A program made the position numbers and the translations under genes. Below, piece by piece: positions 1 to 64,000 of a stretch of DNA of 64,000 nucleotides. The stretch spans positions 4,154-68,153 of the forward strand of contig CAMWPZ010000001.1 of assembly GCA_947176305.1 (NCBI GenBank), given 5' to 3'. A model generated the notes under the pieces. That model was given only the letters and a program-made list of their open reading frames with translations, made no database searches and had not been told where the DNA came from. How positions within the stretch are numbered: position 1 is the stretch's first letter; the number at the start of each line of letters is the position of its first letter. The stretch comes from an uncultured Clostridia bacterium. Its GTDB lineage: Bacteria; Bacillota; Clostridia; Christensenellales; Borkfalkiaceae.

Positions 1-2108
1 ATATATCCTTCCGCAACGCTTTCGGGCGGCACGTCTTTCCCGAGGTCTGCAACCTCGTACCCGTACGACTGCAAAACCACCTTGACGATATTTTTGCCTA
101 TGTCGTGAACGTCGCCTTTAACAGTCGCAAGCATAACCTTTTGCTTTTTTGCCGCGCCCTTGGGCAGCTTTTCCGTCACCACTTCAAAAGCGCACTTTGC
201 CGCCTCCGCGGAAGCGACCAACTGCGGCAGGTAAAGCGTGCCTTCGTCGTATAGCCTGCCCACTTCCTGCAAAGCTGCAATGAGTATATCGTTTACGACC
301 GTCATTGCGTCCTTTTCTTCAAGTTCGGTTTTGCAAAGGTGTGCGGCTTGGCTTTTTATGCCTTTCTTAATACAGTCGTAAAGATTTGCCGCGGCAATAT
401 GTTCGGTTTCGGCAGGCTTTAACGCGCTTGCCGCGCCCGCATAGTCCTTGAAAATACCGATATACTTTTCCGCGTTAATATCCTCGCCCGAAAGCACCGC
501 AAACGCCTTTACCGCCCCGACCATTTCACCGTCAAGGGGATTCATTATCGGCATATTCAGTCCGCACGTCATAGCCATCGTTAAAAAAGTCTTGTTTAAA
601 AGTCCCCTGTTGGGAAGTCCGAACGAAACGTTGGAAACTCCCAGCGCGGTTTTAACGCCGAGCTTTTTCACAAGCCGCAACGCTTCGACCGTTTCCTTAA
701 CTAACTTCTGCTCTGCGGACGCGGTCACCACAAGAGTGTCAATCATTATTTTGTTGCGGGATATGCCGTACTCTTCCGCGCGTTTTACAATGCGCTCGGC
801 AATTAAAAACCGCTCTTTCGCGGTCTTGGGTACGCCGTTTTTATCCATAGTAAGCCCTAAAACCACCGCGCCGTATTTCTTGGCTATCGGGAATATCGCG
901 TCCATTACTTCCCCGTCGCCGTTCACGCTGTTGATAAGCGGAATACCGTTATAGTACCGCACCCCCGCTTCAACCGCTTCTCTATCGGACGAATCTATCT
1001 GCAACGGCAAGTCTACGTATTCCTGTATCTTTTTGCAGGCTTCCGCCATAACCTTCTTTTCGTCGAGTTGAGGCAACCCCACGTTTAAATCGAGTATATC
1101 AGCGCCCGCTTCGGCTTGGGATACCGCCTCGTCAATAAGGTAATCGTAATCGCCGTTCAGCAATGCCTCTTTAAGCTTTTTCTTGCCCGTCGGGTTCAGC
1201 CGTTCGCCGCATATCTTCACTCCATCAATGTTTACAAGCTTCGTTGCGGAGTTGATAACCGTCGCGCGTTCGACCTTGCGGCGCTTGATTTTCCTGCCGC
1301 TGTACTTGCTTATCCGCTCGATAAATTCGGGAGTAGTTCCGCAGCAACCGCCGACTATTGCAACGCCGTTTGCGATAAACTTTTTTATATAGCAGTCGAA
1401 TTCCTCTATATCCAGAGTGTACTGCGTTTTACCGTCCTTCAATACGGGCAGTCCGCGGTTTGGTTTGACCATAACCGGCACGCTGCTGCATTTCAGAAGC
1501 CGCATAACCACGCCTTCAAGTTCCTTGGGCCCTGCCGAACAATTCACGCCCAGCGCGTCAACCCCAAGCCCTTCCAAGGTGTTGGCAACGAGTTCGGGGG
1601 TAGAGCCCGTCAGCGTTCTGCCCGAGGAATCGAAGGTCATCGTTGCAAACACGGGCTTGTCGCTGTGTTCCTTAATGGCAAGTATGCAAGCCTTAATCTC
1701 GTACAAGTCGGAAAATGTTTCCGCAACGTAACCGTCTACTATATCCTTGGTAATTTCCACAACCTCGGCAAAAGCGGAGTACGCCTCGTCAAATGATAGC
1801 GTTCCCAACGGTTGCAGCATTGCGCCCGTCGGACCTATATCGAAGAAAACCTTTTTGCCTGCGGCGCGCGCGTTTTCCACGGCTTTTAAAGCAAGCTCTT
1901 TAATGGTATACTTGCCCTTATACTTAATCGCGTTCAGTCCGAACGTGTTCGTCATTATGCAGTCCGCGCACGAATACGAGCGGTGTATCGCCTGAATAAC
2001 CTCGGGGCGGTCGATATTCAAATCCTCGGGCGAACCCGTAAAGCCCAGCTTTTCAAGCTCGCTTCCCATACCGCCGTCAAAGACGATTACTCCGTTTAAC
2101 GGTAACAT
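1..2108 (-). CDS. metH: Cobalamin-dependent methionine synthase, partial (3' end lies left of the window)
   Basis: Absent from the ORF track because its stop is outside the window. Reverse complement from ATG 2108..2106 reads MLPLNGVIVFDGGMGSELEKLG, a homocysteine S-methyltransferase-type N-terminus. The same frame at 113..84 reads DVHDIGKNIV, the D-x-H-x-x-G cobalamin-binding signature. The + strand ORFs at 448-1995 are its antisense shadows. Confidence 0.85.
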   Translation of the reverse strand, partial: MLPLNGVIVFDGGMGSELEKLGFTGSPEDLNIDRPEVIQAIHRSYSCADCIMTNTFGLNAIKYKGKYTIKELALKAVENARAAGKKVFFDIGPTGAMLQPLGTLSFDEAYSAFAEVVEITKDIVDGYVAETFSDLYEIKACILAIKEHSDKPVFATMTFDSSGRTLTGSTPELVANTLEGLGVDALGVNCSAGPKELEGVVMRLLKCSSVPVMVKPNRGLPVLKDGKTQYTLDIEEFDCYIKKFIANGVAIVGGCCGTTPEFIERISKYSGRKIKRRKVERATVINSATKLVNIDGVKICGERLNPTGKKKLKEALLNGDYDYLIDEAVSQAEAGADILDLNVGLPQLDEKKVMAEACKKIQEYVDLPLQIDSSDREAVEAGVRYYNGIPLINSVNGDGEVMDAIFPIAKKYGAVVLGLTMDKNGVPKTAKERFLIAERIVKRAEEYGISRNKIMIDTLVVTASAEQKLVKETVEALRLVKKLGVKTALGVSNVSFGLPNRGLLNKTFLTMAMTCGLNMPIMNPLDGEMVGAVKAFAVLSGEDINAEKYIGIFKDYAGAASALKPAETEHIAAANLYDCIKKGIKSQAAHLCKTELEEKDAMTVVNDILIAALQEVGRLYDEGTLYLPQLVASAEAAKCAFEVVTEKLPKGAAKKQKVMLATVKGDVHDIGKNIVKVVLQSYGYEVADLGKDVPPESVAEGY

Positions 2109-2701
2109 TTTTCACCTCTCTTTAAGTATTCGCAGTGCGTAGCTATCACGCAGTTTTTGCAGGATTTTTCCGCACCGTTTCCAACCGCGACAATTCCCGC
2201 CATCGACTTCGAAGGCAACATATAGTTTGCCGAAGTAAGGGTTACCCCTATCTTTTCGGGCTTAACGATATCGAAAATATACCTCAAATCTGCAATATCG
2301 CTGCCGCCGTAACCCACGCAGAAACGGTACGACAAATTATCGCCCAAGCCATTTTCGTATTCGTCGGAAAGGTATTCGAGGTACGCGCTTGCGCACGCGT
2401 CGAAAACTATCGCCTTAGCCGCGTCCGTGCGGCTGTATAATTTTATCTTCGCGTCGGCTTCGGCGCCGAGCGTCATTACCGCAATAAAAAGTCCGCTACT
2501 CCCTTTAAGGTATTCCGCATACGGCGCGCTCTTTAAAAATTCGGGCGCGGTTTCGGAATACTTATAGGTATAACGGAAATGCGCAATACCTTTCAGCTCG
2601 TCAAGGCACTGCGCTATAAGTGCGTCGGTCTGTTCGCTTTTTTGCATAGCGCGGAAACCGAGGTACGCATATATTTGATTAATCAGCTTTGAAGAATTCA
2701 T
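2096..2701 (-). CDS. Stand-alone methionine synthase activation (reactivation) domain-like protein
   Basis: 201-aa ORF overlapping the metH start by 13 nt and the metF stop by 23 nt. Its position and size fit the separate activation-domain protein that accompanies short clostridial MetH. The C-terminus is Cys-rich (CKNCVIATHCEYLKRGEKC). Family call is from memory, not searched. Confidence 0.55.
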   Translation of the reverse strand: MNSSKLINQIYAYLGFRAMQKSEQTDALIAQCLDELKGIAHFRYTYKYSETAPEFLKSAPYAEYLKGSSGLFIAVMTLGAEADAKIKLYSRTDAAKAIVFDACASAYLEYLSDEYENGLGDNLSYRFCVGYGGSDIADLRYIFDIVKPEKIGVTLTSANYMLPSKSMAGIVAVGNGAEKSCKNCVIATHCEYLKRGEKCYR

Positions 2702-3560
2702 CTATAATATTTCTAAGCCTTCCGACGATTTCCGCCGCGGTGTCGGCGCGGTTCATAGTGTAAACGTGAATACCCGGCGCGCCCTTTGCAATAAGGTCGG
2801 ATATTTGGTACGCCGCATAATTCAAGCCCGCCTCGCGCATGGCGGCGGGAGAAGCGGAGTAAACCTCAATCATATTTCTGAACTCGATAGGGATAGTGCT
2901 TCCGCACATCGACTTTATTTTCGCAAAGTTCTTGACGCCCGTTAACGGCATAATGCCGGGGATTATGGGGATATTTATTCCAACCCTCTTCGCTTCGTTC
3001 ACAAGCCTGTAATAGTAAGCGTTGTCGAAAAACATCTGGGTTATGAAAAACGACGCGCCGCACTCAACCTTTTTCTTTAAATTTTCAAGGTCGTCGTAAA
3101 GCGTGGCGCTTTCCGCGTGTCCCTCGGGGTAGCAAGCCGCGCCCATGCAGAAGCCGTATTTTTTAAGGTAGCTTTCCAAGTCGGAAGCGTGCTTAAAGTG
3201 CTTGCAGTACTCCTTGTCGTACTCTGCAGGCTTGTCGCCGCGAAGCGCCAACACGTTATCCACGTTAAACGTTTTCAGCTTTTCCGCAAGGCTGTCTATA
3301 TCGCTCGGCGCGGAAGGCCCGCCCGTTACGTGCGCCAACGGCTCGACGCCCGCGCTTTTCACGTAGCCCGCAATTTCCGCCGCACTCCGCGCGTTCGTTC
3401 CGCTCGCGCCGTAAGTCACGCTTATAAAGTCGGGGTTAAGCGCTTTCAGCCCGTCGACGGTTGCAAACAGCTTGTCCGTATCGTTGCCGTTTTCCTTCTT
3501 GGGCGGGAACACCTCGAACGACAGCGTTTTCTTCTTTTTCAGTATTTCGTCAATTCTCAT
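2679..3560 (-). CDS. metF: 5,10-methylenetetrahydrofolate reductase
   Basis: 293 aa with an MTHFR-like pattern (LSFEVFPPK, ISVTYGASG, LALRGD, FFITQMFFD). First gene of the metF / activation domain / metH string. Confidence 0.85.
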   Translation of the reverse strand: MRIDEILKKKKTLSFEVFPPKKENGNDTDKLFATVDGLKALNPDFISVTYGASGTNARSAAEIAGYVKSAGVEPLAHVTGGPSAPSDIDSLAEKLKTFNVDNVLALRGDKPAEYDKEYCKHFKHASDLESYLKKYGFCMGAACYPEGHAESATLYDDLENLKKKVECGASFFITQMFFDNAYYYRLVNEAKRVGINIPIIPGIMPLTGVKNFAKIKSMCGSTIPIEFRNMIEVYSASPAAMREAGLNYAAYQISDLIAKGAPGIHVYTMNRADTAAEIVGRLRNIIDEFFKAD

Positions 3561-3591
3561 ATTAATTTCTTCTTAACGGTTGTTAAAAAAT

Positions 3592-3620
3592 ATTATACAT
3601 TATTCATTCGGATAACACAA
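3592..3620 (-). promoter_or_regulatory. Candidate sigma-A promoter of the metF operon
   Basis: Minus strand TTGTGT (3620..3615), 17-nt spacer, TATAAT (3597..3592), about 30 nt upstream of the metF ATG at 3560. Confidence 0.3.
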
Positions 3621-3705
3621 TGTTTTGAATAAAATTATTTTTTCCGCAAGATTTTGGAAATTTTTACCTGCCGCCGACGAATAGCCCCGTTTTTGTGAAC
3701 AAGTC

Positions 3706-3740
3706 GCAAAAAAAGAGCGGTATTCCCACAAATACCGCCC
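3706..3740 (-). terminator. Orphan intrinsic terminator (minus strand)
   Basis: Hairpin GCGGTATT / AATACCGC (3717-3738) followed on the minus strand by a T7 run (A-run 3708-3714 on +). No annotated minus-strand gene ends upstream of it. Confidence 0.45.
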
Positions 3741-3822
3741 CAAGCCCCTGCATTATAAGTAGCTGTTTTTACTATCATTAGTTTTATTAATATATATAAG
3801 CTGTGCTTTTAGCCCGATTTAT

Positions 3823-3851
3823 TTGACATTATTCAATATTTATGCTATATT
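3823..3851 (+). promoter_or_regulatory. Candidate sigma-A promoter for the large lipoprotein gene
   Basis: TTGACA (3823-3828), 17-nt spacer, TATATT (3846-3851), about 115 nt upstream of the ATG at 3968. Confidence 0.35.
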
Positions 3852-3967
3852 TATGCAAATTAGTTGCAAATATTCAAGGCGCTATACATAAAATTTGGAA
3901 ATTATGCATAAATTTTGAATATTTTTTAACAACGTTTTTGATTTTTTATCATATAAAGGAGATAGAT

Positions 3968-6900
3968 ATGAAAAACAAGAAACTGCTCGTTTTCCTTCTT
4001 GCGGCTGTATCGGCGACTGCTGTCGGCACTGCGGCTTGTAAAAAGGACAACGACGAACACCAGCACTCCTACACTTGGCATTCGAGTGAAGAAGGCCACT
4101 GGGAAGAATGCGTTGACGGCGACGACAAAAAGGATATTCAGGACCACGTAGACGCAAAGAACAACGAAACGAACGCGGACGGAAAGGACGGCAAGTGCGA
4201 CGTCTGCGATTACGCTTTAAAGCAGAGCGTAACCTATAACATGGGCGGACACGGCACCGCGCCCGACTCGCTGTCGGTTGACTTCGGCGCAACGATTTCC
4301 AAGCCCGCAGACCCCGAAGAGGACGCTTGGGATTTCCTCGGCTGGTATAAGGACGCAGCCTTCACTACGGCTTTCGACTTCACTGCACCCATTAACGACG
4401 ATACCGTCATTTACGCTAAGTGGGAAGAAAACAAAAACCCCGGCGAAAGCAAGAAATACGCAATCAAGCTTGAAGTTGACAACGACGGTTACGCTACCGA
4501 CACGGCAAAGTTCGGCAAGAAGGGCGTTATATACTTCTCGTATACGGCAGTTGTCGACGGTAGGTATACCGTTTCACTCGGCTTGGGCGTAAACAGTGCA
4601 AAATGCTACTTCACGTCCGACAAAGACGAGGACGGTGCTAAATACGGTTACGGTCAGACCGCGGACAGCCACGTTTACGATATACACGAGGGCGAAAAAG
4701 TTATAATTTCCCTCAAGTGCGACGAAGAGCTTGCCGCAGACGCGCAGGTAGGTATTGCTATTCAGGCTACCTATAACGAGCCTCTGCCCGCCGACTCTTG
4801 GTTCTCGGGAATTTTCGCTGACTCCACTTACACCCTTACGTTTGACAGGGAAAACAGCGGCATAGAATTTTTGGATACCGCTTGTTCTTATAACTACCTC
4901 GGCGGCAGCTTCGATACGCTGTACATAACTTATCAGAGCAAGGTATATAAATTGCAGCATAAGAACGGCGTAGAATATAAGTTCGTTCTTCCTGATAATA
5001 CAAGCAGTACGCTTATCTACTTTGCAGAGCTTGAAACGCCTATCGCAGTTTCCGCGCTCGAGGGTACTTATAAACCCGCAGCGGGCAGCGACAATAAGCT
5101 TACTCAGGTCAGCATCGGTGAAGACGGCGAATGCTATTATATATTCAACGGAAGCAAGAACGACAGCAACACCCCGAGCTTCGATGGAAAATACGGCATA
5201 ATTTATTGCGGACAGTATGTGTTCTCCGTAAGACTCGACGGTGAAGGCAACGTTGCGGGTATTAACGTTTCCGGCGGCAATATCAGCGGCATAGTTGCCT
5301 ATGAGAGGACGGGCGACTTCGTTCCCGGTAAGCTCGCTATCGACAGTTACCTTGAATTCGTCGGCGCAGAATATATGATTTACGATTCAGGCGCGGCTCA
5401 GTACTGGGGCGAAGGCTACGGCGACCCCACGGTCGAAATTACCAATTATGATAAAGCTACTAATACGTACACCGTAGACGCGGTTAAAGGCGGCGAAGTT
5501 CTGGAAACTTACAAGCTTAAAATCGAAGGCACGGGCAACGACACAGTAATTAAAGTTTACGACAAAACGGGCGCAACTCTTTTAGATACGCTTATCAAAT
5601 ATTTCGTAAACTACGTTGATTTGCCTACCGACGGCTCGGCGGCAACTATGCCTACGGCGGACTTCAAAAAGAACTTCTATCACTTTGCGGCAACCCAAGC
5701 AGGTTGGTACACCATCAACTGCACGGATGCGAATTTGGAGGTTTATACCGGACTTACCGCAGACCTTCCCACCACTACGGAAAATGCTAAACTGCTCGAC
5801 TTTAAAAACGGCGCCGTTACGGTATATCTTGCAGAGGGCGGAATTGTCGGCGTCAAGAGTTTACACGCAACCAAGCCCGAAAGCGTTTCGATTACGGTCG
5901 GCTTGGGCACCGCGCCTAAGGGCTTTGTTGAAACCGACCCTTACACGCTTAACGGTCTGGGCGAATTAGAAGTTGACATCGTACCGGCAGGCAACAACCT
6001 CTACGTTACTTATACCCCTGCCGAAGCGGGCGAATATATGATTAACGTTTCGTATATTGGTATGAGCGGAAATATTTCTTATCAGCTTCTCTACACAGTA
6101 GACGGAGTTACGGCAGGATTCAACGACGATATTATGGGCGACTTTGGTTGGAAAGGCGGTTTAAACGCAGACTCTCCTTATTACGAACTTACCGTTGCCG
6201 ACACCACTCCCGTCAATATAGTTGTAAACGGCGGTGATGCCAACGGCCGTGATAATGTTAAAGTTACCGTTATTAAGAGCTACAAAGCGGGCGCAACCGA
6301 ACTTGAATTTGTTGAAGGCACTCCCGTAGATAAAGTAATTACGGCAACGGCTACTGTAAGCGGCGCGGGCACGTACCTCGTAGCAGATACTTCCGGAAGC
6401 AACCTCACTATTACGGCAAGCGCGGCGTTTACCGTAAAGCTTAACGGAAAAGACATGGAAGTAACTAACGAAAACGGCACTTACACGGTAACGCTGACTG
6501 CAGGCACCAACCTATACGTTGAAGTAAGTGCGGCGGTAACGTTCACGATAACTTATGCCGAAGAAGAAAAACCCACCTACGGCAACTTCAAAGGCGAGTT
6601 GGATATGGGTGAATTACTTATTTACTTCGATGAAAATAAGGATAACGTAACGCTCAGCCTTGGCGGCGAAGCAAAAGAGGTCACAAGCGTAACCAAAAAC
6701 GAAAAGGGCTTCGTCGTATTGTATGATGATTACGGTGAAGAAGGTTGTGCAACCGTTGAGATGGGAGCAAAAGGCTACTATACGTTTGACGATACGTATT
6801 ACGGCTCTTGCACCTTGAAGGCTTATACTCCTGTGCCTGCAGGTTCCGACTATGAGTATTCGGGCAGGTCAAATTATGGCAACATGATTGTGTTTGGTAC

Positions 6901-7108
6901 AAACGTTGACCTTACGGAAGTTACGTTAACTATTAACGGCAATGCTATGGAAAACGTAACTATTTCCGGTGGTAGCGGCATATATACGTTAAGCTACGTT
7001 GATGAGGGCTTGGAGTGTACCGCAACCCTCACGGAAGAGTGGGACGGCTCGTTTAGCTTCTCGGATTCATTCTATGGTGATGCTACATTGGAAGAAGTTG
7101 TCGACTAA
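3968..7108 (+). CDS. Large surface lipoprotein with Listeria-Bacteroides (Flg_new) repeat
   Basis: ATG 3968 is preceded by AAGGAG (3956-3961). MKNKKLLVFLLAAVSATAVGTAAC is a lipoprotein signal peptide with a lipobox Cys. FLGWYKDAAFTTAFDFTAPINDDTVIYAKW matches the Flg_new repeat. The remainder is Thr/Gly/Tyr-rich beta-type sequence. The track ORF start at 3842 is an unlikely N-terminal extension. Confidence 0.7.
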   Translation: MKNKKLLVFLLAAVSATAVGTAACKKDNDEHQHSYTWHSSEEGHWEECVDGDDKKDIQDHVDAKNNETNADGKDGKCDVCDYALKQSVTYNMGGHGTAPDSLSVDFGATISKPADPEEDAWDFLGWYKDAAFTTAFDFTAPINDDTVIYAKWEENKNPGESKKYAIKLEVDNDGYATDTAKFGKKGVIYFSYTAVVDGRYTVSLGLGVNSAKCYFTSDKDEDGAKYGYGQTADSHVYDIHEGEKVIISLKCDEELAADAQVGIAIQATYNEPLPADSWFSGIFADSTYTLTFDRENSGIEFLDTACSYNYLGGSFDTLYITYQSKVYKLQHKNGVEYKFVLPDNTSSTLIYFAELETPIAVSALEGTYKPAAGSDNKLTQVSIGEDGECYYIFNGSKNDSNTPSFDGKYGIIYCGQYVFSVRLDGEGNVAGINVSGGNISGIVAYERTGDFVPGKLAIDSYLEFVGAEYMIYDSGAAQYWGEGYGDPTVEITNYDKATNTYTVDAVKGGEVLETYKLKIEGTGNDTVIKVYDKTGATLLDTLIKYFVNYVDLPTDGSAATMPTADFKKNFYHFAATQAGWYTINCTDANLEVYTGLTADLPTTTENAKLLDFKNGAVTVYLAEGGIVGVKSLHATKPESVSITVGLGTAPKGFVETDPYTLNGLGELEVDIVPAGNNLYVTYTPAEAGEYMINVSYIGMSGNISYQLLYTVDGVTAGFNDDIMGDFGWKGGLNADSPYYELTVADTTPVNIVVNGGDANGRDNVKVTVIKSYKAGATELEFVEGTPVDKVITATATVSGAGTYLVADTSGSNLTITASAAFTVKLNGKDMEVTNENGTYTVTLTAGTNLYVEVSAAVTFTITYAEEEKPTYGNFKGELDMGELLIYFDENKDNVTLSLGGEAKEVTSVTKNEKGFVVLYDDYGEEGCATVEMGAKGYYTFDDTYYGSCTLKAYTPVPAGSDYEYSGRSNYGNMIVFGTNVDLTEVTLTINGNAMENVTISGGSGIYTLSYVDEGLECTATLTEEWDGSFSFSDSFYGDATLEEVVD

Positions 7109-7152
7109 TTTTCGCGACTGTCTTAGTAACAAACAAATCATTTAAAATTGCA

Positions 7153-7192
7153 GGCTATTCCGAAGAAATTTCGGAATAGCCATAGCAGTTTT
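7153..7192 (+). terminator. Strong hairpin, possible terminator or attenuator after the lipoprotein gene
   Basis: Perfect 12-bp stem GGCTATTCCGAA / TTCGGAATAGCC (7153-7181) with a 5-nt loop. The T4 run follows only 7 nt later (7189-7192), so this is not a canonical terminator. Confidence 0.35.
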
Positions 7193-7218
7193 ATAAAGGG
7201 TTAACTTTTTAGCAAATT

Positions 7219-8301
7219 ATGGATGCAAATTTCTTAAAATTCAAAAAAAAGGTATGGTTACACATACTGATAAAGTGCATAGCAGTCGGGCTTGCCGCAG
7301 GACTAATTGCGGTCAACGCCGTGCTTCTGCCCTGCCGTTTGTACGCGGTTAAACTGTTCTGGTTATACTACGTATTTGTTGCGCTCGGCGGCTTTATTAT
7401 CGGAGGCGGCGTTGCCTTTCTGCTTCTCCGCACCGACGATAAAAAAATAGCACGTCGGCTTGACAGCGAGCTTAACCTCAACGAAAGAGTTCAGACCTCG
7501 CTTGCCTACGGCGGACACAGCGGCGAAATATTCGAAATTCAGCGCGCCGATACAATCGCGGTCCTCGGCGCAAGCTCGCTCAAAGCCTTGCACTTTAAAA
7601 ACTTAATCGCAACCGTGCTGTGCGCGGCGGTTGCTCTCGTCGGAATTATATGTATTCCCGTCGTTGCAACCACGGTGCCGCCCGTGTTCGCGGAAACCGA
7701 AGACCCCCCTCCCGCTGACCCCCCTCGGGATATTACGGACTGGGAATGGGCGGCGCTTGACGAGCTTATAGATTACGTGAACGCTTCCAAAAAAGCCGAC
7801 GCATATTTCAAGTCGGGCGTAGTCGGACATTTGCAGGGTTTAAAGACGGTGCTTATAAACGGCGTTTCCCAGACAAGTCTTGCAAGCTTCGTGCAGAACA
7901 CGGTCAACGAAATCCGCAACACGGTAAAGGATGCGAACGAGCGCGGAATTTCCGAAGAACAGCAGGCGCTCAACTCAGAAGAAGAAGCTTACGTTATCGC
8001 AAAGCTTTATGAAATATTCTCGCTTCAGCCGACGGGCGGTGGCGAGAAAGATCCGAACGAAAAACCCGGCGACGGCAAAGAAGATCCCGAGAACCCTTCA
8101 ACGGGTATAGGCCCCGGTAATCTTAACGTAAACGACACGCCTTTCTTCGACCCCGTACTCGGGTTTGTAAAGTGCGGCGAAGTGCGTGCGGAATATTACG
8201 ACCGTATGCAGGAAGCCTTGAACGAGGGTGCAATCTCGCGCGATGAATGGGAATATATAATGGTCACTTATTTCAGCGGTTTAAGCGGAAACGAGGATTA
8301 A
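7219..8301 (+). CDS. Membrane protein, unknown function (Bat/MoxR locus member)
   Basis: 360 aa with three hydrophobic segments (CIAVGLAAGLIAVNAVLL, YVFVALGGFIIGGGVAFLLL, LIATVLCAAVALVGIICIPVV) and an acidic Pro-rich tail. No catalytic motif recognised. Confidence 0.5.
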   Translation: MDANFLKFKKKVWLHILIKCIAVGLAAGLIAVNAVLLPCRLYAVKLFWLYYVFVALGGFIIGGGVAFLLLRTDDKKIARRLDSELNLNERVQTSLAYGGHSGEIFEIQRADTIAVLGASSLKALHFKNLIATVLCAAVALVGIICIPVVATTVPPVFAETEDPPPADPPRDITDWEWAALDELIDYVNASKKADAYFKSGVVGHLQGLKTVLINGVSQTSLASFVQNTVNEIRNTVKDANERGISEEQQALNSEEEAYVIAKLYEIFSLQPTGGGEKDPNEKPGDGKEDPENPSTGIGPGNLNVNDTPFFDPVLGFVKCGEVRAEYYDRMQEALNEGAISRDEWEYIMVTYFSGLSGNED

Positions 8302-8316
8302 AATAAGAGGTTAAAA

Positions 8317-9447
8317 ATGGATAATAAAGCAAAGGTAGAAAATTTCAGCCGTTCGGTTTCCAAAATCAAGCAGGAAATCGCAAAGGACTTGGTAGGTCAG
8401 GAAGATATCGTTAACAACGTCATAATCGCCATTATCGCGGGCGGTAACGTCCTTTTGGAAGGCGTTCCCGGCGTCGGCAAAACGAGGCTTGTAAGAACGC
8501 TCGGCAAGGCGTTAAAGCTTCCCTTTTCGAGAATTCAGTTCACGCCCGACTTAATGCCTTCGGACGTTACGGGTACGAACGTAATCGAAAAGAACGCTTC
8601 CGGCAAAATGAACACCGTTTTCCAGAAAGGCCCCATTTTCGCGAACTTGGTGCTTGCCGACGAAATCAACCGTGCAACCCCCAAAACGCAGTCGGCGATG
8701 CTCGAGGTAATGCAGGAGCATAAGGTCACGGTCGCAAACCAGACCTATAACATAAGCGAGCCGTTCTTCGTCCTCGCAACCCAGAACCCTATCGAGCAGG
8801 ACGGAACTTACCCCCTTCCCGAAGCGCAGATGGACAGGTTTATGTTCAAGCTTTTAGTGGGCTTCCCCTCGGTTAAGGAGCTTGCGGACATAGTCAATAT
8901 GACGCAGATAACCATGGACGAAACGGCAAACGCGGTAGTCGACGGTGAAACCATACTGTCGATGCGCGAGCTTGCAAAGTCCGTGCCCGTACTTCCCGAC
9001 GTTTTGTACTACGCAATGCGTTTGGTTGCGCGTACTCACCCCGAACTCGAAGACAGCGGCGACGTGGCTAAAAAGTATATCAAGTACGGCTGTTCGCCCC
9101 GTGCGGGTCAGGCGCTTATAACGGCGGCAAAGGTCCGCGCGCTTATCGAGGGCAGATATAACGTTTCTTACGAGGATATCAGTGCGCTTGCGTACCCCGT
9201 ACTCCGCCACAGAATGAAGATAAACTACGCCGCGATAAACGAAAAGCTTACCGTCGACGACGTTATAACCAAGCTGTTAATCGAGAACGAAAAGGACAAA
9301 GGCACGGGCAAGCTTGACGATACTACTCCCGCCCCCGAAGCCCCCGCGGCAACGGACGCGGCACCCGAAGCACCGGTAGAAGAGCCCAAAAAGAAAGGCA
9401 AGCTTTTCAAGTCCAAAAAGAAGAAAACCGACGGTGCGGAAGAATAA
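8317..9447 (+). CDS. MoxR-family AAA+ ATPase
   Basis: Walker A LLEGVPGVGKTRL and Walker B/sensor block LADEINRATPKTQSAMLEVMQE, typical of MoxR (AAA_3). Lys/Pro-rich C-terminal tail. Confidence 0.85.
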   Translation: MDNKAKVENFSRSVSKIKQEIAKDLVGQEDIVNNVIIAIIAGGNVLLEGVPGVGKTRLVRTLGKALKLPFSRIQFTPDLMPSDVTGTNVIEKNASGKMNTVFQKGPIFANLVLADEINRATPKTQSAMLEVMQEHKVTVANQTYNISEPFFVLATQNPIEQDGTYPLPEAQMDRFMFKLLVGFPSVKELADIVNMTQITMDETANAVVDGETILSMRELAKSVPVLPDVLYYAMRLVARTHPELEDSGDVAKKYIKYGCSPRAGQALITAAKVRALIEGRYNVSYEDISALAYPVLRHRMKINYAAINEKLTVDDVITKLLIENEKDKGTGKLDDTTPAPEAPAATDAAPEAPVEEPKKKGKLFKSKKKKTDGAEE

Positions 9448-9511
9448 TTCCGCCACCGCTACTACTCATATTATTTGCCGCACGGACGCGGCGCAAGCCA
9501 TATAGCGTACA

Positions 9512-10396
9512 ATGAAAAATATCGCAATAGACGAAACGTTTTTACAGCGCATCGAAATGCTGCAAAGCGTTCTTAAAAACAACATAGCCGGCTTATTCGG
9601 CGGTAATCACAAAAGCAGAACGTACGGTTCGTCCTGCGAATTTGTCGATTACAGAAATTACGTGCCCGGCGACGATATTACGAAAATCGACTGGAACGCA
9701 TACGCGCGTTTCGAAACGCTGTATTTAAAGCTGTACCTCGACGAAAGGCAGCTTCACACTAAGATATATATCGACGTAAGCCAGTCGATGGACTTCGGCG
9801 ACGGTAAAAAAGCCGAGATGGCTTTGCAGATTGCCGCAACGCTTGCGTACCTTTCCGTAACCGAGCTTGACAGGGTTTCTATCTATACCATAAAAAACGG
9901 CGAGGTCACGGAAATCATTTCCTCGCTGTCGGGCAGGGAACGCTACTTTGCGGAAATAACCAAGCTCAACGATATAGAGTTTTCGGGCGACTGCCTTATA
10001 AGCGAGGGCATAATGCCCACGCAGGTCGGCTACGGCGACGGGCTTTCCGTAATAATTTCCGACTTCTTAACGGATGCGAATTACGAAAATGCAATCGACT
10101 ATCTTGCCGACAAAAAGCGCGACCTTCTGTGCGTGCAGGTTTTATCCTCGGAAGAGCTTAATCCAAAGGTGCGCGGCAAGAACATTTTTTACGACAGTGA
10201 AAATCCACAGAAAAGCTATCAGAAGAATATCAACAGGGATATCATTAAAGCTTACAGGGAAGCCGTGCAGTACGTGCAGGACAGAATACGCAACTACTGC
10301 AACGCACGCGGCGCGGAATACGTCCTCGTCAAGGACGATAAACCCGTGGACGAGATATTCTTCGAACAGCTCACGGCTATGGGGGTGATGAAATGA
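9512..10396 (+). CDS. DUF58 domain protein (MoxR partner)
   Basis: YRNYVPGDDITKIDWNAYARFETLYLKLY matches the conserved DUF58 R-x-Y-x-x-GD...IDW block. Located directly downstream of MoxR. Confidence 0.75.
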   Translation: MKNIAIDETFLQRIEMLQSVLKNNIAGLFGGNHKSRTYGSSCEFVDYRNYVPGDDITKIDWNAYARFETLYLKLYLDERQLHTKIYIDVSQSMDFGDGKKAEMALQIAATLAYLSVTELDRVSIYTIKNGEVTEIISSLSGRERYFAEITKLNDIEFSGDCLISEGIMPTQVGYGDGLSVIISDFLTDANYENAIDYLADKKRDLLCVQVLSSEELNPKVRGKNIFYDSENPQKSYQKNINRDIIKAYREAVQYVQDRIRNYCNARGAEYVLVKDDKPVDEIFFEQLTAMGVMK

Positions 10397-12273
10397 GTTT
10401 CTATTATCCCTTAGGACTTCTGGGGCTTTTAGGTATCCCCATTGTAATCTTAATCTATATAATCAAATCCAAGTACACCGAGCAGACGATTGCCTCCACC
10501 TATCTTTGGGAGCTTAGCGAAAAGTTTTTGAAAAAGCGCAAGCCCGTTTCAAAGCTTACGGGTATCCTCGCGCTTATCCTCGAAATACTTGCTATATTCG
10601 CGGCTTCTTTGTTAATTGCGCACCCCGTGTTCACCGTTAAAAATTCGGCAAACGATATTTACTTTATCCTTGACGGTTCGGCAAGTATGAATATGCAGAG
10701 CGGCGGCAAAACCCGTTTCGAAAGGGCGCAGGACGAAATTATCGACATAATCGACGATTCCCTCGGCGGAAGCACCTACACACTTTTCTTCGTGAGCGGC
10801 GGCGTAAGCGTTGCCTTCGAGGGCGTTTCCGACAAGGAACAGGCAAAGACCAACGTCAAGGCTTTAAACGCAAGCTGGACTGCGGACGACTGCGCGTCCG
10901 CGATAACCTACGCGCAGACTTATTTCGAATACAATCGTTCGGGGGTGTTCTACCTTCTGACGGATAAACAATATGAAACCGAAAACATCACGCCCGTAAA
11001 CGTTTCCAAGGGCGAAAACAATTACGCAATTTACGAGTACGGTTATAAGTATACGGACGCGGGCCTCTGCGGTACGGGCAAGGTAATTGCCTATAATCAG
11101 GACACAACCCTCACCGTGGAAATGCTCGCGCAGAACGGCGGCGAGGAAGTAAAGGTTGCCCAGACCTCTGTCGAGGTTAAAAAGGGCGAGCCTGCCGACT
11201 TCGAAGTTCAGGCGGGCGACGTCGAGTACACCTCTTTAAGACTTCGCATATCCAACGGCGACGCGCTCGGCGAGGATAATACCGTCGTACTGTACGACGA
11301 GGAAAAGTCGCAGGACAGAAAGGTTTTAATAGTCAACAATTTGCAGGACGTTTCCTATTTAAGAAACGCTATGCTCATTTCAGGTAAAGCTGAAGTCGAA
11401 GTCGTAAGCTTTAAAGCTTATACCGAAGGCGCGTATACGGGCTACGATTTATACGCGTTCAACGGCTGTACTCCCGCTACCCTTCCGACCAACGCGGCTA
11501 TATGGCTTATCAACGCGGTTGACGGTACGGGCAAAGGCTCGGGCATAACGTTCAGAGATATGCAGATACCGAGGGACGAAAGCGGCCCCAACAGTTACTA
11601 TACACCCCGTTATACCAAAGGCTCGTCTACGCAGGAAAAGCGGCTTATGAAAGGCATAATCGGCGTTGACGTCGCGGTCAGGGAATACGCAAGATACGGC
11701 GTTCCCCGCAGCTTCGTTTCGGTAATGAAGGTCGGCGGCGATTCGCTCATATCCGCAGGTCTTAACGAGAACAACGACAGAGAGGTAGTTTTTGCCTTCG
11801 AAATCGGCAAGTCCAACCTCGGCATGCTCGTTGACTTCAATATTTTAATAAGCAATTTAATGAACTACTCTATCCCCTCCGTCATCGACCAGACTATATA
11901 TTCGTGCGGCGACGTGATGGAAGTAAACGTAGTTCCCGGCTGTCAGAGCATAGTTGTTACTACCCCCTCTGGCAGAAGTACAACACTCGACACTCTCGGC
12001 AATGCGGTGTGCGAAGTCAACCTCACCGAAACGGGCACTTACACCCTTTCGGTCAAGGATAACCGCGGCGAAACGAAGTACTACGCGTACGCGTGCGTTC
12101 CCGAAGAAGAAAGCCGTTCGGAAGGCGGCGGCATATTCAAATTGACAGGCGAAAAGGAAAACGTCTACTCGGACGGCTTCTACGACAGCCTGCTCGCCTT
12201 CTTCATAATAATTTCATTACTGCTGCTTGCAGACTGGGGGGTATATTGCTATGAACAATATCAGCTTCGTTAA
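10393..12273 (+). CDS. BatA-like membrane protein with vWA domain
   Basis: The N-terminus MSFYYPLGLLGLLGIPIVILIYIIK is an aerotolerance-regulator (BatA_N)-type double TM. MIDAS motif ILDGSASMN. C-terminal TM. 4-nt overlap with the DUF58 gene. Confidence 0.7.
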   Translation: MSFYYPLGLLGLLGIPIVILIYIIKSKYTEQTIASTYLWELSEKFLKKRKPVSKLTGILALILEILAIFAASLLIAHPVFTVKNSANDIYFILDGSASMNMQSGGKTRFERAQDEIIDIIDDSLGGSTYTLFFVSGGVSVAFEGVSDKEQAKTNVKALNASWTADDCASAITYAQTYFEYNRSGVFYLLTDKQYETENITPVNVSKGENNYAIYEYGYKYTDAGLCGTGKVIAYNQDTTLTVEMLAQNGGEEVKVAQTSVEVKKGEPADFEVQAGDVEYTSLRLRISNGDALGEDNTVVLYDEEKSQDRKVLIVNNLQDVSYLRNAMLISGKAEVEVVSFKAYTEGAYTGYDLYAFNGCTPATLPTNAAIWLINAVDGTGKGSGITFRDMQIPRDESGPNSYYTPRYTKGSSTQEKRLMKGIIGVDVAVREYARYGVPRSFVSVMKVGGDSLISAGLNENNDREVVFAFEIGKSNLGMLVDFNILISNLMNYSIPSVIDQTIYSCGDVMEVNVVPGCQSIVVTTPSGRSTTLDTLGNAVCEVNLTETGTYTLSVKDNRGETKYYAYACVPEEESRSEGGGIFKLTGEKENVYSDGFYDSLLAFFIIISLLLLADWGVYCYEQYQLR

Positions 12274-14944
12274 CCCTTGGCTTCTGTTCCTTGCCTTGCC
12301 CCTGATAGCCGCGGTAGTAGTGCCGTTTGCAATAACGGTTAAAAAGGACACGCTCAATTTCCACAACGCAGCTTCGCTTGCACTCCATATAGTAATATGC
12401 GTGTGCATAACGCTTGCTATTGCGGGTATGTCGTTTGAAACGGTAGTCACCGAAACCAACGTATACGTGCTTGCGGATATTTCCTACTCGTCCGAACACA
12501 ACCTCGACGAGGTGCAGGAAAACATAGAAAAGATTTCAAAGAAATTGCCCAAGAACTCGAAGATGGGCGTCATATGCTTCGGCAGAAACTATCAGATGAT
12601 AGCCGACCTCGGCGAGAGCGTGCCCGACGTGCGCACTGCCGAAAACGTAGACAGAAGCGCAACGGACATAGCCGCCGCACTCCGCTATGCGGGCAACCTT
12701 TTCGACGACGGAGTTATAAAGCGCATAATCGTAATAACCGACGGTGCGGAAACCGTTGCCTCGAACAACATAATAAGAGTTGTCGGCGCGTTGCAGGATA
12801 GCGGCGTTTACGTTGACGCGGTGTTCATTGACGACAACATTGACGAAAGCGTGAGCGAGGTGCAGATTGACGGAGTAGAGGCTACGGCTTCGACCTACCT
12901 CGATAAGAGCGAGGAAGCAAGCGTTCTCGTCAGGGTAAACTGCGGCTCGGTCAACGGCGAAAAGCGCGAGCGTATCAACGGCTACGTCAGCTTATATAAG
13001 GACGGAGTGTTCGAGCTGAAACGCTCGGCAAGCTTCTACGACGGACTTAACGTCGTAACCCTTCCCCTGTCCACGGACAAGAAAGGAAGCTATAATTACG
13101 AGGTAAGGGTTGAAACGGCTGAAACCGACGATGATACCTCTCTTTATAACAACACCTGCCTGTTCTCGCAGAAGGTCACCGACGAGTGCAACGTGCTGTT
13201 TATCGGCGGCAGTGAAGCGGACGTTATGGCGGGCAGAAATTACTACGGCTACGACGGAGTTAAATATATCAGCAACCCTGCGGAGATACCCACGTCCGTC
13301 GAGGAGCTTTGCGTTTACGACGAGATAGTTATGAGCAACTTCGACGTGCGCACGATAAAGTCCTGCGGTATGTTCACTTCAAGCTTAACTTCCCTCGTTG
13401 ACGATTACGGCAAAACGCTTACTACCTTCGGCAACACCTTCGTGCAGGAGGACAGCGGCGAGGACAGCGCACAAAACGACGCGCTTCGCGCTTTGGCTGA
13501 TTTACTGCCCGTAAAGATAGGCAACAGCGATCAGGATACGAGGCTCGTCGCCATAGTAATGGATATATCGTTAAGTATGAATTTCGAGGGGCGCTTCAAC
13601 GTTGCAAAGCGCGCCGCGAACGAGCTTTTGACCGTTCTCAATCCCACGGATATGGTAATGGTTGTCGGCTTCTCGGGCGGAGTAACCGAACTGTTACCCC
13701 CCACCTATCTCACCTCGCCGGGCGTTATTAAGGACGTAATTGACAAGTGCGAGGCGGAAAACGGAACGAATTTAAGCGCGGCGCTTAAACACACGTACGA
13801 CCTTATGCCCACGCGCTACCATGACAAGCAGGTCATAATAATTTCCGACGGTTTGAATCCCGAGGGCGACAACGCCGACGCAAAGGAATGGGCTGAGCGC
13901 ATGTCGAAAGAAAACATAGCTGTTTCGGCAATAGGCATTTACCCCAAAGATGCAGGCAACACCCTTTTAACCCAGATGGTACACAACGCCTTTGAAACCC
14001 CGCGCGCGTTCTATCAGTATATCGAAAACGAGAGCGACGTCGACGTAGTTATTCAGGGCATAAGCGACGATATAAGCCAGACCATGATAACGGGCGAAAA
14101 GTACGACGTAACCGTGCGCCGCACGGGCGAGCAGGTCGCCGAAGGCGTTACGAATATAAGTGCGGTCGGGGGCTTTTGGTACAACTCCGCAAAGAGTACC
14201 GCGCAGACCGTGCTTACCGTAAAATATTACAGGGATAAGGGCGTGACCGCGTTTGACGTTCCCCTCTACGCTTACTGGAGCGGAGGCGGCAAAGGCAAGG
14301 TAGTTTCATTCCTTTCGGATATTTCTTCCGACTGGACTGCAAGCTGGGTATACGGCACGGGCGGCGACACGTTCCTTGCGAATATCCCCAAGGCAACTCT
14401 GCCGGCGGAACGCATAACCTCGCCGTTTATAGTCGAAGTCGAGGGCAGCGGCAACTCCACTACCGTCTATGTAAAAACTTCGGGTTCGCTTCGGAACAGC
14501 TCGGCGTTCTCGGTCACGGTTACCGACCCCGACGGTATGGTAACGACCAAACCGCTCACGTTCGATTCAAGCACGTACTTTGCAGTCTTTTCGACGGACG
14601 CACCCGGCAGATACAGCGTTCACGTGGACTACTCATATAACGGCGAAAGCTACGAAACGGATACCGACTTCTCGGTTTCCTACTATGCGGAATACGACAG
14701 CTTCACGAACTACAACAGGGCGTATCTATACAGGCTGTTGACCGAAAACGGAAAGATATTAGAGCTTGACGATATTAAGACGATTGAGAACACGGATTCT
14801 GCGTATACTTCTTATACGTTCAAGTTTACGCTTCCCTTAATGATAGTTGCCGCCGTTGCGTTCGTGGCGGATATTATAATAAGACAGTTAAAGTGGAAGG
14901 ACGTAACTTCTTTCTTCTCTAATCTCGGCAGGAGGCGCAGATGA
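12251..14944 (+). CDS. BatA-like membrane protein with two vWA domains
   Basis: The start is taken at ATG 12251 (MNNISFVNPWLLFLALPLIAA, a BatA_N-type N-terminus) rather than the track start at 12227. Two D-x-S-x-S MIDAS motifs (VLADISYSS, VMDISLSMN). C-terminal TM. Confidence 0.7.
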   Translation: MNNISFVNPWLLFLALPLIAAVVVPFAITVKKDTLNFHNAASLALHIVICVCITLAIAGMSFETVVTETNVYVLADISYSSEHNLDEVQENIEKISKKLPKNSKMGVICFGRNYQMIADLGESVPDVRTAENVDRSATDIAAALRYAGNLFDDGVIKRIIVITDGAETVASNNIIRVVGALQDSGVYVDAVFIDDNIDESVSEVQIDGVEATASTYLDKSEEASVLVRVNCGSVNGEKRERINGYVSLYKDGVFELKRSASFYDGLNVVTLPLSTDKKGSYNYEVRVETAETDDDTSLYNNTCLFSQKVTDECNVLFIGGSEADVMAGRNYYGYDGVKYISNPAEIPTSVEELCVYDEIVMSNFDVRTIKSCGMFTSSLTSLVDDYGKTLTTFGNTFVQEDSGEDSAQNDALRALADLLPVKIGNSDQDTRLVAIVMDISLSMNFEGRFNVAKRAANELLTVLNPTDMVMVVGFSGGVTELLPPTYLTSPGVIKDVIDKCEAENGTNLSAALKHTYDLMPTRYHDKQVIIISDGLNPEGDNADAKEWAERMSKENIAVSAIGIYPKDAGNTLLTQMVHNAFETPRAFYQYIENESDVDVVIQGISDDISQTMITGEKYDVTVRRTGEQVAEGVTNISAVGGFWYNSAKSTAQTVLTVKYYRDKGVTAFDVPLYAYWSGGGKGKVVSFLSDISSDWTASWVYGTGGDTFLANIPKATLPAERITSPFIVEVEGSGNSTTVYVKTSGSLRNSSAFSVTVTDPDGMVTTKPLTFDSSTYFAVFSTDAPGRYSVHVDYSYNGESYETDTDFSVSYYAEYDSFTNYNRAYLYRLLTENGKILELDDIKTIENTDSAYTSYTFKFTLPLMIVAAVAFVADIIIRQLKWKDVTSFFSNLGRRRR

Positions 14945-16398
14945 AAAAGAAATTTTTAACCTTGATAATTGCTTTTCTGTGCGCCCTTTTATGCCTGTCG
15001 GGTTGCGGCCTCGGAAGCTATATCGAGAACAACGGTAAAGACGGTCCTAACGTAACCGACCCGAACAAGAAACCCGACGATCCCCCCGATATAGGAACTC
15101 CGCCCGTGGATGATAAGCACTACGTGGTGACCGTATATCTCGGCACGCAGGTCTACAACCCCGGCGAACAGGAAATCACGGTAGTCTGGCGAAACGATTT
15201 CAGCGTGGAAAGAGTTTTACTCGGCGCGGACGGCAAGGCGGACGCGGGCGAGCTTGACGGAGATTACTATATCTATCTCGAAGGGCTTTCCGACAGATAC
15301 ACCTACGACCCGAGCGCGTATATCGCCACCACGGACGAGCGCAAGGTTTCGCTTCTTCTCACAACTATCCGTTCCCCCGAAAACGGCGACGGACGCGGAC
15401 TGTATTCAAACAACGGCTGTTATCAGGTCAAGTACGACGGCACTTACCGCACTAACGTTACGGGCAGCGACAAAGTACTGTATTACGAATACAAGCCCGA
15501 AGCCGCAGGCTACTACTCGGTAACCTCTTGGGTAAACGCCTTCGAAAACGAAATAAATCCGTATATACAGATTTACGGCGGCACGATAGGCAGCAAGTGG
15601 TTTGAACGTCAGCTTGACGGAGGCGGCTTTTCCGTCGACGGAGGCTACACCAAAAACTTCCGTTACGAGTACCGCGTCGACCGTACCGAGGTCGGACACT
15701 CGTTCACCTTCGCAGTGGGCGCGGAAAGTAAATCTGGCTACCCCGTCCACGTCGACTTTGCAATCGCCTACGAGGGCGAATACGTCAGCTCGAACAGCGA
15801 CGTAAGGGTTATCCGTGCAAAGGAAGCAAGGATAAAGGCAGCCGAAAAGAAAGCGGACGAAACGTTCACTTACGCCGACCTCGGCACCATGAACTTCGAC
15901 GCGTCGAACTTTAAGTATAACGAAAACACGGGCTTCTACCATTATTACAGTGAAACGCTTTACGGCAACGACCCCTTAAAATACGGCAAGAACTTCGGAC
16001 CTATACTGTGCTGTGCGCTCACTTCGCGTCTGCCTTCGTACACGATAACGACGCTGTACAACGCAAATGCGGCGGGACTCGGCGGCGGAAGCAACTATTT
16101 AAAGCTTTACAACGTCTGGATAGAGGAAGAACAGAAGTTCGCCGTGTTCGACTATACCGCGTTCATACGCGACGACTATTACAGGGTGTGCAACAGTCAG
16201 GGTATGTGTTACGTAACTAAGGAGCTTAAAGAGTTCTTACAGGTCTTTGCGGAAAGGCAGTCGCTTTGGACCGACGGAGTAGGCTTTAATAAAGATGAAG
16301 ATAATAAGTATCTCGGCACTCCGGAAGTTCTCGGCTATACCGCAAATCAGGACGCGCTGTGGCTGTTCGCGTGCGGCGTATACCTTAAAAATACCTAA
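14941..16398 (+). CDS. Lipoprotein, unknown function
   Basis: MKKKFLTLIIAFLCALLCLSGC signal peptide with lipobox. ATGA overlap with the upstream vWA gene. Confidence 0.6.
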   Translation: MKKKFLTLIIAFLCALLCLSGCGLGSYIENNGKDGPNVTDPNKKPDDPPDIGTPPVDDKHYVVTVYLGTQVYNPGEQEITVVWRNDFSVERVLLGADGKADAGELDGDYYIYLEGLSDRYTYDPSAYIATTDERKVSLLLTTIRSPENGDGRGLYSNNGCYQVKYDGTYRTNVTGSDKVLYYEYKPEAAGYYSVTSWVNAFENEINPYIQIYGGTIGSKWFERQLDGGGFSVDGGYTKNFRYEYRVDRTEVGHSFTFAVGAESKSGYPVHVDFAIAYEGEYVSSNSDVRVIRAKEARIKAAEKKADETFTYADLGTMNFDASNFKYNENTGFYHYYSETLYGNDPLKYGKNFGPILCCALTSRLPSYTITTLYNANAAGLGGGSNYLKLYNVWIEEEQKFAVFDYTAFIRDDYYRVCNSQGMCYVTKELKEFLQVFAERQSLWTDGVGFNKDEDNKYLGTPEVLGYTANQDALWLFACGVYLKNT

Positions 16399-16418
16399 TA
16401 AAAAAACGAGGTGAATAA

Positions 16419-18764
16419 ATGAAAAAGAGCATAAGGAATTTTCTCGTAATTATCCTTGCCGCGGCGGCGGTCATATGCGCCGCGGCCGGACTTACGGCGT
16501 GCAAGAACGGCGACGAGCTTAAACGCCTTTCTATCGAAGGCGCAAAAATCGACTTCATGATAGGCGACGAGTTCACGCTCGGCGACGGCTGCAAAATATA
16601 CGCAGTCTACGGCGACGGAAGCAAAAAGGACGTCACCGCCGAAGCCGAAATCAGAAAGGAAAACGGCTTCGATATGAACACGCCCAACGATTACCAGATA
16701 ACGGTAAGCTACGGCGGCAAGAGGGAAATTTATACTATCTACGTAAACGATTTCACAAGCGTTTTGCGCAAGATAGAGCTTAATACCGAAACCGTTAAAA
16801 AGCAGTACGCGCTTGGCGAGGAAATTTCCTACGACGGTTTAAGTCTTACCCTCACCTACGAAAACGCGCAGGGCAGGACTGTAATTTCCAAAACGGCCAG
16901 CCTTAAAAACTTCGACGTCGAAGTCAAGGCAGAAAACGGCACGGTTATTGACGAGGTGTTCACCACTCTCGGCGACTACACCGTAACGGTTTCTCAGGGC
17001 AACGTAAAAGCAAGCTATACCGTAAACGTCAACGGCATAAATATTTCAACCGTTCAGAGCGCAATATACGTCGGCAAGATTTTTAAGACTGAAGTCGCTT
17101 CGGGTACTCAGCACGTCGAAGCCGCACTGCACGGCGGCGAGGAGTACTTTGACGAGTACAACTACGATTACAAGTTCGGCAACAACTACACCTACCTGAA
17201 GAACACCGCGCATGACACCTATTACGAGCCTTCCGAAGAAGACCCCGACACTCTTGTGCCCGTCGAAACGACGATAATTACCGAATCGCATTACAGCATG
17301 GACGGAGAGGAAATTTTCTGCGCAAGGTTTGAAAACGGAACTTTCACCAAAAACCCCTCTCTGCAAAACGCAATGATGAACGGCGCGCCTAACGAGCTGT
17401 GGTATTTAGCCGTAACCGAATACGGCGTCGAGGAAACGTTGGCGGCGCTGTATAAGGCAGGTAAGGAGGCAACCAACAAGGACCTCGAAGAAACCGCTAA
17501 CGAGGCGGCGAGGACCTATTCCTTTAAGTTCTCGGGACTTGTAAACCACGGCTCCGTTGCCGACTATTACGAAACGACAGTGACCTTCACCTTAGGGGAC
17601 AAGTACGAAGTTAAAACAGTTAACTACACCCAGAACTATTGGGAAAACAATACGCTCGCTCCCGACGGTGCAACTAACCCCAGCTTCGTTACCGATGCAA
17701 GCGGCCACACCGAAGCTAAAAAAGCCTTCTCGAAAAGCACGCGCGTTACGGTCGCGCAAGTTACGGGCGCAAGGACGGAAACCAGTCCTTACTCAAAGGA
17801 TATGTACGCCTTCCAGTCCTTCAAGCTGACTTATAACGGCGAAGATTTGGGCGACAACGGCACGATAAACTGCTCGATGGCAAACCCCAAATTAACCATT
17901 AATATTACGGACATAGCGCCTGCAACGGCGGACTTCAATTACGACGCAATGATGTTCAGCTTCGAGGGCAACCGCTTCGGCTACCAGAACAGTAACGGCG
18001 CGCCCATGGGTCCCAACAACGGCTTTATGGCTTACCGCACGGGCAACACCATAAGCGTAACGCTTTTAAACGGCGGCAAGTGGGTACTTTTGATAAAGAC
18101 TGCGAATATTGAAAAATCGATTACTTTTGACGTAACGGGCAATGCGCCCTTAACTATGGACGCTTACGTCCGCAACGACGCGTCGGGCAACTTCTACGCA
18201 GGCAGCACTAAGATTATATCCCTCGTCGGCTCGGTATACTTCTACGGCGACGTAAGCTTCGGCGCGGACAGCAGTCAGACTGCAACGGTAACCTCTGCAA
18301 ACGCAGCTTCGGCAACTATCGAGCAAATTGCTTTGGACGATATAACCTGCTTTAAATTCACCGCAACAGCGGCGGGCGAATACACCGTAAAAGTAACCTC
18401 TACCTCTAACCCTTCGGTATCTTGCGAGTTTACCTTCACCGTAAGCGAAGCACCCGATTTCGGGCAATTACTTAACGGCGAATATACCGTAACGGACGTC
18501 GTCGGCAACGTTTACGACGTAACGTTCACCCCGACAAGCTCGGTTGAGCCTTTCGCAGGAACGGTAACCGTAACCCAGACGCCGGTAAGCGGCGAAGCCA
18601 AGAGCCAGACCTTCGAATACAGCGTAGTTACCGCAAGTATGGAAATCGCGCTCGTAGAAGTTTCGGGCACCAAGCTCGGCGTTGATTTAAGCGTAAACGC
18701 AACGGGCCAGCTCGTCTTAAACGACGCAAACGCAAACGACTACGTTTTACAGCCCAAAGCTTAA
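16419..18764 (+). CDS. Large lipoprotein with N-terminal bacterial Ig-like repeats
   Basis: MKKSIRNFLVIILAAAAVICAAAGLTAC lipoprotein signal. Two similar modules of about 90 aa (LSIEGAKIDFMIGDEF...GDGSKKDVT; IELNTETVKKQYALGEEISYDGLSLTLTYEN) of the Ig-like type. Confidence 0.6.
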   Translation: MKKSIRNFLVIILAAAAVICAAAGLTACKNGDELKRLSIEGAKIDFMIGDEFTLGDGCKIYAVYGDGSKKDVTAEAEIRKENGFDMNTPNDYQITVSYGGKREIYTIYVNDFTSVLRKIELNTETVKKQYALGEEISYDGLSLTLTYENAQGRTVISKTASLKNFDVEVKAENGTVIDEVFTTLGDYTVTVSQGNVKASYTVNVNGINISTVQSAIYVGKIFKTEVASGTQHVEAALHGGEEYFDEYNYDYKFGNNYTYLKNTAHDTYYEPSEEDPDTLVPVETTIITESHYSMDGEEIFCARFENGTFTKNPSLQNAMMNGAPNELWYLAVTEYGVEETLAALYKAGKEATNKDLEETANEAARTYSFKFSGLVNHGSVADYYETTVTFTLGDKYEVKTVNYTQNYWENNTLAPDGATNPSFVTDASGHTEAKKAFSKSTRVTVAQVTGARTETSPYSKDMYAFQSFKLTYNGEDLGDNGTINCSMANPKLTINITDIAPATADFNYDAMMFSFEGNRFGYQNSNGAPMGPNNGFMAYRTGNTISVTLLNGGKWVLLIKTANIEKSITFDVTGNAPLTMDAYVRNDASGNFYAGSTKIISLVGSVYFYGDVSFGADSSQTATVTSANAASATIEQIALDDITCFKFTATAAGEYTVKVTSTSNPSVSCEFTFTVSEAPDFGQLLNGEYTVTDVVGNVYDVTFTPTSSVEPFAGTVTVTQTPVSGEAKSQTFEYSVVTASMEIALVEVSGTKLGVDLSVNATGQLVLNDANANDYVLQPKA

Positions 18765-18783
18765 CGGCATATAATGATACAAT

Positions 18784-18822
18784 AAAAAACCCCCGACGGT
18801 TTTCACCGTCGGGGGTTTTTTT
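18784..18822. terminator. Bidirectional intrinsic terminator
   Basis: A6 run, then CCCCCGACGG / CCGTCGGGGG stem (18790-18815), then T7 run. It lies between convergent genes ending at 18764 (+) and 18833 (-). Confidence 0.85.
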
Positions 18823-18832
18823 ATTATTAGTA

Positions 18833-19594
18833 TTACAACCATACAGCCCAATCGCCGTAAGAAAACGTACCTGCGCCGTGGTGAAGCTTGCCCTGTGCTT
18901 TTAAATCGCGGAAAGCGTTTCTCATCCGTACTGCAATTTCGGGTTGTACGTCCAGAGAGTGATGCGCGGGGAATAATCTTTTTGCAGGCAATGCGGCAAC
19001 CGTTTCAAGCGACTGCAAATACGCTTCGGGGTCGGTAGACGGATAGTACGCAAACAGCGTGTCCTTATAAATCAAGTCACCTGTAAAGACGTAGCCCCTC
19101 GCCGCTTCCCAAAAGCACATATGCCCCGGCGAATGCCCGGGAGTGTGCAAAACTTCAACATATCTGCCGCCTAAATCCAAAATCTCTCCGCCAAGCAAAA
19201 CTCTCGTCGGTATTCCCTGAAACATTTTATATGTGCTTACGTCGTACCCATCGGGCAAATCGCAACGTTCAACCACCATATCCCGAATAGTTTGCGGCGA
19301 AAGCGGAAATTCACCGTTCAACCAAGTCAGTTCTGCTTTATGGGCATAGAAATCGGGGAAGTACTTATGCCCGCCGATATGGTCCCAGTGAATATGCGTT
19401 GCAATGGCAATTACGGGCTTGTCAGTCAACTTGCGGACTTGTTCGTAAATATTGCAAATACCAAGCCCCGTGTCAATTAAAAGGCAACGCTTACTACCGA
19501 TTAAAAGATAGCAATGTGTTTCCTCCCAATGGCGGTATTCGCTTATGATATATGTCGTTTCGTCAATTTTATCAATCGTAAACCAAGGCTTCAT
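18833..19594 (-). CDS. MBL-fold metallo-hydrolase
   Basis: H-x-H-x-D-H motif in ATHIHWDHIGGH, plus downstream HTPGHSPGH. Confidence 0.8.
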   Translation of the reverse strand: MKPWFTIDKIDETTYIISEYRHWEETHCYLLIGSKRCLLIDTGLGICNIYEQVRKLTDKPVIAIATHIHWDHIGGHKYFPDFYAHKAELTWLNGEFPLSPQTIRDMVVERCDLPDGYDVSTYKMFQGIPTRVLLGGEILDLGGRYVEVLHTPGHSPGHMCFWEAARGYVFTGDLIYKDTLFAYYPSTDPEAYLQSLETVAALPAKRLFPAHHSLDVQPEIAVRMRNAFRDLKAQGKLHHGAGTFSYGDWAVWL

Positions 19595-19596
19595 AA

Positions 19597-19932
19597 TTAT
19601 TTCTTTTTAAGGTTGCTCAACGCTTCGGAATTGTTGGCTATAATCATACCGACGGTATGGCAGTTTTCAACGTCCGAACAGTTCCCGCAGGTTTCATAAG
19701 CTTTGCCGAGCGCGCATTGTCTTATAGGGCACATACTGTCGCAAAAGGGTGACTTTACACCGTCCGCGCGGCAACCCTCGCAGTTTATCATTTCGGCGGT
19801 AATTTCAACGCCGTTCATTTCACTCCAAAGCTTTGCAACCTTTTCGCGCAAAGCATTATCGTTGTTAAGCGTAGCCGCCCGCGCGTCGCATTTTTCGCAA
19901 TCAAGCCCGCAATATGCAATAAGTTTTTTCAT
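19597..19932 (-). CDS. DUF3795-type Cys-rich protein
   Basis: The N-terminus MKKLIAYCGLDCEKCDA and further CEGC...C...C...C..C spacing are typical of DUF3795. Confidence 0.6.
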   Translation of the reverse strand: MKKLIAYCGLDCEKCDARAATLNNDNALREKVAKLWSEMNGVEITAEMINCEGCRADGVKSPFCDSMCPIRQCALGKAYETCGNCSDVENCHTVGMIIANNSEALSNLKKK

Positions 19933-19943
19933 TTGTAATACCT

Positions 19944-20198
19944 CTATTTCAAACTTTCGCTGAACGCTTTTAATTCCGCCTTGGTTTCTTCGGAAAGGCA
20001 GTTGAATTCCAAGCCTTGAATTGCACCTTCAAGCGTATACAGATGCACTAAGCACACCTGCGGGTATTTTGTCTTTAACCTAAAAAACGCTTCCTTCGCG
20101 CCAAGCTCAAAAAGCTTTTCCGCGCAGTCTATTCCAACGCTTTTAAGCTTACTTTCCATTTCTTTGCCGATATTCGTCAATGCCGTCAGCTTCGTCAT
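19944..20198 (-). CDS. TfoX C-terminal domain-like protein
   Basis: 84 aa. LTALTNIGKEMESKLKSVGI...LYTLEGAIQG resembles the helix-hairpin-helix TfoX_C domain. Confidence 0.55.
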   Translation of the reverse strand: MTKLTALTNIGKEMESKLKSVGIDCAEKLFELGAKEAFFRLKTKYPQVCLVHLYTLEGAIQGLEFNCLSEETKAELKAFSESLK

Positions 20199-20211
20199 AT
20201 TCTGCCCCTTT

Positions 20212-20769
20212 TTACATAGGTCTTAAATTTTTGTTAAGCCTGTCCACAATCCTCGCAAGCCGCTTTTGCTTGCCTGCGTCGGTCTTTGCGTCGAAGTACG
20301 CTCTGGCGTAGGTTTTCTTAACGGACAGCGGCATAGCCTGAAAATTAGTGTAGGCTGGCTCATGTTCTTGAAGCAATGCGGAAAGAATTGCGATTGCTTC
20401 CTCGCCGAGCGACATCAAATCGGGCGCGTCCCACTGACCGTTATTTTTAGCTTCCTCAATCTTTTTTCTGCCGAAATCGGTCATAAGTCCGCGCTCTTCA
20501 AGGCTCTTGACGAGCGCTTTATTTTTATCCGACCACTTGCTTTTAGCCCTGCGCTCGGCAAAATATTTCTTATAAGTTTTGTCGTCAATGCTCTGCATCT
20601 GTCCGTCAATCCAGCCGAAACACAAAGCTTCTTCAAGCGCTTCTTCCGATTTAATGGTTTTCGTTCCGCTCTTTCCGAATAACAGCCAAACGCCCTCGCT
20701 CGACTTACAGTTTTCCGAAAGCCACTTCCTGAATTCTTCTCTATCTGCAAACGTCAATAAATCTGTCAT
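20212..20769 (-). CDS. YdeI/OmpD-associated family protein
   Basis: FADREEFRKWLSEN...GVWLLFGK...EEALCFGWIDGQ...KSKWSDKNK follows the YdeI-family pattern. Confidence 0.6.
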   Translation of the reverse strand: MTDLLTFADREEFRKWLSENCKSSEGVWLLFGKSGTKTIKSEEALEEALCFGWIDGQMQSIDDKTYKKYFAERRAKSKWSDKNKALVKSLEERGLMTDFGRKKIEEAKNNGQWDAPDLMSLGEEAIAILSALLQEHEPAYTNFQAMPLSVKKTYARAYFDAKTDAGKQKRLARIVDRLNKNLRPM

Positions 20770-20778
20770 ATTCGCTAC

Positions 20779-22104
20779 TTAATCACTTTTTTTCCTTGAA
20801 GCTTTCCAGTCTTTAATTTCCTGTAAACGCGCTTTGAAACGGCCCTCCACGCCCTCTTCCGTAGGGCGGTAATATTCCCTGTCCAACAGGTTATCGGGCA
20901 GGCACTGCATATCCGTAAGCTTGTCCTCGGTATCGTGCGCGTACTGATAACCCTTGCCGTATTCAAGCTCCTTCATAAGCTTTGTGGGCGCGTTGCGGAT
21001 AACCAAAGGTACCGGCTCGGCAAGCATAGTTATTGCGTCTTTTTTTGCCGCTCCGTAAGCAGTGTACAGCGCGTTTGACTTGGGCGCAAGCGACATATAC
21101 ACGACCGCCTCGGTAAGATGCACGGTGCATTCTGGCATACCTATAAGGTGGCAAGCCTGAAAAGCGGCAACGGCAATTTCAAGCGCGCGCGGGTCGGCAA
21201 GTCCTATGTCCTCGCTTGCAAAGCGGGTAACTCGCCGCGCAACGTATAACGGGTCCTCGCCCGCCTCCAACATACGCGCAAGCCAGTATACGGCAGCGTC
21301 GGGGTCGGAATTTCGCATCGACTTGTGCAGCGCGGAAATTATATTGTAATGCTCCTCGCCTTTCTTGTCGTAAAGCAGTGATTTTTTGGAAATGCACTGC
21401 TCTAACGTTTCGGCGGTAACCACCGTTTTCGTTCCGTCGAACACGCCGTTCAGTACAGCCATTTCTAGAGTGGAAAGCGCGCTGCGCGCGTCGCCGTTTG
21501 CGAAGTTCGCAATGCTTTCAATCAGGTCGTCCGAAATTTCCACCGTCTGCCCGCCGAAGCCGCGCTCGTCCGTCAAAGCGTGTTTTAAAAGCTCGCACAG
21601 CTCTTCACATTTCAACTCCTGCAATACGAAAACTTTACAGCGCGACAGAAGTGCGCCGTTTACCTCGAACGACGGATTTTCGGTTGTCGCGCCGATTAGT
21701 ATTATACTGCCTTTTTCGACGAACGGCAGAAACGCGTCCTGCTGAGCCTTGTTAAAGCGGTGAATTTCATCCACGAAAAGAATAGTCTTTCCGCCGAATC
21801 GGCGGCTTTTTTCGGCTTGCTCCATAACCGATTTTATTTCTTTAATGCCGCTCGTGACCGCCGAAAAATCAATGAAATCTGCTTTGGTGCGGTTGGCGAT
21901 TATTCGGGCGAGCGTTGTCTTGCCCACGCCGGGAGGGCCCCAGAAAATCATTGAGCTGACGTTGTCGCTTTCAATGAGCCTGCGCAAAACCTTGCCCTCG
22001 CCCAGAAGGTGTTTTTGTCCGCAGTATTCGTCCAACGACTGCGGGCGCAGTCTTGCCGCCAGCGGCTGACTCATTGAATTTTCAAAAAACGTTTCCTGAT
22101 ACAT
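20779..22104 (-). CDS. rarA: Replication-associated recombination protein A (AAA+ ATPase)
   Basis: Walker A FWGPPGVGKTTLARIIA, Walker B ILFVDEIHRFNKAQQD, and a MgsA-type C-terminal half. The start is taken at ATG 22104 (MYQETFF), which abuts the upstream gene's stop at 22106, rather than the track start at 22143. Confidence 0.85.
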   Translation of the reverse strand: MYQETFFENSMSQPLAARLRPQSLDEYCGQKHLLGEGKVLRRLIESDNVSSMIFWGPPGVGKTTLARIIANRTKADFIDFSAVTSGIKEIKSVMEQAEKSRRFGGKTILFVDEIHRFNKAQQDAFLPFVEKGSIILIGATTENPSFEVNGALLSRCKVFVLQELKCEELCELLKHALTDERGFGGQTVEISDDLIESIANFANGDARSALSTLEMAVLNGVFDGTKTVVTAETLEQCISKKSLLYDKKGEEHYNIISALHKSMRNSDPDAAVYWLARMLEAGEDPLYVARRVTRFASEDIGLADPRALEIAVAAFQACHLIGMPECTVHLTEAVVYMSLAPKSNALYTAYGAAKKDAITMLAEPVPLVIRNAPTKLMKELEYGKGYQYAHDTEDKLTDMQCLPDNLLDREYYRPTEEGVEGRFKARLQEIKDWKASRKKSD

Positions 22105-22105
22105 T

Positions 22106-22552
22106 TTACTTCCTTTTTTCAAACTTTTCCTTCGCGTAGGCATGAGCTTCGGAAATAAGAGACTTTAACCTTTCAAACGTTTCGTCGGACGGATTAAGAC
22201 AGCACAGCCAGCTCATCCAGCCGTACACGGGGTGCGGCATTATTTTGTCCGTTGCGGTAAAGTCAAAATCCATATCCACGATTCCGCCTTTTGGCGGACG
22301 CGCGGGGATATGCCCGAACAAATTTAAAAACGTTTGCTTGCGCACGCCGAGGTTGACGCGGTATATTCCCTCCCTGTCAAGGTTTGACGAGCTGTCGTTT
22401 TCACCGTCCTTTTCCTTTACGGTAAGAATATAAACCCCGCGTTTCAGCTTGTTTTCGGGATTGTAGAAAATTCCTCTCTCGCCCCAACTGTTCACGAGCA
22501 CAACGCCATCTAAATTTTCAAGGCAGTATTTTATAATTTCATCTGCAGTCAT
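22106..22552 (-). CDS. Hypothetical protein (possibly DUF6194-like)
   Basis: 148 aa with no catalytic motif. The GIYRVNLGVRKQTF segment recalls DUF6194. The assignment is weak. Confidence 0.3.
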   Translation of the reverse strand: MTADEIIKYCLENLDGVVLVNSWGERGIFYNPENKLKRGVYILTVKEKDGENDSSSNLDREGIYRVNLGVRKQTFLNLFGHIPARPPKGGIVDMDFDFTATDKIMPHPVYGWMSWLCCLNPSDETFERLKSLISEAHAYAKEKFEKRK

Positions 22553-22571
22553 ATAAAACCTCTTGCAAAAG

Positions 22572-25500
22572 TTACGCCGCGGATGCGTTGTTATTAATCT
22601 GCTCGATAACGGCTCTTATCCCTGCCCATACGGACATATCGCGGAAAACTTCGACGATGCTTCCGCGGTCGGTAAAAGGCGATTCGCGCAAGACTGATAA
22701 ATCTTTCATTACCCCGTTATGCACGACGTACTCGACAATCTGGTTTACGAAATAAATCTGCCTGCTGTCGAGGCTTGTATCGTTCAGATATTTTGCGAAC
22801 GCTTCCTTTGCCGCCGCCATGTCAAGCCCGACGATTTCCCTTACGAACTCACCGAGAGGCTTCTCTCCGAACTCCGCCTCGTATTCCGGCTTCGTTCCCA
22901 CTTCGCCCCACAAAATCTTTTCAAGCTCTTTCACGTCGTCCGCGGTAAGCGGCTTGTTGGTTTTCAGTTTAGCTATCGCGGCGTTATCCTCGTGCTGATG
23001 AATGTAATATTCCGCCTTGGCTCTGTAATTCTTCAGATCCTCGCTGTCAAGCTCGGCTTCCCGCCATTCGGAGGATAATATGTCGTCCGTAAAGTTAGTG
23101 GTGTAAATTATTTCGGTGTGCGGAATATACTTTATCAATTCGCGGATACGCTCGCGTATATGCTCGAACTCGTTTATCCCCGCATTTTCGAGATAATCGC
23201 TTTGAAGAATCTGATTGATAAATTCCGACTGTGCCATTATCTCGGGAATATTGGCAACGCCCGCAACCGCTCTTACTTTTTTAATTAAATCCTTACGCGC
23301 CCGAGAATACGTCTTCCCCGCAAGATATGCAAGCTCTATTCCGTACATAAGCGCGTCAAATCTCACGGCGCTCGTTTCGTCGCTGTCGGGCAATATCAAG
23401 GGCGATATTTCCTCGGAAATTATCAGCGTATCTTCATAGGTTAGCGCCGAATAATTTTCAACCGCGGAATACTTTTCAACGTAACGCAAGTGCTGTTTGA
23501 CCGCAAAATTCTCGCGGTTCAACGCGCTCACCTTGCCGGCCATTTCGTCAACAAGGCTTTTGCGGAATTTGATTAAATCGTCCGTTTGATAGGCAATATC
23601 CTGCAGCTTAAAAACAATCTGCGCCTTTAAGCTGAATATCGCGCCCTGCAAAGCAAGCGCGTTCGCCGTGGCTCTGCCCTTGTTCATACGGAAGAACTCG
23701 AAGTTCCCGCAGAAATCGAAAATATAAAACTTGTTCTTATCTTTGCCGTCTAAAAGGCCGGGGCAAAGCCTTGTTCCGCGCCCTATCATCTGCCAGAATT
23801 TCGCCTTGCTCATTACTTTTTTGAAGAATACGAGGTTAAGTATCTCGGGGATATCTATGCCCGTATCCAGCATATCTACGGAAATTGCTATCTGCGGCAA
23901 TTTGTTCGCGCGCGAAAATTCATCTATCGCGCTTTGCGCATAGTTTATTTTATTATCTATTACCTTCGCGTACCCGACCAGATGCGGATATTCCTTCCCG
24001 AACACTTCCAAAATTTTTTCTGCGTGGCGGTGGTTTTTCGCAAAGATTATAGTCTTGCCTATCTTCGCGCCGTAGTCGGTTTTTATGCCGTCAGCCATAA
24101 GAATACGCAGAACTTGCTTTATGGTGTCCTCGTTGAATATCCACTCGTTAAGCGCGTTAGAGCTAATGCTTTCAGGCGTTTCGCCGTTTTCGTCGGCAAA
24201 GGTTCTTTCGTAAATTTCCTTTTCATCCTCGGGCAGTTCGTCGTATACTATGCCCTGCTCAATGAACTTCAGCTTGGTTTCTATGGAAAGGAAATCAACG
24301 AGATATCCGTCGTTTACCGCTTGGGCAAGCTCATAACCGTAGGTCGGCACGCCCTTTTCAAGCTCGAAAATTTCGTAAGTGTTTTTATCTATCTCGTCCT
24401 TCGGGGTTGCCGTCAGTCCGACGAGCGGCGCGTCAAAATAAGTGAATATATCGCGGTACTTATTGTAAATCGAACGGTGCGCCTCGTCGCAGATTACCAA
24501 ATCGAAATGCCCGCAGGTGAACAGCTTACCCTCGTTGTCCTTCGCCTCGTCGATGCAGTTCATCATAGTCTGGTACGTCGAGAACACGCAGTGCGCCGAA
24601 TAGTTATCTTTTTCTTCACAGAGGTTGGTTACCGACAAATCGGGCAGCAGGTTTACGAAGCTGCGCTTTGCCTGCGTAACGAGCGCGTTCCTGTCCGCAA
24701 GGAACAGGATATTCTTTACCCAACCGCGTTTTAAAAGCACGTCGCACAGCCCGATTACCGTTCGCGTTTTGCCCGAACCGGTAGCCATAACTAAAAGCGC
24801 CTTTCTGCGGTTTTTCTCGCCGAAAGCCGCACACACAGCTTTGATTGCGCCTTCCTGATAATATCTTCCCGCTATGCTTTTATCCACGTACACGTTTTTC
24901 AGACTTGTCCGCATGGTGCGCAGGTTGAACAGCTTTTCCAAATCGCGCTTGGAATATATCGCCGCGACTTTGCGTTCGGGATAATAATTGTCCTCCCATA
25001 TCCGCGTTTCGAAACCGTTGGTAAGGAATATTACGGGACGGCGCCCGAATTTGCGCTCTAATAAATCAGCGTACAGCTTAGCCTGTTGTCTGCCGATTGC
25101 AACGTCCTTGCAGGTCTTTTTTGCTTCTATCACGGCTAGCGGCTTTCCGTCGTCGCCGAACAAAACGTAATCCGCATATCCCACGCCCGTAGCGTTGGGC
25201 ATACCCGAAAGCTCGTATTCGTTGAGCCAGTTCCTGCCTTCCGTCCAGCCCGAATCCTGCAGCATTATGTCTATGTACAGCTTGCGCGTTTGATATTCGG
25301 TCGGTTCCGAAGGCGGCGCATAAGTTTTCTTTTGCTCTTCGCGGCGCGCCGTAAGCTGAGCCTTTAACCTTTGGTTTTCGGCGATAAGCTTTTCAAAATC
25401 TATATCGGAAGCCGCGTCAACGGGCTGCTCGGTTTTGTCGTTCAGAAGTTCGGGATTATATTTCCTTTCTTCGTATTCGTCCGCATAGAAGTATGCTACT

Positions 25501-25862
25501 AAGTCGAGGAACACGAACAGGTTTTCAAGGCAAAGCTTTACCTGCTCGGGTTTGACCTTTTTACCGCCGTGCGCCGCACTGTTGCCGACTTTGCGGATAT
25601 AATCGAGCCGCTTTATTATATCGGCGCCTACGATTTTGCGGAATTCTTCCGTGCTTGTAAGCACGGCGAAGGTGTCGTCGTAAGCGGGCTTTTGCAGTTC
25701 CGCGTCTACGGAATACATCCACTTTACGGCAAACTCCGCCGCGCGGCGGCAGTTTATCGCACTCGCCTCCGCGTCGATATTAAATATTTTTTCGGCTGAA
25801 ATCGCAACATCCGCAAACGCCGAAAATTTTTCTTCATTTTTCAAAAAATCAAAGTTTGTCAT
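22572..25862 (-). CDS. hsdR: Type I restriction enzyme R subunit
   Basis: 1096 aa. PD-(D/E)xK nuclease block YADYVLFGDDGKPLAVIEAKK. Helicase motifs LVMATGSGKTRT, LVICDEAHRS (DEAH) and QMIGRGTR. EcoEI-type C-terminal helical tail. Last gene of the fic-hsdM-hsdS-RT-hsdR string. Confidence 0.9.
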   Translation of the reverse strand: MTNFDFLKNEEKFSAFADVAISAEKIFNIDAEASAINCRRAAEFAVKWMYSVDAELQKPAYDDTFAVLTSTEEFRKIVGADIIKRLDYIRKVGNSAAHGGKKVKPEQVKLCLENLFVFLDLVAYFYADEYEERKYNPELLNDKTEQPVDAASDIDFEKLIAENQRLKAQLTARREEQKKTYAPPSEPTEYQTRKLYIDIMLQDSGWTEGRNWLNEYELSGMPNATGVGYADYVLFGDDGKPLAVIEAKKTCKDVAIGRQQAKLYADLLERKFGRRPVIFLTNGFETRIWEDNYYPERKVAAIYSKRDLEKLFNLRTMRTSLKNVYVDKSIAGRYYQEGAIKAVCAAFGEKNRRKALLVMATGSGKTRTVIGLCDVLLKRGWVKNILFLADRNALVTQAKRSFVNLLPDLSVTNLCEEKDNYSAHCVFSTYQTMMNCIDEAKDNEGKLFTCGHFDLVICDEAHRSIYNKYRDIFTYFDAPLVGLTATPKDEIDKNTYEIFELEKGVPTYGYELAQAVNDGYLVDFLSIETKLKFIEQGIVYDELPEDEKEIYERTFADENGETPESISSNALNEWIFNEDTIKQVLRILMADGIKTDYGAKIGKTIIFAKNHRHAEKILEVFGKEYPHLVGYAKVIDNKINYAQSAIDEFSRANKLPQIAISVDMLDTGIDIPEILNLVFFKKVMSKAKFWQMIGRGTRLCPGLLDGKDKNKFYIFDFCGNFEFFRMNKGRATANALALQGAIFSLKAQIVFKLQDIAYQTDDLIKFRKSLVDEMAGKVSALNRENFAVKQHLRYVEKYSAVENYSALTYEDTLIISEEISPLILPDSDETSAVRFDALMYGIELAYLAGKTYSRARKDLIKKVRAVAGVANIPEIMAQSEFINQILQSDYLENAGINEFEHIRERIRELIKYIPHTEIIYTTNFTDDILSSEWREAELDSEDLKNYRAKAEYYIHQHEDNAAIAKLKTNKPLTADDVKELEKILWGEVGTKPEYEAEFGEKPLGEFVREIVGLDMAAAKEAFAKYLNDTSLDSRQIYFVNQIVEYVVHNGVMKDLSVLRESPFTDRGSIVEVFRDMSVWAGIRAVIEQINNNASAA

Positions 25863-25871
25863 ATTTTACTC

Positions 25872-27371
25872 TTATATACTTGTAAACTTAACTTTGTGTC
25901 TTTTCAATTCTTTCCAATCGCCCTTCAAATCACTTTCTGGTAAACATTCATAAATAAACAACCAGTTTCTATCAAAATCTTCAGTTGAATATTTTATTGA
26001 ACGAGCATATGATTTTATTTCTTTTGTTGCTTTTACATCACCAATTTTTGAAAAATATTTAAATGCAAGCAAATTGAAAATGCAGTCCTTAGAATTAGTT
26101 GCATTAGAAGCCATGAAGCCATCTAAATTGAAATTATACTTTATAGCGAAATAAATAGCATAACTTACACTCTCATAATTTTTTCTTTTTAAACCATTTG
26201 TAAACAACAAATTAGAAATTCTTTCTATATCTTTCACATCCGTTTTATAAGGTTTAAAAACATATTCGTCCAAATAAGGAATTAAATAAGGATAAATATA
26301 AGCATATTGCGAAATAGTTTGAAACGCATATTTCTTTGCGCTTTTGCTTAATGTTCGCCCTCTCAATGATTTTATCGCGTATGTGAGAATCGCAGCGTTA
26401 TTGTCATTGGCTTTCATCAGTTCAATAGCACTATCGAGAAAAGCCCTTACCGCATAGAAATCTATATATTTGTCTTTTTTTAATACAATTGATGTGTTTA
26501 ATTGGCGTTTCCACTTTTCAACTATTGCGGTTGGCAATTCCATTATACTTAATTTTTTATAATTTAATTGCAAATCGAATTCTTGTAATGCATCTGACAA
26601 GTCAGATATGAAATCTTGCGCTTTTTCATTACTTTCGACATAACAAGAATAGTCATCAATGTATCTAATAAATCGATATCCTTTATCAAATAAAGTCTTA
26701 TCAACTACTACTAAAATAATTTCCGATAACAAGTTACTCGCATGTGGTCCAATTAACAAACCATGCGTCTCTCCGCCTTTTATTTTTTGTACTGATTCAT
26801 CAATATCATTGTACCAATTACCGCGCCTATTCCGTTTTGCAATTTCTTTCCCAACTAAAGCCCAAGTTAAAGAATGAGAGTAAATACTTGAGAAACAATT
26901 TGAAATGTCAGCCTGCACGATGTAACGATTGCCAAATAACAAATCGGGTTCTGGCTCTCCATCTAGCTCCCAATTGTTATAACTCATTGAGAACAATCTC
27001 TTAGTTCCATGCTTTTTTCTAATGTGTATTCGGCTTATTTTATAATCTTGATTAAGAGTATAATTTCTAAAATGATCCTTAATGTTTTCCCAATTATTTT
27101 TTAAACATAAACATAATTTATAATAAGCCATAGGATTAGGAATTCCTAATTCACGCGGAATATTTATGTTGCGCATATTTTTATAATTAATATACCCTGA
27201 CCCTTTATTATCTAAATTTGGAAAACTAGGATTGTTTTTTATACAATAATCATAAAAATATTTTCCAGTTAAGATTGGTATCAATTTATCAGAAAATAAA
27301 CCAAAAGCTAAAAATCCCTCAAACAACTGGTCTTCTGTAATATGTTCGGTCAATTCAATGTAACTTTTCAT
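25872..27371 (-). CDS. Reverse transcriptase, UG/Abi (defence-associated) type, RT plus helical C-terminal extension
   Basis: 499 aa with RT palm motifs QADISNCFSSIYSHS, GLLIGPHASNLLSEI, RFIRYIDDYSCYV (Y-x-D-D) and LQLNYKKLSI. A helical tail of about 200 aa follows. No maturase, endonuclease or Cas1 domain. It starts 5 nt after the hsdS stop and ends 9 nt before the hsdR start. Confidence 0.8.
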   Translation of the reverse strand: MKSYIELTEHITEDQLFEGFLAFGLFSDKLIPILTGKYFYDYCIKNNPSFPNLDNKGSGYINYKNMRNINIPRELGIPNPMAYYKLCLCLKNNWENIKDHFRNYTLNQDYKISRIHIRKKHGTKRLFSMSYNNWELDGEPEPDLLFGNRYIVQADISNCFSSIYSHSLTWALVGKEIAKRNRRGNWYNDIDESVQKIKGGETHGLLIGPHASNLLSEIILVVVDKTLFDKGYRFIRYIDDYSCYVESNEKAQDFISDLSDALQEFDLQLNYKKLSIMELPTAIVEKWKRQLNTSIVLKKDKYIDFYAVRAFLDSAIELMKANDNNAAILTYAIKSLRGRTLSKSAKKYAFQTISQYAYIYPYLIPYLDEYVFKPYKTDVKDIERISNLLFTNGLKRKNYESVSYAIYFAIKYNFNLDGFMASNATNSKDCIFNLLAFKYFSKIGDVKATKEIKSYARSIKYSTEDFDRNWLFIYECLPESDLKGDWKELKRHKVKFTSI

Positions 27372-27376
27372 TCTTT

Positions 27377-28504
27377 CTATCCAAAGTATTTTTGCATTAA
27401 TGCTTTTTTTAATGTTTGTAATTTTTCAAGACTTTGCTCGATTCTAATTCTTGTTTTTTGTATCTGCTCAACAAAAGTAGCAAACTTATCTTGTTCGCGA
27501 AGCGGAGGCTCTGATATTTCCATTTTTTTTATAACAGCCTGAGAAATATTGGGTTGCGCTCCACCAGCGCATTGAGAAATCATCCATTCTTTCTTGCTCA
27601 AAATGGCATAAAACAAATACAATGGATTAAAACGCTTGTTAGGCAAAATACCGCACACAGCTTGATTGGAAGTTGTGCTAATTTTAAGTAATCCCACTTG
27701 ACCAGCCGTTGCTCCATACATTGCAACGACTACAGTGTTTTCCGGCATCCATTTTGCAGAGGAGTTTTCAAGTCCTTCTTCAGAAATTCTCTTTTTTATA
27801 TTAAAAATCATACCTTGAGCAACTTCCCCACTGGTCAGCCACGGAATATTACCGTTTTCATAATATTCTGCGTGAGATTTATCAGGCGTACCCCCTGAAG
27901 TTGTCGAAAAAATATCACCAATTTTTATTTTAGTAGTCTTTTGATTTGCAAACATCTTGTTAAATTTAGACTTAACAAGCAAGTCGAGTTTTTCAAGTTG
28001 CTGTTTTCGTTTTTCTATTAAATCGCTAAGCCTATCTAATTTCTTTACAACTTGCGATTGAATTTGTAACGTAGGCAAATAAATATATTTTTGCGTTAAT
28101 GTAGCTTTATTTAAAGTTAATCCCTTTACCGCTTTATTACTGCCCTCTGTCCAATCAATCCCATTAAACAAATAATACAAATAATCTTTATTAAACTGAT
28201 TTTTGCCCTTGTCAATGAATGCCATGATCGCTTCATTTGTATATAACTCACTAGCAGTTATAGCCACCTTTCCAATAGATAACTTAAAGCTCATTAGCAC
28301 TGTGTTGGCAGGAACTTTTTTTATACCACTCTCTTGTACCGCTTTATCGCTAATACATTCTTTAGTGTTAAAAATATATTTATCACAAGCGGATAAGTCT
28401 GAAATTGAAACCCATTTATTTTCGCCTCCCCAATAATCAGAATTGTTACGACTTGGGGTTTTCCCCATTTGCAAATCAAAAACATCCCCTAACCTTACTT
28501 TCAC
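27377..28504 (-). CDS. hsdS: Type I R-M specificity subunit
   Basis: 375 aa with two target-recognition halves, each opening with a GD(V/I)F...G(K/G)TP motif (VRLGDVFDLQMGKTPSR; IKIGDIFSTTSGGTPDK). Coiled spacers (LDRLSDLIEKRKQQLEKLD; IEQSLEKLQTLKKALMQ). ATGA overlap with hsdM. Confidence 0.85.
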   Translation of the reverse strand: MKVRLGDVFDLQMGKTPSRNNSDYWGGENKWVSISDLSACDKYIFNTKECISDKAVQESGIKKVPANTVLMSFKLSIGKVAITASELYTNEAIMAFIDKGKNQFNKDYLYYLFNGIDWTEGSNKAVKGLTLNKATLTQKYIYLPTLQIQSQVVKKLDRLSDLIEKRKQQLEKLDLLVKSKFNKMFANQKTTKIKIGDIFSTTSGGTPDKSHAEYYENGNIPWLTSGEVAQGMIFNIKKRISEEGLENSSAKWMPENTVVVAMYGATAGQVGLLKISTTSNQAVCGILPNKRFNPLYLFYAILSKKEWMISQCAGGAQPNISQAVIKKMEISEPPLREQDKFATFVEQIQKTRIRIEQSLEKLQTLKKALMQKYFG

Positions 28505-30006
28505 AACAAGCCCTCCAATTCGGCGAGACCTAAGGTTATTTCCTTTTCAAGCTCTTGCAGGTCAGCCATAAGCTCTTGCGTGGAAGGATATTTTTCCGCA
28601 ACGTATTCCGTCTTTTTATATTTGTTGATAGACAAATCGTAATCGTTGTCAACAATCTCCTGCTTGTCAACGAAAAAGCTCTGTTCGGTGCGCGCGCGCC
28701 CGTTCTCGGCTTCCAGATTATGAAAGCGCGCAATAATGTCGGGTATATCGTTTTCGGCTACGGACGTACGCTTATCGTCCAAAGACATGCCGTCCGCCTT
28801 CATATCGTAAAACCAAACCTTGTCCGTTCCGCCGTGCCCCGTTTTCGTGAAAACCATTACCGCGGTTGAAACCCCCGCATATGGCTTGAATACTCCCGAA
28901 GGCATTGAAATAATCGCAACAAGGCGGTGGTTTTCTATAATCTCTTTGCGTATAGCTTTATGCGCCGTGGACGAGCCGAAAAGCACGCCGTCGGGCACTA
29001 TGCAGGCGCAACGTCCGCCTGTGCGCAGCATACGCAAAAATAACGTTAAAAACAAAAGCTCGGTCTTTTTCGTCTTGCATACCCTTAACAGGTCGGTCGC
29101 AACTATATCGTAATCGAGGCTACCCTTAAAAGGCGGGTTGGCAAGAATAAGCGAATATTTATCTTTGTCCGTATTCTGGTCGGACAAGCTGTCGCGGTAC
29201 TCTATGTAAGGGTTGCTTATTCCGTGCGTCATCATATTCATCGCGCCGATACGGAGCATAGTTCTGTCCATATCATAGCCCGAAAACATCTTTTCCATAA
29301 GGTGATATAATTTTTCTTTATCGTAAAAAATCTGCTCCTTGTGGTGCTGTTTAAGGTATTCGGCGGCGTTTACCAAAAAGCCCGAAGTGCCGCAGGCGGG
29401 GTCGCAGATTACGTCGTCGGGATTGGGCTGCATCATTTCAACAATCATTTTAATTATGTGGCGCGGCGTGCGGAACTGACCGTTCAGTCCCGATTGGGAA
29501 ATCTTCGAAAGCAAGTACTCGTAAACGTCGCCCTTCGTGTCGTTCGCGTCGTTGTCCTGCATTTTTTCCATAAGCGCGTAAATATTGTCCAGCGCATCGA
29601 TTATTTTAGACAATAACAGCGCCGTGGGTATTTTAAAAATTGCGTCGTCCATATACTTCGAGTAAGCGCTGTTCTTGTCGGAATGAAGCCCCTTGATAAA
29701 CGGGAATACCCATTCCTGAATTATGGAATATACTATGTCAGCAGATAAATCGTGGAAGGAAGACCACTTTAACCGATTACCGTCTATCTTCCTTTCACCG
29801 ACGGTTACTTCGCCCGAAAATATGCTTTCATAGGGCAGTCCGAGCATTGCGCTTTCCTTGGCGCGCAAGTTGTCCGAATAATCCAAGTCGTGAATAAACA
29901 TTAAGTAAGTTATTTGCTCGATAACGTCAAGAGGATTTACAAGTCCGCCCGCCGCAAAAATATCCCAAAGGCTGTCGATTTTGTTTTTTAATTCGCCCGT
30001 AATCAT
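28501..30006 (-). CDS. hsdM: Type I R-M N6-adenine DNA methyltransferase subunit
   Basis: AdoMet motif I ICDPACGTSGFL and motif IV LILANPPFKG. The start is taken at ATG 30006 (MITGELKNKIDSLWD), giving a TAATG junction with the fic stop. The track start at 30027 is an alternative. Confidence 0.9.
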   Translation of the reverse strand: MITGELKNKIDSLWDIFAAGGLVNPLDVIEQITYLMFIHDLDYSDNLRAKESAMLGLPYESIFSGEVTVGERKIDGNRLKWSSFHDLSADIVYSIIQEWVFPFIKGLHSDKNSAYSKYMDDAIFKIPTALLLSKIIDALDNIYALMEKMQDNDANDTKGDVYEYLLSKISQSGLNGQFRTPRHIIKMIVEMMQPNPDDVICDPACGTSGFLVNAAEYLKQHHKEQIFYDKEKLYHLMEKMFSGYDMDRTMLRIGAMNMMTHGISNPYIEYRDSLSDQNTDKDKYSLILANPPFKGSLDYDIVATDLLRVCKTKKTELLFLTLFLRMLRTGGRCACIVPDGVLFGSSTAHKAIRKEIIENHRLVAIISMPSGVFKPYAGVSTAVMVFTKTGHGGTDKVWFYDMKADGMSLDDKRTSVAENDIPDIIARFHNLEAENGRARTEQSFFVDKQEIVDNDYDLSINKYKKTEYVAEKYPSTQELMADLQELEKEITLGLAELEGLL

Positions 30007-31034
30007 TATTCTTTCTCCCTGTTCCAAACGTATTGCGTATAACGGCCGCCGCCGAGTTTAATTATATCGCCGTTTTGCAACAGCTCCGCCAAAGCCCTCT
30101 GAACGGTAATTTCACTTACGTTCGGGCATTGATTTAAAATTTCCGTTTTGGTAATTTTCCCTGACGTGTTTTTTATAATTGCCGCAACCCTGTCCGGCTT
30201 TGAAACGCCTTTTGTTAAAAGCTCAGTCCTTTCGAAGAACTCTTTATAGGCTTTTAATACAATGCCGAGAAAGTAACGTATGAAAGGCAAGTAGTCGTTT
30301 TCATTCTCGTGCCAATCGCTACAGCTTTGCCGTATTGCTTGGCGATAGGTTTCTTGCGATTGTTCGATAAGTTTTTCAATGCTTATATATTTACCGACGA
30401 TATATCCCGCCTGATAAAGTAAAAGTAATGTCAGAAGCCTGCTCATTCGCCCGTTGCCGTTATTTAACGGCTGAACACACAGAAAATCCAGTATCGCCAT
30501 AGGGATTATTATAAGCGGGTCAACTTCGCCGTCTTTTAAAATTTCTTCAAAAGCCGAACATAACCCGTCCACGGCTTGCGGCACTGCTTGCACCTCAACT
30601 GTTACGTATGGCGCGGCGCTTTTGATATTAAAGGCTCTGAACTTGCCCGCCGCCGCGTCGCCGCTGTATTTGTATAGGTTCTGATGAAGCTGTAAAATAA
30701 TGTTGGACTTAAACGGCACGTAGGCGTAGCTTTCGTTTATTGTCGAAAGCACGTCGCGATAGCCTGCTATTTCCTGTTCGTTTCTGTTCTGAGGACGGGT
30801 TTTATCGTTGACGATTTTTTTTAACCGCTCGTCGGATGCGGATACCCCTGCGATAATATTTGAAGCTTCCGTACTTTGCAGCTTGGTGCTCTCCAAAAGC
30901 TGCGTCAAAGCTTCCGCCTTATAATCTACGAAAAAAGCTTGCCTGACTTTGTATTCGTGTATCTTTGTCAATAGGGCGACTATATCCGGCGTCAGCGCCT
31001 TTTGCCATGCCTTGGAGTAATCGAATATATGCAT
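30006..31034 (-). CDS. Fic-family protein with non-canonical active-site motif and C-terminal wHTH
   Basis: 342 aa. The Fic core reads QPLNNGNGRMSR where the canonical motif is H-P-F-x-(D/E)-G-N-G-R-x-x-R. The DNA at 30470-30500 confirms CAG (Gln) at the His position. The C-terminus ITVQRALAELLQNGDIIKLG is wHTH-like. Confidence 0.7.
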   Translation of the reverse strand: MHIFDYSKAWQKALTPDIVALLTKIHEYKVRQAFFVDYKAEALTQLLESTKLQSTEASNIIAGVSASDERLKKIVNDKTRPQNRNEQEIAGYRDVLSTINESYAYVPFKSNIILQLHQNLYKYSGDAAAGKFRAFNIKSAAPYVTVEVQAVPQAVDGLCSAFEEILKDGEVDPLIIIPMAILDFLCVQPLNNGNGRMSRLLTLLLLYQAGYIVGKYISIEKLIEQSQETYRQAIRQSCSDWHENENDYLPFIRYFLGIVLKAYKEFFERTELLTKGVSKPDRVAAIIKNTSGKITKTEILNQCPNVSEITVQRALAELLQNGDIIKLGGGRYTQYVWNREKE

Positions 31035-31402
31035 TTACAATTTTCCTTTTACTTATTTCGATTATACCCCCGACGGCTAACTATGTCAAGTCAATTTTAT
31101 CATTTTTTACAATTTGATTAAATTGATTTGGCTGTTGCACATAGTTAATATCTGGATTAATAAAAAAGACAGCGCGGGGAGCGTTGCCTTTTATGGTGCT
31201 TGTGATAGGACTTTAATCGATACGGCTGTTACACAGAGGGGGTTTTAAGGCATATGCGTCAAAAATCGACCTTCACAAAAAACATTAAAAATAGGGCATT
31301 TTCAGCCAAAAACCTCCTGAAAACGCCCCAAAATAAAACTTTTCCGTTTGTTACAAAAACCCTAAAATTAGCAACTTCCCAAAACTTCCCAATTATTTTC
31401 AC

Positions 31403-31432
31403 AAAAATGAGCCATAAATTCCGGCTCATTTT
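31403..31432. terminator. Intrinsic terminator, probably ending the long minus-strand transcription unit
   Basis: ATGAGCC / GGCTCAT stem (31407-31429) flanked by an A5 run on one side and a T4 run on the other. On the minus strand the stem is followed by TTTTTGTG, about 90 nt after the Smr stop. Confidence 0.5.
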
Positions 31433-31517
31433 GCATTTATAACACCCTTAATAAGCATTACAAAATTATACTGAATTATTTTTCACTGAAATTAAATTCA
31501 TTATATTCGTAATTCAA

Positions 31518-31868
31518 TTATAGTTCAACCACGGTAACCCCGTGATTGCAGACTTTTGAAAGTTGTTCTAACTCTTTATATGTACTTTTAAGATCTCTTG
31601 CTTTGGCATTAAAGATATCAAAATCTTCACCGTTTATCACAGCTTTAACAGTTTCGTTTCTTGCCTGTGCGTTAAGCCACTGTCTGGCTTTTTCTCTTAT
31701 AGCTCCGCCCTTTCCGCTACTACCATAACCGTGGATAACATACAAACACCCGATGCTTCCGCTCTTGGCATTTGCTATACTTGATTTTAACAGTGCAAGC
31801 GCATCGGCACTTGTGGGCATACCAACTTCCAAATTTATTTCTTTAAACCTTTTCATTATCTCTTCCAA
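31518..31868 (-). CDS. Stand-alone Smr-domain protein
   Basis: 116 aa with the Smr signature LYVIHGYGSSGKGGAIREKARQWL (H-G-x-G). The true start may be the internal MKRFKEINLE. Confidence 0.65.
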   Translation of the reverse strand: MEEIMKRFKEINLEVGMPTSADALALLKSSIANAKSGSIGCLYVIHGYGSSGKGGAIREKARQWLNAQARNETVKAVINGEDFDIFNAKARDLKSTYKELEQLSKVCNHGVTVVEL

Positions 31869-32534
31869 AAATATTTTATTTCTTTGAAGTCATAGTCCAA
31901 GTTGTTCAATTCGGCGTTCATAGGGAAATAGGCATCATGTACATTATGTAAATCGCTTCCCAAAGAAATTTTCAGATTTTTGCTTTCAACTATACTCAGA
32001 AAAGACTGGATCGCTCCGTTTTTTAAATTGTTGGGAGGAAACACCTATATTCCGTCCAGTCCGCAGGCGCACATTCTGTCGGTTGCTTTCGCAATCTGGT
32101 CAATAGAAAATTGTTCATGAAAATATATCCTCGTCGGATGCGCCCAGACAGCAATGCCATACAACTTATGGATAAGCTCTATTGCATGTCTATGTGAAAA
32201 TCTTACTTCTGGGAACTGCGACCTTATATCAGCTAAATAAGAATTGAACAACTAAGCTTTGTTATCGATATTAAGACCGAGTATATGAATCATAGCCTAA
32301 TCTAATTTTTCGGACTCGCCCAGAATATGGCAAGTCAACTCAACGCTATTTACAAATTCTATACCGTATTTTCACATTCAGCCCTTATTTGGATAATCCG
32401 CTTATGGTATCGTGGTTGCAAATTGCAAGGATATTAATGCCCGCCAAATGAACTCTTTTCACAAGTTCTTCAACCGTCTGCGATGCGCAATTCGATTGCG
32501 GATGCGTATGGGTATGAAAATCAAAATCAATCAT
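31856..32534 (-). pseudogene. Decayed PHP-domain phosphoesterase gene
   Basis: The minus strand reads MIDFDFHTHTHPQSNC...ICNHDTISGLSK, then TAA. Frame-shifted pieces follow (YGIEFVNSVELTC, IHILGLNID). It then reads ...VWAHPTRI...CGLDGI, then an in-frame TAG (32047..32045), then VFPPNN...GSDLHN. That is at least two nonsense codons plus frame changes. Confidence 0.7.
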
Positions 32535-32577
32535 ATTAGTCCTTTGTTAAATTGTTTATAATTTTAATTTAATTAGT

Positions 32578-33081
32578 TTATTTGATAATTGCGTTACTGT
32601 TTACCTTATTAGGCGGTATATGATAGGTATAAATTTCCAAGTCGTGATTTTCGAATATCTTAAATGTTTTCACCCTTACCCCTCCAAGCTTTTCCACCAG
32701 ACGAATGCTTGGAATATTATCATTTCTCACTGAATAAACAAAATATTCTACGTCGCCATGAGCGCTATCTCGTGCTAACAGGCATTTCAAAACTTTATAG
32801 CCTATTCCGCGATTACGGAATTGCTCCTCAATCTCAATTCCTATTACGGGTTTTCTCTCATTTTCGCCAAAAGTTATTTCACCTACAGCCTGACCGTCCA
32901 TTGAAATTTTATAAATATAATGGCTTTTGGTAAGTTCTGAAATTCTTAAAAGCATGTCTTCGAACAAGTCTTGTTTATTAATTTCTTTCAAAGTCTCTTT
33001 TAAAAACTGCTCGCCGTCCTTTGCACTCGACTTATCATTGGTTATTTGTTCAATATCAAAATCGTCAATCTTAAAATTCAT
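32578..33081 (-). CDS. GNAT-family N-acetyltransferase
   Basis: 167 aa with the acetyl-CoA pocket motif QFRNRGIGYKVLKCLL. Confidence 0.75.
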   Translation of the reverse strand: MNFKIDDFDIEQITNDKSSAKDGEQFLKETLKEINKQDLFEDMLLRISELTKSHYIYKISMDGQAVGEITFGENERKPVIGIEIEEQFRNRGIGYKVLKCLLARDSAHGDVEYFVYSVRNDNIPSIRLVEKLGGVRVKTFKIFENHDLEIYTYHIPPNKVNSNAIIK

Positions 33082-33278
33082 TCGTCTATCTCTATTGTCT
33101 CATTAAGATCTATAAAATCTTCTTCCCGAGAGTTTTTGAAACAACATCTTAAATAATCAAGTCCGCCATCAACACTTCAACATCCACAAGAACAAGTTAC
33201 AAAGTTATGTCTATGAGTCGATTCTATTATATCACCACAGTGATTAAATTTTACCGCATTTTTAATTATCTTTGTCAA
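33078..33278 (-). pseudogene. Small Cys/His-rich ORF interrupted by an in-frame TGA, coupled to the GNAT gene
   Basis: AAGGAG, 8 nt, then TTG (33278..33276). Reads LTKIIKNAVKFNHCGDIIESTHRHNFVTCSCGC, TGA (33179..33177), SVDGGLDYLRCCFKNSREEDFIDLNETIEIDE. The final TGA overlaps the GNAT ATG (ATGA). Confidence 0.4.
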
Positions 33279-33330
33279 TGTCTCTTCTCCTTATATTAAT
33301 ACTCTTTAATGGCAATAATTACTAATATCA

Positions 33331-36300
33331 CTAATTGACTAGCTGGCTTAAAAATACCAATGCCTTATTACGGTCAAGGGTTTCATGAACCTTTTGATTC
33401 TCATAACTGCGTAGACATTTATAACACGAAGGATCACAGTCGCATTCTGACAGAATTTTTATTGCTCTATTAATAACAGCTTTTAAAACGTCGCCCGATT
33501 CGGTTACAAGTCTACGAGAATGCCCAGCCCCGCCGGGAACATCATCATAAATGATTATCTGATGAGAATATTTTCCACCCTTTAATTTGTATGTTAAACA
33601 AGCTTTAATGTCACGTTTTTCGATACTTAATACATCAGAAAAAGCATTCAAAATAGCATACATAACGGAAAGCATAGTCGCGTAATCCGACGTGTCTGTT
33701 TCAAATTCAATTTTTGCAACATCGGTCTTAAATTCATGATGTAAGCTGTACTTATTTAACTTGGTGTTTGCGCAAAATCCTTTCCCGAACGGATTGGCAT
33801 GTTTCGGTCCGTCTTTAATGGTTTCAGCTTTGCGTTTATAATCGATATATTTAATTAATTTATCCGTTTCGTCTGCGGCAATTGTATATCCACACTTTGA
33901 ACATACGTAAAAATCTTCTGTAGATTTCACTACCAGCGAATCGTTTGTTGTAGATTGTACATTTACCTTGATATCGCCGAAGTCATACGAATATGTGCTT
34001 ATCGTATCAGCATTTTTATCACCGATATAAACAGCTTCTGTCCTATACTTTCGCTCCTGCGCAGTTAAAGGCACTGATTTAACATCTTGTTCGGCAATAA
34101 ACCCAGATCTAGGCTCAATACTTTTTTTAAAATCTCTAGAACGCAAAATTTCGCCACAAACCGAACAAGGATGACCATCAATGCTAATTGGCATATTGCT
34201 GTAATTGGTGTGCTTACATTTTGGACATTGTGCAATATATGACATATCAAAATCCGTCATTTCGCTTTTATTTACAATAGGTTTTCTTATGTAACGACTT
34301 GTATACAAGTTACCATCTGCAACAACTTCTGCCGATGGAGCGTACTCGGCAATAGCTACAGACAAATCCCTATTCAAATTCAGAGATTTGAATTCTTTAG
34401 ACGAAATATTTTGCGCCAGTTCCACTGAATCAACGGGGAACCCGTATTTAGGTAAAATATTTCCACGAACCAAGAAATCAATCAGTTCATTGTTTTGATA
34501 TCGTTTTAATTTGTTCTCAATACTGACAGCCGCATTTGCCTCACCAGCTTTAAGTGCTTTTTTGCGTTCCTTTTCCAAATAGTCTACATTCTTTTCGTAA
34601 TCTTCAATTAGTGCGGTAAATCTTCCGCTTTTGCCACAAAAATCTTCTAACCAGCCAAAAGAATCCAATTCTATATTTTGCAAATCCCACAAATCTTTCG
34701 GTATCGATTTTTTAAGTAACGTTTTTAAATCTAATGGTTTTGACTTCACCCACTCTAAAAAGTCTTTATACCCTCCATCATTGATAAATACCTTAGCGTT
34801 ATTTTCTCCATACATATTCTCATGTAACTTCAAGTATAAACTTATAGCAACAGCATAAATATGACGCTTGATTATTTTTTCGTTTGCCAATTTAAACTGT
34901 GGCGGATATATAATACCGCTTATCATCTCTTCTGGATGCTCAAAAAACGTAAAGTCATGTGAACTTAATCTTGCATAGGTGAGCGCAAAGGCTGCGGCTT
35001 TGATACTTCTTCCCGCCCTGCCGACTCTTTGTGCGTAGTTAGATGCAAGGGGTGGAATGTTGCGTAAAAATACAGTTTCCAAATCACCTACGTCAACGCC
35101 CATTTCAAAAGTAGTTGAACACGAAAGAGCATTTATTTCTTTCCGCACAAACTTTTGCTGATACTCTAACGCTTCTTTTTTGGCAAGTTGTGCAGTATGT
35201 TCCTTAATAAACAGTGGTGAAACTTTATTGCTTTCATATAGCATAGCATAATAATTATCTTTACACTGTTTATCCGAATCTAACCGTGCAAGTTTGCCAC
35301 CGCAACGTGGATGTCTACACTTGTTGCCGATATTGAATTGCGTCACCTTATGACACTTATCACACTTCCACAATGTAGCATTCTTTCCCAAATGAACACG
35401 AAGACTACTTGCACGCATAAAATAGCCCCTGCCGTCTGATGTTTGTAGGGGATAATTATTAGGCATCGCCTTACCGGTTAAATAATCCCAATAATTATCT
35501 AAAAAGGCATATGCCCCTTGGTCGTCAACATGAAGGAAATCTTTAACAACCCCCGTTTTATTTTGACGATAATATTTTTTCTCACCGTTTTTCTTTGTAC
35601 ACTCAGTAGGCAAAAACGGATGTGAATTTTTTAATGAAACGTCTTTTGTCTTTGTTACGACTTGTTGAGTTTGAGTAAAGAATATATACTTTCTGTCCTC
35701 ATCATTAATATCAGTTTCTTTTTCTGGTACGATTGCACCTTCACGCACGATTTCAAGTGCCAAATAATCAAGGAAATCACGGGCGGATTCTTTATCCACA
35801 TGATAATTATCAACTACAATATTTACAATCCTGTCATCGTTTCCCAAATAACTGAATTTCAACTTTCCAAATGAGACAAGCGATGTATCGCGTCTACTAT
35901 TATACAATTCATTTAACACCGCAATCCATGCGTTGCGTCTGTTTTCAACACTACTTGAAATTGCAATATCAGCATTGCTTTCCCTGAATAATCTGAGTGT
36001 AGAATAATAATTATCTAAAAGTCCAACAAGCTCACTAACGATTAACCCGTTCGGACGATTAGCCGCTTCCTGTTTGACAATATTCCAAATTCCTCTGCGT
36101 CGCAAGAACTCGCTATAAGAAACTTCCATATGACAAGCAAATTTGGCGGCACCTTGCCTGCTATCGGAAAATACAAGAAATTGGCTTCCGGTTCTGTCTT
36201 TTCTGCGATTACTTGACGAAGATACGCCGAATAAACCCTTCTTAGCACTACTATTTTCTGCTGCGCCTTCAAAAGATATGGAATGCTCTGGTATCTGCTC

Positions 36301-38124
36301 AAATAACGATGTTGCCAAAACGCCCGTCGCCGCCTCATAACCGAGTTGAAGTCTTCTTAAATTCCCATTACAATTTAAGCATCTTTCTTTTTTTGCGCGC
36401 TCAATAAGAATGGGCGCACAATTCCCGCAGGTACACCATTTATTGTGTGATTGATTTTCTTCAATGATTGCCCCACAGTTTTTACACAGCATAAACTTTT
36501 CTGCCGGTTTACGGTTTGCTTCACTTTGCTCGTCAATATCTTCAAATTCCTCTTCGTCGTTGTCTCCAACAATTTGATAGTATTCTCTTACGTCGCTGAT
36601 TCCGGCGCGAACAAGTTTTTTAGTTCCGTCATCTCGTTTACCGATAATTGTAAGTTCACCACAATCATCACACACCCCGACTTCAAACATTTTTATTTCA
36701 CCGTTATACTTGTCTTTGCGCGTCAATGTAAAACTTTGAGGATAATCCAAAGCAATATATCCGCCATCCAACGCCCGTAGAAAATAGTGATAACGTATAT
36801 CTATTAAAAGTTTTCCACACTTTTTAGCCTTAGCGCATTGTGAAATGAATGCAACGGCATTTTGTCGTGTTAAGTGCAGATTTTCCGCTAAATCATCAAG
36901 AGAAATCAGCCCACCCTGTTCACGCATTGTTGCATAAATATCCGATTCAATAATTAAATCATATAATATTTCTTCATCATCACGGGTACTGTCAAAAGAG
37001 ATATTATATTTAGCTAAAATCTGTTTAACAGATTGTTCTTCCGCGGCAAGGTCTGCAAATAATGTTTCAGGATATGTGTACTTGCCCGAGCAATATTGGT
37101 TTATTCTGTCAGCATACACAATATTTTCTTGTTTAAAATCGCAACCAGTTAATTTTGACGCAAACCCAACAACGCGGTCTTTACTTTCGCTTGACTGGTC
37201 ACCAAGCGTTGCCGACGTAAGAATAAATAGAGGTTTGCTGTCACCCAGTCGCGCTTTTAACCTTCCCATAAGTAAAGCTGTTTCTATTCCTACGGCACCG
37301 CCATAAACATGAGCTTCATCCAATACGACAAATTTGAAATTTGCTTTTGAAAATAAAACGTCGTCACCCGGACGGAACAGCAAATGCTCTAACATCGCAT
37401 AATTCGTAAAGAGTATATGCGGAGGATGTTTCTTCATTTCAAGACGAGATAATATCTCGTTTTTTAATCTTGATTGTAATTCAGGGCACTTTTCATTCGC
37501 GTACATTGCCTCATAAAGTTGAACGGCAGCCTTCTCGGTATACTCTGTTTCGCCGTTATAGACACCAAACGTAATTTGAGGATAAGCCAACAATATCTCG
37601 CGCAAGCCCTTAATTTGATCGTTTGCCAATGCGTTCATTGGATAAATGAAAATGGCTCGCACACCGTCATTTAAAGTTCCTGCTTCTTGTTCACGCAACA
37701 ATTCATTGAGAACCGGAATTAAAAAACAGTGCGTTTTACCGCTACCGGTGCCTGTTGAAACAACAACGTTTTCGCCAGAAACAATTTTACTTATCGCTCT
37801 TTCCTGATGTAAGTATAATGGTCTGTCTACGGGTAATTTGGGATGACAATTTAATTTACATTGACTGCGATTACATTGCGTGGTTTTACTCTGTTCCAAT
37901 TCCCGAAAAAGCGGGGAGAGTATACCGGCATCAATAAGTTGTCCAATTGATTTCCCCGTTTTAAACGTATCCTTAATTTCAACAAAAGGACCGTTAGAAA
38001 CAGTCCTATTTAATTCAATCTCAAGTTGCGACTGAATCAGCGGATTACGAAAATGATATGTTGTTGCAATATAACCCATATACTCTTTTTTAATTTCTTC
38101 TGCCGCTTTTGCCGGATTAAACAT
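33331..38124 (-). CDS. Giant DEAH-box SF2 helicase with C-terminal DUF1998/MZB zinc domain (DruE-like)
   Basis: 1597 aa. Motif I VSTGTGSGKTH, Ia IYPMNALANDQ, II VVLDEAHVYGG, III LTSATLG and VI YAQRVGRAGR. C-terminal IIYDDVPGGAGHSRRL...CDCDPSCYKCLRSYENQ matches DUF1998. Several internal CxxC...CxxC ribbons. Confidence 0.75.
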   Translation of the reverse strand: MFNPAKAAEEIKKEYMGYIATTYHFRNPLIQSQLEIELNRTVSNGPFVEIKDTFKTGKSIGQLIDAGILSPLFRELEQSKTTQCNRSQCKLNCHPKLPVDRPLYLHQERAISKIVSGENVVVSTGTGSGKTHCFLIPVLNELLREQEAGTLNDGVRAIFIYPMNALANDQIKGLREILLAYPQITFGVYNGETEYTEKAAVQLYEAMYANEKCPELQSRLKNEILSRLEMKKHPPHILFTNYAMLEHLLFRPGDDVLFSKANFKFVVLDEAHVYGGAVGIETALLMGRLKARLGDSKPLFILTSATLGDQSSESKDRVVGFASKLTGCDFKQENIVYADRINQYCSGKYTYPETLFADLAAEEQSVKQILAKYNISFDSTRDDEEILYDLIIESDIYATMREQGGLISLDDLAENLHLTRQNAVAFISQCAKAKKCGKLLIDIRYHYFLRALDGGYIALDYPQSFTLTRKDKYNGEIKMFEVGVCDDCGELTIIGKRDDGTKKLVRAGISDVREYYQIVGDNDEEEFEDIDEQSEANRKPAEKFMLCKNCGAIIEENQSHNKWCTCGNCAPILIERAKKERCLNCNGNLRRLQLGYEAATGVLATSLFEQIPEHSISFEGAAENSSAKKGLFGVSSSSNRRKDRTGSQFLVFSDSRQGAAKFACHMEVSYSEFLRRRGIWNIVKQEAANRPNGLIVSELVGLLDNYYSTLRLFRESNADIAISSSVENRRNAWIAVLNELYNSRRDTSLVSFGKLKFSYLGNDDRIVNIVVDNYHVDKESARDFLDYLALEIVREGAIVPEKETDINDEDRKYIFFTQTQQVVTKTKDVSLKNSHPFLPTECTKKNGEKKYYRQNKTGVVKDFLHVDDQGAYAFLDNYWDYLTGKAMPNNYPLQTSDGRGYFMRASSLRVHLGKNATLWKCDKCHKVTQFNIGNKCRHPRCGGKLARLDSDKQCKDNYYAMLYESNKVSPLFIKEHTAQLAKKEALEYQQKFVRKEINALSCSTTFEMGVDVGDLETVFLRNIPPLASNYAQRVGRAGRSIKAAAFALTYARLSSHDFTFFEHPEEMISGIIYPPQFKLANEKIIKRHIYAVAISLYLKLHENMYGENNAKVFINDGGYKDFLEWVKSKPLDLKTLLKKSIPKDLWDLQNIELDSFGWLEDFCGKSGRFTALIEDYEKNVDYLEKERKKALKAGEANAAVSIENKLKRYQNNELIDFLVRGNILPKYGFPVDSVELAQNISSKEFKSLNLNRDLSVAIAEYAPSAEVVADGNLYTSRYIRKPIVNKSEMTDFDMSYIAQCPKCKHTNYSNMPISIDGHPCSVCGEILRSRDFKKSIEPRSGFIAEQDVKSVPLTAQERKYRTEAVYIGDKNADTISTYSYDFGDIKVNVQSTTNDSLVVKSTEDFYVCSKCGYTIAADETDKLIKYIDYKRKAETIKDGPKHANPFGKGFCANTKLNKYSLHHEFKTDVAKIEFETDTSDYATMLSVMYAILNAFSDVLSIEKRDIKACLTYKLKGGKYSHQIIIYDDVPGGAGHSRRLVTESGDVLKAVINRAIKILSECDCDPSCYKCLRSYENQKVHETLDRNKALVFLSQLVN

Positions 38125-40837
38125 TTTTCACCTCAGTAAAATGATAGTTTGTTGCAGTATAAATTTGACTTGACTGTGGACTATATAAATTACCCTTCGT
38201 ATCGCACTTCAATTTAGTGTAATTCCCCACTGCGTCTTTTACATAAACTTGTAAAGCAATAGAAGAAAGTATAACAATATGACACTTCGAATACCCACAC
38301 ACGTCTGTTTTATTGCCGGTTGCATCCCTATAATGTAGTCGCGCTGAATATGTATCATTATCTTGTCCACGAACCAATTCTGTAATATAATATCCCGTTG
38401 AAATCAACTTCCATGAATCCCCTCCGCTCCCGCAAATCGGATTTATTTTTAAAACAAGATTGTTTAATTTGAGTTTTTCTCTGTCGCCGAAGACAAACTC
38501 ACCTTCCCATAATATCTTCTCGCCACTTGCAAATAACCCTGTAGAAGGAGAACTTACCTTTATCCAGTAAATACCTTCGTCGACATCAGACAAGTCACCG
38601 TTAATCAATTCAGTAGATTTTTTAACTATTTCTTCTTTACCAATGCGTTTAAGACAAATATTGAAGTAGGGCTTCTTCCCGCCGATAAAGCACTTATCTC
38701 CAATAAAAAGCAACTTACTATTATCAACAGCGAATGGTGGTTCTTGCAAAAAATGCTCTACCGTCGTTACCGAGCATATTTCCTTTTGTTCACTATTTCC
38801 ATCAAATTTAAAAAAGAACAATAGATCCTTGCAATTTTCATTTGCAAATATGTGTTTTCCGATTTCGTATTTTAACGAAGCATTTCGTGCAATTTCCTGC
38901 AATTTTCCATCAGCCAAACAATACAACTTTGTTTTGTCGATTTCTATCGGAGATTGCACCTCGAATACTGACCCATTGCTAAAATAGGTTTTATACCAAA
39001 CAATATTCGAAATTGGACCGTAGTGCCATTCTCCCATGTCAATACGCCACTTAATTTGGGGTACAGTGATAAATAAATGCCCATTACCCAACTTGCAAAA
39101 TACCGTTTCTTGCCCCGTTTCCCAAGTCAAATCTTTATGCTGTAGCCCAACGCTAACCCTAACACTTTTATCGTCATCTCCAAAATATATTTGTTTGGAA
39201 AAACCAATATGGAGTTTTTTGATTAAAACAATATCAGTATGAATCAGTTCTTTTTCTGTAAGGTGTGAATGTACGATAAATTCGCTAAGAACATATTGGG
39301 GAAATAACTTCGTTATGTCAACTATAAAATAGCCTTCATCTATATTGGGTGCTAAATCAGACAATAAAGTACTATTACCGTTTACCCTTAACTCCAAAGC
39401 GTTAACAGAAGTATTTTGAGGGAGCAACAAGTTTATTCTATTGCCAAACACTTTACAATCGTGCTCCTCATATTTCCATTTGCAAATCCCGGATTCCCCT
39501 ACAAGTTGCACTTTATTTGTTACTACTTTTGAATCCATTTCATTGGTAAAGAACACTTGCCTGTTATCACTACCTATTACTTCACCATCGTCAGGATAAA
39601 TATTATATAAATTAGCTGCAACCGTGTTTATAACAGTCGGAGTCTGCAAAGAATCAATTGATAACGAGTAAACAAAATAATTTCCAACTTTCAGAATCCT
39701 ATTTGTCAGCTCTTTTTCGTTATCAAATAATATAAAATCTTTTTCAATTGTTTTATCAAAAATGGTTTTCCCATTTTCAGCAATTTCTACCCGTATATTT
39801 ATATCAGATACTTCGCGTAGCAAATCGTTCAATTTTATATCTTGTTGAGCAGATGTTACAGTCATCTCACCAGTACGCGTAAATATTTCCTTTGAGACAA
39901 TGGGGCTTGATTGATTACAAATATATACCGACAACCAAAGTTTCGGATATTCTCCACGCGCAAATCGAATTGGTGGAACACATAAATATGTATCCTCTTC
40001 TCTGCGAAGGAATTTTATGGAAATATTTTGCTTCGGTACAGATTGTATTGGGAACTTGGATGTGTTAGGCACTGGATCGGGATCTTGCTTTTTTGCCCAC
40101 CAGTCCTTAACAAGATTTATTAAATAATCGTCATTCGACAAAGTGTGACCATGATATAAGAAATCCATTGCGGTTAAGACTTTATCGATTAATTCAGTGA
40201 AGCAATTGCGTGTTTTATATCCCAACGCCATACTGCGAAGCCCTATCTTGATTCCATACACTCCGCTTCCGATAGTGACCCCGACGTTTGCCCCGCTAAG
40301 GCTTTGCGCCACAGCACAAAATCCACTTGTTGCTATATCGCAAATCTCGGTATCCGAATCCGTATAAACAAAGTCCAAATCTTTTTTATATATGTTATAA
40401 ATAAATTCAAAGAACGAGCTTATGCTTTTATATGGAGCAAAAGCATGCATCAACACCGTAGCATAATACTTGTCTTTTGTGTCAGCCATAAGAATTTTTC
40501 CACTATCAACAAGTCCTTTAATTAAATTTGTATAGGCACTATATAGTTTTGAGCTATCACCGCCGTTCAGCATCGTTCCCAAAATATACTGCCAAAATCC
40601 TTTATCACTATCATCATCGCTTTTCCATCTTTTGGCAAGTTCAACTAATGTTGCAAAATGTATTTCATCATCGCCTGATAAATAAGAACCGATACCGAAT
40701 GCATAAGCGCGAGAATATTTTTTTGTATACGCAAAAAGCTTCTGAAACTCGTCGTCGGAATAAGAAACGATGCCTATAAGATTTTGTTCAGCAATCGCTT
40801 TGTGAACCTTTTCTTTCAATGCCTCACTAATGTCCAT
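38117..40837 (-). CDS. 906-aa protein of unknown function, partner of the DEAH/DUF1998 helicase (DruH-like by position and size)
   Basis: It overlaps the helicase gene by 8 nt. A helical N-terminus of about 260 aa is followed by repeated beta-rich modules. No nucleotide-binding or nuclease motif recognised. Confidence 0.45.
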   Translation of the reverse strand: MDISEALKEKVHKAIAEQNLIGIVSYSDDEFQKLFAYTKKYSRAYAFGIGSYLSGDDEIHFATLVELAKRWKSDDDSDKGFWQYILGTMLNGGDSSKLYSAYTNLIKGLVDSGKILMADTKDKYYATVLMHAFAPYKSISSFFEFIYNIYKKDLDFVYTDSDTEICDIATSGFCAVAQSLSGANVGVTIGSGVYGIKIGLRSMALGYKTRNCFTELIDKVLTAMDFLYHGHTLSNDDYLINLVKDWWAKKQDPDPVPNTSKFPIQSVPKQNISIKFLRREEDTYLCVPPIRFARGEYPKLWLSVYICNQSSPIVSKEIFTRTGEMTVTSAQQDIKLNDLLREVSDINIRVEIAENGKTIFDKTIEKDFILFDNEKELTNRILKVGNYFVYSLSIDSLQTPTVINTVAANLYNIYPDDGEVIGSDNRQVFFTNEMDSKVVTNKVQLVGESGICKWKYEEHDCKVFGNRINLLLPQNTSVNALELRVNGNSTLLSDLAPNIDEGYFIVDITKLFPQYVLSEFIVHSHLTEKELIHTDIVLIKKLHIGFSKQIYFGDDDKSVRVSVGLQHKDLTWETGQETVFCKLGNGHLFITVPQIKWRIDMGEWHYGPISNIVWYKTYFSNGSVFEVQSPIEIDKTKLYCLADGKLQEIARNASLKYEIGKHIFANENCKDLLFFFKFDGNSEQKEICSVTTVEHFLQEPPFAVDNSKLLFIGDKCFIGGKKPYFNICLKRIGKEEIVKKSTELINGDLSDVDEGIYWIKVSSPSTGLFASGEKILWEGEFVFGDREKLKLNNLVLKINPICGSGGDSWKLISTGYYITELVRGQDNDTYSARLHYRDATGNKTDVCGYSKCHIVILSSIALQVYVKDAVGNYTKLKCDTKGNLYSPQSSQIYTATNYHFTEVKNV

Positions 40838-40906
40838 AATTTCTCCTTTGTGAATTATATCAAATTTCCTATGTAATCAACGTTATTGCTTTTAAAAATG
40901 AAAACG

Positions 40907-41452
40907 TTATATATACTTTTCAACGGGATATCCAAGCAGCAACATTATTTTAAGCTCATCAAGACTATCTTTAAGCGCATTGTGCGTTTCCTGATATGCG
41001 GTGTCGCCGGTAAGCATTCTTAAAATTGATTGAACACCATATCCTGATTTAAGTCGCCCAGTTGAACACAGGGGCATTCCACGAGGGATCTTATGATTAT
41101 ATTGGATATACGCCGCTAATTTCATTATATCGAACCAATGCATGCCACCAAGTTCCGGTAGATGATTTTTATCAAATACGGAGTTATACGCAAATACTTT
41201 ACTAACGCGGTTGTTTTTGCACCAATCAATCAGATTATTAAGTGCTTCTAAACGAGAACAAATTATAGGGTTTTTAATGTCGCGATGCAGAAGGGCACCT
41301 AAATACATCCCTCCTGCACGATATTCGGGATCTAATATGTAATACTTTGATTCAAGTGGTAACATAGTATCACTGTCCGCTATAACCGCCCCAATAGACA
41401 TGACCTCATCTGTCCACGTGGTTTCAGTATCTATTACAACAAACTTCTCCAC
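40907..41452 (-). CDS. DEDDh 3'-5' exonuclease (DnaQ-like)
   Basis: 181 aa with a GTG start. Exo motifs VVIDTETTW (D-x-E), FAYNSVFDKNHL (D) and THNALKDSLDE (H-x4-D). Confidence 0.7.
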   Translation of the reverse strand: MEKFVVIDTETTWTDEVMSIGAVIADSDTMLPLESKYYILDPEYRAGGMYLGALLHRDIKNPIICSRLEALNNLIDWCKNNRVSKVFAYNSVFDKNHLPELGGMHWFDIMKLAAYIQYNHKIPRGMPLCSTGRLKSGYGVQSILRMLTGDTAYQETHNALKDSLDELKIMLLLGYPVEKYI

Positions 41453-41574
41453 TATTTGTCCTCTGTCGTATAAAATTTATCTATAGCCCTCTTGGTAACC
41501 GTCTTCGCAACAGTATCAAGAAAAGTAGCCCTGTTTGGAATTTTTATCTCAAACTTAGCATTGTTTCTTGTATT

Positions 41575-43259
41575 TCATAAAATACCTTTTGACAAACCTA
41601 ACGCAACAACGTAGCTTGCACATTGCAAAAAATGCACGTGAGAAAGCTCTGATACAAATTTTAATTCATATACTGTATCACCCCTAACCGCATCCGCAAG
41701 GCCTTTGGCAAGAAAAGCTTTTTTACCAGTTTCATAGGCAAAAGTGATTTTACACTCTGTCTGCACATTTTCATCGGGACTCAATGTTGTGTTTAACCTT
41801 TTAATTAGTGCCTTCTTTTCTTTCTTTTGAGCAAACGGCGTTGTAACCTGTTGCAGATACCTTAGCTGCCTAGTTTCTAATCTCGTTAATAAAAGTATCT
41901 TTCTGTCAAGTGAACCTGCATCTTTTTTTGAATATAATCCCTTTTCTTGTGGATGTAAGGTAAAATAAAACTCAAGGCTCTTATCTATATCATATCCACT
42001 GAAAAATACTGCCTCCTGATATATTCCTATACAGGGAGAAAGGTCAATCAACTCGTCCCTGTTTTTAATTTTTATATCTTCTAAATTTTTACTTTCAACC
42101 TCTTTTATATTCAATAAAGAGTAGCATTCTTCTATATCCTCAACATATTTAAAATCGAACATAGTAGAAATATCTATATCTTGAAAAATACATTTTCTTC
42201 AGGTTTAGACTTTAACGTGCTTTCGGAAAGTTTTTCTTCACCATTTGAAACAAAAATTATTTTCTCTTTGCCCCTACTATCTGCGATGCAGAAAATATTG
42301 CGCAGTATTTCAAATGACTGCCGGTGTTTATCTATGCGTACAGCCCAATAACTTTCTGTAAAATCAAATACTATGCATATATTCCGTTCTTAACCCTTTG
42401 CTGCTGTCAAAAGTAGTAAAAATTGCGCATGAGCTATCAGGCTCTACCGCCTTATTACCGTCATCGTCTTGTATACTTGAATATAAGGTTCTTTTATTGA
42501 AAATATCAGGATAAGTATCTTCAAGTTCGTTTTGAACATCTGACATGGCTCCGGTTCTTGAGCCGAGGCATAATATATCTTTCGGATTTTTGTCGGCAAG
42601 AAAAGCAATTACCTCTTCAGTATTCATGTTAATTATTTCGCAATTTCCGTTTAACCCAATGATTGGTTTACCCCAAATCTGTCCAAGTGTTTCCGCGTGA
42701 TTGGCAGAGAGTCTAAAACATTTTTAAACGTAAGCTTTTCATAATCACATAAAAACTTATCAATAAATTCAGGCACGTTGAGTACAGTTTTATCATATAT
42801 TTTCTGTTCCATGCCCACTACGGCGACTATCTGCATACAGGGATTAGTCGATTTTATGTATTCAAGCATTTCGGCAAATTCCTGCTCAATATCTTGATAT
42901 TCGTCTAAAATGAGGATATCAAAATGAGGTAGAGGTGACTTTACCCGAAGAAATTTTTGAACCAAATCATGAATACCGGCACTTATATTTTGTTTCTTAA
43001 GCATTGAAAACGCAAAACCGTGGTAATTAGTTACGGTAATTAATCGCCTTTTTATCTTCTTGCGCGCATCAAGTTTTAAAAGCTTGTTATAAGTAAGATA
43101 TAAAATTTTACAATTTAATGGAAGCTCTTCGCACAAGTGCTGTATAGCAGTTATTTTACCGCTACCTATACAGGCATCGACAAGTATATTTTTGCCTTGC
43201 TTAGCACCTTCAATAAATTTAAGTTGTTCATCGGATAAGTTAATTTTAAAATTAGACAT
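41575..43259 (-). pseudogene. UvrD-type SF1 helicase fused to a RecB/Cas4-type PD-(D/E)xK nuclease, disrupted at three or more points
   Basis: Fragments in three frames. 43259..42651 carries Walker A CIGSGKIT and motif II ILILDEYQD. 42627..42364 carries FTTFDSSKGL. About 42390..42174 reads ERNICIVFDFTESYW...IIFV then TAG. 42162..41575 carries nuclease motifs GLADAV, VYELKF and FLQCASY (QxxxY). Lesions: a frameshift in the T5/A5 run at 42721-42725, a 1-nt frame change near 42391, and TAG at 42176..42174. The reading frame also continues 41 codons past the TGA at 41575. Confidence 0.65.
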
Positions 43260-43274
43260 GCTTATACTCTTAAT

Positions 43275-45788
43275 TTATGAAAAATTGATATATTCCTCAA
43301 TTAAATTTAAATAATGCAAAGGTACCGGTAAGTTGGTTACAGAATTATATTCAGGAGAAAGATACCTTAACTGGTTCAAGAAGTTTATAACTTCAAATGA
43401 ATCATCATTTTCACATAAACTTAAAGGAAAATATTCTGATAACTTTTTTCCTTTATATGATTTATTAGAATTAGAAAAGCTATACTCTTTATTCCCATCA
43501 CTGTATGTCCTATCGTTCCTCTTTTCGGTAACACTTGCGTAATAAACTTCCCTATATTTAAAAATTCCATCAGCAGATCCGGTCGCGTTATAGCCATCGG
43601 TAAAATAATAATTAGGTATCTCCTCATTATCCCTGATTCTTACAACTCGAAGTTTAGAATTATTCAAGTTAAATGAAACTGAACAAATCTTGCTGCCTAT
43701 ATCGATATTATAAGGTCTATAATCGCTCATAAAAGAATACGTGCTTATTTTTTTATTAGAAATTCCCGGCCACAACTCACTTCTAACAAATCCATCACCG
43801 GATACAATTACAATTGCATCTTGATAGCGATAATAATTTTCCAAGCCTTTAATTTTTTGCTCTATATATCTTTTTGATGCTTCAAGACACAGCTTGTCAC
43901 AATCCCTGTTCATTGATAGTTTACAAAATTCTATACAAGCTTGATAATAGCTCGTTGGTAAGCCATTATTCACCACTGGGCTTTCAACAGTAATTTGCCT
44001 GTCGTTTATATCATACTTTACCAACATAGGTACAGCACGTATAGTTGTACCCGACATGGTTTTTACATTTGAATGCGCACCAATAGCCAAAACGGGATAT
44101 CTTAAAAATTTATCAAGTTTAGTAGCGCGTTTTGTATAGCCAAATTGGCGAAGTAAATCATATATCGCAACCGATATTTTATGTGGCATCCCGTTAACCT
44201 CTTTTATATCGTTTTCCTCTATTGGATTAATAAACTGAGTAACGCGATTAGTCAATGCAAAGCCACAACGTAACAGGTTTTTCGCATCTTTAACGTTTTT
44301 ATCGTCTTGGTTTTTGGGTAGGATTATAATACTACCGACCATTAAATTCTTTGGAGCCTGTCCTATGCTTTCACTAACTTGCTTAATCCTCTCTGTTCTT
44401 TTGGATATGTTATTGTAATCTTGAATTAAAATAGGATCAGCAAAATTTTTTAATGGAAGCTTTTGTATATCTATTCCAAAATCTTCAGTATTTTTATCAA
44501 TTATAACCCTTAAACTATCTTCTATTTTTTGCGCCAATTCATTATCATTGCTTAACGAATAGATTTCTATTCTCGCCCCGCTAAAACCCGTCTTGGATAA
44601 GCATTCACAAATATCAATCCCATTTGGGGCCCATGTATCTTTGTTTTCTTTTAATGGCGCGGGATTTAATCTCGCAGACCTTGCTTTTACTTTAATTAGT
44701 GGATCGCTCTTTGATACTGATTCTTTAATTAATTCATAAATCGCATTATAAAGCGCAACTTTATCAAGAGCGCTTATTCCCGTTCCGATTTTAGATTCCC
44801 ACGCATTGCTGTTTTGTGTTGAACGAGTGCAATAAATCTGCGGATTACTTTTTGTTTCATCATTGTAAAGCTCTAATCTATTCAAAACGTCATCTGCTTT
44901 CGGTAAACTATTAGGGTACGCAAAGTTGTAACAGCTTTCATCGGCATCTTTCCAAACTACTTGATCCTTAATATAGTCATAGAACATAGGAATCTTATAG
45001 TAAATAGGCTTGTTATTGTGTTTAACATAAACACTCATGTTGTTTTTTAAATACTTTTTTGAACGCGCCGATGTATTTTTAAATATTCTTCTGCTACAGT
45101 TTAAAAGCAACATCGAAGAAGTAGTATTCTGTCCCGGAATTGTTTGTAGCCCAAAAGAAAACACGTAGGCATATAAGTCGCCTTTATATCCTTTAATAAC
45201 TTGCGACATCAACTCATTGCGCCCAGAATAATTCAACACCAACTCTGTATTGTCGTAAACAATAGATTTACCAATCATACTCTCCATCAATTTAAGGCAA
45301 AAGCCGTTGTAAGCATATTGGCTTGTTATTATTCCGTTTTCGTCAATAATCTCCAAATATTCGGTATTAATATAATTTAACAACTCTTGCGGATTTATCA
45401 AGTTGATAAATTTAGTTAATGCCTCTTGCACCCCATCATTCTTTTGATACTTAACATAAAATGATTGTGCCGCCGCTTGCAAATTAATGCAAATATCTTG
45501 GCATACATATTTGTCTATTTCCTTTAAGCAAACAATCCACTTTGAATCATCGCTTCCCTTGCGCATACTGTTAATTTCAATTAACCCATGCACCCAGTTG
45601 GCGCAAATTTGATTGAGCGCACTGCATAAAGGTAAATTATACTTATCGTAGTCATATTTTGGATTTGCCGTAATTGCTAGTTCAACCAAGCATTCCTTCC
45701 ATAAAGGAGGAAATCCAACAGTATAAGTTTTAATCGTTAAAGCTTTCGGGATAAAAGTCATCATCTGAAGCTGTTTTTGTTGACTCAT
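43275..45788 (-). CDS. pPIWI-RE-type Argonaute-like protein
   Basis: 837 aa with no P-loop. The C-terminal third carries PIWI-like strands: PVLAIGAHSNV, AIVIVSGDGFVRS and the terminal LPVPLHYLNLIEEY (compare human AGO2 GADVTH, YRDGVSEGQ, PAPAYYAHLVAFRARY). It is the third gene after the REase and the DinG-like helicase. The start is uncertain (45788, 45764 or 45761), and all candidates overlap the helicase gene end. Confidence 0.6.
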   Translation of the reverse strand: MSQQKQLQMMTFIPKALTIKTYTVGFPPLWKECLVELAITANPKYDYDKYNLPLCSALNQICANWVHGLIEINSMRKGSDDSKWIVCLKEIDKYVCQDICINLQAAAQSFYVKYQKNDGVQEALTKFINLINPQELLNYINTEYLEIIDENGIITSQYAYNGFCLKLMESMIGKSIVYDNTELVLNYSGRNELMSQVIKGYKGDLYAYVFSFGLQTIPGQNTTSSMLLLNCSRRIFKNTSARSKKYLKNNMSVYVKHNNKPIYYKIPMFYDYIKDQVVWKDADESCYNFAYPNSLPKADDVLNRLELYNDETKSNPQIYCTRSTQNSNAWESKIGTGISALDKVALYNAIYELIKESVSKSDPLIKVKARSARLNPAPLKENKDTWAPNGIDICECLSKTGFSGARIEIYSLSNDNELAQKIEDSLRVIIDKNTEDFGIDIQKLPLKNFADPILIQDYNNISKRTERIKQVSESIGQAPKNLMVGSIIILPKNQDDKNVKDAKNLLRCGFALTNRVTQFINPIEENDIKEVNGMPHKISVAIYDLLRQFGYTKRATKLDKFLRYPVLAIGAHSNVKTMSGTTIRAVPMLVKYDINDRQITVESPVVNNGLPTSYYQACIEFCKLSMNRDCDKLCLEASKRYIEQKIKGLENYYRYQDAIVIVSGDGFVRSELWPGISNKKISTYSFMSDYRPYNIDIGSKICSVSFNLNNSKLRVVRIRDNEEIPNYYFTDGYNATGSADGIFKYREVYYASVTEKRNDRTYSDGNKEYSFSNSNKSYKGKKLSEYFPLSLCENDDSFEVINFLNQLRYLSPEYNSVTNLPVPLHYLNLIEEYINFS

Positions 45789-48700
45789 AATTTACATTCT
45801 CCTTTAATGCGTTATAAAATGATTCATATAATACTTTCGCTACATATCCATCCGTTTTTATCAAATAATCTATGTAATCACATATTTCTTTTAATATTTC
45901 AAAAGACCAGTCTCCTCTTCCGCCGTTGAAAGCGCCGTCAGCGAAATAAATTCTTGGCGGCTCCCCAATTTTCGATATGTCGCTAACTCTGGCAGACCTA
46001 CCATAAATTTGGTCCAACATAATGAATACGGTGGCGACTACATCTTTCTTGCTTTCATCCGATAAAAACCTAAGTCCTGCTACACTATCCTTCTGCATCA
46101 TATCCCAAAATTTTCCTGCTTCAGTTTTTACTTTATCAGAAAACATACCCCAATCATAAACGCTTGCATTGCAAAACCGCATTGAAATATAGCCGTTTAA
46201 TTTACTGACTTTTAAGGATATATCATCAGGTACCGACATCGGCCTTACTAAAAAGAATATGCTTCTTATTGCTGAATTGGCGTTCTTATCTAATATGTTA
46301 TATCCCCTACATATAACGGCTGCCGGAGCAACAAGAATCTTCTCTTCCGCGTCGTCAAAATAAATAAGGTCATTTTTTCTTAACATACCATTTTCTGAAC
46401 GTGTTTCGTCATCACGAATTAATACAGCACATTTGTGCGCACTCTTAATATCATTAAGTAGCCTTTTAGTATGAATCCAAGTTTCATGCGCTTCGTCATA
46501 ACTATTGACAATAAACAAAATCTTCCCCGACTTATTTAATTCTGCTTCTATATCTGGACGTATTTCATAAAGTAATTTTGAAATTCGCTCTTCTCTCCCA
46601 TCTTTACTTCCGCCCGAAATAACTGTAGTTGCGCCACACGTGCGTATTATTGATTTACTTAAGTAATTAGTTGTTTCCTCTGAAGATTCAAGTATATAAT
46701 TCACCGGAGCATTTATATGGTATTGTAACGATCCGGGAGCATAACTTGAGCCAGAAAGTAAAATAGCATGTGGACCCAAAGGGGAACCTTCCTCATTGAC
46801 TTTCAACCACGGCAAAGAAAGCATCAAATATCTACCGCAGGCATATTGCCTGTATATTTTAAGTTTTTCATCAGATTTTGAATACATCATACCAAAAATA
46901 TTACCCATTGGTGCCGAGGGTAAGAATTTTTGTTGGGTTATAAATCTTGCTTGCAAAAAATCTGATATGTTATTGTTTCGAAGCACTTCTCTATCAACCG
47001 ATTTCGCAGCATCATCTATTCTGTATACAAATCTATCAAAGAAAATAACCTTTAGAAGTAGTTGTATATGACGATAATCTTTTTTATCGATATTTATTTT
47101 ATGATTCGAAAATAATCTATCAAGTCTTACGGCGACATGACTATCTTCTCTACAAGAGCCATCTATAATTTCAGACAATTGGTTCGTCAAATCATTATTA
47201 TACAATATATCTTCATTTTGCACGTTAACACATTGCCTCAACGCATCTTCTAATTTCTGGTCAATTTTATCAGAATGCATTCTTTCAATTAACGTAAGAG
47301 CAGAAAACGTTGACGTAACTAGATTTTTCCAAGCACCTTTTTCTGTCTTTATAAGCTCATCTATATCATAAGATATTGCATCATAAACAGATATCGCATC
47401 ACGGGTAAGATTAAAGAATCTTCTTTCGTTTCTGTCTCTGTCAACCGCCGAATGATTCTTTTTCATATCAACCGCGCTGGCATCTGCTTGTGAATTTATA
47501 AAATCGTTAAATGCAGTATTCGGTGCAAAAAAATCATCTAACGTATTTTGCACCCTGTCACATTCATCAAACATTACCACATCAAAATTGTCTATTACCT
47601 CTTCTAAAAAAAGATGATGATTTTTACCTATAAATGAAGCCGCCAAACCAGCCACAGTAGTAATTACTATTGAAGATTTTTCAGCCTCTCGAAGCATTGC
47701 TGACCCCGGACACATTTCAAAAAATGAGCACCTATATTTCCCGAAATGTTTTTGTTCAGTATCGCACGAATGTAGATTATAACAAGGTCTTTCACTAAAT
47801 TCCCAAGCTGTTTTATTTTCGTTATTTAATCCGTTTAAAATGCAAGGCGCCGATAAATACCTTGCAATATCTTCTTCAATGTATTTTTCGCCTTTTTTTA
47901 ATAGTGAATAGGAGTATTTCTCTTGATTTGATTTACCAACCAATGGAGAAACAGATATTGATAATTCCTTAAAATATTTGTAGTATTCAATAACTTCATT
48001 GATTGAATTTAAAACAATTACTGCCCTATATCCCTTTTCAGCAAGATAAAAGCTTATGACCTTTAATAATGTACTTTTGCCTGAACCTACCATGCCTACA
48101 ATGTTAACCACATCTTCTATGTTCAAAATATTACTTCTATTTTTTACATTTACTAATTTGTTTTTAGTTAAAACATTATAACAATAGTCGTCTGCTTTTA
48201 TATCTTTCATTTTTAAAGTAGTTTTTAATAAATCCTCATATGTTATTTCAATTTTTTTTCTTCGATTTTTAAGACTTTTTTCTTCGGCAACACTTTCAAT
48301 TCGACAATCAAAATTATTGGGAATATCGATAGTAACAGCCTGTTTATCTTCTCGATAAAATTTATATCTGCCAGCATTTGCAGTTGGCATATCTCTTTGT
48401 ATTTTTTCTTTTGAATTAATATAGTCCCAATAATACTGTTCTCTATCTGAAACAGGAATAATTTTATCCGTTTTTACTAAAATATTGTTCTCAACATTAT
48501 AAAGTCGAATATTCTCATACCGCTTGTCCATATATAAGTAAAAATCTTTTTCCCACTGCATTTTGGATGCATAAACAAGGAATTTCATTCTTGCTTGTTG
48601 TAACCAAAACAGTTGTTCACTCTTTAAGCTATGGTTTATTAATTGATATCCTCTTAAAAGAACATAAGCTTTTGATGGATTCAATGTCGGTGACACTTTT

Positions 48701-48810
48701 AATAAAATACACAAAACATTTTCAATTTTTAAAAAAGTAGAAAGACTTAATTCGCTAAAATCGTCGAAATAGCCTTTTAGGGCTTTTTTAAGTAATTCTA
48801 TATTAGCCAT
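45730..48810 (-). CDS. DinG/XPD-like helicase with putative Fe-S cluster (pPIWI-RE island helicase)
   Basis: 1026 aa. Walker A GMVGSGKSTLL, Walker B VVMFDECDR and motif VI QIYGRSAR. A four-Cys patch PCYNLHSCDTEQKHFGKYRCSFFEMCPG lies between Walker A and B. Confidence 0.65.
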   Translation of the reverse strand: MANIELLKKALKGYFDDFSELSLSTFLKIENVLCILLKVSPTLNPSKAYVLLRGYQLINHSLKSEQLFWLQQARMKFLVYASKMQWEKDFYLYMDKRYENIRLYNVENNILVKTDKIIPVSDREQYYWDYINSKEKIQRDMPTANAGRYKFYREDKQAVTIDIPNNFDCRIESVAEEKSLKNRRKKIEITYEDLLKTTLKMKDIKADDYCYNVLTKNKLVNVKNRSNILNIEDVVNIVGMVGSGKSTLLKVISFYLAEKGYRAVIVLNSINEVIEYYKYFKELSISVSPLVGKSNQEKYSYSLLKKGEKYIEEDIARYLSAPCILNGLNNENKTAWEFSERPCYNLHSCDTEQKHFGKYRCSFFEMCPGSAMLREAEKSSIVITTVAGLAASFIGKNHHLFLEEVIDNFDVVMFDECDRVQNTLDDFFAPNTAFNDFINSQADASAVDMKKNHSAVDRDRNERRFFNLTRDAISVYDAISYDIDELIKTEKGAWKNLVTSTFSALTLIERMHSDKIDQKLEDALRQCVNVQNEDILYNNDLTNQLSEIIDGSCREDSHVAVRLDRLFSNHKINIDKKDYRHIQLLLKVIFFDRFVYRIDDAAKSVDREVLRNNNISDFLQARFITQQKFLPSAPMGNIFGMMYSKSDEKLKIYRQYACGRYLMLSLPWLKVNEEGSPLGPHAILLSGSSYAPGSLQYHINAPVNYILESSEETTNYLSKSIIRTCGATTVISGGSKDGREERISKLLYEIRPDIEAELNKSGKILFIVNSYDEAHETWIHTKRLLNDIKSAHKCAVLIRDDETRSENGMLRKNDLIYFDDAEEKILVAPAAVICRGYNILDKNANSAIRSIFFLVRPMSVPDDISLKVSKLNGYISMRFCNASVYDWGMFSDKVKTEAGKFWDMMQKDSVAGLRFLSDESKKDVVATVFIMLDQIYGRSARVSDISKIGEPPRIYFADGAFNGGRGDWSFEILKEICDYIDYLIKTDGYVAKVLYESFYNALKENVNYESTKTASDDDFYPESFND

Positions 48811-49921
48811 TTTTTAACTCCGCCTTTATCATCTTTTTCAACATGCTCATAGAAATACAACTAAAATTGCTGTTCTGGACTGCGCTATTACAAATTTTTA
48901 GATATGCAACATTTTTCTTAATAATTTTATCTGAGATAACATAAAAACCTTTATCTATATTTGCATTATAAAATTTATTGTCAGTCTTTATAGCCTTACT
49001 CAGAGTATAAGGGTTTGCAAAAGTTTTCGCATCAATCCCCCAACAAGTTCCATTAGAGAACACTATCTTAATATCGTAACGGTCCAATTCAGGCCATAAT
49101 TCATTATTTAAATTAAATTGATTACAAAAATCATGTATTTCAAATTCTAATTTGCCTGGATAGCTTATGTATCTTGCAACCCCTTGTTTGAGCCTCAATG
49201 CGAATTCTTCACCTACAACATCTAAATCTGTTCTTTTAAATTTCACTCCATCTATACAATCAAAATGACAGCATTTTGGTTGTATACCCTTAAATGATAT
49301 AGTCCATCCGCAATTGGGACACTTATACATTTCTTCCGGCATATTTTCATATGCTTCATTTAAAATATTCTGAATAGCTTGATCTGTATTGTATTTTATT
49401 AAAAAACTATTTCGCTTTCTAATAGTCAGTAAAGGATTCTCAATTAAGAATTGACGAACTGCCACATATTTTTCTTGCGATAAATCTTTCATTAAATTAT
49501 ATACTTGATGTTCATCAATTGCTGATAAATCATTTTCCGTCACTTCAAGATAGTCCAAGCACTCATCGGAAAGTTCGTAACTTTTTTCATTTTTCTTTAA
49601 ATAAATTAATTGTCCCATTTCCCAAAATGGTTCTTTTTGTAATTGTTCTAAAGCAACATTACTCCATTCTTTGAACCATGTTTTTACTGGTAAAGTAAAC
49701 CTATTGCAAATCATTTCTGTTTCATTTAAAGTGGTTAAATAATTTTTTAAATCCTCACCTTCTTTGGCGACATATTGCAAAGCTAAAGCACAAAACATAT
49801 TTATTCCTTGACGAAGCAATAATCCCGTTCGATACTGCTCGGGATCATCGCTTGAAAGTTTCTCTTTAAGCCCAAAAGCAATATGCGCAAACATTTTTTC
49901 AAATATAGCATCTCGTTCCAT
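48803..49921 (-). CDS. Restriction-endonuclease-fold protein with Zn ribbon (pPIWI-RE island REase)
   Basis: 372 aa. CPNCGW...CCHFDC ribbon, then PD-(D/E)xK-like elements KLEFEI, LDRYDIKIV and WGIDAKT. 8-nt overlap with the helicase gene. Confidence 0.6.
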   Translation of the reverse strand: MERDAIFEKMFAHIAFGLKEKLSSDDPEQYRTGLLLRQGINMFCALALQYVAKEGEDLKNYLTTLNETEMICNRFTLPVKTWFKEWSNVALEQLQKEPFWEMGQLIYLKKNEKSYELSDECLDYLEVTENDLSAIDEHQVYNLMKDLSQEKYVAVRQFLIENPLLTIRKRNSFLIKYNTDQAIQNILNEAYENMPEEMYKCPNCGWTISFKGIQPKCCHFDCIDGVKFKRTDLDVVGEEFALRLKQGVARYISYPGKLEFEIHDFCNQFNLNNELWPELDRYDIKIVFSNGTCWGIDAKTFANPYTLSKAIKTDNKFYNANIDKGFYVISDKIIKKNVAYLKICNSAVQNSNFSCISMSMLKKMIKAELKNG

Positions 49922-49935
49922 CTATTTTCATCCTT

Positions 49936-49971
49936 AAAAAAATCCGTCCTTCAAAACACTGAAGGACGGAT
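49936..49971 (-). terminator. Intrinsic terminator inside the 5' leader of the REase/helicase/pPIWI operon
   Basis: Perfect 12-bp stem ATCCGTCCTTCA / TGAAGGACGGAT (49942-49971) with a 6-nt loop. On the minus strand it is followed by a T7 run, then AAGGATG and the ATG at 49921. Confidence 0.65.
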
Positions 49972-50097
49972 TATTGTTTATCTTTGATTATTCAAAGCGC
50001 TAATCGCATTTAAAGTAAATTGCAACAATTCATTCACCCAAATGGTTGTCTACAAAATTACCTATACTACATATTGTGTTTTTTCTAGGACAATTGC

Positions 50098-50126
50098 ATA
50101 TTAACATACAAATAATCCTTTGTCAA
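50098..50126 (-). promoter_or_regulatory. Candidate sigma-A promoter driving the leader of the pPIWI-RE operon
   Basis: Minus strand TTGACA (50126..50121), 17-nt spacer, TAATAT (50103..50098). The predicted start is about 170 nt upstream of the REase ATG. Confidence 0.4.
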
Positions 50127-50481
50127 GCTTTTTAGAAAAATAATTAATTCTTGATATGTTTACACTATGGCAACATAATTAGACGAGCGCTTTTTCGCAC
50201 GAAACAATAGTTGATAGATTAAATCTGACAGCTATCGTGTTCTTCGATTATTCTATATTATATATTTTATAAAATTGCATTCAACACGAAAATGGTATAT
50301 CTTACAGACTATAATTTAAGAGTAATTTTTTTCTTGGGCCCATATTGCGTCAGAAAATTTGGACTTGCGATGCCGATATTGCTAGTTTAAAGCTCGCTGA
50401 GCGTATCAAGTAACCAGCAAGTCAAATAGAAAAATTTTTGCTTGTTCCATTATAAAAACCGCAAGACAAGCTATAACACAA

Positions 50482-50510
50482 TTGAACAAATTGAAAAATT
50501 GTAGTATAAT
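50482..50510 (+). promoter_or_regulatory. Candidate sigma-A promoter of the DUF262 gene
   Basis: TTGAAC (50482-50487), 17-nt spacer ending in TG, TATAAT (50505-50510). GGAG at 50531-50534 precedes the ATG at 50545. Confidence 0.5.
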
Positions 50511-50544
50511 AAATCTACTAATTTTCAAATGGAGCAATAAGTTT

Positions 50545-52302
50545 ATGCCATATAAAAATGAAAGTATTTCTTCTATGGTAGAAAATATCGACAAAAAGCA
50601 GTTTTATCTGCCAGCAATTCAGAGAAAATATGTATGGGGAGAAGAGCAAATTACTAAATTAATGGATTCCATAATGAGAGGATATCCTTTTGGTACATTT
50701 CTATTTTGGAAAGTAAAAAAGAAGACTGTTAACACAAAACAATATTCAATGTATGAATTTATAAAAGATTATCACGAACGGGATAACTATAAAAACCTGC
50801 CCGCAGGACAACCATTTACAATTCATAATAACGATGAAACAATCTCAGCAGTATTAGATGGACAACAACGGCTCACCTCGTTATATATCTCGCTAAAAGG
50901 TAGTTTGAGTTTTAAATTACCAAGAAAACATTGGAGTAGTGATGACGCTTTTCCGAAGAAAGAATTATACCTTGATTTACATAGTACTGGCGAGAGTAAT
51001 GAAGGAGAAATTGCTTATAACTTTGCGTTTTTTACTGAGGAAGAATTTAATACCCTTTCGAAAGATAAAATATGGTTTAAGGTTAAAAATATTTTACAAT
51101 ACAAAGACATCACCGATTTAAATCAATTTCTTATATCGCAAAATTGGGTTACAGACACATTATTAACAAAAAACATTGCGCGGTTACAACAATGCCTTCA
51201 AGATAACGGAATTATTAATTATTTTGAAGTCGAATCCGACACTATTGATGATGTGTTGGATATTTTTGTGCGAGTAAACTCGGGAGGAACAGTTTTATCT
51301 AAAACTGATCTGCTTTTCTCGACAATTGTTTCGTATTGGGATAGGGGGCGTGAAGAAATAGATAATCTTCTTTCATCCATAAATAGAATTGGCGATCATT
51401 ATAAATTCACCAACGACTTTATAATGCGTGCGTGTCTTTATATCACAGATTTGCCAATCGCTTTAAAAGTTGAAACATTTGGTAAGAGCAATGTAGAACT
51501 AATAAAAAATAAATGGGACAATATTCAGTCGGCTATAAAAGATACTGTTAAGCTACTAAATAACCTAGGTTTTAACGCGGAAAATATTATCGCAGATACG
51601 GCAATTTTACCTATAATTTTTTATCGCTATCAATATGGGGCCAAAGCTTTTATAAATGATACTATTAAAAAGAGAGTAGTCTTTGATGTGCAATTGGAAA
51701 TCAGAAAATATCTTGTCATCGCTCAGATTAATCATGTATTTGGACAATCGACTAACAGTACTTTAACCGCAATACGTAAAGAGCTAAAAACTCATTCCAC
51801 TAAATTCAAACTGTCTTATTTGCAAAATATGACATTCTCGGGTGATAAAAATTTGAAATGCCGTAAAGAAGATATTTTAAATTGGTTTGATAATTTTGAA
51901 AAAAACGCATATACATTTATGCTGTTAACCCTACTCTATCCCAATTTAAAGTTCGGGCAAAATGCTTTCCATCAGGATCATATGCATCCATTTTCCGCAT
52001 TTGATGACGACACCGTATTGAAAAGCCTTAAATTACCTAAACAAAGCGGTATAATGGATAATATTAAAATTCAAAGTTGGAGACATCAAAGAAATACTCT
52101 AGCAAATTTACAGATTTTAGAAGAGCGAGAAAACGAATCTAAAAATGACGAGCCGTTAATTGATTGGATTAAACGTCCAGAAAATGCTCAAAATGTAAAA
52201 TATTTACCTCAAAATATTGATTATAATTTATTAAATTTCGATGAGTTTTTGGAAAAACGAAAAGGTTTAATGGTTGATGCTTTAGAAAAAATTCTCCTAT
52301 AA
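50545..52302 (+). CDS. DUF262 / DUF1524 (GmrSD-like) type IV restriction-type nuclease
   Basis: The start is taken at ATG 50545 (MPYKNESISS). N-terminal DUF262/ParB-like block YLPAIQRKYVWGEEQITKLMDSIMRGYPFGTFLFW. C-terminal His-Me finger-like block HQDHMHPFS...NTLANLQILEERENESKND. Confidence 0.7.
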   Translation: MPYKNESISSMVENIDKKQFYLPAIQRKYVWGEEQITKLMDSIMRGYPFGTFLFWKVKKKTVNTKQYSMYEFIKDYHERDNYKNLPAGQPFTIHNNDETISAVLDGQQRLTSLYISLKGSLSFKLPRKHWSSDDAFPKKELYLDLHSTGESNEGEIAYNFAFFTEEEFNTLSKDKIWFKVKNILQYKDITDLNQFLISQNWVTDTLLTKNIARLQQCLQDNGIINYFEVESDTIDDVLDIFVRVNSGGTVLSKTDLLFSTIVSYWDRGREEIDNLLSSINRIGDHYKFTNDFIMRACLYITDLPIALKVETFGKSNVELIKNKWDNIQSAIKDTVKLLNNLGFNAENIIADTAILPIIFYRYQYGAKAFINDTIKKRVVFDVQLEIRKYLVIAQINHVFGQSTNSTLTAIRKELKTHSTKFKLSYLQNMTFSGDKNLKCRKEDILNWFDNFEKNAYTFMLLTLLYPNLKFGQNAFHQDHMHPFSAFDDDTVLKSLKLPKQSGIMDNIKIQSWRHQRNTLANLQILEERENESKNDEPLIDWIKRPENAQNVKYLPQNIDYNLLNFDEFLEKRKGLMVDALEKILL

Positions 52303-52310
52303 ATATGACA

Positions 52311-52350
52311 ACAGCGAGCAGATTATCTGCCCGCTGTATTCTTTTATTTA
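52311..52350. terminator. Terminator hairpin between convergent genes
   Basis: ACAGCGAGCAG / CTGCCCGCTGT imperfect stem (52311-52337, one A.C mismatch) followed by a T-rich tract. Confidence 0.5.
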
Positions 52351-52376
52351 TTTCTATATACTTATAAAACTTTTTG

Positions 52377-54407
52377 TTATAACTCTTCAATATTGTTCAT
52401 ATAGTCTTCCCAAAGAGGTACGGATTTATATTGGGTTATTAACTCTTTCGGCACATAAAAAAGCTTGTTCTCATCAGTAGAATAGAAAGCATTTGCACCG
52501 AACGTAACTACTGAACGCGACGCAGTTTTAATGTCCGCTAAATTATGGCAATAACGGAACGCGTTCATACCGATATACTCTGTTTCTTCTGGCAATTCTA
52601 TTTTCTTAATAAAATCGCAGTAAGCAAAGGCCCAGTCGCCTATTTTCTTAACGTTTTTCAAAATTACGGTTTGCAAAACAGAATTATTATAAAAACTCCA
52701 CCGCCCGAAACTTCGAATATTTTCCAATGTCAGCGATTTTAAGTACGGATTGTTTCTGCAAAAATCATCTACGATGTCACCACGTATAGTCAATTGTTCC
52801 ACTTTCGGCATTTCGCCCGCAAAATAGAATGACAGCTTTCTGCTTCCGACAATCTCCATTTCATGGACTGAATCGCATTTATAAAGGCACCCCTTACCCA
52901 GCGAAGTACACGATTTAATACTTATGCTGCGTAAATTCTTCGAGTTATAAAAAGCGAAAGCACCGATATTGATTCCGCTAAATGACAGCTGCTCCAAGCC
53001 ACTTTGCCCCAATCCGCATATACCTATATTGACAAGACCAGATACATCAATGCAATTCAGTTTGTGGCTGTTCCACAGCGCACCCGTTAAAACATTGCGC
53101 ACTCCGTTCAGCTGCTTCAATGCCGTGCAGTTTGTCATTGCGCAGACATCGAGATTTTTTGCGGTAATTTCCGACAACGAAGTACAGCCGTATAACCCGA
53201 ACTTCCCCACTTCATCCACGGTAAATTTTTCAGTCAGATTTTGACAATTATAAAACGTGAATGGCGGTATTGAACTTATTTCAATATCAGTATGTTTGAG
53301 ATTTCGGCAATTATAAAACGAGCCCTCCCCGATTTGTACACTGCCGTTTGCCGTAATGCTTTCAATGTACGAATTAGCAAAAGCATAACTTGATATATGA
53401 CTTATACCGTGCGGAATTACTATGTGTTTTTCGTTGCCCTTGTACTTATAAAGTGCCGAACCGATAACCGCAAATCCAGGTTGATTTTTAAGCCATTCGG
53501 TATCGTAAAAGGCACTATTCCCAATATGAATAACTTTATCTCCGCCGATAACAGAGCATAAAGATTTTGCACCTAAAAAGGCATGTTCACCGATATAAGT
53601 AAGTGACTTGGGCAATCGTATTTCTTTTAAATTATTACATTTCGAAAAGGCATAGTCGCCTATCATTTCAATGCTGTCAGGCAACATAATGGATAGCAAT
53701 TCGCTTCTGTCATGGAAAGCCCCGCTTGCAATTATTTTTACGGGAACACCGTTTATTGTTTCCGGCACTGTATGATAGGGCATTTTTTTACCCTCTTTCG
53801 TCATCCCCTTAATTTCAATAAACCCGTCTTTCTGATTGTACTTAAACTCATTGTACACACCGAACGTTTGCGTCTGATATTTAATATTCGATACGTTTTT
53901 TTGCGACAAAACGATAATCTTACAATAATCAGCATGTTCGTCATAAATTGTTTCAAAGATATACGGAGGTGTTGACGACGAACACAGTAGTTTTAGTTTT
54001 AGGAATTCGGTCTTTAACTTTTGAACAAACGAAAACCAATCGCCAAGTTCTTGAATTTCGTTTACAACCAAGTAGACAAATTTGCTTGATTTTCGAGCAT
54101 AATAAAATTCTTGAATTAAAGGGAAAATATCTTCGCCGTGCAATATGGGAAGCTCATGATCAAGATAAAGCATATCTTGCTTTTCAATTCCGCGCAAAAT
54201 CAGATCTTTACAGATACGCGCAAGCATATCCTTTTTACGAAGGCCGGTTTCTCCAGTAATAAAAACGTAATTATTTTTCGTTTCATCAAAGAAAAGCTCC
54301 TGAACTTCATTATAGTCGTAGGCGAACGCCAAATCAGAGAAATCAATATCAATAGCCTCGTTCGAAATATTTAATTCTTTTATGTAGTCGACAAATTTCT
54401 GTAACAT
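52377..54407 (-). CDS. Degenerate AAA (AAA_14-like) ATPase domain fused to BspA-type leucine-rich repeats
   Basis: 676 aa with no signal peptide. The N-terminus has P-loop-like VFITGETGLRKKD and Walker-B-like YLVVNEIQE, both departing from consensus. The C-terminal 450 aa or so are LRR_5-type repeats (IASGAFHDRSELLSIMLPDSIEMIGDYAFSKCNNLKEIRLPKSLTYIGEHAF...). Confidence 0.6.
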   Translation of the reverse strand: MLQKFVDYIKELNISNEAIDIDFSDLAFAYDYNEVQELFFDETKNNYVFITGETGLRKKDMLARICKDLILRGIEKQDMLYLDHELPILHGEDIFPLIQEFYYARKSSKFVYLVVNEIQELGDWFSFVQKLKTEFLKLKLLCSSSTPPYIFETIYDEHADYCKIIVLSQKNVSNIKYQTQTFGVYNEFKYNQKDGFIEIKGMTKEGKKMPYHTVPETINGVPVKIIASGAFHDRSELLSIMLPDSIEMIGDYAFSKCNNLKEIRLPKSLTYIGEHAFLGAKSLCSVIGGDKVIHIGNSAFYDTEWLKNQPGFAVIGSALYKYKGNEKHIVIPHGISHISSYAFANSYIESITANGSVQIGEGSFYNCRNLKHTDIEISSIPPFTFYNCQNLTEKFTVDEVGKFGLYGCTSLSEITAKNLDVCAMTNCTALKQLNGVRNVLTGALWNSHKLNCIDVSGLVNIGICGLGQSGLEQLSFSGINIGAFAFYNSKNLRSISIKSCTSLGKGCLYKCDSVHEMEIVGSRKLSFYFAGEMPKVEQLTIRGDIVDDFCRNNPYLKSLTLENIRSFGRWSFYNNSVLQTVILKNVKKIGDWAFAYCDFIKKIELPEETEYIGMNAFRYCHNLADIKTASRSVVTFGANAFYSTDENKLFYVPKELITQYKSVPLWEDYMNNIEEL

Positions 54408-54408
54408 T

Positions 54409-55083
54409 CTATTCTCCTAATATTAAAACTCTGTCATATATAGCCGACCAGTCTTCTCCGTCCCTGTCCTTGTGATGATGACCGAAGAACCATTTTTTAT
54501 ATGCAGCCTTTTTTCTGACATCTTCAAGGTAATTATTTAATTCAATTTCCTGATCAATCAAAGGTATCCACATTTCATATGCCATTTGTTTGGGCGCAAC
54601 GTGAGAAAGCATATAGTCAACCTTATAATTGTATTTCGTCAAATTTTTTAGTCCGTTTAAATATTCTTCTTCACTTGGCATTTCCTGTTCCCATACATTT
54701 ACTGGAGAAGAATTCGTCAATTTTTTCAAGGAAAAGCCGCCTCCGAAAACGAAAAACGTTTTATTGTCTATCGTATAAATCTCTCCACGCATGAGATGAA
54801 ATATTTTATCACTGATTTTACGAACTTCCCCACCAAAAGCTTTAACTATGGGGTATGTTTCCAACAAATCAAAGTTTTCGTGATTGCCGTCAAGAAACAG
54901 CGTTGTCAGCGGTAGGTTGTCATAAAACGATTGCACTTCTTTATGTTCCGTTTCGCTCCATATAATTCCCGCGTCACCGAGAATAATAAGATAATCTCTA
55001 TCCGTAAGCGTATATGATTGCAACAGCTTTTTTAACTTTTCTAATCTGATATGCCCGTGTATATCCGACGCCAAATATATCAT
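54409..55083 (-). CDS. Metallophosphoesterase (calcineurin-like)
   Basis: The start is taken at ATG 55083 (MIYLASDIHGH), giving an ATGA overlap with the upstream gene. Motifs DIHG, ILGDAG, GNHEN and GHHH. Confidence 0.75.
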   Translation of the reverse strand: MIYLASDIHGHIRLEKLKKLLQSYTLTDRDYLIILGDAGIIWSETEHKEVQSFYDNLPLTTLFLDGNHENFDLLETYPIVKAFGGEVRKISDKIFHLMRGEIYTIDNKTFFVFGGGFSLKKLTNSSPVNVWEQEMPSEEEYLNGLKNLTKYNYKVDYMLSHVAPKQMAYEMWIPLIDQEIELNNYLEDVRKKAAYKKWFFGHHHKDRDGEDWSAIYDRVLILGE

Positions 55084-57725
55084 TCGCGGATCTCCTTTTG
55101 CAAATCCTGTGGGGTATGTCCAAAAACGTTTTGCCCGAATTGTACGCAAGAATTGTAAGAGATTTTTCTTAATGCGGTTGCATAATAGAACGCCTTATCC
55201 CTTACGATTTGCACGTTGTTTAAGTCAATATATTGCAAATGAAAAGCATCTGATAAAGCACGGAAAGTGATCTCGTTTGTTTCATTCGGAAGTTTGAATT
55301 CAGCGATGGTTTTCCCGATAGCATATTGTAACAATGTCGTTTTATCTTTTGTATATAAATTACCGTCAATGCTACAATAAGATTCGTTTTGTAAGGTCAC
55401 ACATATTTCCGTAAGCGATTCACACGAACCGAAAGCATACTTCCCTATTTGTGTTGTGGTTTTCGGTATCTTGATTTTTTTAATCTTATCGCAACCGTGA
55501 AAAGCCCACGCCCCTATTTTTTGCAAAGAACCAGGGAATGATATATCTATTAAATTTTTGCAATCGTCAAATGCGCTATCCTCAATTATCCTCACCGTTT
55601 CGGGTAAAAAGATATTTTCTAAATTCCGCGCATTTTGAAAAGCGTGTTTCCCTATCGCTTCAACACCGTGCGGAACCTTAAAAGTTTTTTCGGGTGAAGC
55701 AAGCGGAAATCTTACAAGCGTTTTTTTGTCCTTGCTGTACAGCACTCCCGCAGACGAACAATAAGATTGATTATCCTTTTCCACAAATATTTTTTTAACT
55801 TTACTTGAATAGAAACAAGAAGGCTCTACATAAGTAATACGGCTTGAAACACATAAAGTTTCAGCGTAAGTGTTTTGCACGCTTATTTCAGTTATCTCCA
55901 CGTTTTTTAAAAACTTCAATTCATTGTTTTTCGTTAAAGCAATAACGTCCACTCCGTAGGCAAACAGATCACGCATTGTGCGCTCAGCATCCTGATTAAT
56001 TGCCAAGAGAAAATAATCCTTTGCCTTATCAAAGCTTTTTTCAACACCGATTCCATTCATATAGCAATACGCTAAATCCCCGGTGCCGTGAGAATAATTA
56101 TTTTCTGACGCCATTTTAAAATACCTTACCGCTTCCTCCGCATCAAGACTAACTCCGTCTCCGTTCAGATAATTCTGCCCAATATCCCTCATTGAATGCA
56201 CATAACCTAAATCGGCAGATTTTTTAAACCACTGCGAGGACAGCGCTTTATCCATATTGACGCCTTGTCCGACAAGATACATATAACCCAAATCGCACAT
56301 CGCTTCCTGATTGCCGAGCTTGGCGGCAAGAGAATACAATTCAAACGCCGTTTCAAAGTTTTGTTCTTTACCCAAGCCAAAGGAATACATATCACCGAGG
56401 ATAACAAGATATTCAGGACAATTTTCTTTTGCGTACGCTTCTGTCTGATTGACGATAGGCGCAACTAATTTCTGCGCTCGTTCTCTGTCTTTCTCTATTC
56501 CGTTACCCTCAAAACAACCCAATGCGAAATAGAATGCCCCTCGAATGTTTCCCAACATATGCGCCCGATAAAAACTTGCGAGTGATAATTCTTTGCTACG
56601 GTAAAAGCGTTTGCTGCCTATTGAATATTCTTTGCCACGCAATATCCACTCATCCGAATCGACATTATCGTATATACCCCGAAACAGCGCTGCCTGAATT
56701 TTATCTTCAAATCTGACGCTTTTTTGTGGTAAAAGTTCAAATTCATTTGCGGAGATTTCTGCAATCTTGTTTAACCACACCGATTTATCAAGCGACAGAC
56801 AGTCAATCAGCCCGAGTTGCGTTTCAGACGTGATTTTATCCGATGCAAGGCATTTTACGCCTGCTGCCTGTGCTTCAATAAGTGTTATGGAAAGCCCTTC
56901 GTATAAAGACGGTAACAGTAAAGCGTGAGATAAGGAAAGTAACTCGGCTACATTACTGTCGGGCGGTAATATCCGCACATTATTGAGTGAATTCGCTTTA
57001 ATGAAGGTTTCTATACTGTCTTGCAAATCGCCATGTCCGACAAACAAAAAGGTAATATCTTTGTTTTCGTTTAACTCTTTGCACAGCTGTAATAAAAAGC
57101 CAATATTCTTCTGTCTGGAAAACCGACCGACAAAAAGGAAATACTTTTTTGTCGCATCAAGCTTGTATTTTTTTATCAGCTCGTCCCGCGATTGGTTTAT
57201 TTTGAAACGGGTGTAATCAACGGCATCGTAAATTACTTCGCCGCCGTTACCGTAAAAGAATTTTCTTGCCGCGTCCGAACAAGCAAACTTGTGTGTTGCA
57301 TATTTATCTACCATTCGTTTGGAAATACGCTTAGCAATGCTCTTACCGAATGATAATCCGTTAGGATTCGCCTGATGACAATGCGAAATGCGAACAGGAA
57401 CTTTTTCCAAATATGCTTGCTTTAAGTAGATACCGTTGTTGGAATAATAATGAGAATATACCGCATCGGGTTTTTCTTTTTGAATTATCTTGCGAATAGC
57501 CTTTGCTTGCCGAAGTGAGCGCGCAAGTCCTTTCCCCTTGACTGGTATATCATATACTTTACCGCCGAGATCTAAAATTTCTTTACGGTAATAATCTTCA
57601 CCTTCGGCAGTATTTATAAAGATAAATTCGTAGTCTTGATAAAGATTACGATACAATGTCATAATGAGAGACGAAATACCGTTTATCCTTAAATTTCCGC
57701 CGATTTGAATAATTTTCTTTTTCAT
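55080..57725 (-). CDS. GT4-type glycosyltransferase fused to Sel1 repeats and BspA-type LRRs
   Basis: The start is taken at ATG 57725 (MKKKIIQIGG), giving an ATGA overlap. GT-B/GT4 motif PSLYEGLSITLIEAQAAGVKCLASD. Sel1 repeats (AAKLGNQEAMCDLGYMYLVGQGV..., SADLGYVHSMRDIGQNYLNGDGV...). C-terminal LRR_5 repeats. No signal peptide. Confidence 0.65.
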   Translation of the reverse strand: MKKKIIQIGGNLRINGISSLIMTLYRNLYQDYEFIFINTAEGEDYYRKEILDLGGKVYDIPVKGKGLARSLRQAKAIRKIIQKEKPDAVYSHYYSNNGIYLKQAYLEKVPVRISHCHQANPNGLSFGKSIAKRISKRMVDKYATHKFACSDAARKFFYGNGGEVIYDAVDYTRFKINQSRDELIKKYKLDATKKYFLFVGRFSRQKNIGFLLQLCKELNENKDITFLFVGHGDLQDSIETFIKANSLNNVRILPPDSNVAELLSLSHALLLPSLYEGLSITLIEAQAAGVKCLASDKITSETQLGLIDCLSLDKSVWLNKIAEISANEFELLPQKSVRFEDKIQAALFRGIYDNVDSDEWILRGKEYSIGSKRFYRSKELSLASFYRAHMLGNIRGAFYFALGCFEGNGIEKDRERAQKLVAPIVNQTEAYAKENCPEYLVILGDMYSFGLGKEQNFETAFELYSLAAKLGNQEAMCDLGYMYLVGQGVNMDKALSSQWFKKSADLGYVHSMRDIGQNYLNGDGVSLDAEEAVRYFKMASENNYSHGTGDLAYCYMNGIGVEKSFDKAKDYFLLAINQDAERTMRDLFAYGVDVIALTKNNELKFLKNVEITEISVQNTYAETLCVSSRITYVEPSCFYSSKVKKIFVEKDNQSYCSSAGVLYSKDKKTLVRFPLASPEKTFKVPHGVEAIGKHAFQNARNLENIFLPETVRIIEDSAFDDCKNLIDISFPGSLQKIGAWAFHGCDKIKKIKIPKTTTQIGKYAFGSCESLTEICVTLQNESYCSIDGNLYTKDKTTLLQYAIGKTIAEFKLPNETNEITFRALSDAFHLQYIDLNNVQIVRDKAFYYATALRKISYNSCVQFGQNVFGHTPQDLQKEIRE

Positions 57726-59386
57726 ATTCGGATGATCTCCGCTTTGCAACCGTTAAACGTATTTGGCAATAGTTTGATATGTTCGGGTATGTATGCCCTT
57801 TCAAGTAAAGTACAACCGTTAAAACACCAATCGGCAATTTCCTCTACCGATTGCGGTATGTGTATTTCTTTTAATGCAGTACAACCGCTAAAAGAGCTAC
57901 GGCTGATGAATTTCAAACCCTTAGGCAGTTCAACCGCCTTTAATGTATCGCACCCCGTAAATGCACTTCTTCCGATATTTACAACAGTTTCGGGAACGAT
58001 AACTTTATCCCTTCTTGCCGCTGTGGGAGGGCAATATACCATTTCCCTGACAGTTGCGTCATATAGAATTCCGTCAACAACGGCATAGTAAGGGCTATGA
58101 TTTTCAAGCACTACGTTTTTACAATTTGCAAACGGATTATATCCTATCTGCCTTACGGAAGCGGGAATGATTATCTTTTCTATCATATCGCAGTTCCAAA
58201 AACAGTTACGACCTATCGTGCGGACAGAATCAACAAGCTTTACGGTTTTAACACCCGAACCCATAGAGTAGTGCATACACGTAGTCATATTTTTATCGTA
58301 TAGCACTCCGTCAATATAGTGAAAATAATCGCTTTCATTTCTGAGTTTAATATTGCGGCAATCTGAAAAGGCGTTGTTTCCCATAAACTTTACGTTCCTC
58401 GTAATAGTTACTAAACGTAGATTTACACATTTATAAAAGCTGTGTTTACCTATCCACGTTACGGTTTCGGGGATAACATATTCCGTATCCTGTTTGCTTG
58501 CGGTGTAATGAATCAAGAATTTCTTTTTGTCGTCAAACAATACTCCGTCCTCGCAAATGAAGTACGGGCTATGATTATCTATTTTGATTGCAAGACATCC
58601 GGCAAAAGGATCGTCTCCCATTTCGCTTACACTCTGCGGAATATTTACTTCTTTAAGATTTTCACAATATACAAAGGCATCACCGCATATGCATTTAACG
58701 CTTTCCGGTAAAACAACCTTCTCTATAAAAAGATTGTTCCAAAAGGCTCCCGTACCTATACGTGTAATTCCCTCGGGAATATTCACCACCGAATCTTTGC
58801 CGAGATACTTTAAAAGCTCTCCGTTTTTTACTGAAAACTCATCTGGATACTTTCTATCGTCGCAAATTGTGCAAAACACAAGATTATACTGAGTTATCGA
58901 CTTTTCAAATATGCCAAGAGAAAATTCTTGTCCGTTAGCGAAAATTTTTGACTGATAGTCTACAAGCCCGCCCGAAAGCTGAGAGGTATATAAGCACTCT
59001 ATTTTTTTTGTCTTTTTAACAAAACCCGAAACAAGCGCAGTATAATCTTTTCCCCATGCAGCCACGTAAACGCCGCAATATAGAATGCCGTTTGGCTGTA
59101 AAATCGCGACGTCGTAAGGAAAATAATTCAGTGAAACCGCACCGGAGGGATAGCCCTTTTTAAGAAGGCGGTCAATTGCCTCCAACAAAACAAAGTCTTT
59201 ATATTGAAGTAAAGGATAGCTCTCGCCTTTAAATTCAAAGCGCTGTTCTTCGGAATAAATCGTGATATCCGTATCGTCATATTGATACCTGAAAACGTCG
59301 GGAGCAATTTCGTCATAACCCAATTTTCGATATAAGATTATATATTTCATATCTATAAACAAGGTATCTTTCGTTTTTTCAGCCAT
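57722..59386 (-). CDS. BspA-type LRR protein with unassigned 170-aa N-terminal domain
   Basis: 554 aa with no signal peptide. LRR_5 repeats begin about residue 190 (IPEGITRIGTGAFWNNLFIEKVVLPESVKCICGDAF...). The N-terminal domain has no motif I can assign. Confidence 0.6.
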   Translation of the reverse strand: MAEKTKDTLFIDMKYIILYRKLGYDEIAPDVFRYQYDDTDITIYSEEQRFEFKGESYPLLQYKDFVLLEAIDRLLKKGYPSGAVSLNYFPYDVAILQPNGILYCGVYVAAWGKDYTALVSGFVKKTKKIECLYTSQLSGGLVDYQSKIFANGQEFSLGIFEKSITQYNLVFCTICDDRKYPDEFSVKNGELLKYLGKDSVVNIPEGITRIGTGAFWNNLFIEKVVLPESVKCICGDAFVYCENLKEVNIPQSVSEMGDDPFAGCLAIKIDNHSPYFICEDGVLFDDKKKFLIHYTASKQDTEYVIPETVTWIGKHSFYKCVNLRLVTITRNVKFMGNNAFSDCRNIKLRNESDYFHYIDGVLYDKNMTTCMHYSMGSGVKTVKLVDSVRTIGRNCFWNCDMIEKIIIPASVRQIGYNPFANCKNVVLENHSPYYAVVDGILYDATVREMVYCPPTAARRDKVIVPETVVNIGRSAFTGCDTLKAVELPKGLKFISRSSFSGCTALKEIHIPQSVEEIADWCFNGCTLLERAYIPEHIKLLPNTFNGCKAEIIRI

Positions 59387-59963
59387 TGATAATTCCTCTT
59401 TTGATAAGTTCTGTTTTCATTGTACTAACAACGTCGGCTTCCGTTAAACGGGTAGTATCAATTAACATTCCGGGCATATTGTAGCTTTTTAATACTTTTC
59501 CCATTTTTTCGTAAGCAGTGGGAATATACGCAACTTTTTTCAAATCTGGATCGCTTAAATCGCGGTTCTTTAGTCTTTTTTCAACTTCTTGAGGATCAGC
59601 GTAAATTAAAAAAGTAAAATCGGGCGCGCCCGTGGTCTTATAAATTGCATCAAAAATATAATCGGTGTAATCATCTCCGCTCCAACAGTAATTCGATAAA
59701 ATGTGTCTGTCTGTAATTATATTCTGTCCTTTAAATTTTTCGTAGAGATAAATATTCCCTAAGCCGTAAAACCAACCTGTAAAAGCTTTATTCTTATTTT
59801 TGTTGACTTCGTTACGGATGCGAATATAGTTTTCCTCCGTTCCGTCCGCATCGAATAAGTAATGTAACGGTTTCTCGATTAACAAAAAGCCAAGTTCATT
59901 CGCAAGATTTCTTGCCGCCGTGCTCTTCCCTACGCCATCTATTCCTTCAATTGCTATATGCAT
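59379..59963 (-). CDS. Thymidylate kinase-like (d)NMP kinase
   Basis: 194 aa. P-loop IAIEGIDGVGKST and the IITDRHILSNYCW (D-R-x) block are typical of the Tmk/dNK fold. Confidence 0.55.
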   Translation of the reverse strand: MHIAIEGIDGVGKSTAARNLANELGFLLIEKPLHYLFDADGTEENYIRIRNEVNKNKNKAFTGWFYGLGNIYLYEKFKGQNIITDRHILSNYCWSGDDYTDYIFDAIYKTTGAPDFTFLIYADPQEVEKRLKNRDLSDPDLKKVAYIPTAYEKMGKVLKSYNMPGMLIDTTRLTEADVVSTMKTELIKRGIING

Positions 59964-59973
59964 AACTACCTCC

Positions 59974-61668
59974 TTAATTGCTAGTCCTTGTTTTCGCTTC
60001 GTTCTTTTTGCCGTTTGTAAATCCGTCTAAAATTTCAAGATATCCACTTACACGACGAATATGCGTTACGGCTTTACTTCCGCAAACAGGACAAATATCG
60101 AATACACCGCTTGAATGACATTCGTTGCAGGAATCAAGCGGAAAATTAACCCCCAGATACCGCACGCCTGCGACTATACCTTCTTCTACAAGCTCTCGCA
60201 GTCCCTCGTCATTTCCGATAGGTGCCTCGTTCAGTTCGATATACGAGATGCTTCCCCCGTTTGAAAGGACATGGAACGGACCTTCTTTTCTAAGCTTTTC
60301 TCTTGCCGAAATCCCGCTGTCAACATTGACGTGGAAGGAGTTTGTGTAAAAACCTTTTTCAAATATTTTTGCTTTTAAAGGAAATAACGGCTTGTCCATT
60401 TCAAGAAATCTTCCGCTTATCAGCTCACCGCTCGTAGCAAGCAATGAAAAATTCAGGTTTCGTCCCTTACATTGCGCATCGCAATAACCACGCATAAATT
60501 TAACAAAATCAAGCGCTAATTCATACGATTGCTCTTCCGCATAAAATCTATTTCCGGTAATAATTTCTATCATTTCGGAAAGCCCAATAAAACCAATAGA
60601 CAAGGTGCCGTGCTTAAATACTTCTTTCACGTTTTCAAAAGCCGCGCACCACATCTGCCTTTTACAATTTACAGGGAAATCCGTGCTATCCATTGCACAG
60701 ATTTTGTTGTAACGGTCAATTAAAATTTCCGTAACAAGATAGGCAATCTTTTCCCATTTCCTTTTTAATTGCAGAATTTTTTCCTCTGTCGTCTTATTCG
60801 GAAAATCACATTCAACTTCCAAAGCAAGCCGCGGCAAGTTGATACTTATATTTGCTATATTTCCCCTGCCGATAGCTGTCTGTTCTCCAAATATATTGGC
60901 TACAACGCGCGTCCTGCATCCCATAACCGACAGCTTTTCAGGCGGTACCGCCCTGTCCTGAGGGCAGTCGCAAAGAAGATATGTAGGTATCATTTTCTTT
61001 GCCGTACATAAAAGCGCCTTCTGAAACAAATCAAAATTTTTGTCGGACTCATACCGGTTAATGCCCTGCGCCACTTTAAAAACGATATTCGGTTTAAACA
61101 CGGTTGAGCCTAGCTTTTCAAATTCGTCTATAACCGAATACGCGATAAACCTTGCAAATTCAGAATTTGCGAGCCCGATATTCAAGGTTACGTAATAACT
61201 TGTCTGCCCCATACGCGTGTGCGTATTGTTGCACCAGAGAAGCAGGTCGGCAATACATTCCGCCGTAATCTCACGGTTCTGAGTATTGTCACGCACCCCG
61301 AGATTGTTATAAACGGCTGCTATTTCGTTATCGAAATTTGCAAACGCCATTCCGCCTGACTGCTCGTTCCCCATATCGGCAAACAGCGTCTTTATGTAAC
61401 CGAAAAGCCGAATTATTTTTGCGGTGTCGGTTAATCCGTCAAACTGCCCGTACGGGAAATTCCGCAAAAAATCAAACGTCAGACAGTTATACGTTTTGCC
61501 GTATGCGTCCAGATCGTGGATATGGATATAACCTTCTCTGTGCAGGTTCGCCCATTCCGCCGGCAATGAGTTTAAAATATCGTTTTTAACTTTTTTCTCC
61601 CCGACCCCGTAAACTTCTCCCACATAGCTCGTGCGGTTGGCGGCGTTTTCGTTAGAAATCTGTTTCAT
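59974..61668 (-). CDS. nrdD: Anaerobic (class III) ribonucleoside-triphosphate reductase, short form without ATP-cone
   Basis: 564 aa. C-terminal Zn site CNECHSSGVFDICPVCGS followed by the glycyl-radical motif RRVSGYL. The N-terminus starts directly in the catalytic barrel region. Confidence 0.8.
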   Translation of the reverse strand: MKQISNENAANRTSYVGEVYGVGEKKVKNDILNSLPAEWANLHREGYIHIHDLDAYGKTYNCLTFDFLRNFPYGQFDGLTDTAKIIRLFGYIKTLFADMGNEQSGGMAFANFDNEIAAVYNNLGVRDNTQNREITAECIADLLLWCNNTHTRMGQTSYYVTLNIGLANSEFARFIAYSVIDEFEKLGSTVFKPNIVFKVAQGINRYESDKNFDLFQKALLCTAKKMIPTYLLCDCPQDRAVPPEKLSVMGCRTRVVANIFGEQTAIGRGNIANISINLPRLALEVECDFPNKTTEEKILQLKRKWEKIAYLVTEILIDRYNKICAMDSTDFPVNCKRQMWCAAFENVKEVFKHGTLSIGFIGLSEMIEIITGNRFYAEEQSYELALDFVKFMRGYCDAQCKGRNLNFSLLATSGELISGRFLEMDKPLFPLKAKIFEKGFYTNSFHVNVDSGISAREKLRKEGPFHVLSNGGSISYIELNEAPIGNDEGLRELVEEGIVAGVRYLGVNFPLDSCNECHSSGVFDICPVCGSKAVTHIRRVSGYLEILDGFTNGKKNEAKTRTSN

Positions 61669-62753
61669 TCCTCGCTCCGTAAATTTATAAATTCTTGATT
61701 TTTCGACCCAACAAAAGGTTTTACAGTCGATTTACATGTATTATCGAATGCGCCGACCTTTGCATAATGCAGCCTTTTTTTAATTGCCTGCGGAATATCA
61801 TCAAGCAAACCGCCCGTGTATAAGCAAATATCAAAATCGGCTAATTCCTCTAATAAGTTTGTAATCGCGCTTGCCTGCAAAAGAGGCTCGCCTCCGGATA
61901 ATGTTATTTTCTTGTTTGTTACTTTCTTCCTGATTATATTAGCGAGTTCTTTAACCGTATATCTTTTCCCTTCCGACAGCGTCCAGGTAGAAGGATTATG
62001 ACAGTCCGTGCAAGCGCGTTTACAACCCTGAAAATATATTACCGTTCTTAACCCCGGCCCGTCCACCAAAGATTCGCGTGTGGATATAGAGTTTACATAG
62101 AGATATGTACGTTCAAAAAAATTCTTAATTTCTAAAAGCGGTTGGTCTGTGACCAAAATAGGAGTCAGTCCGGCTGCTTTCGCGCCGTCATAGTCCTTAT
62201 CGGTTTTGTTCCCGATAAAGTATACGTTACGGTTTGCCTTAATACCAAATTTTTCAAGCACTGCGTTAAAAGCCTTCGGGGAAGGTTTTCTGTATCCGAT
62301 ATCCGCACTCGAAATAACGTCGTCAAAGAATGACAATAAACCGAAATTGTCCAAATACTTTTTTAATGTTGCAGAAGAAAAGATGCTGTTGCTTAGCACG
62401 GCAAGTTTATATCCGTGTTCTTTCAGGTATGTAAGCAACTCTTTTGCTCCATCGGCAATCTTTTCCTGCCGGCATATTGAAAAAGTTTCCCATTCCACCT
62501 CGGAATAAGATTTGCTTAATTTTATCCCGAGGTGATTTTCATAATATTTCAGTTGTTCACAAAAACTTGTTTCCAGGTGGGTTTCGTTACGGTTTAACAT
62601 ATACTTTTCGCGGTATTCCTTTGCAAGTCGGAGCATCTCGTCCTTGCAACCGAAATACTTGTCCGAAAGATAATTCAATGCTTTATCGTAATCAAACCAA
62701 ACCTTTATTAACAACGTATCGAATAAGTCGAATAAAACTATTTTATCGTTCAT
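61665..62753 (-). CDS. nrdG: HAD-superfamily hydrolase fused to the NrdG radical-SAM activase
   Basis: 362 aa. N-terminal HAD motifs VLFDLFDTLL, AVLSNS, GYRKPSP and IGNKTDKDYDGA. C-terminal VDGPGLRTVIYFQGCKRACTDCHNP (CX3CX2C) and LSGGEPLLQ. ATGA-type overlaps on both sides. Confidence 0.7.
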   Translation of the reverse strand: MNDKIVLFDLFDTLLIKVWFDYDKALNYLSDKYFGCKDEMLRLAKEYREKYMLNRNETHLETSFCEQLKYYENHLGIKLSKSYSEVEWETFSICRQEKIADGAKELLTYLKEHGYKLAVLSNSIFSSATLKKYLDNFGLLSFFDDVISSADIGYRKPSPKAFNAVLEKFGIKANRNVYFIGNKTDKDYDGAKAAGLTPILVTDQPLLEIKNFFERTYLYVNSISTRESLVDGPGLRTVIYFQGCKRACTDCHNPSTWTLSEGKRYTVKELANIIRKKVTNKKITLSGGEPLLQASAITNLLEELADFDICLYTGGLLDDIPQAIKKRLHYAKVGAFDNTCKSTVKPFVGSKNQEFINLRSEE

Positions 62754-63274
62754 ATTTTCCCTTCTTTTCTGAACGCAATCAATTCATCCAGCGTCCTCGG
62801 CGTAAACCCTACAACGTCCGCCCCGCAATTAAAACTGTTCGGCAGTTGTCTTTGTAAATAAAACGCTTTGTCGTTCGGATTATTGTGAATATGCCCGAAG
62901 ACGTGATATCCGCCGTAAACCGAGTTGTTATAGCTCAACAACGGATAGTGGCACAAGCACACGCTTCTTTTACAGTCGTTAACCGTGTCAATGGTTTTAA
63001 CGCAGTCAAACTTACGCAACGTTGCAAGCGTCAGAGCTTCGTCGTGGTTTCCGAGCAACAAAACCTTTCTGCCCTGTAATTTTTCAATTACCTGTGCGGA
63101 AGTGTCGTCGAAAGCGAAGTCCCCTAAAACGTAAACGGTATCGCCTGCTTTGACCCGGAGGTTCCATTTGCGAATCATATCGTTGTCCATTTCCGCAGCG
63201 GAGCTATACGGCCTGTCCGCAAGCTTCATTATTCGATTATCGCCGAAGTGAGTATCGCCTATATAATATACCAT
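62750..63274 (-). CDS. Small metallophosphoesterase
   Basis: 174 aa. Motifs YYIGDTHFG, VLGDFAF, LLGNHDE and FGHIHN. Confidence 0.7.
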   Translation of the reverse strand: MVYYIGDTHFGDNRIMKLADRPYSSAAEMDNDMIRKWNLRVKAGDTVYVLGDFAFDDTSAQVIEKLQGRKVLLLGNHDEALTLATLRKFDCVKTIDTVNDCKRSVCLCHYPLLSYNNSVYGGYHVFGHIHNNPNDKAFYLQRQLPNSFNCGADVVGFTPRTLDELIAFRKEGKI

Positions 63275-63282
63275 AAATTACC

Positions 63283-63711
63283 TTAAACCGCAATATAGTC
63301 GTCGTAATAATCTTCCTGTATCCGACGAATAGCTTCCTTTGTCTGAATTGCGTTTTTCTTTAACAGATAAGCCGTATCCCTGTTGGGAACTTGCTTATTT
63401 CCCCCAGAAAGTATGTACTCATCTTCTTCAATACGTTCTTCCAGATTGTTCAGCCTGCGTTGCTGCTGAACGTTTTTGCAATGCAGGTACGGATCGTTGG
63501 CGTTTGCAAGCTGTAGCTGAATATACTCCCCGAACGAAATCTCCCGCACCTCCCGTATCGCGTATTTATGATGATGCTTAACGCGTTTAAATTCGCGCGC
63601 CTTAGCGGCGGCAACCTTTCCGTTTTCTGCCTTTACCGCAAACCAAATATAAATACATTTACTTTTCCCCACATGCCCGCATTTAGTTTCTACTGCGAAA
63701 TATTTATTCAT
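63283..63711 (-). CDS. Hypothetical protein, first gene of the nine-gene operon
   Basis: The start is taken at ATG 63711 (MNKYFAVETKCGHVGK), preceded by GAGGAGG. No assignable domain. Confidence 0.45.
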   Translation of the reverse strand: MNKYFAVETKCGHVGKSKCIYIWFAVKAENGKVAAAKAREFKRVKHHHKYAIREVREISFGEYIQLQLANANDPYLHCKNVQQQRRLNNLEERIEEDEYILSGGNKQVPNRDTAYLLKKNAIQTKEAIRRIQEDYYDDYIAV

Positions 63712-63823
63712 ATTTGTCCTCCTCAAAGTTACAAGTATATTATATCATTCGATATACTGTTATGTCTCAGACAAATTTGAACTATTTTGTAACCAAAACG
63801 CCCATTTAATTGCATTTTATAAC

Positions 63824-63854
63824 AATATTTGTTACCATATCGGTAACAAATATT
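63824..63854. promoter_or_regulatory. Perfect 13-bp inverted repeat, candidate operator
   Basis: AATATTTGTTACC (63824-63836), 5 nt, GGTAACAAATATT (63842-63854). It ends 2 nt before the AAAGGAG of the + strand ORF starting at 63871 and lies in the divergent promoter region of the nine-gene operon. Confidence 0.5.
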
Positions 63855-63870
63855 TTAAAGGAGCTTACAA

Positions 63871-64000
63871 ATGGCGGAAAACTGCATAGATTTTACTCAA
63901 AATGGGGACCGCGTACGCATTAATCTTACCGATTTGGCGAAAAAAGTTATTTTCCAAAGCGACCTAAAAATTTTCGAAGCCTCGTCAGACGACCATTGGA
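63871..64000 (+). CDS. Hypothetical protein, partial (runs off the right edge)
   Basis: ATG 63871 after AAAGGAG (63857-63863). Reads MAENCIDFTQNGDRVRINLTDLAKKVIFQSDLKIFEASSDDHW with no stop in the window. Confidence 0.4.
   Translation, partial: MAENCIDFTQNGDRVRINLTDLAKKVIFQSDLKIFEASSDDHW

Follow-up and report, generated by a model that had tools for sequence, protein, structure and literature searches.

The 64,000-nucleotide stretch analysed here (the window), from a Clostridia metagenome-assembled genome, carries on its minus strand a type I restriction-modification (R-M) operon in which a reverse transcriptase (RT) gene is inserted exactly between hsdS and hsdR. Judged by its sequence and predicted fold, this RT is an intact DRT4/UG15 enzyme, i.e. 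a class 1 UG/Abi defence RT. Quite probably, it is an autonomous DRT4 acting alone, present as an exchangeable cargo in the hsdS-hsdR slot and likely transcribed together with the R-M genes. Our data favour co-regulation and co-transfer of the RT with the R-M system rather than a shared mechanism.

Organization of the host operon

The operon comprised five genes in the order Fic, hsdM, hsdS, RT and hsdR. A putative promoter (TTGACA-17 nt-TATAAT, 31061..31089, minus strand) matched the sigma-70 consensus at 12 of 12 positions and was the sole perfect match in 12 kb, a region where 37 promoter-like matches were counted against 26.6 +/- 4.8 in shuffled sequences. It was followed by an AAGGA Shine-Dalgarno motif and the ATG (31034) of a Fic/SoFic-like gene (30006..31034, minus; Pfam Fic 7.8e-10, PADLOC SoFic 1.5e-26), which also headed all sister operons described below. 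The methyltransferase gene hsdM (28501..30006, minus) was recognized over its full length (Pfam N6_Mtase 6.6e-65 together with HsdM_N, PADLOC MTase_I 594 bits). Its ORF extends to a TTG at 30027; translation probably begins at the ATG at 30006, which shares bases with the Fic stop codon (TAATG) and is preceded by GGGAG. The specificity gene hsdS (27377..28504, minus; PADLOC Specificity_I) displayed two target-recognition domains, both detected as stretches of Pfam Methylase_S (4.1e-49), and its GTG start overlapped the hsdM stop by 4 nt. Finally, hsdR (22572..25862, minus; PADLOC REase_I 543 bits, full length) coded for 1096 aa in which Pfam identified an N-terminal DUF4145, the HSDR_N nuclease, the SF2 motor and EcoEI_R_C. 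HsdR scored 251 bits against the NCBIfam EcoAI-type model (cut-off 550) and its assignment to the EcoEI/EcoAI sub-family is approximate. A single operon thus contained the complete type I set of hsdM, hsdS with both recognition domains, and hsdR with nuclease and motor.

The RT gene (25872..27371, minus) starts with an ATG and codes for 499 aa. As announced in the preliminary description of this DNA, it is tightly framed by its neighbours: only 5 nt (AAAGA) separate the end of the hsdS stop (27377) from the RT ATG (27371), and 9 nt separate the end of the RT stop (25872) from the hsdR ATG (25862). Across the five genes, junctions ranged from a 4-nt overlap to this 9-nt gap. The preliminary description had concluded that the RT must be co-transcribed with the R-M genes. 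The tight junctions, the 12/12 promoter and a search of the operon that yielded no convincing internal terminator go in that direction, and transcription of the five genes from one promoter is plausible on the grounds of spacing and consensus match, though not compelled by them. A search for an hsdR promoter inside the RT ORF gave only 9/12 matches, which are individually uninformative in such an AT-rich stretch.

Assignment of the RT to the DRT4 family

The top family profile for the RT was PADLOC Drt4 (PDLC02178), with 674.5 bits (2.7e-203) over residues 1-497 of 499; the runners-up were Drt6 (284 bits), UG30 (188 bits) and AbiK (126 bits). The NCBIfam Drt4 equivalog NF041749 was matched at 407.1 bits over positions 21-488 of its 489, four-fold the score of the next family and below the curated cut-off of 450, which is an annotation threshold and not a biochemical criterion. 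Pfam RVT_1 exceeded its gathering cut-off (1.8e-10, residues 147-278), and UG15/DRT4 chains from the PDB were found by phmmer at 4e-49, with an alignment running from residue 57 to 475. The AlphaFold2 (AF2) model (pLDDT 83, pTM 0.85) was closest in Foldseek to DRT4/UG15 structures 9vdv, 9vdo and 9l9s (TM 0.81-0.83, about 510 columns). The combination of RT and helical repeats is common to other class 1 UG/Abi members, with decreasing similarity for DRT6 (UG12; TM 0.77), AbiK (about 0.70) and Abi-P2 (about 0.6), in line with the lower Drt6 and AbiK profile scores. The class 1 UG/Abi assignment initially proposed is thereby borne out and narrowed to DRT4/UG15, and the suggested comparison with DRT/Abi profiles placed the RT away from retron and group II intron RTs. 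An exact look-up in the assembly index returned no identical copy of this RT.

Key residues were conserved. The fingers/palm region (about aa 57-285; 26517..27203, minus), delimited by RVT_1 and the UG15 alignment, contains the catalytic D155, and the YIDD box occupies aa 237-240 (26652..26663, minus), where translation confirmed it to be intact as previously stated. D155, D239 and D240 were invariant in all 74 relatives examined, and most of the clade displayed NIDD in place of YIDD. The predicted protein-priming residue is Tyr131 (codon 26979..26981, minus, checked in the sequence): in the phmmer alignment, the motif MSY of the RT faces MNY of UG15, and counting to residue 125 of the latter equates Y131 with Tyr125. 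The equivalent position was a Tyr in 72/74 relatives, and in the AF2 model Y131 falls within loop 129-139, the sole disordered one. Downstream, the C-terminal domain (aa 286-499; 25875..26516, minus) is predicted to be all-helical and alpha-Rep-like from the AF2 secondary structure and the UG15 alignment. Its helices span residues 286-491 with pLDDT mostly between 80 and 97, so that the helical extension of about 200 aa noted earlier was recovered as one of about 210 residues.

This conservation also bears on whether the RT might be a decaying passenger, i.e. an inactive remnant still in frame. Such a fate has precedents among its relatives, five of which (L009, L056, L066, L091 and L094) are split into two ORFs. 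Yet the ORF is full-length here, catalytic residues and priming Tyr are intact, the predicted fold is confident and dN/dS amounts to 0.05 with respect to a 92%-identical copy at another locus (L010), which makes inactivity very unlikely.

Compared with the characterised E. coli DRT4, the RT shares the organization into RT palm and C-terminal helical alpha-Rep domain over about 500 aa, the xIDD box, the priming Tyr and the lack of an ncRNA. It differs by a sequence identity of only about 27-28%, by a score below the NCBIfam equivalog cut-off, by its occurrence in a Clostridia genome instead of a proteobacterium, and by its location in a type I R-M operon, whereas the E. coli enzyme is free-standing or carried as prophage hot-spot cargo. 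Nothing in the RT points to RT biology of a new kind. As a divergent DRT4 from a gut-type lineage of Clostridia, it broadens the diversity of a family that had to wait until 2025 for its mechanism to be solved.

Predicted mechanism and the question of an RNA partner

E. coli DRT4 is a template-independent, protein-primed ssDNA polymerase that forms a hexamer (a dimer of trimers), primes on Tyr125 and confers anti-phage abortive infection; changing YIDD to YIAA ends both defence and synthesis, and the system is triggered when a phage DNA-binding protein acts on the ssDNA that it makes (PMC12783706). No second gene is required for its defence (PMC12783706; PMC9226505), and UG15 loses defence when the last 38 aa are deleted (PMC9226505). 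The preliminary description had considered that the enzyme might be template-independent or protein-primed like AbiK, which is experimentally true of DRT4 (PMC12783706), the priming Tyr of which aligns with Y131.

By homology, the RT of the window would assemble as a hexamer, prime on its own Tyr131 and polymerise random ssDNA with neither template nor ncRNA, a product that host exonucleases would normally clear. Upon infection, a phage DNA-binding protein would stabilise this ssDNA, and its build-up would kill or arrest the cell, resulting in abortive infection. We infer this mechanism from the E. coli homolog in spite of the low identity between both enzymes. According to the literature, the related AbiK and DRT6 are also hexamers and Abi-P2 is a trimer, their synthesis being protein-primed and untemplated; the priming residue of AbiK and its position differ from those of DRT4. 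The E. coli system (DRT4/UG15) is that of Gao et al. 2020, Mestre et al. 2022 (PMC9226505) and Wang et al. 2025 (PMC12783706).

Other DRT classes require ncRNAs, while DRT4 needs none (PMC13213688). It was thus worth considering that the RT could be RNA-templated in the style of retrons, DRT2, DRT3 or DRT9, with its template hidden in the coding sequence of hsdS, RT or hsdR. We regard this as highly improbable. The best-matching family was shown to be template-independent and ncRNA-free, and since DRT4 enzymes work without a template, no ncRNA is needed for the RT. Retron, DRT2 and DRT9 structures matched only the RT core (TM about 0.3), and neither the adjacent structured ncRNA nor the fold of these classes was found. 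An Rfam search of the whole 64 kb window at gathering cut-offs gave 0 hits. As foreseen in the preliminary description, the 5-nt and 9-nt spacers are also too short to house an msr/msd or a DRT2/DRT9-type ncRNA, and the ncRNA idea was rejected on these two observations. Moreover, the hsdS and hsdR flanks were wholly different between loci with related RTs, and stand-alone homologs had unrelated flanks. More generally, this type of RT was found without a conserved partner gene: homologs occurred alone among unrelated genes and their neighbours varied.

An exchangeable cargo slot between hsdS and hsdR

Comparison with five sister operons (L101-L105), whose HsdR are 84-98% identical to that of the window, delimited a variable slot (25863..27376, minus) that is filled exactly by the RT gene and its two spacers. 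Nucleotide homology detected by blastn stopped at the hsdS stop and restarted at the hsdR ATG. The left arm of the slot is the conserved 3' end of hsdS (27377..27494, minus), where homology to L102-L104 ended at 27365-27379, and the right arm is the conserved 5' start of hsdR (25813..25866, minus), where homology to all sister operons resumed at 25862-25866. The arms conserved in this operon family read ...AATGCAAAAATACTTTGGATAR on one side and ATGACMAACTTTGATTT... on the other.

In the sister operons, the same slot was occupied by genes unrelated to the RT: one coding for a 308-aa protein of unknown function, an AAA/TIR gene together with one for a 407-aa protein, DUF2806 with or without a gene for a 241-aa protein, or another non-RT ORF. 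Two of them (L103 and L104) contained tandem cargo genes separated by duplicated hsdS-3'/hsdR-5' arms, the right-arm copies measuring 47-57 nt with 91% identity. Further Abi-type genes (TIR, AbiJ-like) were likewise co-embedded in the slot. These breakpoints and scars suggest that recombination across the conserved ends of the two flanking genes, 3' in hsdS and 5' in hsdR, may exchange one cargo for another. A search of the window for direct repeats on either side of the RT revealed nothing meaningful.

Base composition pointed in the same direction, with a GC content of 29.7% for the RT versus 46-48% for hsdM and hsdR; in 59/59 loci, the AT content of the RT exceeded that of its flanks. On this compositional ground, the gene was evidently acquired horizontally. 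Divergence was likewise uneven between the window and L010, since protein identity reached 92% for RT as compared with 78% for HsdM, 70% for HsdR and 32% for HsdS, and dS was 0.88 for RT, as against hsdM, hsdS and hsdR, which were saturated or had values above 2. Such a low dS could in principle also betray an RNA constraint, as would suit a template hidden in the RT gene. Yet the raised identity was even (84-88%) along the whole RT ORF and not local, which is what a more recent transfer would be expected to produce.

Could the RT then be a selfish retroelement, such as a group II intron or a retron-like mobile element, lodged in the R-M operon and devoid of any defence role? Its AT-richness and horizontal acquisition would fit, as would a weak match to the group II intron RT model TIGR04416 (56 bits for a cut-off of 300). 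However, neither intron RNA, maturase X or endonuclease domain, nor any Rfam group II hit was found, and the two short spacers leave no room for ribozyme domains. Profiles and fold place the RT in DRT4 and not among intron RTs (TM 0.35-0.39). Furthermore, the slot carries non-RT cargo elsewhere, making insertion independent of retromobility. The odds of a selfish element are accordingly negligible, and an exchangeable defence cargo remains our preferred reading.

Restriction would then serve as a first line of defence and abortive infection as a back-up, both being carried in one mobile, co-regulated unit. In this Fic-hsdMS-[slot]-hsdR family, abortive-infection genes (DRT4, TIR/AAA, DUF2806, AbiJ-like and unknowns) are swapped, and even stacked, in a slot defined to the nucleotide, whose conserved arms would give a concrete mechanism for the exchange of embedded defences. 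Its uncharacterised genes constitute a ready list of defence candidates.

Comparison with other embedded defence genes

The presence of a defence gene embedded in a type I R-M system is, as a general phenomenon, already published. The rlo genes of C. jejuni are one such case. Defence genes located inside type I R-M, BREX, DISARM and Hma systems have been grouped under the notion of 'guilt by embedding' (Payne et al. 2024, 10.1101/2024.01.29.577857), and TgvAB is embedded in V. cholerae VPI-2 (PMC11411939). The RT displays the features of such genes since it is nested and co-directional, and the slot contents vary between related operons. What distinguishes it from the cases mentioned is that slot boundaries and duplicated arms could be defined to the nucleotide. 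DRT4 does not figure as embedded cargo in the text and supplements consulted; in the literature searched, no report of DRT4/UG15 inside type I operons was found, and UG15 of H. pylori was not described as R-M-linked.

The closest positional parallel is prrC of the EcoprrI type IC operon, an abortive-infection gene coding for an anticodon nuclease, which lies between hsdS and hsdR and is expressed together with the operon (PMC12707154). The RT sits in the same position. Yet, PrrC occurs almost only inside type I systems (10.1101/2024.01.29.577857), whereas the DRT4 clade often stands alone and the slots of sister operons hold unrelated genes.

Relationship with type I restriction

The RNase PrrC binds EcoprrI and is set off when this system is inhibited. 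A similar guardian role may be imagined for the RT, which would be physically or functionally coupled to HsdMSR in a latent form and unleashed once restriction is disabled by a phage anti-restriction protein (a DNA mimic such as Ocr or ArdA, or an Stp-like peptide). The ssDNA made by the RT would then be a back-up set off by R-M failure. The preliminary description had likewise seen in the tight insertion a sign of functional coupling with the restriction complex. Besides the shared hsdS-hsdR position (PMC12707154), this is suggested by the apparently close translational coupling of RT and R-M genes and by V. cholerae, where the protection given by embedded tgvAB was 10-100-fold higher when the whole cluster was present (PMC11411939).

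The distribution of the RT clade cuts both ways. A type I R-M context, always beside hsdR, was recorded for 30 of 49 informative non-redundant loci (61%) covering at least four HsdR lineages, in a sample that was drawn from relatives of an embedded query and is biased toward them. The fear that the arrangement might be unique to this genome is thus contradicted, and the hsdS-RT-hsdR order recurs as had been asked. Nevertheless, the 19 other loci were stand-alone, some of them amid housekeeping genes, and the near-exclusive occurrence inside type I operons seen for PrrC does not apply to this clade. Stand-alone RTs included homologs at about 50% identity, similarly distant to the embedded ones. 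The RT tree underlying these comparisons was obtained by neighbour-joining and has no support values.

Several further results argue against coupling. Near-identical operons hold unrelated cargo and no RT. The HsdR partners share less than 35% identity, which is hard to fit with one specific interface. No residue or extra domain marked embedded RTs as opposed to stand-alone ones, the best alignment column reaching 70% versus 7% and lengths being equal. E. coli DRT4 is active without partner genes, and it responds to a phage DNA-binding protein and not to R-M status (PMC12783706). Functional coupling as first proposed is therefore not supported, and a PrrC-like guardian appears improbable. As a separate observation, the RT of the window itself often lacked the residues typical of its embedded relatives.

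Even so, embedding of 61% of the loci, always next to hsdR, exceeds what a neutral hot-spot model would strictly require, and gives some scope for a selective or functional link with type I systems. The Firmicutes DRT4 clade may have been repeatedly selected into the slot because type I restriction and the activity of the RT are linked, a possibility to which we give little credence. Apart from release of the RT by anti-restriction proteins, such a link could consist of HsdR translocation or cleavage products and RT-made ssDNA feeding each other. If true, a two-tier system would result, formed by an untemplated DNA polymerase and a restriction motor.

Outside these loci, a tblastn search of a plasmid collection recovered only distant RTs (at most 32% identity), which were uninformative for the clade. 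The best plasmid match was an unannotated Pseudoalteromonas record where the RT had no Hsd neighbours and was followed downstream by an integrase.

Operon organization and family assignment of the reverse transcriptase

The reverse transcriptase (RT) ORF with a YIDD box, previously reported between hsdS and hsdR, was found there at 25872..27371 on the minus strand (499 aa, ATG start, from ORF listing and translation), its YIDD box occupying residues 237-240 (26652-26663). Reading of the junctions gave gaps of 5 nt from the hsdS stop to the RT ATG and of 9 nt from the RT stop to the hsdR ATG. The other operon genes share its strand: a Fic/SoFic-like gene (30006..31034) at the head of the operon, one gene upstream of hsdM; hsdM, 28501..30027 as longest ORF with a TTG start (Pfam N6_Mtase 7e-65 and HsdM_N); hsdS, 27377..28504 (Methylase_S in two stretches, 4e-49), overlapping hsdM by 4 nt; and hsdR, 22572..25862 (HSDR_N, ResIII/SWI2_SNF2, Helicase_C, EcoEI_R_C and an N-terminal DUF4145). 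PADLOC returned type I matches over the full length of HsdM, HsdS and HsdR. The TTG start of hsdM at 30027 is probably wrong and an ATG at 30006 likelier; the latter overlaps the Fic stop (TAATG; region 30004-30027), is preceded by a GGGAG Shine-Dalgarno and yields 501 aa, sister HsdM proteins measuring 497-501 aa. A perfect consensus promoter (TTGACA-17-TATAAT, minus strand, 31089..31061) lies directly upstream of Fic. Given this tight packing with overlaps, short gaps and a promoter before Fic, co-transcription of all five genes is plausible. The HsdR N-terminus (residues ~1-115, 25400-25862) displayed DUF4145 fused ahead of the nuclease, a fusion kept in all close HsdR homologs; this region also matched PADLOC candidate PDC-M16A.

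The proposed class 1 UG/Abi affiliation was supported by PADLOC, PDB and Foldseek comparisons and could be narrowed, from sequence and predicted fold, to DRT4 (UG15). The best of the PADLOC Drt4 models covered residues 1-497 with a score of 674 bits, against 284 for Drt6, 188 for UG30 and 126 for AbiK. NCBIfam Drt4 aligned end to end with 407 bits, four-fold over any other model yet short of the equivalog cut-off of 450 bits, and among PDB sequences UG15/DRT4-labelled chains came first (4e-49), followed by Abi-P2 and AbiK. A confident AlphaFold2 model built from 28 homologs (pLDDT 83.3, pTM 0.85) displayed an all-helical C-terminal part (residues 286-491) and a sole disordered loop (residues 129-139). 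In Foldseek searches of the PDB, it was closest to the DRT4/UG15 structures 9vdv, 9vdo and 9l9s (TM 0.81-0.83), followed by DRT6 (0.77), AbiK (~0.70) and Abi-P2 (~0.6). Grouping with group II intron or retron RTs was disposed of by these structural and profile searches, which placed the RT with DRT4/UG15; intron and retron enzymes, as well as DRT2 and DRT9, matched in the core only (TM about 0.3-0.4). In an alignment of 74 relatives, the first residue of the YxDD box was Asn (NIDD) in 60; within the clade, YIDD occurred only in the lineage of the window and L010 (the locus with a 92%-identical RT), and E. coli DRT4 likewise displays YIDD.

Probable exchange of genes between hsdS and hsdR

The window HsdR had many homologs far nearer to it than that of L010 (P0121 98%, P0124 91%, P0123 90%, P0126 88% and P0129 84% identity). 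The Fic-hsdM-hsdS-[slot]-hsdR layout was retained in their operons, but the slot was occupied by different genes: a 308-aa unknown in L102, a 494-aa AAA/TIR protein and a 407-aa unknown in L103, DUF2806 and a 241-aa unknown in L104, and DUF2806 in L105. In L101, where hsdR was 96% identical to the window at the nucleotide level and rarA was the same neighbour, the ORF upstream of hsdR was not the RT. Blastn homology between the window and these sister operons spanned Fic, hsdM, the conserved hsdS centre and the hsdS 3' end, stopped at 27365-27379 and restarted at 25862-25866, so that the variable segment is exactly the RT ORF and its two spacers.

Between the tandem cargo genes of L103 (5527-5750) and L104 (6073-6251) lay two remnants in succession, first of the hsdR 5' start (47-57 nt, 91% identity with the functional copy) and then of the hsdS 3' end (78-115 nt, 73-88% identity), corresponding to window positions 25813-25866 and 27379-27494, respectively. 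These duplications look like a recombination scar, which could have arisen by recombination across the conserved arms between operons with different cargo. Judging from these remnants, each cargo gene would behave as an arm-bracketed cassette. Other abortive-infection-type genes accompanied the RT within the slot, namely TIR in L047 and AbiJ-like genes in L043 and L081. A second small indel site was observed at the operon 3' end, where a DUF6194 gene (22106-22552) starts 19 nt after hsdR and overlaps rarA; it is absent from L101, in which rarA directly follows hsdR.

Divergence between the window and L010 (RT at 10001-11500), whose cassettes resemble each other most, differed among the operon genes. 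Amino-acid identity and dS (our own Nei-Gojobori estimate) were 92% and 0.88 for the RT, 78% and 2.1 for HsdM and 32% and 2.1 for HsdS, and dS was saturated for HsdR (70%) and Fic (50%). Nucleotide identity of the RT was about 86% and fell to 60-72% at the ORF borders, flanking hsdM and hsdR being about 70% identical. By these estimates the two RT copies share a more recent ancestor than their operon frames do, a sign that the RT module was transferred separately and later. Local RNA constraint is disfavoured by the uniform identity across the ORF, and a dN/dS of 0.05 argues for strong purifying selection. The RT was also AT-rich (29.7% GC, with 46% in hsdM, 48% in hsdR and 44% in Fic). This held in 59 of 59 related loci (L001-L098), embedded or stand-alone, where mean GC was 35.4% for the RT versus 43.5% for flanks and RT GC3 was lower too.

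Distribution of embedded and stand-alone elements

The hsdS-RT-hsdR order recurred in other genomes. A scan of genome contigs yielded nine loci, the four closest of which (Bacillota MAGs, 48-52% RT identity) displayed the order hsdM-[variable ORF]-hsdS-RT-hsdR. Adjacent genes in these four overlapped by as much as 4 nt or lay up to 12 nt apart, and their HsdR, T1RH-like at the C-terminus, came from another family. Among closer homologs, P0002 (80% identical) was flanked by hsdS and hsdR, and P0001 (92%) belonged to the same Fic-hsdM-hsdS-RT-hsdR cassette beside integrase, relaxase and NikA. After addition of 80 metagenome loci, with neighbours labelled by HMMs built from the Hsd proteins already collected, 49 non-redundant loci had informative flanks, and 30 of these displayed a type I context, in a sample ordered by resemblance to a query RT that is itself embedded; the remaining 19 were stand-alone. 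Of the 30, 23 lay between an upstream hsdS or hsdM and a downstream hsdR, five had hsdR only and two hsdS/M only. Partner HsdR proteins formed at least four lineages (<35% identity), and in a neighbour-joining tree without support values the embedded RTs were split into six or more groups with stand-alone RTs in between.

In L010 and L012 (1-2640), the whole cassette adjoins genes for a tyrosine integrase, a relaxase and a NikA-like protein, suggesting that an integrative mobilisable element carries it; the flanks of the window copy differ. Split RT homologs in L009, L056, L066, L091 and L094 (two ORFs each) are probably pseudogenes or assembly frameshifts. HindI-like RT-carrying operons displayed a ~278-aa unannotated ORF between hsdM and hsdS (L001 7982-8818, also L002, L003, L030 and L061), with a weak PADLOC 'oligonucleotide-cyclase' match (2.6e-5) and no Pfam match.

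The preliminary description took the tight insertion as a sign of functional coupling to the type I complex. Selection for such interplay could account for the embedding rate of 61%, always next to hsdR and with several HsdR lineages, yet equally distant homologs (~50% identity) occur on their own, surrounded by housekeeping genes or within other islands, sister slots carry unrelated genes, and embedded and stand-alone RTs were of equal length with no alignment column separating them, the window RT itself often lacking the 'embedded-majority' residue. Coupling thus found no support, and we consider interplay improbable; the 61% rate is also compatible with a hot slot and a benefit of co-transfer. 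Several independent lines of sequence comparison point to the RT being cargo of the slot.

That autonomous defence genes can be nested in type I R-M, BREX, DISARM and Hma operons is established. According to Payne et al. 2024 (10.1101/2024.01.29.577857), 96.7% of embedded genes run in the same direction as their host system, PrrC is nearly confined to type I systems, and many known systems are embedded on occasion. TgvAB of V. cholerae and the rlo genes of C. jejuni also lie in the hsdS/hsdR interval (PMC11411939), and PrrC is the only case in which functional coupling is proven (PMC12707154). The present case hence belongs to two known kinds, divergent DRT4 and embedded defence. DRT4/UG15 was not named as type I cargo in the literature text searched, and the figures of 10.1101/2024.01.29.577857 may include it. 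The additions made here are modest: a frequent type I context of the Firmicutes DRT4 clade and a slot defined to the nucleotide.

Predicted mechanism

E. coli DRT4 is a single-gene system requiring no ncRNA, which assembles as a dimer of trimers and makes random ssDNA without template, priming on its own Tyr125 (Wang et al. 2025, PMC12783706). According to the same study, Tyr125 is absolutely conserved among 174 DRT4s, Y125F abolishes both synthesis and defence, and changing YIDD to YIAA yields a dead mutant. Defence in that study is by abortive infection: ORF55, a DNA-binding protein of T5, protects the ssDNA 3' end from host exonuclease, so that DNA builds up and becomes toxic. A 2026 overview agrees (PMC13213688). 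UG15 defence is also lost when the final 38 residues of the alpha-Rep domain are deleted (Mestre et al. 2022, PMC9226505).

In the PDB sequence-search alignment, Y131 of the window RT ('MSY') matched Tyr125 of UG15/DRT4 ('MNY'); it lies within the one flexible loop of the AlphaFold2 model and was kept in 72 of 74 relatives, D155, D239 and D240 being kept in all 74. Together with the E. coli mechanism, transferred here across about 28% sequence identity, these residues favour the alternative, raised earlier, of a template-independent or protein-primed enzyme like AbiK. A hidden template RNA would be unnecessary, and its absence is supported by the 5-nt and 9-nt gaps and by an Rfam search of the whole 64-kb window, which returned no RNA family match.

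Surrounding defence island

The R-M/DRT4 operon lies within a dense defence island comprising a DruE-like helicase (33331-38124, 1597 aa, PADLOC DruE 553 bits) followed by a 906-aa unannotated partner gene, a complete pPIWI-RE module (43275-49921; PprRE 48803-49921, PprDinG 45730-48810 and PprPIWI 43275-45788), a HEC-05/GmrSD-like gene (50482-52302, 611 bits) and a VakA/PDC-M51B-like gene (59379-59963).

Follow-up and report, generated by a model that had tools for sequence, protein, structure and literature searches.

Druantia type III was described in the earlier note on this DNA as a system with a poorly understood mechanism, a view overtaken by several structural and biochemical papers on type III from 2025 and 2026. 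In type III-A (E. coli and P. aeruginosa; PDB 9TU7, 9TUD) a two-gene operon encodes DruH, of 1119 aa, and DruE, of about 2100 aa, which combines a helicase core, zinc modules and an MZB domain with the nuclease domains PLD1 and PLD2. In III-B, or compact type III (M. smegmatis MSMEG_1253/1254; Desulfatirhabdium butyrativorans L034), of which GIH50614.1 is the representative given for III-B in the literature, two co-oriented genes overlap or abut, with the partner gene first, and a DruE of 1667-1708 aa stops at the MZB domain without PLD domains. DruH, for which cryo-EM structures are available (PDB 9TUD, 28XY, 29DR), begins with an alpha-helical domain and continues with six Ig-like domains; its C-terminal domain, again alpha-helical, makes contact with DruE and is where ssDNA and ATP are bound. 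The 2026 reports disagree on the role of DruH, which has been presented as an ssDNA binder without nuclease activity, as a 3'-5' exonuclease, or as a protein sensor with a dimer-dependent nuclease. They also disagree on whether the PLD nuclease of DruE is needed. It was shown that DruE can defend without its PLD domains, as E. coli DruE 1-1723 restores defence (10.64898/2026.05.13.724758), and M. smegmatis DruH together with a 1667-aa DruE defends as well (PMC13316683); in P. aeruginosa, DruE D1740A abolishes defence, so that the PLD nuclease is needed there.

Here we describe a gene pair of similar organization in a window of 64,000 nucleotides (the whole stretch of DNA that was analysed) from an uncultured Clostridia bacterium. 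The pair is probably a self-contained two-gene anti-phage module of a distinct Druantia-lineage clade, in which a nuclease-less DruE-type helicase is joined to an obligate partner that, as modelled, follows the plan of DruH but is not detectably related to it. As in III-B, the genes are co-oriented and overlapping with the partner first, the helicase (1597 aa) ends at the MZB domain, the partner is predicted to have an alpha-helical N-terminal part followed by Ig-like domains and evolves faster than the helicase, and the setting is a defence island. With III-A the pair likewise shares the two-gene operon, the general plan predicted for the partner, and a DruE whose helicase core is accompanied by zinc modules and an MZB domain.

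The gene pair and its helicase

Both ORFs are real and are carried on the minus strand, an orientation that the earlier note had left unstated. The features of the pair and of the helicase are as follows.

38117..40837, minus strand: partner gene, 906 aa, unannotated family (ORF; linked to compact DruE)
33331..38124, minus strand: partner-linked helicase, 1597 aa, compact DruE-clade YprA/MrfA-like SF2 helicase (PADLOC, Pfam and PDB matches)
38117..38124, minus strand: gene overlap, partner stop codon and helicase start codon, ATGTTTAA (sequence)
40843..40880, minus strand: candidate promoter and ribosome-binding site of the partner gene (read from sequence)
37165..37827, minus strand: RecA1 lobe, about residues 100-320, with GSGKT 127, DEAH 269 and SAT 304 (Pfam, motifs)
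36370..36672, minus strand: CxxC Zn-binding cluster, residues 485-585, in the large RecA1-RecA2 insertion (conserved cysteines)
35302..35364, minus strand: Zn ribbon CDKC...CRHPRC, residues 921-941, directly before RecA2 (conserved cysteines)
35008..35208, minus strand: RecA2/Helicase_C core, residues 973-1039, with motif VI QRVGRAGR 1032 (Pfam, motifs)
33892..34227, minus strand: Zn motifs of the OB-fold region, CPKC 1300, CSVC 1320 and CSKC 1408 (conserved cysteines)
33412..33663, minus strand: MZB (DUF1998) four-cysteine module, residues 1488-1571 (PF09369, 5.7e-14)

The 8-nt overlap of the two genes, already noticed in the earlier reading, was borne out. An identical -8 overlap was found at at least 12 other loci and at L042, and the overlap suggests that partner and helicase are translationally coupled; a GAGGTG ribosome-binding site lies ahead of the helicase ATG. 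Upstream, the partner gene is preceded by a gap of 69 nt that holds TTGATT, 15 nt, TGATATAAT (an extended -10), and AGGAG 5 nt ahead of the partner ATG. The promoter is regarded as a candidate only, because a promoter/terminator consensus scan gave no enrichment over shuffles.

The helicase had been proposed to be of the DruE class, with MrfA/YprA or DISARM DrmA as the outcome that would overturn this, and DruE models and structures do score far higher. The PADLOC DruE models span 333-553 bits (DruE1 553 bits, 6.2e-166; DruE3 552 bits, 7.2e-166; DruE2 1e-122; DruE4 8e-100) against at most 51 bits (1.7e-14) for DrmA, and in a PDB sequence search the best match was DruE 9tu7 (262 bits, 6e-77), with YprA 6znp at 79 bits (1.7e-21). 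Pfam recognised DEAD (3e-24), Helicase_C (3.8e-9) and MZB/DUF1998 (5.7e-14). The complete SF2 motif set (with DEAH in VVLDEAHVYGG), the terminal zinc module (CDCDPSCYKC at 1561) and the four or more extra CxxC ribbons described earlier were all recovered. Helicase orthologues at partner-linked loci are 57-93% identical, and in 22 of them the motifs are 100% conserved, as are about 24 Zn-binding cysteines, including the pairs 485/488, 547/550, 564/566, 582/585, 921/924, 936/941, 1300/1303, 1320/1323 and 1408/1411 and the MZB cysteines C1561, C1563, C1567 and C1570. The cluster at 485-585 corresponds to the zinc-binding modules that Druantia and ARMADA helicases carry between the two RecA lobes as well as in the OB region, a shared feature of the lineage (PMC12458937), and the OB-region motifs are analogous to the two zinc motifs in the OBZ domain of E. 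coli DruE (10.64898/2026.05.13.724758). Aligned to 9tu7, the helicase finds no counterpart beyond residue 1718 of the 2108-residue chain. Since the protein terminates 26 residues past the MZB module, it has no PLD nuclease, unlike the DruE of III-A with its PLD1 and PLD2 domains.

Membership of the type III DruE clade, implied by the earlier proposal, did not hold. On both DruE3 and DruE1 the helicase reaches about 550 bits, whereas the long and compact forms of canonical type III DruE score 2108-2180 bits on DruE3; it aligns to DruE3 in two stretches, where those forms align over the full length, and its identity to canonical type III DruE, also in two separate stretches, is 22-28%. In a neighbour-joining tree without references for types I, II and IV, the window and clostridial helicase clades (the latter described below) split from three DruH-linked DruE, and the BLAST score against the E. 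coli ARMADA II helicase, about 270 bits, is below that against type III DruE. Bona fide DruH pairs with a compact 1708-aa DruE of the canonical type III clade. Thus, as the DruE of DruH belongs to another clade, the pair described here forms a separate lineage, one that PADLOC does not call as a system.

Like the helicases of ARMADA I/II and DISARM, the window helicase is a zinc-module member of the YprA-like defence branch. Unlike in ARMADA, no BrxHII-like helicase or PglX-like methyltransferase flanks the pair in the window, L039, L040 or L042, and unlike in DISARM, MZB is fused to the helicase, with no separate DrmB (DUF1998). None of the accessory genes of Druantia I, II or IV (DruA-D; DruM/F/G; DruF/DruL; type IV as defined in PMC8565338) was found by PADLOC among the partner and seven neighbours. 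Matches on actinobacterial plasmids were set aside as ARMADA I/II, and a Ralstonia match looks like canonical type III.

The partner protein and its relation to DruH

Modelling of the full-length partner with AF2 (pLDDT 82.8) gave two regions.

40073..40837, minus strand: all-alpha N-terminal domain, residues 1-255 (AF2: pLDDT 88.3, pTM 0.86)
38120..40042, minus strand: beta-rich region, residues 266-906, about 6-7 Ig-like beta-sandwich modules (AF2)

The predicted structure agrees with the helical N-terminus and beta-rich modules read earlier from the sequence, in that residues 1-255 are helical and the remainder beta, and no recognisable catalytic motif was found, as had also been stated, nor any binding motif. 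The N-terminal domain holds many family-invariant residues (W71, W82, T127, H131, P135, R201, W246, W247), and variation, judged by per-domain identity, is greatest in the C-terminal third. The N-terminal domain alone had no PDB fold match at E<=0.001, and in Foldseek the full-length protein gave only generic tandem Ig/FN3/Big matches in PDB and BFVD (TM <0.15). Baseplate J-like matches were weak, at ranks 26 and 49, so that the J-like similarity reported for DruH was not reproduced with the partner; 9TUD was absent from the matches to a PDB library (cut-off April 2026) that may not include it. Because the predicted beta strands run to the last residue, no C-terminal helical domain is predicted, and as modelled the partner is the DruH plan minus that domain.

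In sequence searches the partner had no match in PADLOC (E<=10), Pfam, NCBIfam or PDB sequences (phmmer); a DesK match to a 32-sequence partner profile in the PDB search (16 bits) was judged to be chance. It had been suggested that the partner is DruH by size and position, making the locus a DruH-DruE pair. The gene order and a predicted architecture that resembles that of DruH support this, but the partner is not recognised as DruH and the helicase lies outside the type III clade. The size of 900-1000 aa assumed for DruH was also too low: canonical DruH has about 1100-1170 aa (E. coli 1119, M. smegmatis 1132), and the 906-aa partner is therefore about 210 aa shorter. The PADLOC check proposed earlier gave no DruH match to the partner at E<=10, whereas E. 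coli DruH matches 10 DruH3 models and positive-control DruH proteins match 8-10; 32 aligned relatives of the partner matched none of the 10 or more PADLOC DruH3 models at E<=1. Among 120 listed partner-family members no precomputed match to PF27201 (YjiT_N) or PF27205 (YjiT_2nd), the Pfam families of DruH, was present; the corresponding NCBI name is "STY4851/ECs_5259 family". Both families are carried by 43 of 45 DruH relatives (one has PF27205 only, and one, a truncated protein, has none) and are kept by DruH relatives at merely 22% identity. Alignment of partner and DruH with hhalign, at three profile depths, with N-terminal and Ig-region slices and with the clostridial sister family as intermediate, gave a probability of 0.05-0.4% (E 0.13-0.8, a profile of Neff 7.1 included), and the partner profile against a 43-sequence DruH (YjiT) profile stayed below 1%. 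Searches with hmmsearch in both directions gave at most 0.8 bits, and neither these nor hhalign detected a relationship when a superfamily profile of 356 sequences was used.

Nonetheless, it is possible, if rather unlikely, that the partner is an extremely diverged DruH orthologue without the C-terminal domain, and the pair a type III subtype in or near the III-B or type III-like branch. The gene order and overlapping arrangement are identical, the predicted plan is also that of DruH, with about six Ig-like domains behind an alpha-helical N-terminal one, and the 213-aa difference in length approximates the C-terminal part of DruH by our own estimate, there being no published boundaries. Furthermore, the top hhalign alignment, although insignificant, is co-linear over the N-terminal domains in four of the five runs that covered them, and pairs W82/W88, T127/T131 and P135/P139 (partner/DruH); W88, T131 and P139 of DruH were essential in mutagenesis (PMC13192584). 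The "type III-like" helicase branch of Bell et al. is, moreover, mostly without any nuclease domain. Against this stand the hhalign and hmmsearch values, the lack of DruH3 matches in the 32 aligned members and of both Pfam families in the 120 listed, and the fact that true DruH already has a compact DruE of the canonical clade, outside which the window helicase falls. The partner also differs from that of III-B in being about 210-230 aa shorter, with neither the C-terminal helical domain nor a YjiT/DruH signature, and from that of III-A in being unrelated in sequence; the ssDNA/ATP residues of III-A DruH (R1031, H1062, R1064, K1067) lie in the C-terminal region that has no counterpart in the partner. 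With the partner failing the DruH tests and the helicase outside type III, the fallback of the earlier note applies, namely a new partner for a DruE-class helicase.

Homology of the partner was detected with a clostridial sister family, represented by C. butyricum pNPD4_2 (WP_071981758, 1069 aa, with helicase WP_071981757, 1559 aa) and by Aminipila luticellarii, the partners aligning in hhalign at 98.8% (E 4e-17, 756 columns). Full-length identity between the helicases is 32%, and gene order and overlap are as in the window. The sister partner is likewise unannotated and not DruH to PADLOC; it is extended at the N-terminus by about 165 aa, and the family forms a separate subclade of more than 374 clusters at 90% identity.

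Linkage, co-divergence and genomic setting

Homologues of the partner number more than 211 after clustering at 90%, and at 50% identity the family falls into 539 clusters. As would be expected from the earlier proposal, its members are tied to such helicases elsewhere: in all 27 loci that reach past the partner gene far enough, an orthologous compact DruE, full-length or truncated by the contig end, lies directly downstream on the same strand, in most cases overlapping the partner gene by 8 nt. These loci span Bacillota, Bacteroidota, Spirochaetota, Pseudomonadota MAGs, Patescibacteria and Mycoplasmatota. Partner and helicase co-diverge (distance matrices r = 0.94, Mantel 0/2000), and the partner diverges faster, with a mean identity of 0.47 vs 0.71 for the helicase, as DruH was also reported to do relative to DruE (PMC13192584). 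Long family members carry N-terminal fusions to two or three RNA-polymerase alpha-CTD (helix-hairpin-helix DNA-binding) domains or to DUF3427, with the compact DruE still downstream, and these fusions provide a putative link of the family to DNA. The family occurs mainly in anaerobic Bacteroidota and Bacillota (gut, termite gut, digester, sediment) and not chiefly in Pseudomonadota or Actinomycetota, a point of difference from III-B. A look-up of the exact sequence of the window partner returned no contig record. Searches of phage and plasmid collections gave no plasmid match to the partner, and the sole phage-collection match was weak, covering 92 residues on an unverified "phage" contig without DruE.

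The surroundings are those of a defence island. The window also carries a type I RM system with an inserted DRT4, SoFic, a three-gene pPIWI-RE system and HEC-05/GmrSD, and around 18 other loci 125 neighbouring proteins match 172 PADLOC families at E<=1e-10, among them type I REase, pAgo, SIR2-APAZ and PDC candidates.

MrfB is an exonuclease of the DEDDh type. MrfA-MrfB (YprA-YprB) resembles the window helicase in its YprA-family SF2 core and OB-CON-MZB canopy, although MrfA has about 750 aa and no insertions. As the natural partner of MrfA is this 3'-5' exonuclease, a larger unit was considered in which two upstream genes, DEDDh exonuclease-like (40907-41452) and PD-(D/E)xK-like (41575-42162), supply the nuclease. 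The 181-aa DEDDh-like protein is co-oriented and just 69 nt upstream, with a PADLOC DEDDh match of 4.5e-9 and intact DxE...D...Hx4D motifs, and the closest relative, L001, keeps both genes. In the 26 other pair loci, however, no tblastn match to either gene was found, and an MrfB-type exonuclease is missing from 26 of 27 pair loci, a DEDDh neighbour being present only in the window and L001. Furthermore, the DEDDh gene is separated from the partner gene by a promoter-like element and a strong RBS, and the PD-(D/E)xK match is sub-threshold (18.6 bits vs a cutoff of 22). Both genes were rejected as components because they are absent from other pair loci, and a larger unit is considered improbable. 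Least credible of all is a housekeeping MrfA/YprA-type repair helicase beside an unrelated or structural gene, with no defence system, since despite the shared YprA-family core, MZB and YprA match the helicase is double the length of YprA, carries a Zn-rich insertion of 640 aa of the kind that marks the defence branch, scores far higher against DruE, and lies in a low-GC island (0.35 vs 0.50) dense in defence genes, while the pair is patchy across phyla, with conjugative-transposon genes beside some loci and defence neighbours in other genomes.

Proposed function and significance

By homology and genomic context, we infer that the two-gene pair acts in defence, and each step of its action is likewise proposed. 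By homology with characterised DruE, the helicase would load on exposed single-stranded or forked phage DNA and then move 3'-to-5', unwinding the duplex by means of its RecA core, zinc modules and MZB cluster. The faster-evolving partner, presumably co-translated from the overlapping upstream gene, might act as a sensor or adaptor that licenses or directs the helicase, its variable Ig-like modules recognising a phage protein or DNA structure and its conserved N-terminal domain having a signalling or possibly a cryptic catalytic function. Since neither protein has a recognisable nuclease, clearance could result when replication intermediates are unwound or sequestered, could be left to host nucleases, or could depend on an activity of the partner that has escaped recognition; the PLD requirement in P. 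aeruginosa implies that a nuclease-free system may need another effector. As the roles of DruH are in dispute, the analogy fixes no mechanism for the partner, which has neither motif nor structural neighbour and whose role is thus assigned by analogy only. Lacking the C-terminal domain with which DruH binds DruE and ssDNA/ATP, the partner must couple to its helicase in a different way.

A more far-reaching reading, which we put forward tentatively and think doubtful, is that the partner was recruited independently, as a non-homologous sensor/adaptor whose alpha-helical fold is new, and with a nuclease-free DruE core would make a minimal Druantia-like system that defends without a dedicated nuclease or by new catalysis in the N-terminal domain. 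If true, the pair would be a defence system that is widespread in Bacteroidota and Bacillota of the gut and of anaerobic habitats but at present goes uncalled, and a natural experiment on which Druantia activities are dispensable.

For the two-gene module of a distinct Druantia-lineage clade that we favour, the system type is missed at present, because PADLOC v2 calls an orphan DruE only, and at 539 clusters (50% identity) the family is common enough to affect defence censuses of Bacteroidota and Clostridia. The clade is naturally without the PLD domains, DruH's C-terminal domain and a detectable DruH signature, yet the two-gene unit is strictly kept and co-evolves. Thus, the clade could reveal the irreducible core of Druantia and how DruE is coupled to a different partner, and the pair, as a minimal variant supplied by nature, lends itself to tests of the Druantia mechanism.

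Gene pair and helicase

Both genes of the pair lie on the minus strand, a detail missing from the earlier note, and as that note held they are two long reading frames that overlap by 8 nt (ATGTTTAA), with a GAGGTG ribosome-binding site 5' of the helicase start. The ORF calls were:

33331..38124, minus, helicase, 1597 aa
38117..40837, minus, partner, 906 aa

All of the helicase motifs quoted earlier were found (GSGKT 127, DEAH 269, SAT 304, QRVGRAGR 1032 and CDCDPSCYKC 1561), as were the extra CxxC pairs, and Pfam matches to DEAD, Helicase_C and MZB/DUF1998 agree with an SF2 core and a DUF1998/MZB module. Across 22 orthologues neither the motifs nor any of the paired cysteines vary, so the helicase gene is under purifying selection. 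The proposal that the helicase is a DruE was borne out by its PADLOC scores, the DruE models being far above DrmA.

PADLOC matches of the helicase
DruE1, 553 bits
DruE3, 552 bits
DruE2, 409 bits
DruE4, 333 bits
DrmA, 51 bits
DpdJ, E 4.9e-22
BrxH, E 2.5e-18

Clustering with YprA or DrmA instead of DruE was also checked, and DruE scored better than DrmA in PADLOC and better than YprA among PDB sequences, where the closest relative of solved structure was E. coli DruE 9tu7 (6e-77), far above YprA (1.7e-21). Since its C-terminus lies 26 residues past the MZB module, the helicase is without the pair of PLD-like domains found in type III-A DruE. Nor, on sequence grounds, does it belong with canonical type III DruEs. 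DruH-linked DruEs, both long (2060-2104 aa) and compact (1708 aa, Desulfatirhabdium), matched the DruE3 model over their full length with 2108-2180 bits; the window helicase and its orthologues reached about 550 bits each on DruE3 and DruE1, in two stretches. In BLAST the helicase was 22-28% identical to canonical type III DruE in two blocks and 32% identical over its full length to a clostridial clade, and the ARMADA II helicase (270 bits) ranked below canonical type III DruE. In an NJ tree the window and clostridial clades stood apart from the DruH-linked DruE clade.

The partner family and its relation to DruH

The partner had no match in PADLOC (E<=10), Pfam, NCBIfam or PDB sequences. It nevertheless belongs to a substantial family. 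Clustering at 90% identity gives more than 211 clusters, every one named "hypothetical", and at 50% identity there are 539 representatives, of which 294 have E<=1e-30; none of the 120 members listed carried a precomputed Pfam domain. A scan with one genome per species gave 30 loci, 27 of which reach past the partner 3' end. The neighbourhood survey that had been advised showed linkage throughout, as a DruE orthologue (57-93% identical) was found directly downstream of the partner on the same strand in 27/27 loci, with the 8-nt overlap seen again in at least 12. Pairwise distances of the two proteins were closely correlated (r = 0.94; Mantel 0/2000), so both genes are inherited and constrained together as a single unit, in which the partner evolves faster (mean identity 0.47 vs 0.71 for the helicase). 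The two genes stand about 1.07 kb apart in one Proteobacteria MAG (L004:5338-6404), where the gap may be an insertion, and in a Gammaproteobacteria MAG (L029) both genes appear split over several frames and may be a pseudogenised copy. The sole partner match in the phage collection (L044:2573-2848) was on MT836674.1, an unverified "Bacteriophage sp." contig from human faeces, where 92 residues inside a 133-aa ORF match the conserved core of the partner N-terminal domain (residues 73-158) at 30% identity; the 9-kb contig is without DruE.

A clear partner homologue (98.8%, E 4e-17, 756 columns) was a 1069-aa protein on a C. butyricum megaplasmid, which sits upstream of a 1559-aa DruE-like helicase and heads a large family of its own. 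This sister two-gene system (L032:3783-11668 on C. butyricum pNPD4_2; L040:10001-17888 in Aminipila luticellarii), with a partner of about 1069 aa and a helicase of about 1560 aa, is abundant in Clostridia. Its partner family holds more than 374 clusters at 90% identity, some with more than 900 member sequences, and is without annotation or a PADLOC DruH call.

The earlier suggestion that the partner might be DruH was not supported, and the size of 900-1000 aa given there for DruH was too low, canonical DruH being about 1100-1170 aa. As positive controls, E. coli plasmid DruH (1119 aa) matched ten PADLOC DruH3 models and Desulfatirhabdium DruH, only 22% identical, still matched eight; PF27201 (YjiT_N) and PF27205 (YjiT_2nd) were both present in 43/45 DruH relatives. 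No DruH3 match was found in PADLOC for the window protein and 32 aligned relatives, nor PF27201 or PF27205 among the 120 family members listed. Hhalign comparisons of 32, 109 and 356 partner sequences with 24 or 43 DruH, as whole proteins and sliced domains, gave probabilities of 0.05-0.4% at all depths tried, and hmmsearch was negative in both directions. The top insignificant alignment was a co-linear match of the N-terminal domains in 4/5 runs covering both, pairing W82/W88, T127/T131 and P135/P139 (partner/DruH), and DruH W88, T131 and P139 are essential in mutagenesis (PMC13192584); we take this as a lead, not as evidence. The compact, DruH-paired locus of Desulfatirhabdium butyrativorans (L034:17913-21325), which is canonical Druantia III, adjoins a type III CRISPR-like RAMP/Csx19 cluster, with AbiEi and ParE genes nearby.

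The helical N-terminus and beta-rich modules noticed from the sequence were seen in an AlphaFold2 model (32-sequence alignment; pLDDT 82.8), which has an all-alpha domain (1-255) and, from there to the very C-terminus, beta strands arranged as about 6-7 sandwich modules. Modelled singly (pLDDT 88.3, pTM 0.86), the N-terminal domain had no PDB neighbour at E<=0.001, and the whole chain retrieved only generic Ig/FN3/Big arrays in Foldseek; the library had a cut-off of April 2026, and DruH 9TUD, present among PDB sequences, was not retrieved and may be outside it. By cryo-EM, DruH has been described in three parts: an alpha-helical domain at the N-terminus, six Ig-like domains and, at the C-terminus, a second alpha-helical domain, which contacts DruE and, together with Ig5, binds ssDNA or ATP. 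Compared with that published description, the partner model has the first two parts but no counterpart of the third, and the partner is 213 aa shorter than DruH, close to our own estimate for the C-terminal part, whose boundaries are unpublished. Conservation is highest in the N-terminal domain and first beta module and the C-terminal third is most variable, a pattern to be expected if specificity resides in the distal Ig-like modules.

Long family members of 1300-1680 aa (P0411, P0393, P0387, P0421, P0340; loci L041:432-5021 and L042:3643-7572) carry, fused at the N-terminus, either 2-3 RNA-polymerase alpha-CTD domains, which are helix-hairpin-helix DNA-binding domains, or DUF3427. A compact DruE lies downstream of the long forms too, with the 8-nt overlap again in L042. 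These fusions appear to place the partner close to DNA.

A low-GC island of defence genes

The GC content is about 0.50 in window positions 1-26000 and 0.30-0.43 in 26000-64000; the pair lies in the low-GC part, which is packed with PADLOC defence genes. No tRNA genes were found in the window.

Genes around the pair
22572-25862, minus, HsdR (type I RM; operon 22572-30027)
25872-27371, minus, DRT type 4 reverse transcriptase between hsdR and hsdS (PADLOC Drt4 2.7e-203)
27377-28504, minus, HsdS (type I RM)
28501-30027, minus, HsdM (type I RM)
30006-31034, minus, SoFic-like Fic/DOC protein (PADLOC SoFic 1.5e-26; 22-nt overlap with hsdM start)
31518-31868, small Smr gene between SoFic-like gene and helicase
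32578-33081, small GNAT gene, likewise between them
40907-41452, minus, DEDDh-type 3'-5' exonuclease-like protein, 181 aa (PADLOC DEDDh 4.5e-9)
41575-42162, minus, 195-aa protein, sub-threshold PD-(D/E)xK_3 match
42651-43259, minus, 202-aa protein after the pPIWI-RE genes, apparently only the N-terminal part of a UvrD/GajB helicase
43275-45788, minus, pPIWI
45730-48810, minus, pPIWI-RE DinG-like ATPase
48803-49921, minus, pPIWI-RE REase, of a complete three-gene system
50482-52302, plus, GmrSD-family enzyme (PADLOC HEC-05 6.4e-184)
52377-59386, minus, run of BspA-type leucine-rich-repeat proteins

It is at the type I RM/Drt4 region that the GC content begins to drop. The GmrSD gene was the sole plus-strand family match (ORFs >=100 aa scanned, 20 kb to window end), and one of the leucine-rich-repeat proteins (55080-57749) is a fusion of a family 4 glycosyltransferase with Sel1 repeats and LRRs. 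The DEDDh-like gene, 69 nt upstream of the partner gene and with intact motifs (DTE...FD...HNALKD), is reminiscent of MrfB beside MrfA, but it and the 41575-42162 gene are kept only in a Christensenella relative (L001), and between them and the pair lies a promoter-like element that has an extended -10 box. The nearest relative of the locus is in a mouse-gut Christensenella MAG (89-93% identity). In 18 other genomes, 125 neighbouring proteins matched 172 PADLOC families (E<=1e-10), including type I REase, pAgo, SIR2-APAZ and PDC candidates, and conjugative-transposon genes lie beside some loci of the pair.

Proposed action and place among known systems

E. coli DruE 1-1723, which is PLD-less, restores defence (10.64898/2026.05.13.724758), and M. 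smegmatis DruH with a 1667-aa DruE also defends, its activator being a minor tail protein (PMC13316683); a DruE without PLD can suffice for defence. If it acts as its DruE homologues of E. coli and P. aeruginosa do, the helicase would load at forks or exposed ssDNA and unwind in the 3'-to-5' direction, an activity predicted to depend on its MZB cysteines. The partner is most likely a DruH-like sensor/adaptor and, since it is without the DruH C-terminal domain, helicase coupling and any DNA binding would be via other surfaces. As no recognisable nuclease was found in partner or helicase, clearance may need other routes: replication intermediates might be unwound or sequestered, host nucleases might act, or the partner might have a cryptic activity. 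Because DruH activity is disputed among publications, the analogy with DruH leaves the clearance route unsettled.

The pair would work like Druantia type III and shares its helicase ancestry, the closest described kind being the compact III-B subtype. Two defining features of type III were not found, however, as by these searches the partner is outside the DruH family and the helicase outside the type III DruE clade, and the pair also fell outside Druantia types I, II and IV, MrfAB, DISARM and ARMADA by their tests. Bell et al. described a "type III-like" helicase branch, usually without a nuclease, in which the window clade may lie; a literature search found no published description of the partner family. 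We consider the pair of moderate to good interest, because nature offers in it a minimal form of a system over whose mechanism published work now disagrees, and because current annotation tools overlook it as a system.

Follow-up and report, generated by a model that had tools for sequence, protein, structure and literature searches.

The window, comprising the whole 64,000-nucleotide stretch of DNA analysed, was found to carry three minus-strand ORFs, each overlapping its neighbour, at positions 48803-49921 (372 aa), 45730-48810 (1026 aa) and 43275-45788 (837 aa), with overlaps of 8 nt and 59 nt. These positions agree exactly with those in the preliminary description of this DNA, and every peptide motif quoted there was located in the translations. 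As the ORFs are 372 to 1026 codons long in DNA with a G+C content of 30-35%, they are not due to chance. A Shine-Dalgarno sequence was identified at each of the three start codons (AAGGA, AAGGCGGAG and AAAGGAG, respectively), and comparison with relatives gave dN/dS values of 0.07-0.12 across the three genes. Their products are a restriction-type nuclease (REase) subunit, a helicase and a PIWI protein, encoded in this strict order with overlapping ends, and the same order and overlapping ends were found in every related locus with enough flanking sequence. No methyltransferase gene was identified in the operon.

All three proteins scored above the Pfam curated cut-offs for pPIWI-RE families, upholding the assignment that had been made from sequence. 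The PIWI protein matched pPIWI_RE_X, MID_pPIWI_RE and RNaseH_pPIWI_RE (63.4, 52.0 and 62.4 bits; cut-offs 30.5, 26.6 and 25), the helicase matched pPIWI_RE_Z (58 bits) and the nuclease matched pPIWI_RE_REase (71.5 bits; cut-off 26.1). Searches with PADLOC gave PprRE (E-value 1.5e-22), PprDinG (2e-110) and PprPIWI (5e-61). The locus is a complete, intact pPIWI-RE (PIWI-RE, PADLOC 'Ppr') three-gene system. This kind of system is already known and computationally defined, and the window locus is a further member of it. Neither the helicase nor the nuclease matched any other defined defence system with PADLOC. Hachiman, which consists of a HamA (DUF1837) nuclease and a HamB helicase, was considered and rejected, with no Ham models among the PADLOC matches of either protein. 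The distribution of pPIWI-RE is patchy, 1.84 billion proteins yielding only 437 cluster representatives, and close relatives of the window system are few (29 clusters at 90% identity).

Comparison with the available part of the original description of pPIWI-RE (Burroughs, Iyer and Aravind 2013, PMC3702460; pAgo type III) showed that the domain families X-MID-PIWI, Z-DinG and (Y)-ZnR-REase are all shared, as are the strict gene order, the overlapping ends, the lack of a methyltransferase, the conserved Arg and Glu of the PIWI protein, the helical element past its first beta-meander, and the Cys-rich putative Fe-S region and helical insert of the helicase. The window copy differs in belonging to a divergent Clostridia clade with Pfam scores of only ~52-72 bits. 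This clade also possesses a specific conserved leader (a terminator and a complementary block) and, in some members, a downstream pair of genes for a UvrD-like protein and a DEDDh exonuclease, neither of which appears in that part of the 2013 description. The statement in the preliminary description that the split three-gene form is uncharacterised stands insofar as no study of a whole system was found in the literature, but the PIWI subunit has been studied alone in Pseudomonas stutzeri (PMC10991935). No report of protection by any three-gene pPIWI-RE system was found in the literature, nor was experimental work on the mechanism of a complete system.

The REase subunit (gene 1, 48803..49921, minus strand) possesses an N-terminal helical region with a weak match to domain Y (PADLOC pPIWI_RE_Y, 0.0015), followed by a Zn ribbon (C201, C204, C217 and C222) and the residues of a PD-(D/E)xK nuclease (E259, D283, D297 and K299). 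None of these Cys ligands or E/D/D-x-K residues varies among 14 loci, in which identity falls to ~35%, and the dN/dS of the gene was 0.09-0.12. An REase fold with a Zn ribbon and an N-terminal Y domain, and with no methyltransferase partner, is the arrangement of pPIWI-RE nucleases, the Y domain being weakly matched here.

The second gene (45730..48810, minus strand) encodes domain Z and an XPD/DinG-type SF2 helicase, with Walker A at G239-T247, Walker B at D415-E-C-D418 and motif VI at Q934-R941. A helical Arch-like insert is situated at ~434-630. A four-Cys patch had been proposed as the site of an Fe-S cluster. Its location between Walker A and Walker B was borne out, but C349 within the patch varies among 45 homologues and the fourth ligand precedes the patch. 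The conserved putative Fe-S ligands are C323, C343, C361 and C367, each invariant across the 45 homologues. Together, these features (a DinG-clade SF2 helicase with an N-terminal Z domain, a Cys-rich putative Fe-binding region and a large helical insert) are those of the pPIWI-RE helicase. In a Foldseek search with the AF2 model of this protein (pLDDT 84.5, pTM 0.86), ranks 1-23 were occupied by XPD, DinG and CasDinG, with DdmD at rank 24 (8u0w, E 1.5e-6). A weak match to the PADLOC model typeIV_DinG was also obtained.

The third gene (43275..45788, minus strand) encodes the pPIWI-RE protein of 837 aa with domain X, MID and PIWI/RNase H regions. Its PIWI-like nature, suggested previously from the sequence, was supported by the Pfam and PADLOC matches and by a confident AF2 model (pLDDT 81.4, pTM 0.82) with an Argonaute/PIWI fold, for which the best 50 Foldseek matches were all long Argonaute/PIWI proteins. 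A model lacking a PIWI/RNase H fold would have counted against the assignment. Within the model, strands 566-576, 582-593 and 598-603 are followed by helices 614-625 and 630-653 and then by strand 658-663, so that an extra alpha-helical element follows the first three-stranded beta-meander of the RNase H fold. The segment at 665-704, just past D665, is modelled with a pLDDT below 50. The Arg and Glu specific to the family are present as R717 (strand 713-719; in 130 of 134 family members) and E785 (strand 784-790; in 132 of 134), and from their order and spacing they are taken to correspond to R639 and E718 of PsPIWI-RE.

Using the family alignment and a comparison of motifs with TtAgo, which places residues by sequence motifs rather than by structural superposition, the columns of the catalytic tetrad were found to hold G570, E602, D665 and N828, with E602 tentative since it is assigned as the glutamate finger by spacing only. 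The column of the first catalytic Asp is occupied by Gly570 (VLAIG570AHS, compared to VIAIDA in relatives and LAVGFD478 in TtAgo). The preliminary description had reported this Asp as replaced by His, thereby naming the wrong residue, as His572 is located two residues further on. The fourth position is also lost, being Asn828 (LPVPLHYLN828 compared to LPAPLHLAD660 in TtAgo), while His825 is conserved and non-catalytic. Thus, the protein lacks the complete DEDX tetrad of a slicer-active, long-A type Argonaute, having G570 at the position of TtAgo D478 and N828 at that of D660, with D665 retained. The idea of a non-slicing Argonaute that recruits an effector is strengthened by this, because two tetrad positions are lost and not one. 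Sister proteins of the same Clostridia clade possess D-E-D-D or D-E-D-N, compared to G-E-D-N in the window, and in the wider family position 1 is mostly W, H or Y. The dN/dS of the PIWI gene was 0.07-0.10. Given the D-E-D-D sisters and a dN/dS of ~0.1 in all three genes, the PIWI protein is most likely a maintained, non-cutting sensor. By analogy with DdmDE, it would most likely be directed by guides and pass targets on to both its partners, the helicase and the restriction-type nuclease.

It is highly improbable that the PIWI protein is still a nuclease which slices with RNA or DNA guides, leaving the helicase and REase as accessories that serve, for example, in guide generation. Such a role is known for PsPIWI-RE of P. 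stutzeri (Huang et al. 2022, PMC10991935), which is of the same family and the same three-gene context (its dinG gene overlaps piwi-re) and which acts as an RNA-guided ssDNA nuclease. The retention of D665 and of the candidate glutamate E602, and the full D-E-D-D tetrad of sister proteins, would agree with it. However, PsPIWI-RE has both catalytic Asp residues (D525 and D610), and substitution of either one (D525A or D610A) abolishes its cleavage (PMC10991935), whereas the window protein has Gly and Asn at the first and fourth positions. Furthermore, an intact REase is found throughout the family, although the tetrad is missing from most of its members.

Upstream of the operon, a consensus scan identified a predicted sigma-70-type promoter (50098..50126, minus strand), whose function is inferred, with a -35 hexamer TTGACA (50126-50121), a 17-nt spacer and a TGn-extended -10 hexamer TAATAT (50103-50098). 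Across 12 loci with proteins down to ~30% identity, the -35 hexamer does not vary and the -10 region is conserved. A block of 89% identity common to the window and locus L001 starts at 50145, just upstream of this promoter. At or near the predicted transcript start lies a 5' leader block, TGTCCTAGAAAAAACAC (50076..50092, minus strand), conserved in all leaders. Further downstream, a terminator scan identified a hairpin, AATCCGTCCTTCAGTGTTTTGAAGGACGGATT (49936..49972, minus strand), with a predicted stem of ~13-14 bp and a T-run resembling an intrinsic terminator. About 15 nt separate the end of this hairpin from the REase start codon, and the Shine-Dalgarno sequence AAGGA (49935-49931) directly follows the hairpin. 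It occurs as a single copy in the window and likewise in each related locus, where the REase gene invariably lies downstream of it, and the three copies with the hairpin loop found by a metagenome scan (L022, L026 and L029) each lie ahead of a pPIWI-RE REase gene. The hairpin is 100% identical among loci with 47-57% protein identity, with compensating stems in L016, L018 and L019. No Rfam family matched the leader.

Through sequence complementarity, the 5' block TGTCCTAGAAAAAACAC could pair with the loop of the hairpin and with its 3' arm, making the block a candidate antiterminator strand. The predicted duplex between them has an energy of -13 to -17.7 kcal/mol in nine of nine leaders, with only 0-2 of 300 shuffles being as good. 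Block and hairpin covary in three versions (CAC/GUG, UAUC/GAUA and AAU/AUU), and 88% of cells pair in alignment A6, compared to 39-58% in slid controls. From these sequence features, the leader, with its terminator hairpin and covarying complementary 5' block, is a candidate attenuator.

The best explanation overall, and a moderately probable one, is a pPIWI-RE trio under leader control in which a non-slicing, guided PIWI sensor passes targets to the helicase and nuclease. The operon would be transcribed from its own conserved predicted promoter through the leader with the terminator-like hairpin, and as the complementary 5' block can compete with this hairpin, expression is probably attenuated. 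The PIWI protein would bind a short nucleic-acid guide via its conserved MID region and would be unable to slice because Gly570 and Asn828 occupy two of its four catalytic positions. Pairing of guide and target on an invading replicon would then recruit or activate the Z-domain Fe-S helicase of XPD/DinG type, which would move 5'-3' and unwind DNA. The target is probably single-stranded or transcribed (R-loop) DNA, a proposal made by Burroughs et al. (PMC3702460). The Zn-ribbon PD-(D/E)xK nuclease, with its catalytic residues intact, would cut the DNA. Physical association of the three proteins is suggested by the operon structure only.

This scheme would follow the logic of DdmDE of Vibrio cholerae, with helicase and nuclease as separate polypeptides and the Fe-S cluster kept. 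DdmD, in which a PD-(D/E)xK nuclease is fused to a helicase resembling DinG, is recruited there by DdmE, a pAgo that lacks the tetrad (10.1101/2024.05.10.593530). Thus, a tetrad-less Argonaute-like sensor, an XPD/DinG-like 5'-3' SF2 helicase and a PD-(D/E)xK nuclease are shared. In contrast, DdmDE consists of two genes with helicase and nuclease fused, whereas the window system has three genes and encodes the nuclease on its own, as a Zn-ribbon protein. In addition, the INS domain of DdmD has no Fe-S cluster, whereas the window helicase has four invariant Cys residues, and DdmE is classed as a 'long-C' pAgo, not pPIWI-RE (10.1101/2024.05.10.593530). DdmE was absent from the best 50 Foldseek matches of the PIWI model, no chain of DdmD or DdmE was retrieved from the PDB by sequence or profile search, and neither was among the PADLOC matches at E <= 0.01, although PADLOC-DB v2.0.0 may not contain DdmDE models. 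Membership of DdmDE was therefore rejected on account of the separate genes, the fold-level DdmD match of the helicase being the only link.

A fairly unlikely alternative is abortive infection, in which target recognition would free the REase and helicase to act on all DNA, so that the host is killed or arrested rather than selectively cleared of the invader. The characterised long-B, short and SiAgo-like pAgo systems with an inactive PIWI act by abortive infection (PMC11333966), and the conserved leader, with its terminator, is consistent with a toxic operon being tightly controlled. However, DdmDE, the closest functional analogue, processively degrades the targeted plasmid and does not kill the cell; the sequence itself holds nothing that separates the two outcomes. 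Long-B pAgo-nuclease (BPAN) and short pAgo systems resemble the window system in that a catalytically inactive PIWI senses and an associated effector acts, but they belong to different pAgo clades, lack a DinG helicase and have effectors whose activation serves a collateral or abortive response. Type IV-A CRISPR-Cas shares the design of a guide-directed surveillance complex with a DinG-family helicase, CasDinG, which is among the top structural matches of the window helicase. The window differs in having an Argonaute-like sensor, no CRISPR array and no Cas proteins, a helicase with an N-terminal Z domain and putative Fe-S ligands, and a dedicated REase.

The trio is situated in a defence island of low G+C content within the genome of a gut Clostridia bacterium, probably a Christensenellaceae-like one. 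Neighbouring genes encode a type I R-M system, a Drt4-like RT, DruE and GmrSD/HEC-05. The three genes move together and have varying neighbours, for example BREX in L004, and both the neighbours and this mobility support a defence role. A housekeeping module for replication or repair (e.g. relief of R-loops or topological stress) is distinctly improbable by comparison with immunity. In P. stutzeri, deleting piwi-re made cells more sensitive to ciprofloxacin and changed their division, and the authors, who studied PsPIWI-RE alone, favoured a role in replication (PMC10991935); DinG-family helicases also act on R-loops, as cited in PMC3702460. The defence genes of the island, the patchy distribution of the family and the change of neighbours between genomes all argue against such a role.

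Immediately downstream of the trio, starting 16 nt past the PIWI stop codon, is a pseudogene with multiple frameshifts (41437..43259, minus strand) of an SF1/UvrD-like helicase of 608 aa bearing a PD-(D/E)xK-like motif in its C-terminal part, identified by tblastn with the intact L001 protein. The match alternates between two reading frames, with in-frame stops and Walker A changed from GSGKT to GSGKI. The decay of this neighbour shows that some erosion is under way in the island. That the trio is itself a decaying remnant, no longer functional in its host genome, is nevertheless barely credible. This pseudogene and the catalytic residues lost from the PIWI protein would fit such decay, but the three ORFs are full-length, the ATPase, Fe-S, Zn-ribbon and nuclease residues are all intact, dN/dS is ~0.1 throughout the G-E-D-N sub-lineage, and the promoter and leader are intact.

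The pseudogene is followed by an intact ORF of 181 aa for a DEDDh-type 3'-5' exonuclease (40907..41452, minus strand; PADLOC DEDDh, a Cas-associated model, 4.5e-9). The UvrD-like gene is intact in L001, L006, L010, L011, L015 and L026, in all of which the DEDDh gene directly follows it; it is also frameshifted in L012 and L022 and absent elsewhere. The UvrD-like gene is an accessory or hitch-hiker outside the core trio. Modelled on prespacer processing by Cas4 and Cas2-DEDDh, the pair may have a role in guide processing. A larger and more regulated system than the textbook triad, in which the leader acts as an RNA switch (terminator and covarying antiterminator block) gating expression while the optional UvrD-like/DEDDh pair makes or trims guides for the non-slicing PIWI, is rather improbable. 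If this were so, a comparative series (D-E-D-D and G-E-D-N sisters that have or lack the accessory pair) would already exist in nature and could show how this Argonaute class obtains guides and passes targets to an Fe-S helicase and nuclease. The intact UvrD-like protein matched Pfam AAA_19 and UvrD-helicase, with PDDEXK_3 below threshold, and the dN/dS of the DEDDh exonuclease was 0.13-0.16.

Three overlapping minus-strand genes were identified in the ORF list of the window, encoding a REase of 372 aa (48803-49921), a helicase of 1026 aa (45730-48810) and a PIWI protein of 837 aa (43275-45788). Each start codon is preceded by a Shine-Dalgarno sequence, and the overlaps between the ORFs are 8 nt (ATGGCTAA) and 59 nt. 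This arrangement had been reported in a preliminary description made from the sequence alone, and every peptide motif quoted there was found to be present on translation. The trio lies within a block of approximately 30-40% G+C that begins at around 25 kb and occupies the remainder of the window; the first 25 kb have a G+C content of approximately 50%. The 837-aa protein was found to possess the Pfam domains pPIWI_RE_X, MID_pPIWI_RE and RNaseH_pPIWI_RE, with pPIWI_RE_Z located at the N-terminus of the 1026-aa protein and pPIWI_RE_REase in the C-terminal third of the 372-aa protein, all above curated cut-offs. The full-length PADLOC models PprPIWI (5e-61), PprDinG (2e-110) and PprRE (1.5e-22) were also matched. 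Hachiman had been raised as a competing assignment, and no model for it or for any other defined system competed among the PADLOC matches to the trio. As defined by Burroughs et al. 2013 (PMC3702460), the pPIWI-RE system comprises a REase that has both a Zn ribbon and the helical domain Y; a DinG-type helicase in which domain Z is accompanied by a Cys-rich region and a helical insert; and a PIWI protein with a conserved arginine and glutamate. The three are encoded in strict gene order with overlapping ends, and the features of the window trio agree with this definition. The trio is a real, intact pPIWI-RE three-gene system, as had been proposed, and adds a further member to a known, computationally defined kind. 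No name was found in public records for the exact window protein sequences, near-identical members of their 90%-identity clusters bear only the labels "DUF3962 domain-containing" or "hypothetical", and no NCBIfam model matched the trio proteins.

The trio, with its gene order conserved, was found at 16 genome loci and on several metagenome contigs (related loci and contigs carrying the trio or its leader are referred to here as L001 to L029). All trio-bearing relatives are gut or rumen MAGs of Clostridia, with taxa including Christensenellaceae/Christensenella, 'Scatousia', Ruminiclostridium and Ruminococcus. The genes neighbouring the trio vary among loci, with BREX present in L004 and a Y1 transposase fragment in L003, and the trio with its promoter is therefore regarded as a mobile unit. 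A block of 14.4 kb (window 50145-35728) was found to be 89% identical to L001. Comparison of the PIWI protein to PLSDB plasmids and INPHARED phages using tblastn gave no match. Genes for an RNase III (with a dsRBD) and a Thg1-like protein (tRNA-His guanylyltransferase family) were identified at 5936-7610 of L001/L002, upstream of the pPIWI-RE operon with one opposite-strand gene between, a pair that is unusual beside an Argonaute-like system.

Close relatives of the PIWI protein were few, with a word-indexed search giving only 29 at 45-91% identity and a repeat with their alignment as query returning the same 29 proteins; an exhaustive profile search identified 437 cluster representatives among 1.84 billion proteins. 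The claim that the 837-aa protein is Argonaute-like was examined using an AlphaFold2 model built from a 30-sequence alignment (pLDDT 81.4, pTM 0.82), and the PIWI fold was found. The best 50 Foldseek matches in the PDB were all full-length Argonaute/PIWI proteins, among them CpAgo, Aa-Ago, MpAgo, KmAgo, MIWI and human AGO1/2, with E-values down to 1e-16 and alignments of approximately 900 columns. Sequence searches of the PDB with the PIWI protein, its clade profile (A1) and its wide-family profile (A3) gave nothing meaningful, and no solved relative of the PIWI protein or of the helicase was visible by this means.

An hhalign comparison of A3 with the single sequence of the reference Argonaute TtAgo gave only a weak match in the MID region (probability 11.6%), and for this reason the catalytic tetrad was placed by direct motif comparison with TtAgo together with family columns, neither profile alignment nor structural superposition being used for the placement. 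The window protein was found to read G-E-D-N. At the first position, Gly570 (VLAIG570AHS) stands opposite TtAgo D478 (LAVGFD478), with relatives carrying VIAIDA; the glutamate finger E602 (TtAgo E512) is tentatively assigned by spacing only; Asp665 is kept (IVSGD665GF, TtAgo LLLRD546G); and at the fourth position the aspartate is lost, with Asn828 (LPVPLHYLN828) opposite TtAgo D660 (LPAPLHLAD660). Loss of the first slicer Asp had been noted previously and is borne out, but the replacing residue is glycine rather than the histidine then named, and the loss at position four is additional. Sister proteins of the same Clostridia clade, 54-57% identical to it, have either D-E-D-D or D-E-D-N, and across the wider family position one is mostly W, H or Y. 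The two namesake residues are retained almost throughout, R717 in 130 and E785 in 132 of 134 family members, and are placed on neighbouring strands in the predicted model. The MID residues K503, R507, R515, Q518, D544, R547 and Q548, near-invariant family-wide, are all present in the window protein, with Q518 lying opposite TtAgo Q433 in the weak hhalign match, the latter being a 5'-phosphate ligand. In comparison with G-E-D-N relatives, dN/dS of the PIWI gene was 0.07-0.10, equal to the values for the helicase and REase, indicating that the tetrad-less PIWI protein is maintained by selection. Residues 665-704 (window 43677-43796), the segment directly behind the retained Asp665, are strongly conserved in the clade, with R669, W673 and G675-N678 invariant, and were modelled with a pLDDT below 50 and without secondary structure; going by the model, this segment may become ordered only upon binding nucleic acid or a partner.

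Among 45 homologues of the helicase, down to 30% identity, Walker A (GMVGxGK[ST]T), Walker B (DE[CS]D) and motif VI (QxxGRxxR) were found to be invariant, as were C323, C343, C361 and C367. The patch of four cysteines formerly proposed to hold an Fe-S cluster is upheld in part, as four invariant cysteines exist, but C349, inside the patch, varies. The AlphaFold2 model of the helicase (pLDDT 84.5, pTM 0.86) displays a long helical insert at approximately 434-630, and its Foldseek matches at ranks 1-23 were XPD, E. coli DinG, CasDinG and TFIIH XPD, followed at rank 24 by DdmD (8u0w, E 1.5e-6). The designation as a DinG-like Fe-S helicase is consequently supported at the level of modelled fold and predicted ligands. 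A PDB sequence search with the helicase gave only P-loop noise, and an exact look-up returned no contig carrying the 100%-identical homologue P0030. The helicase gene was present as two ORFs in L005 and L013 (5971-9059), separating domain Z from the helicase core, and was broken near the C-terminus in L014 (6968-10059), suggesting that trios intact in other respects decay occasionally, or that the assemblies contain errors.

In 14 loci, down to approximately 35% identity, the Zn ribbon of the REase (CPxCGWT...C...C; C201, C204, C217, C222) was invariant, along with PGKxE259, YD283I and W[GA][IV]D297-x-K299. The invariance of these nuclease residues indicates that the REase active site is intact in systems with the tetrad and in those without it.

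Of the current pAgo classes (long-A, long-B, short, SiAgo-like and PIWI-RE), only PIWI-RE was without a reported mechanism or immune strategy in the literature searched, and it is given as a class with no assigned immune strategy (PMC11333966). The statement that the split three-gene form had not been characterised holds for the whole system, for which a full-text literature search found no experimental characterisation, but not for its PIWI subunit. PsPIWI-RE, whose gene overlaps a dinG gene, was studied alone and is an RNA-guided ssDNA nuclease for which D525 and D610 are essential and R639 and E718 dispensable (PMC10991935). In DdmDE, a tetrad-less pAgo with 5'-P DNA guides recruits DdmD, a DinG-like helicase without an Fe-S cluster that is fused to a PD-(D/E)xK nuclease (10.1101/2024.05.10.593530). 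If the R-loop model that Burroughs et al. proposed is joined to the DdmDE precedent, a guide-loaded PIWI protein would by analogy act as a non-cutting sensor of invader nucleic acid; the helicase would be recruited and unwind in the 5'-3' direction, and the REase would cut after unwinding. Close variants exist with and without a tetrad and all of them evolve under purifying selection, which argues that the system can do without slicing and has the REase as its effector. Unlike DdmD, the window helicase possesses invariant predicted Fe-S ligands, providing a handle on whether the cluster matters for immunity. Nothing at the window locus contradicts expectation, and it represents a clean, intact example of the pPIWI-RE system from gut Clostridia; as PADLOC would call it automatically, the locus alone leaves the mechanism gap for PIWI-RE as it is. 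Within the clade, slicer-plus and slicer-minus variants occur naturally, alongside an Fe-S helicase and a candidate leader switch.

A predicted promoter and leader of approximately 170 nt were identified on the minus strand upstream of the REase gene (49922-50130). Downstream of the promoter (TTGACA, 17 nt, TGnTAATAT), which is conserved at all loci, come a conserved block (TGTCCTAGAAAAAACAC), approximately 100 variable nt and a hairpin, its stem predicted at approximately 13-14 bp, with a T-run ending just ahead of the Shine-Dalgarno sequence. The hairpin is 100% identical among loci with just 47-57% protein identity, between which synonymous divergence has reached saturation (dS 1.3-2.3 even for L003), and in L016, L018 and L019 it is swapped for different, still self-complementary stems. 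A generic repeat or terminator was rejected, as the hairpin occurs once per locus and, in a metagenome-wide scan, only copies with its loop sequence preceded a pPIWI-RE REase gene, the five matches with other loops having no pPIWI-RE gene nearby. A leader peptide was likewise rejected, since the short leader ORF was not conserved when the sequences were read, and no Rfam family was found when the region 40-52 kb was scanned at E <= 1.

The 5' block is a near reverse complement of the hairpin loop and 3' arm. RNAalifold on full leaders recovered the hairpin alone because MAFFT had set distant leaders out of register, and the block-loop pairing was assessed using per-sequence duplex energies and a trimmed alignment. 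Duplex energies between block and hairpin were -13 to -17.7 kcal/mol in nine of nine leaders, compared to only -4 to -10 kcal/mol for other windows of the same leaders, and were matched by 0-2 of 300 shuffled controls. Three covarying block/loop versions were found (AAAACAC/GUGUUUU, CGAAAAAUAUC/GAUAUUUUUCG and GAAAAAAU/AUUUUUUC); in the trimmed alignment 88% of cells pair, versus 39-58% in slid registers, and three block-loop pairs change on both sides. As the sequences are few and related, this covariation is suggestive and not proof. Such repeats may possibly be a DNA-level operator or an invertible segment, but G-U-compatible changes in L005 and L006 weakly favour RNA pairing. The leader is put forward, from its sequence, as a candidate terminator/antiterminator transcription attenuator, and together with the recurrent accessory genes described below it could explain control of expression and perhaps guide supply.

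In two separate sub-clades, L001/L006/L010 and L011/L015/L026, the PIWI gene is immediately followed (at 3-18 nt) by genes for a UvrD-like protein and a DEDDh exonuclease. The UvrD-like protein is an SF1 helicase of 608 aa with a C-terminal PD-(D/E)xK-like motif (a sub-threshold PDDEXK_3 match), and an intact copy is present at L001:15546-17372. The window copy (41437-43259, minus strand), starting 16 nt past the PIWI stop codon, is a pseudogene that carries frameshifts and in-frame stop codons and whose Walker A is mutated, and this decay indicates that the trio is independent of the accessory helicase. The DEDDh exonuclease of the window is intact (181 aa; 40907-41452, minus strand; PADLOC Cas-associated DEDDh model, 4.5e-9), and its gene is a constant companion of the UvrD-like gene. 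The pair is absent from the remaining loci, and the UvrD-like gene was rejected as a fourth core gene, being absent at many loci and decayed by frameshift in three (L012, L022 and the window). The pair may be an optional guide-processing (trimming) module or an unrelated hitch-hiker; alternatively, it could be an independent two-gene defence pair.

The trio lies within a defence island. Divergent from the pPIWI-RE operon and just outside the block shared with L001 is a GmrSD-family type IV restriction gene (50482-52302, plus strand; PADLOC HEC-05, 6e-184). On the minus strand at 33331-40837, a DruE-type helicase of 1597 aa (PADLOC, 6e-166) carrying an MrfA Zn-binding domain is encoded with an overlapping 906-aa protein, for which no match was found in Pfam, PADLOC or NCBIfam. 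A distant relative of the latter (approximately 22% identity) lies beside a DruE homologue in L016, and the two window genes could together form a Druantia type III-like system in which the 906-aa protein is a divergent DruH. A type I R-M operon (22572-30027, minus strand) comprises HsdR (22572-25862), HsdS (27377-28504) and HsdM (28501-30027), with a Drt4-like antiviral reverse transcriptase (25872-27371, minus strand) located between hsdR and hsdS and scoring 407 bits with NCBIfam Drt4, just below the cut-off of 450. The drop in G+C starts at this insertion. The interval separating the R-M operon from the DruE gene encodes Fic/DOC, Smr-domain and GNAT acetyltransferase proteins (30006-33081, minus strand), possibly as toxin-like or accessory cargo of the island. 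A series of proteins with BspA-type leucine-rich repeats (52377-59386, minus strand) was also identified, including one with an AAA_14 ATPase N-terminus (52377-54407) and a glycosyltransferase-Sel1-LRR fusion (55080-57749), both on the minus strand, with a calcineurin-like phosphoesterase between them.
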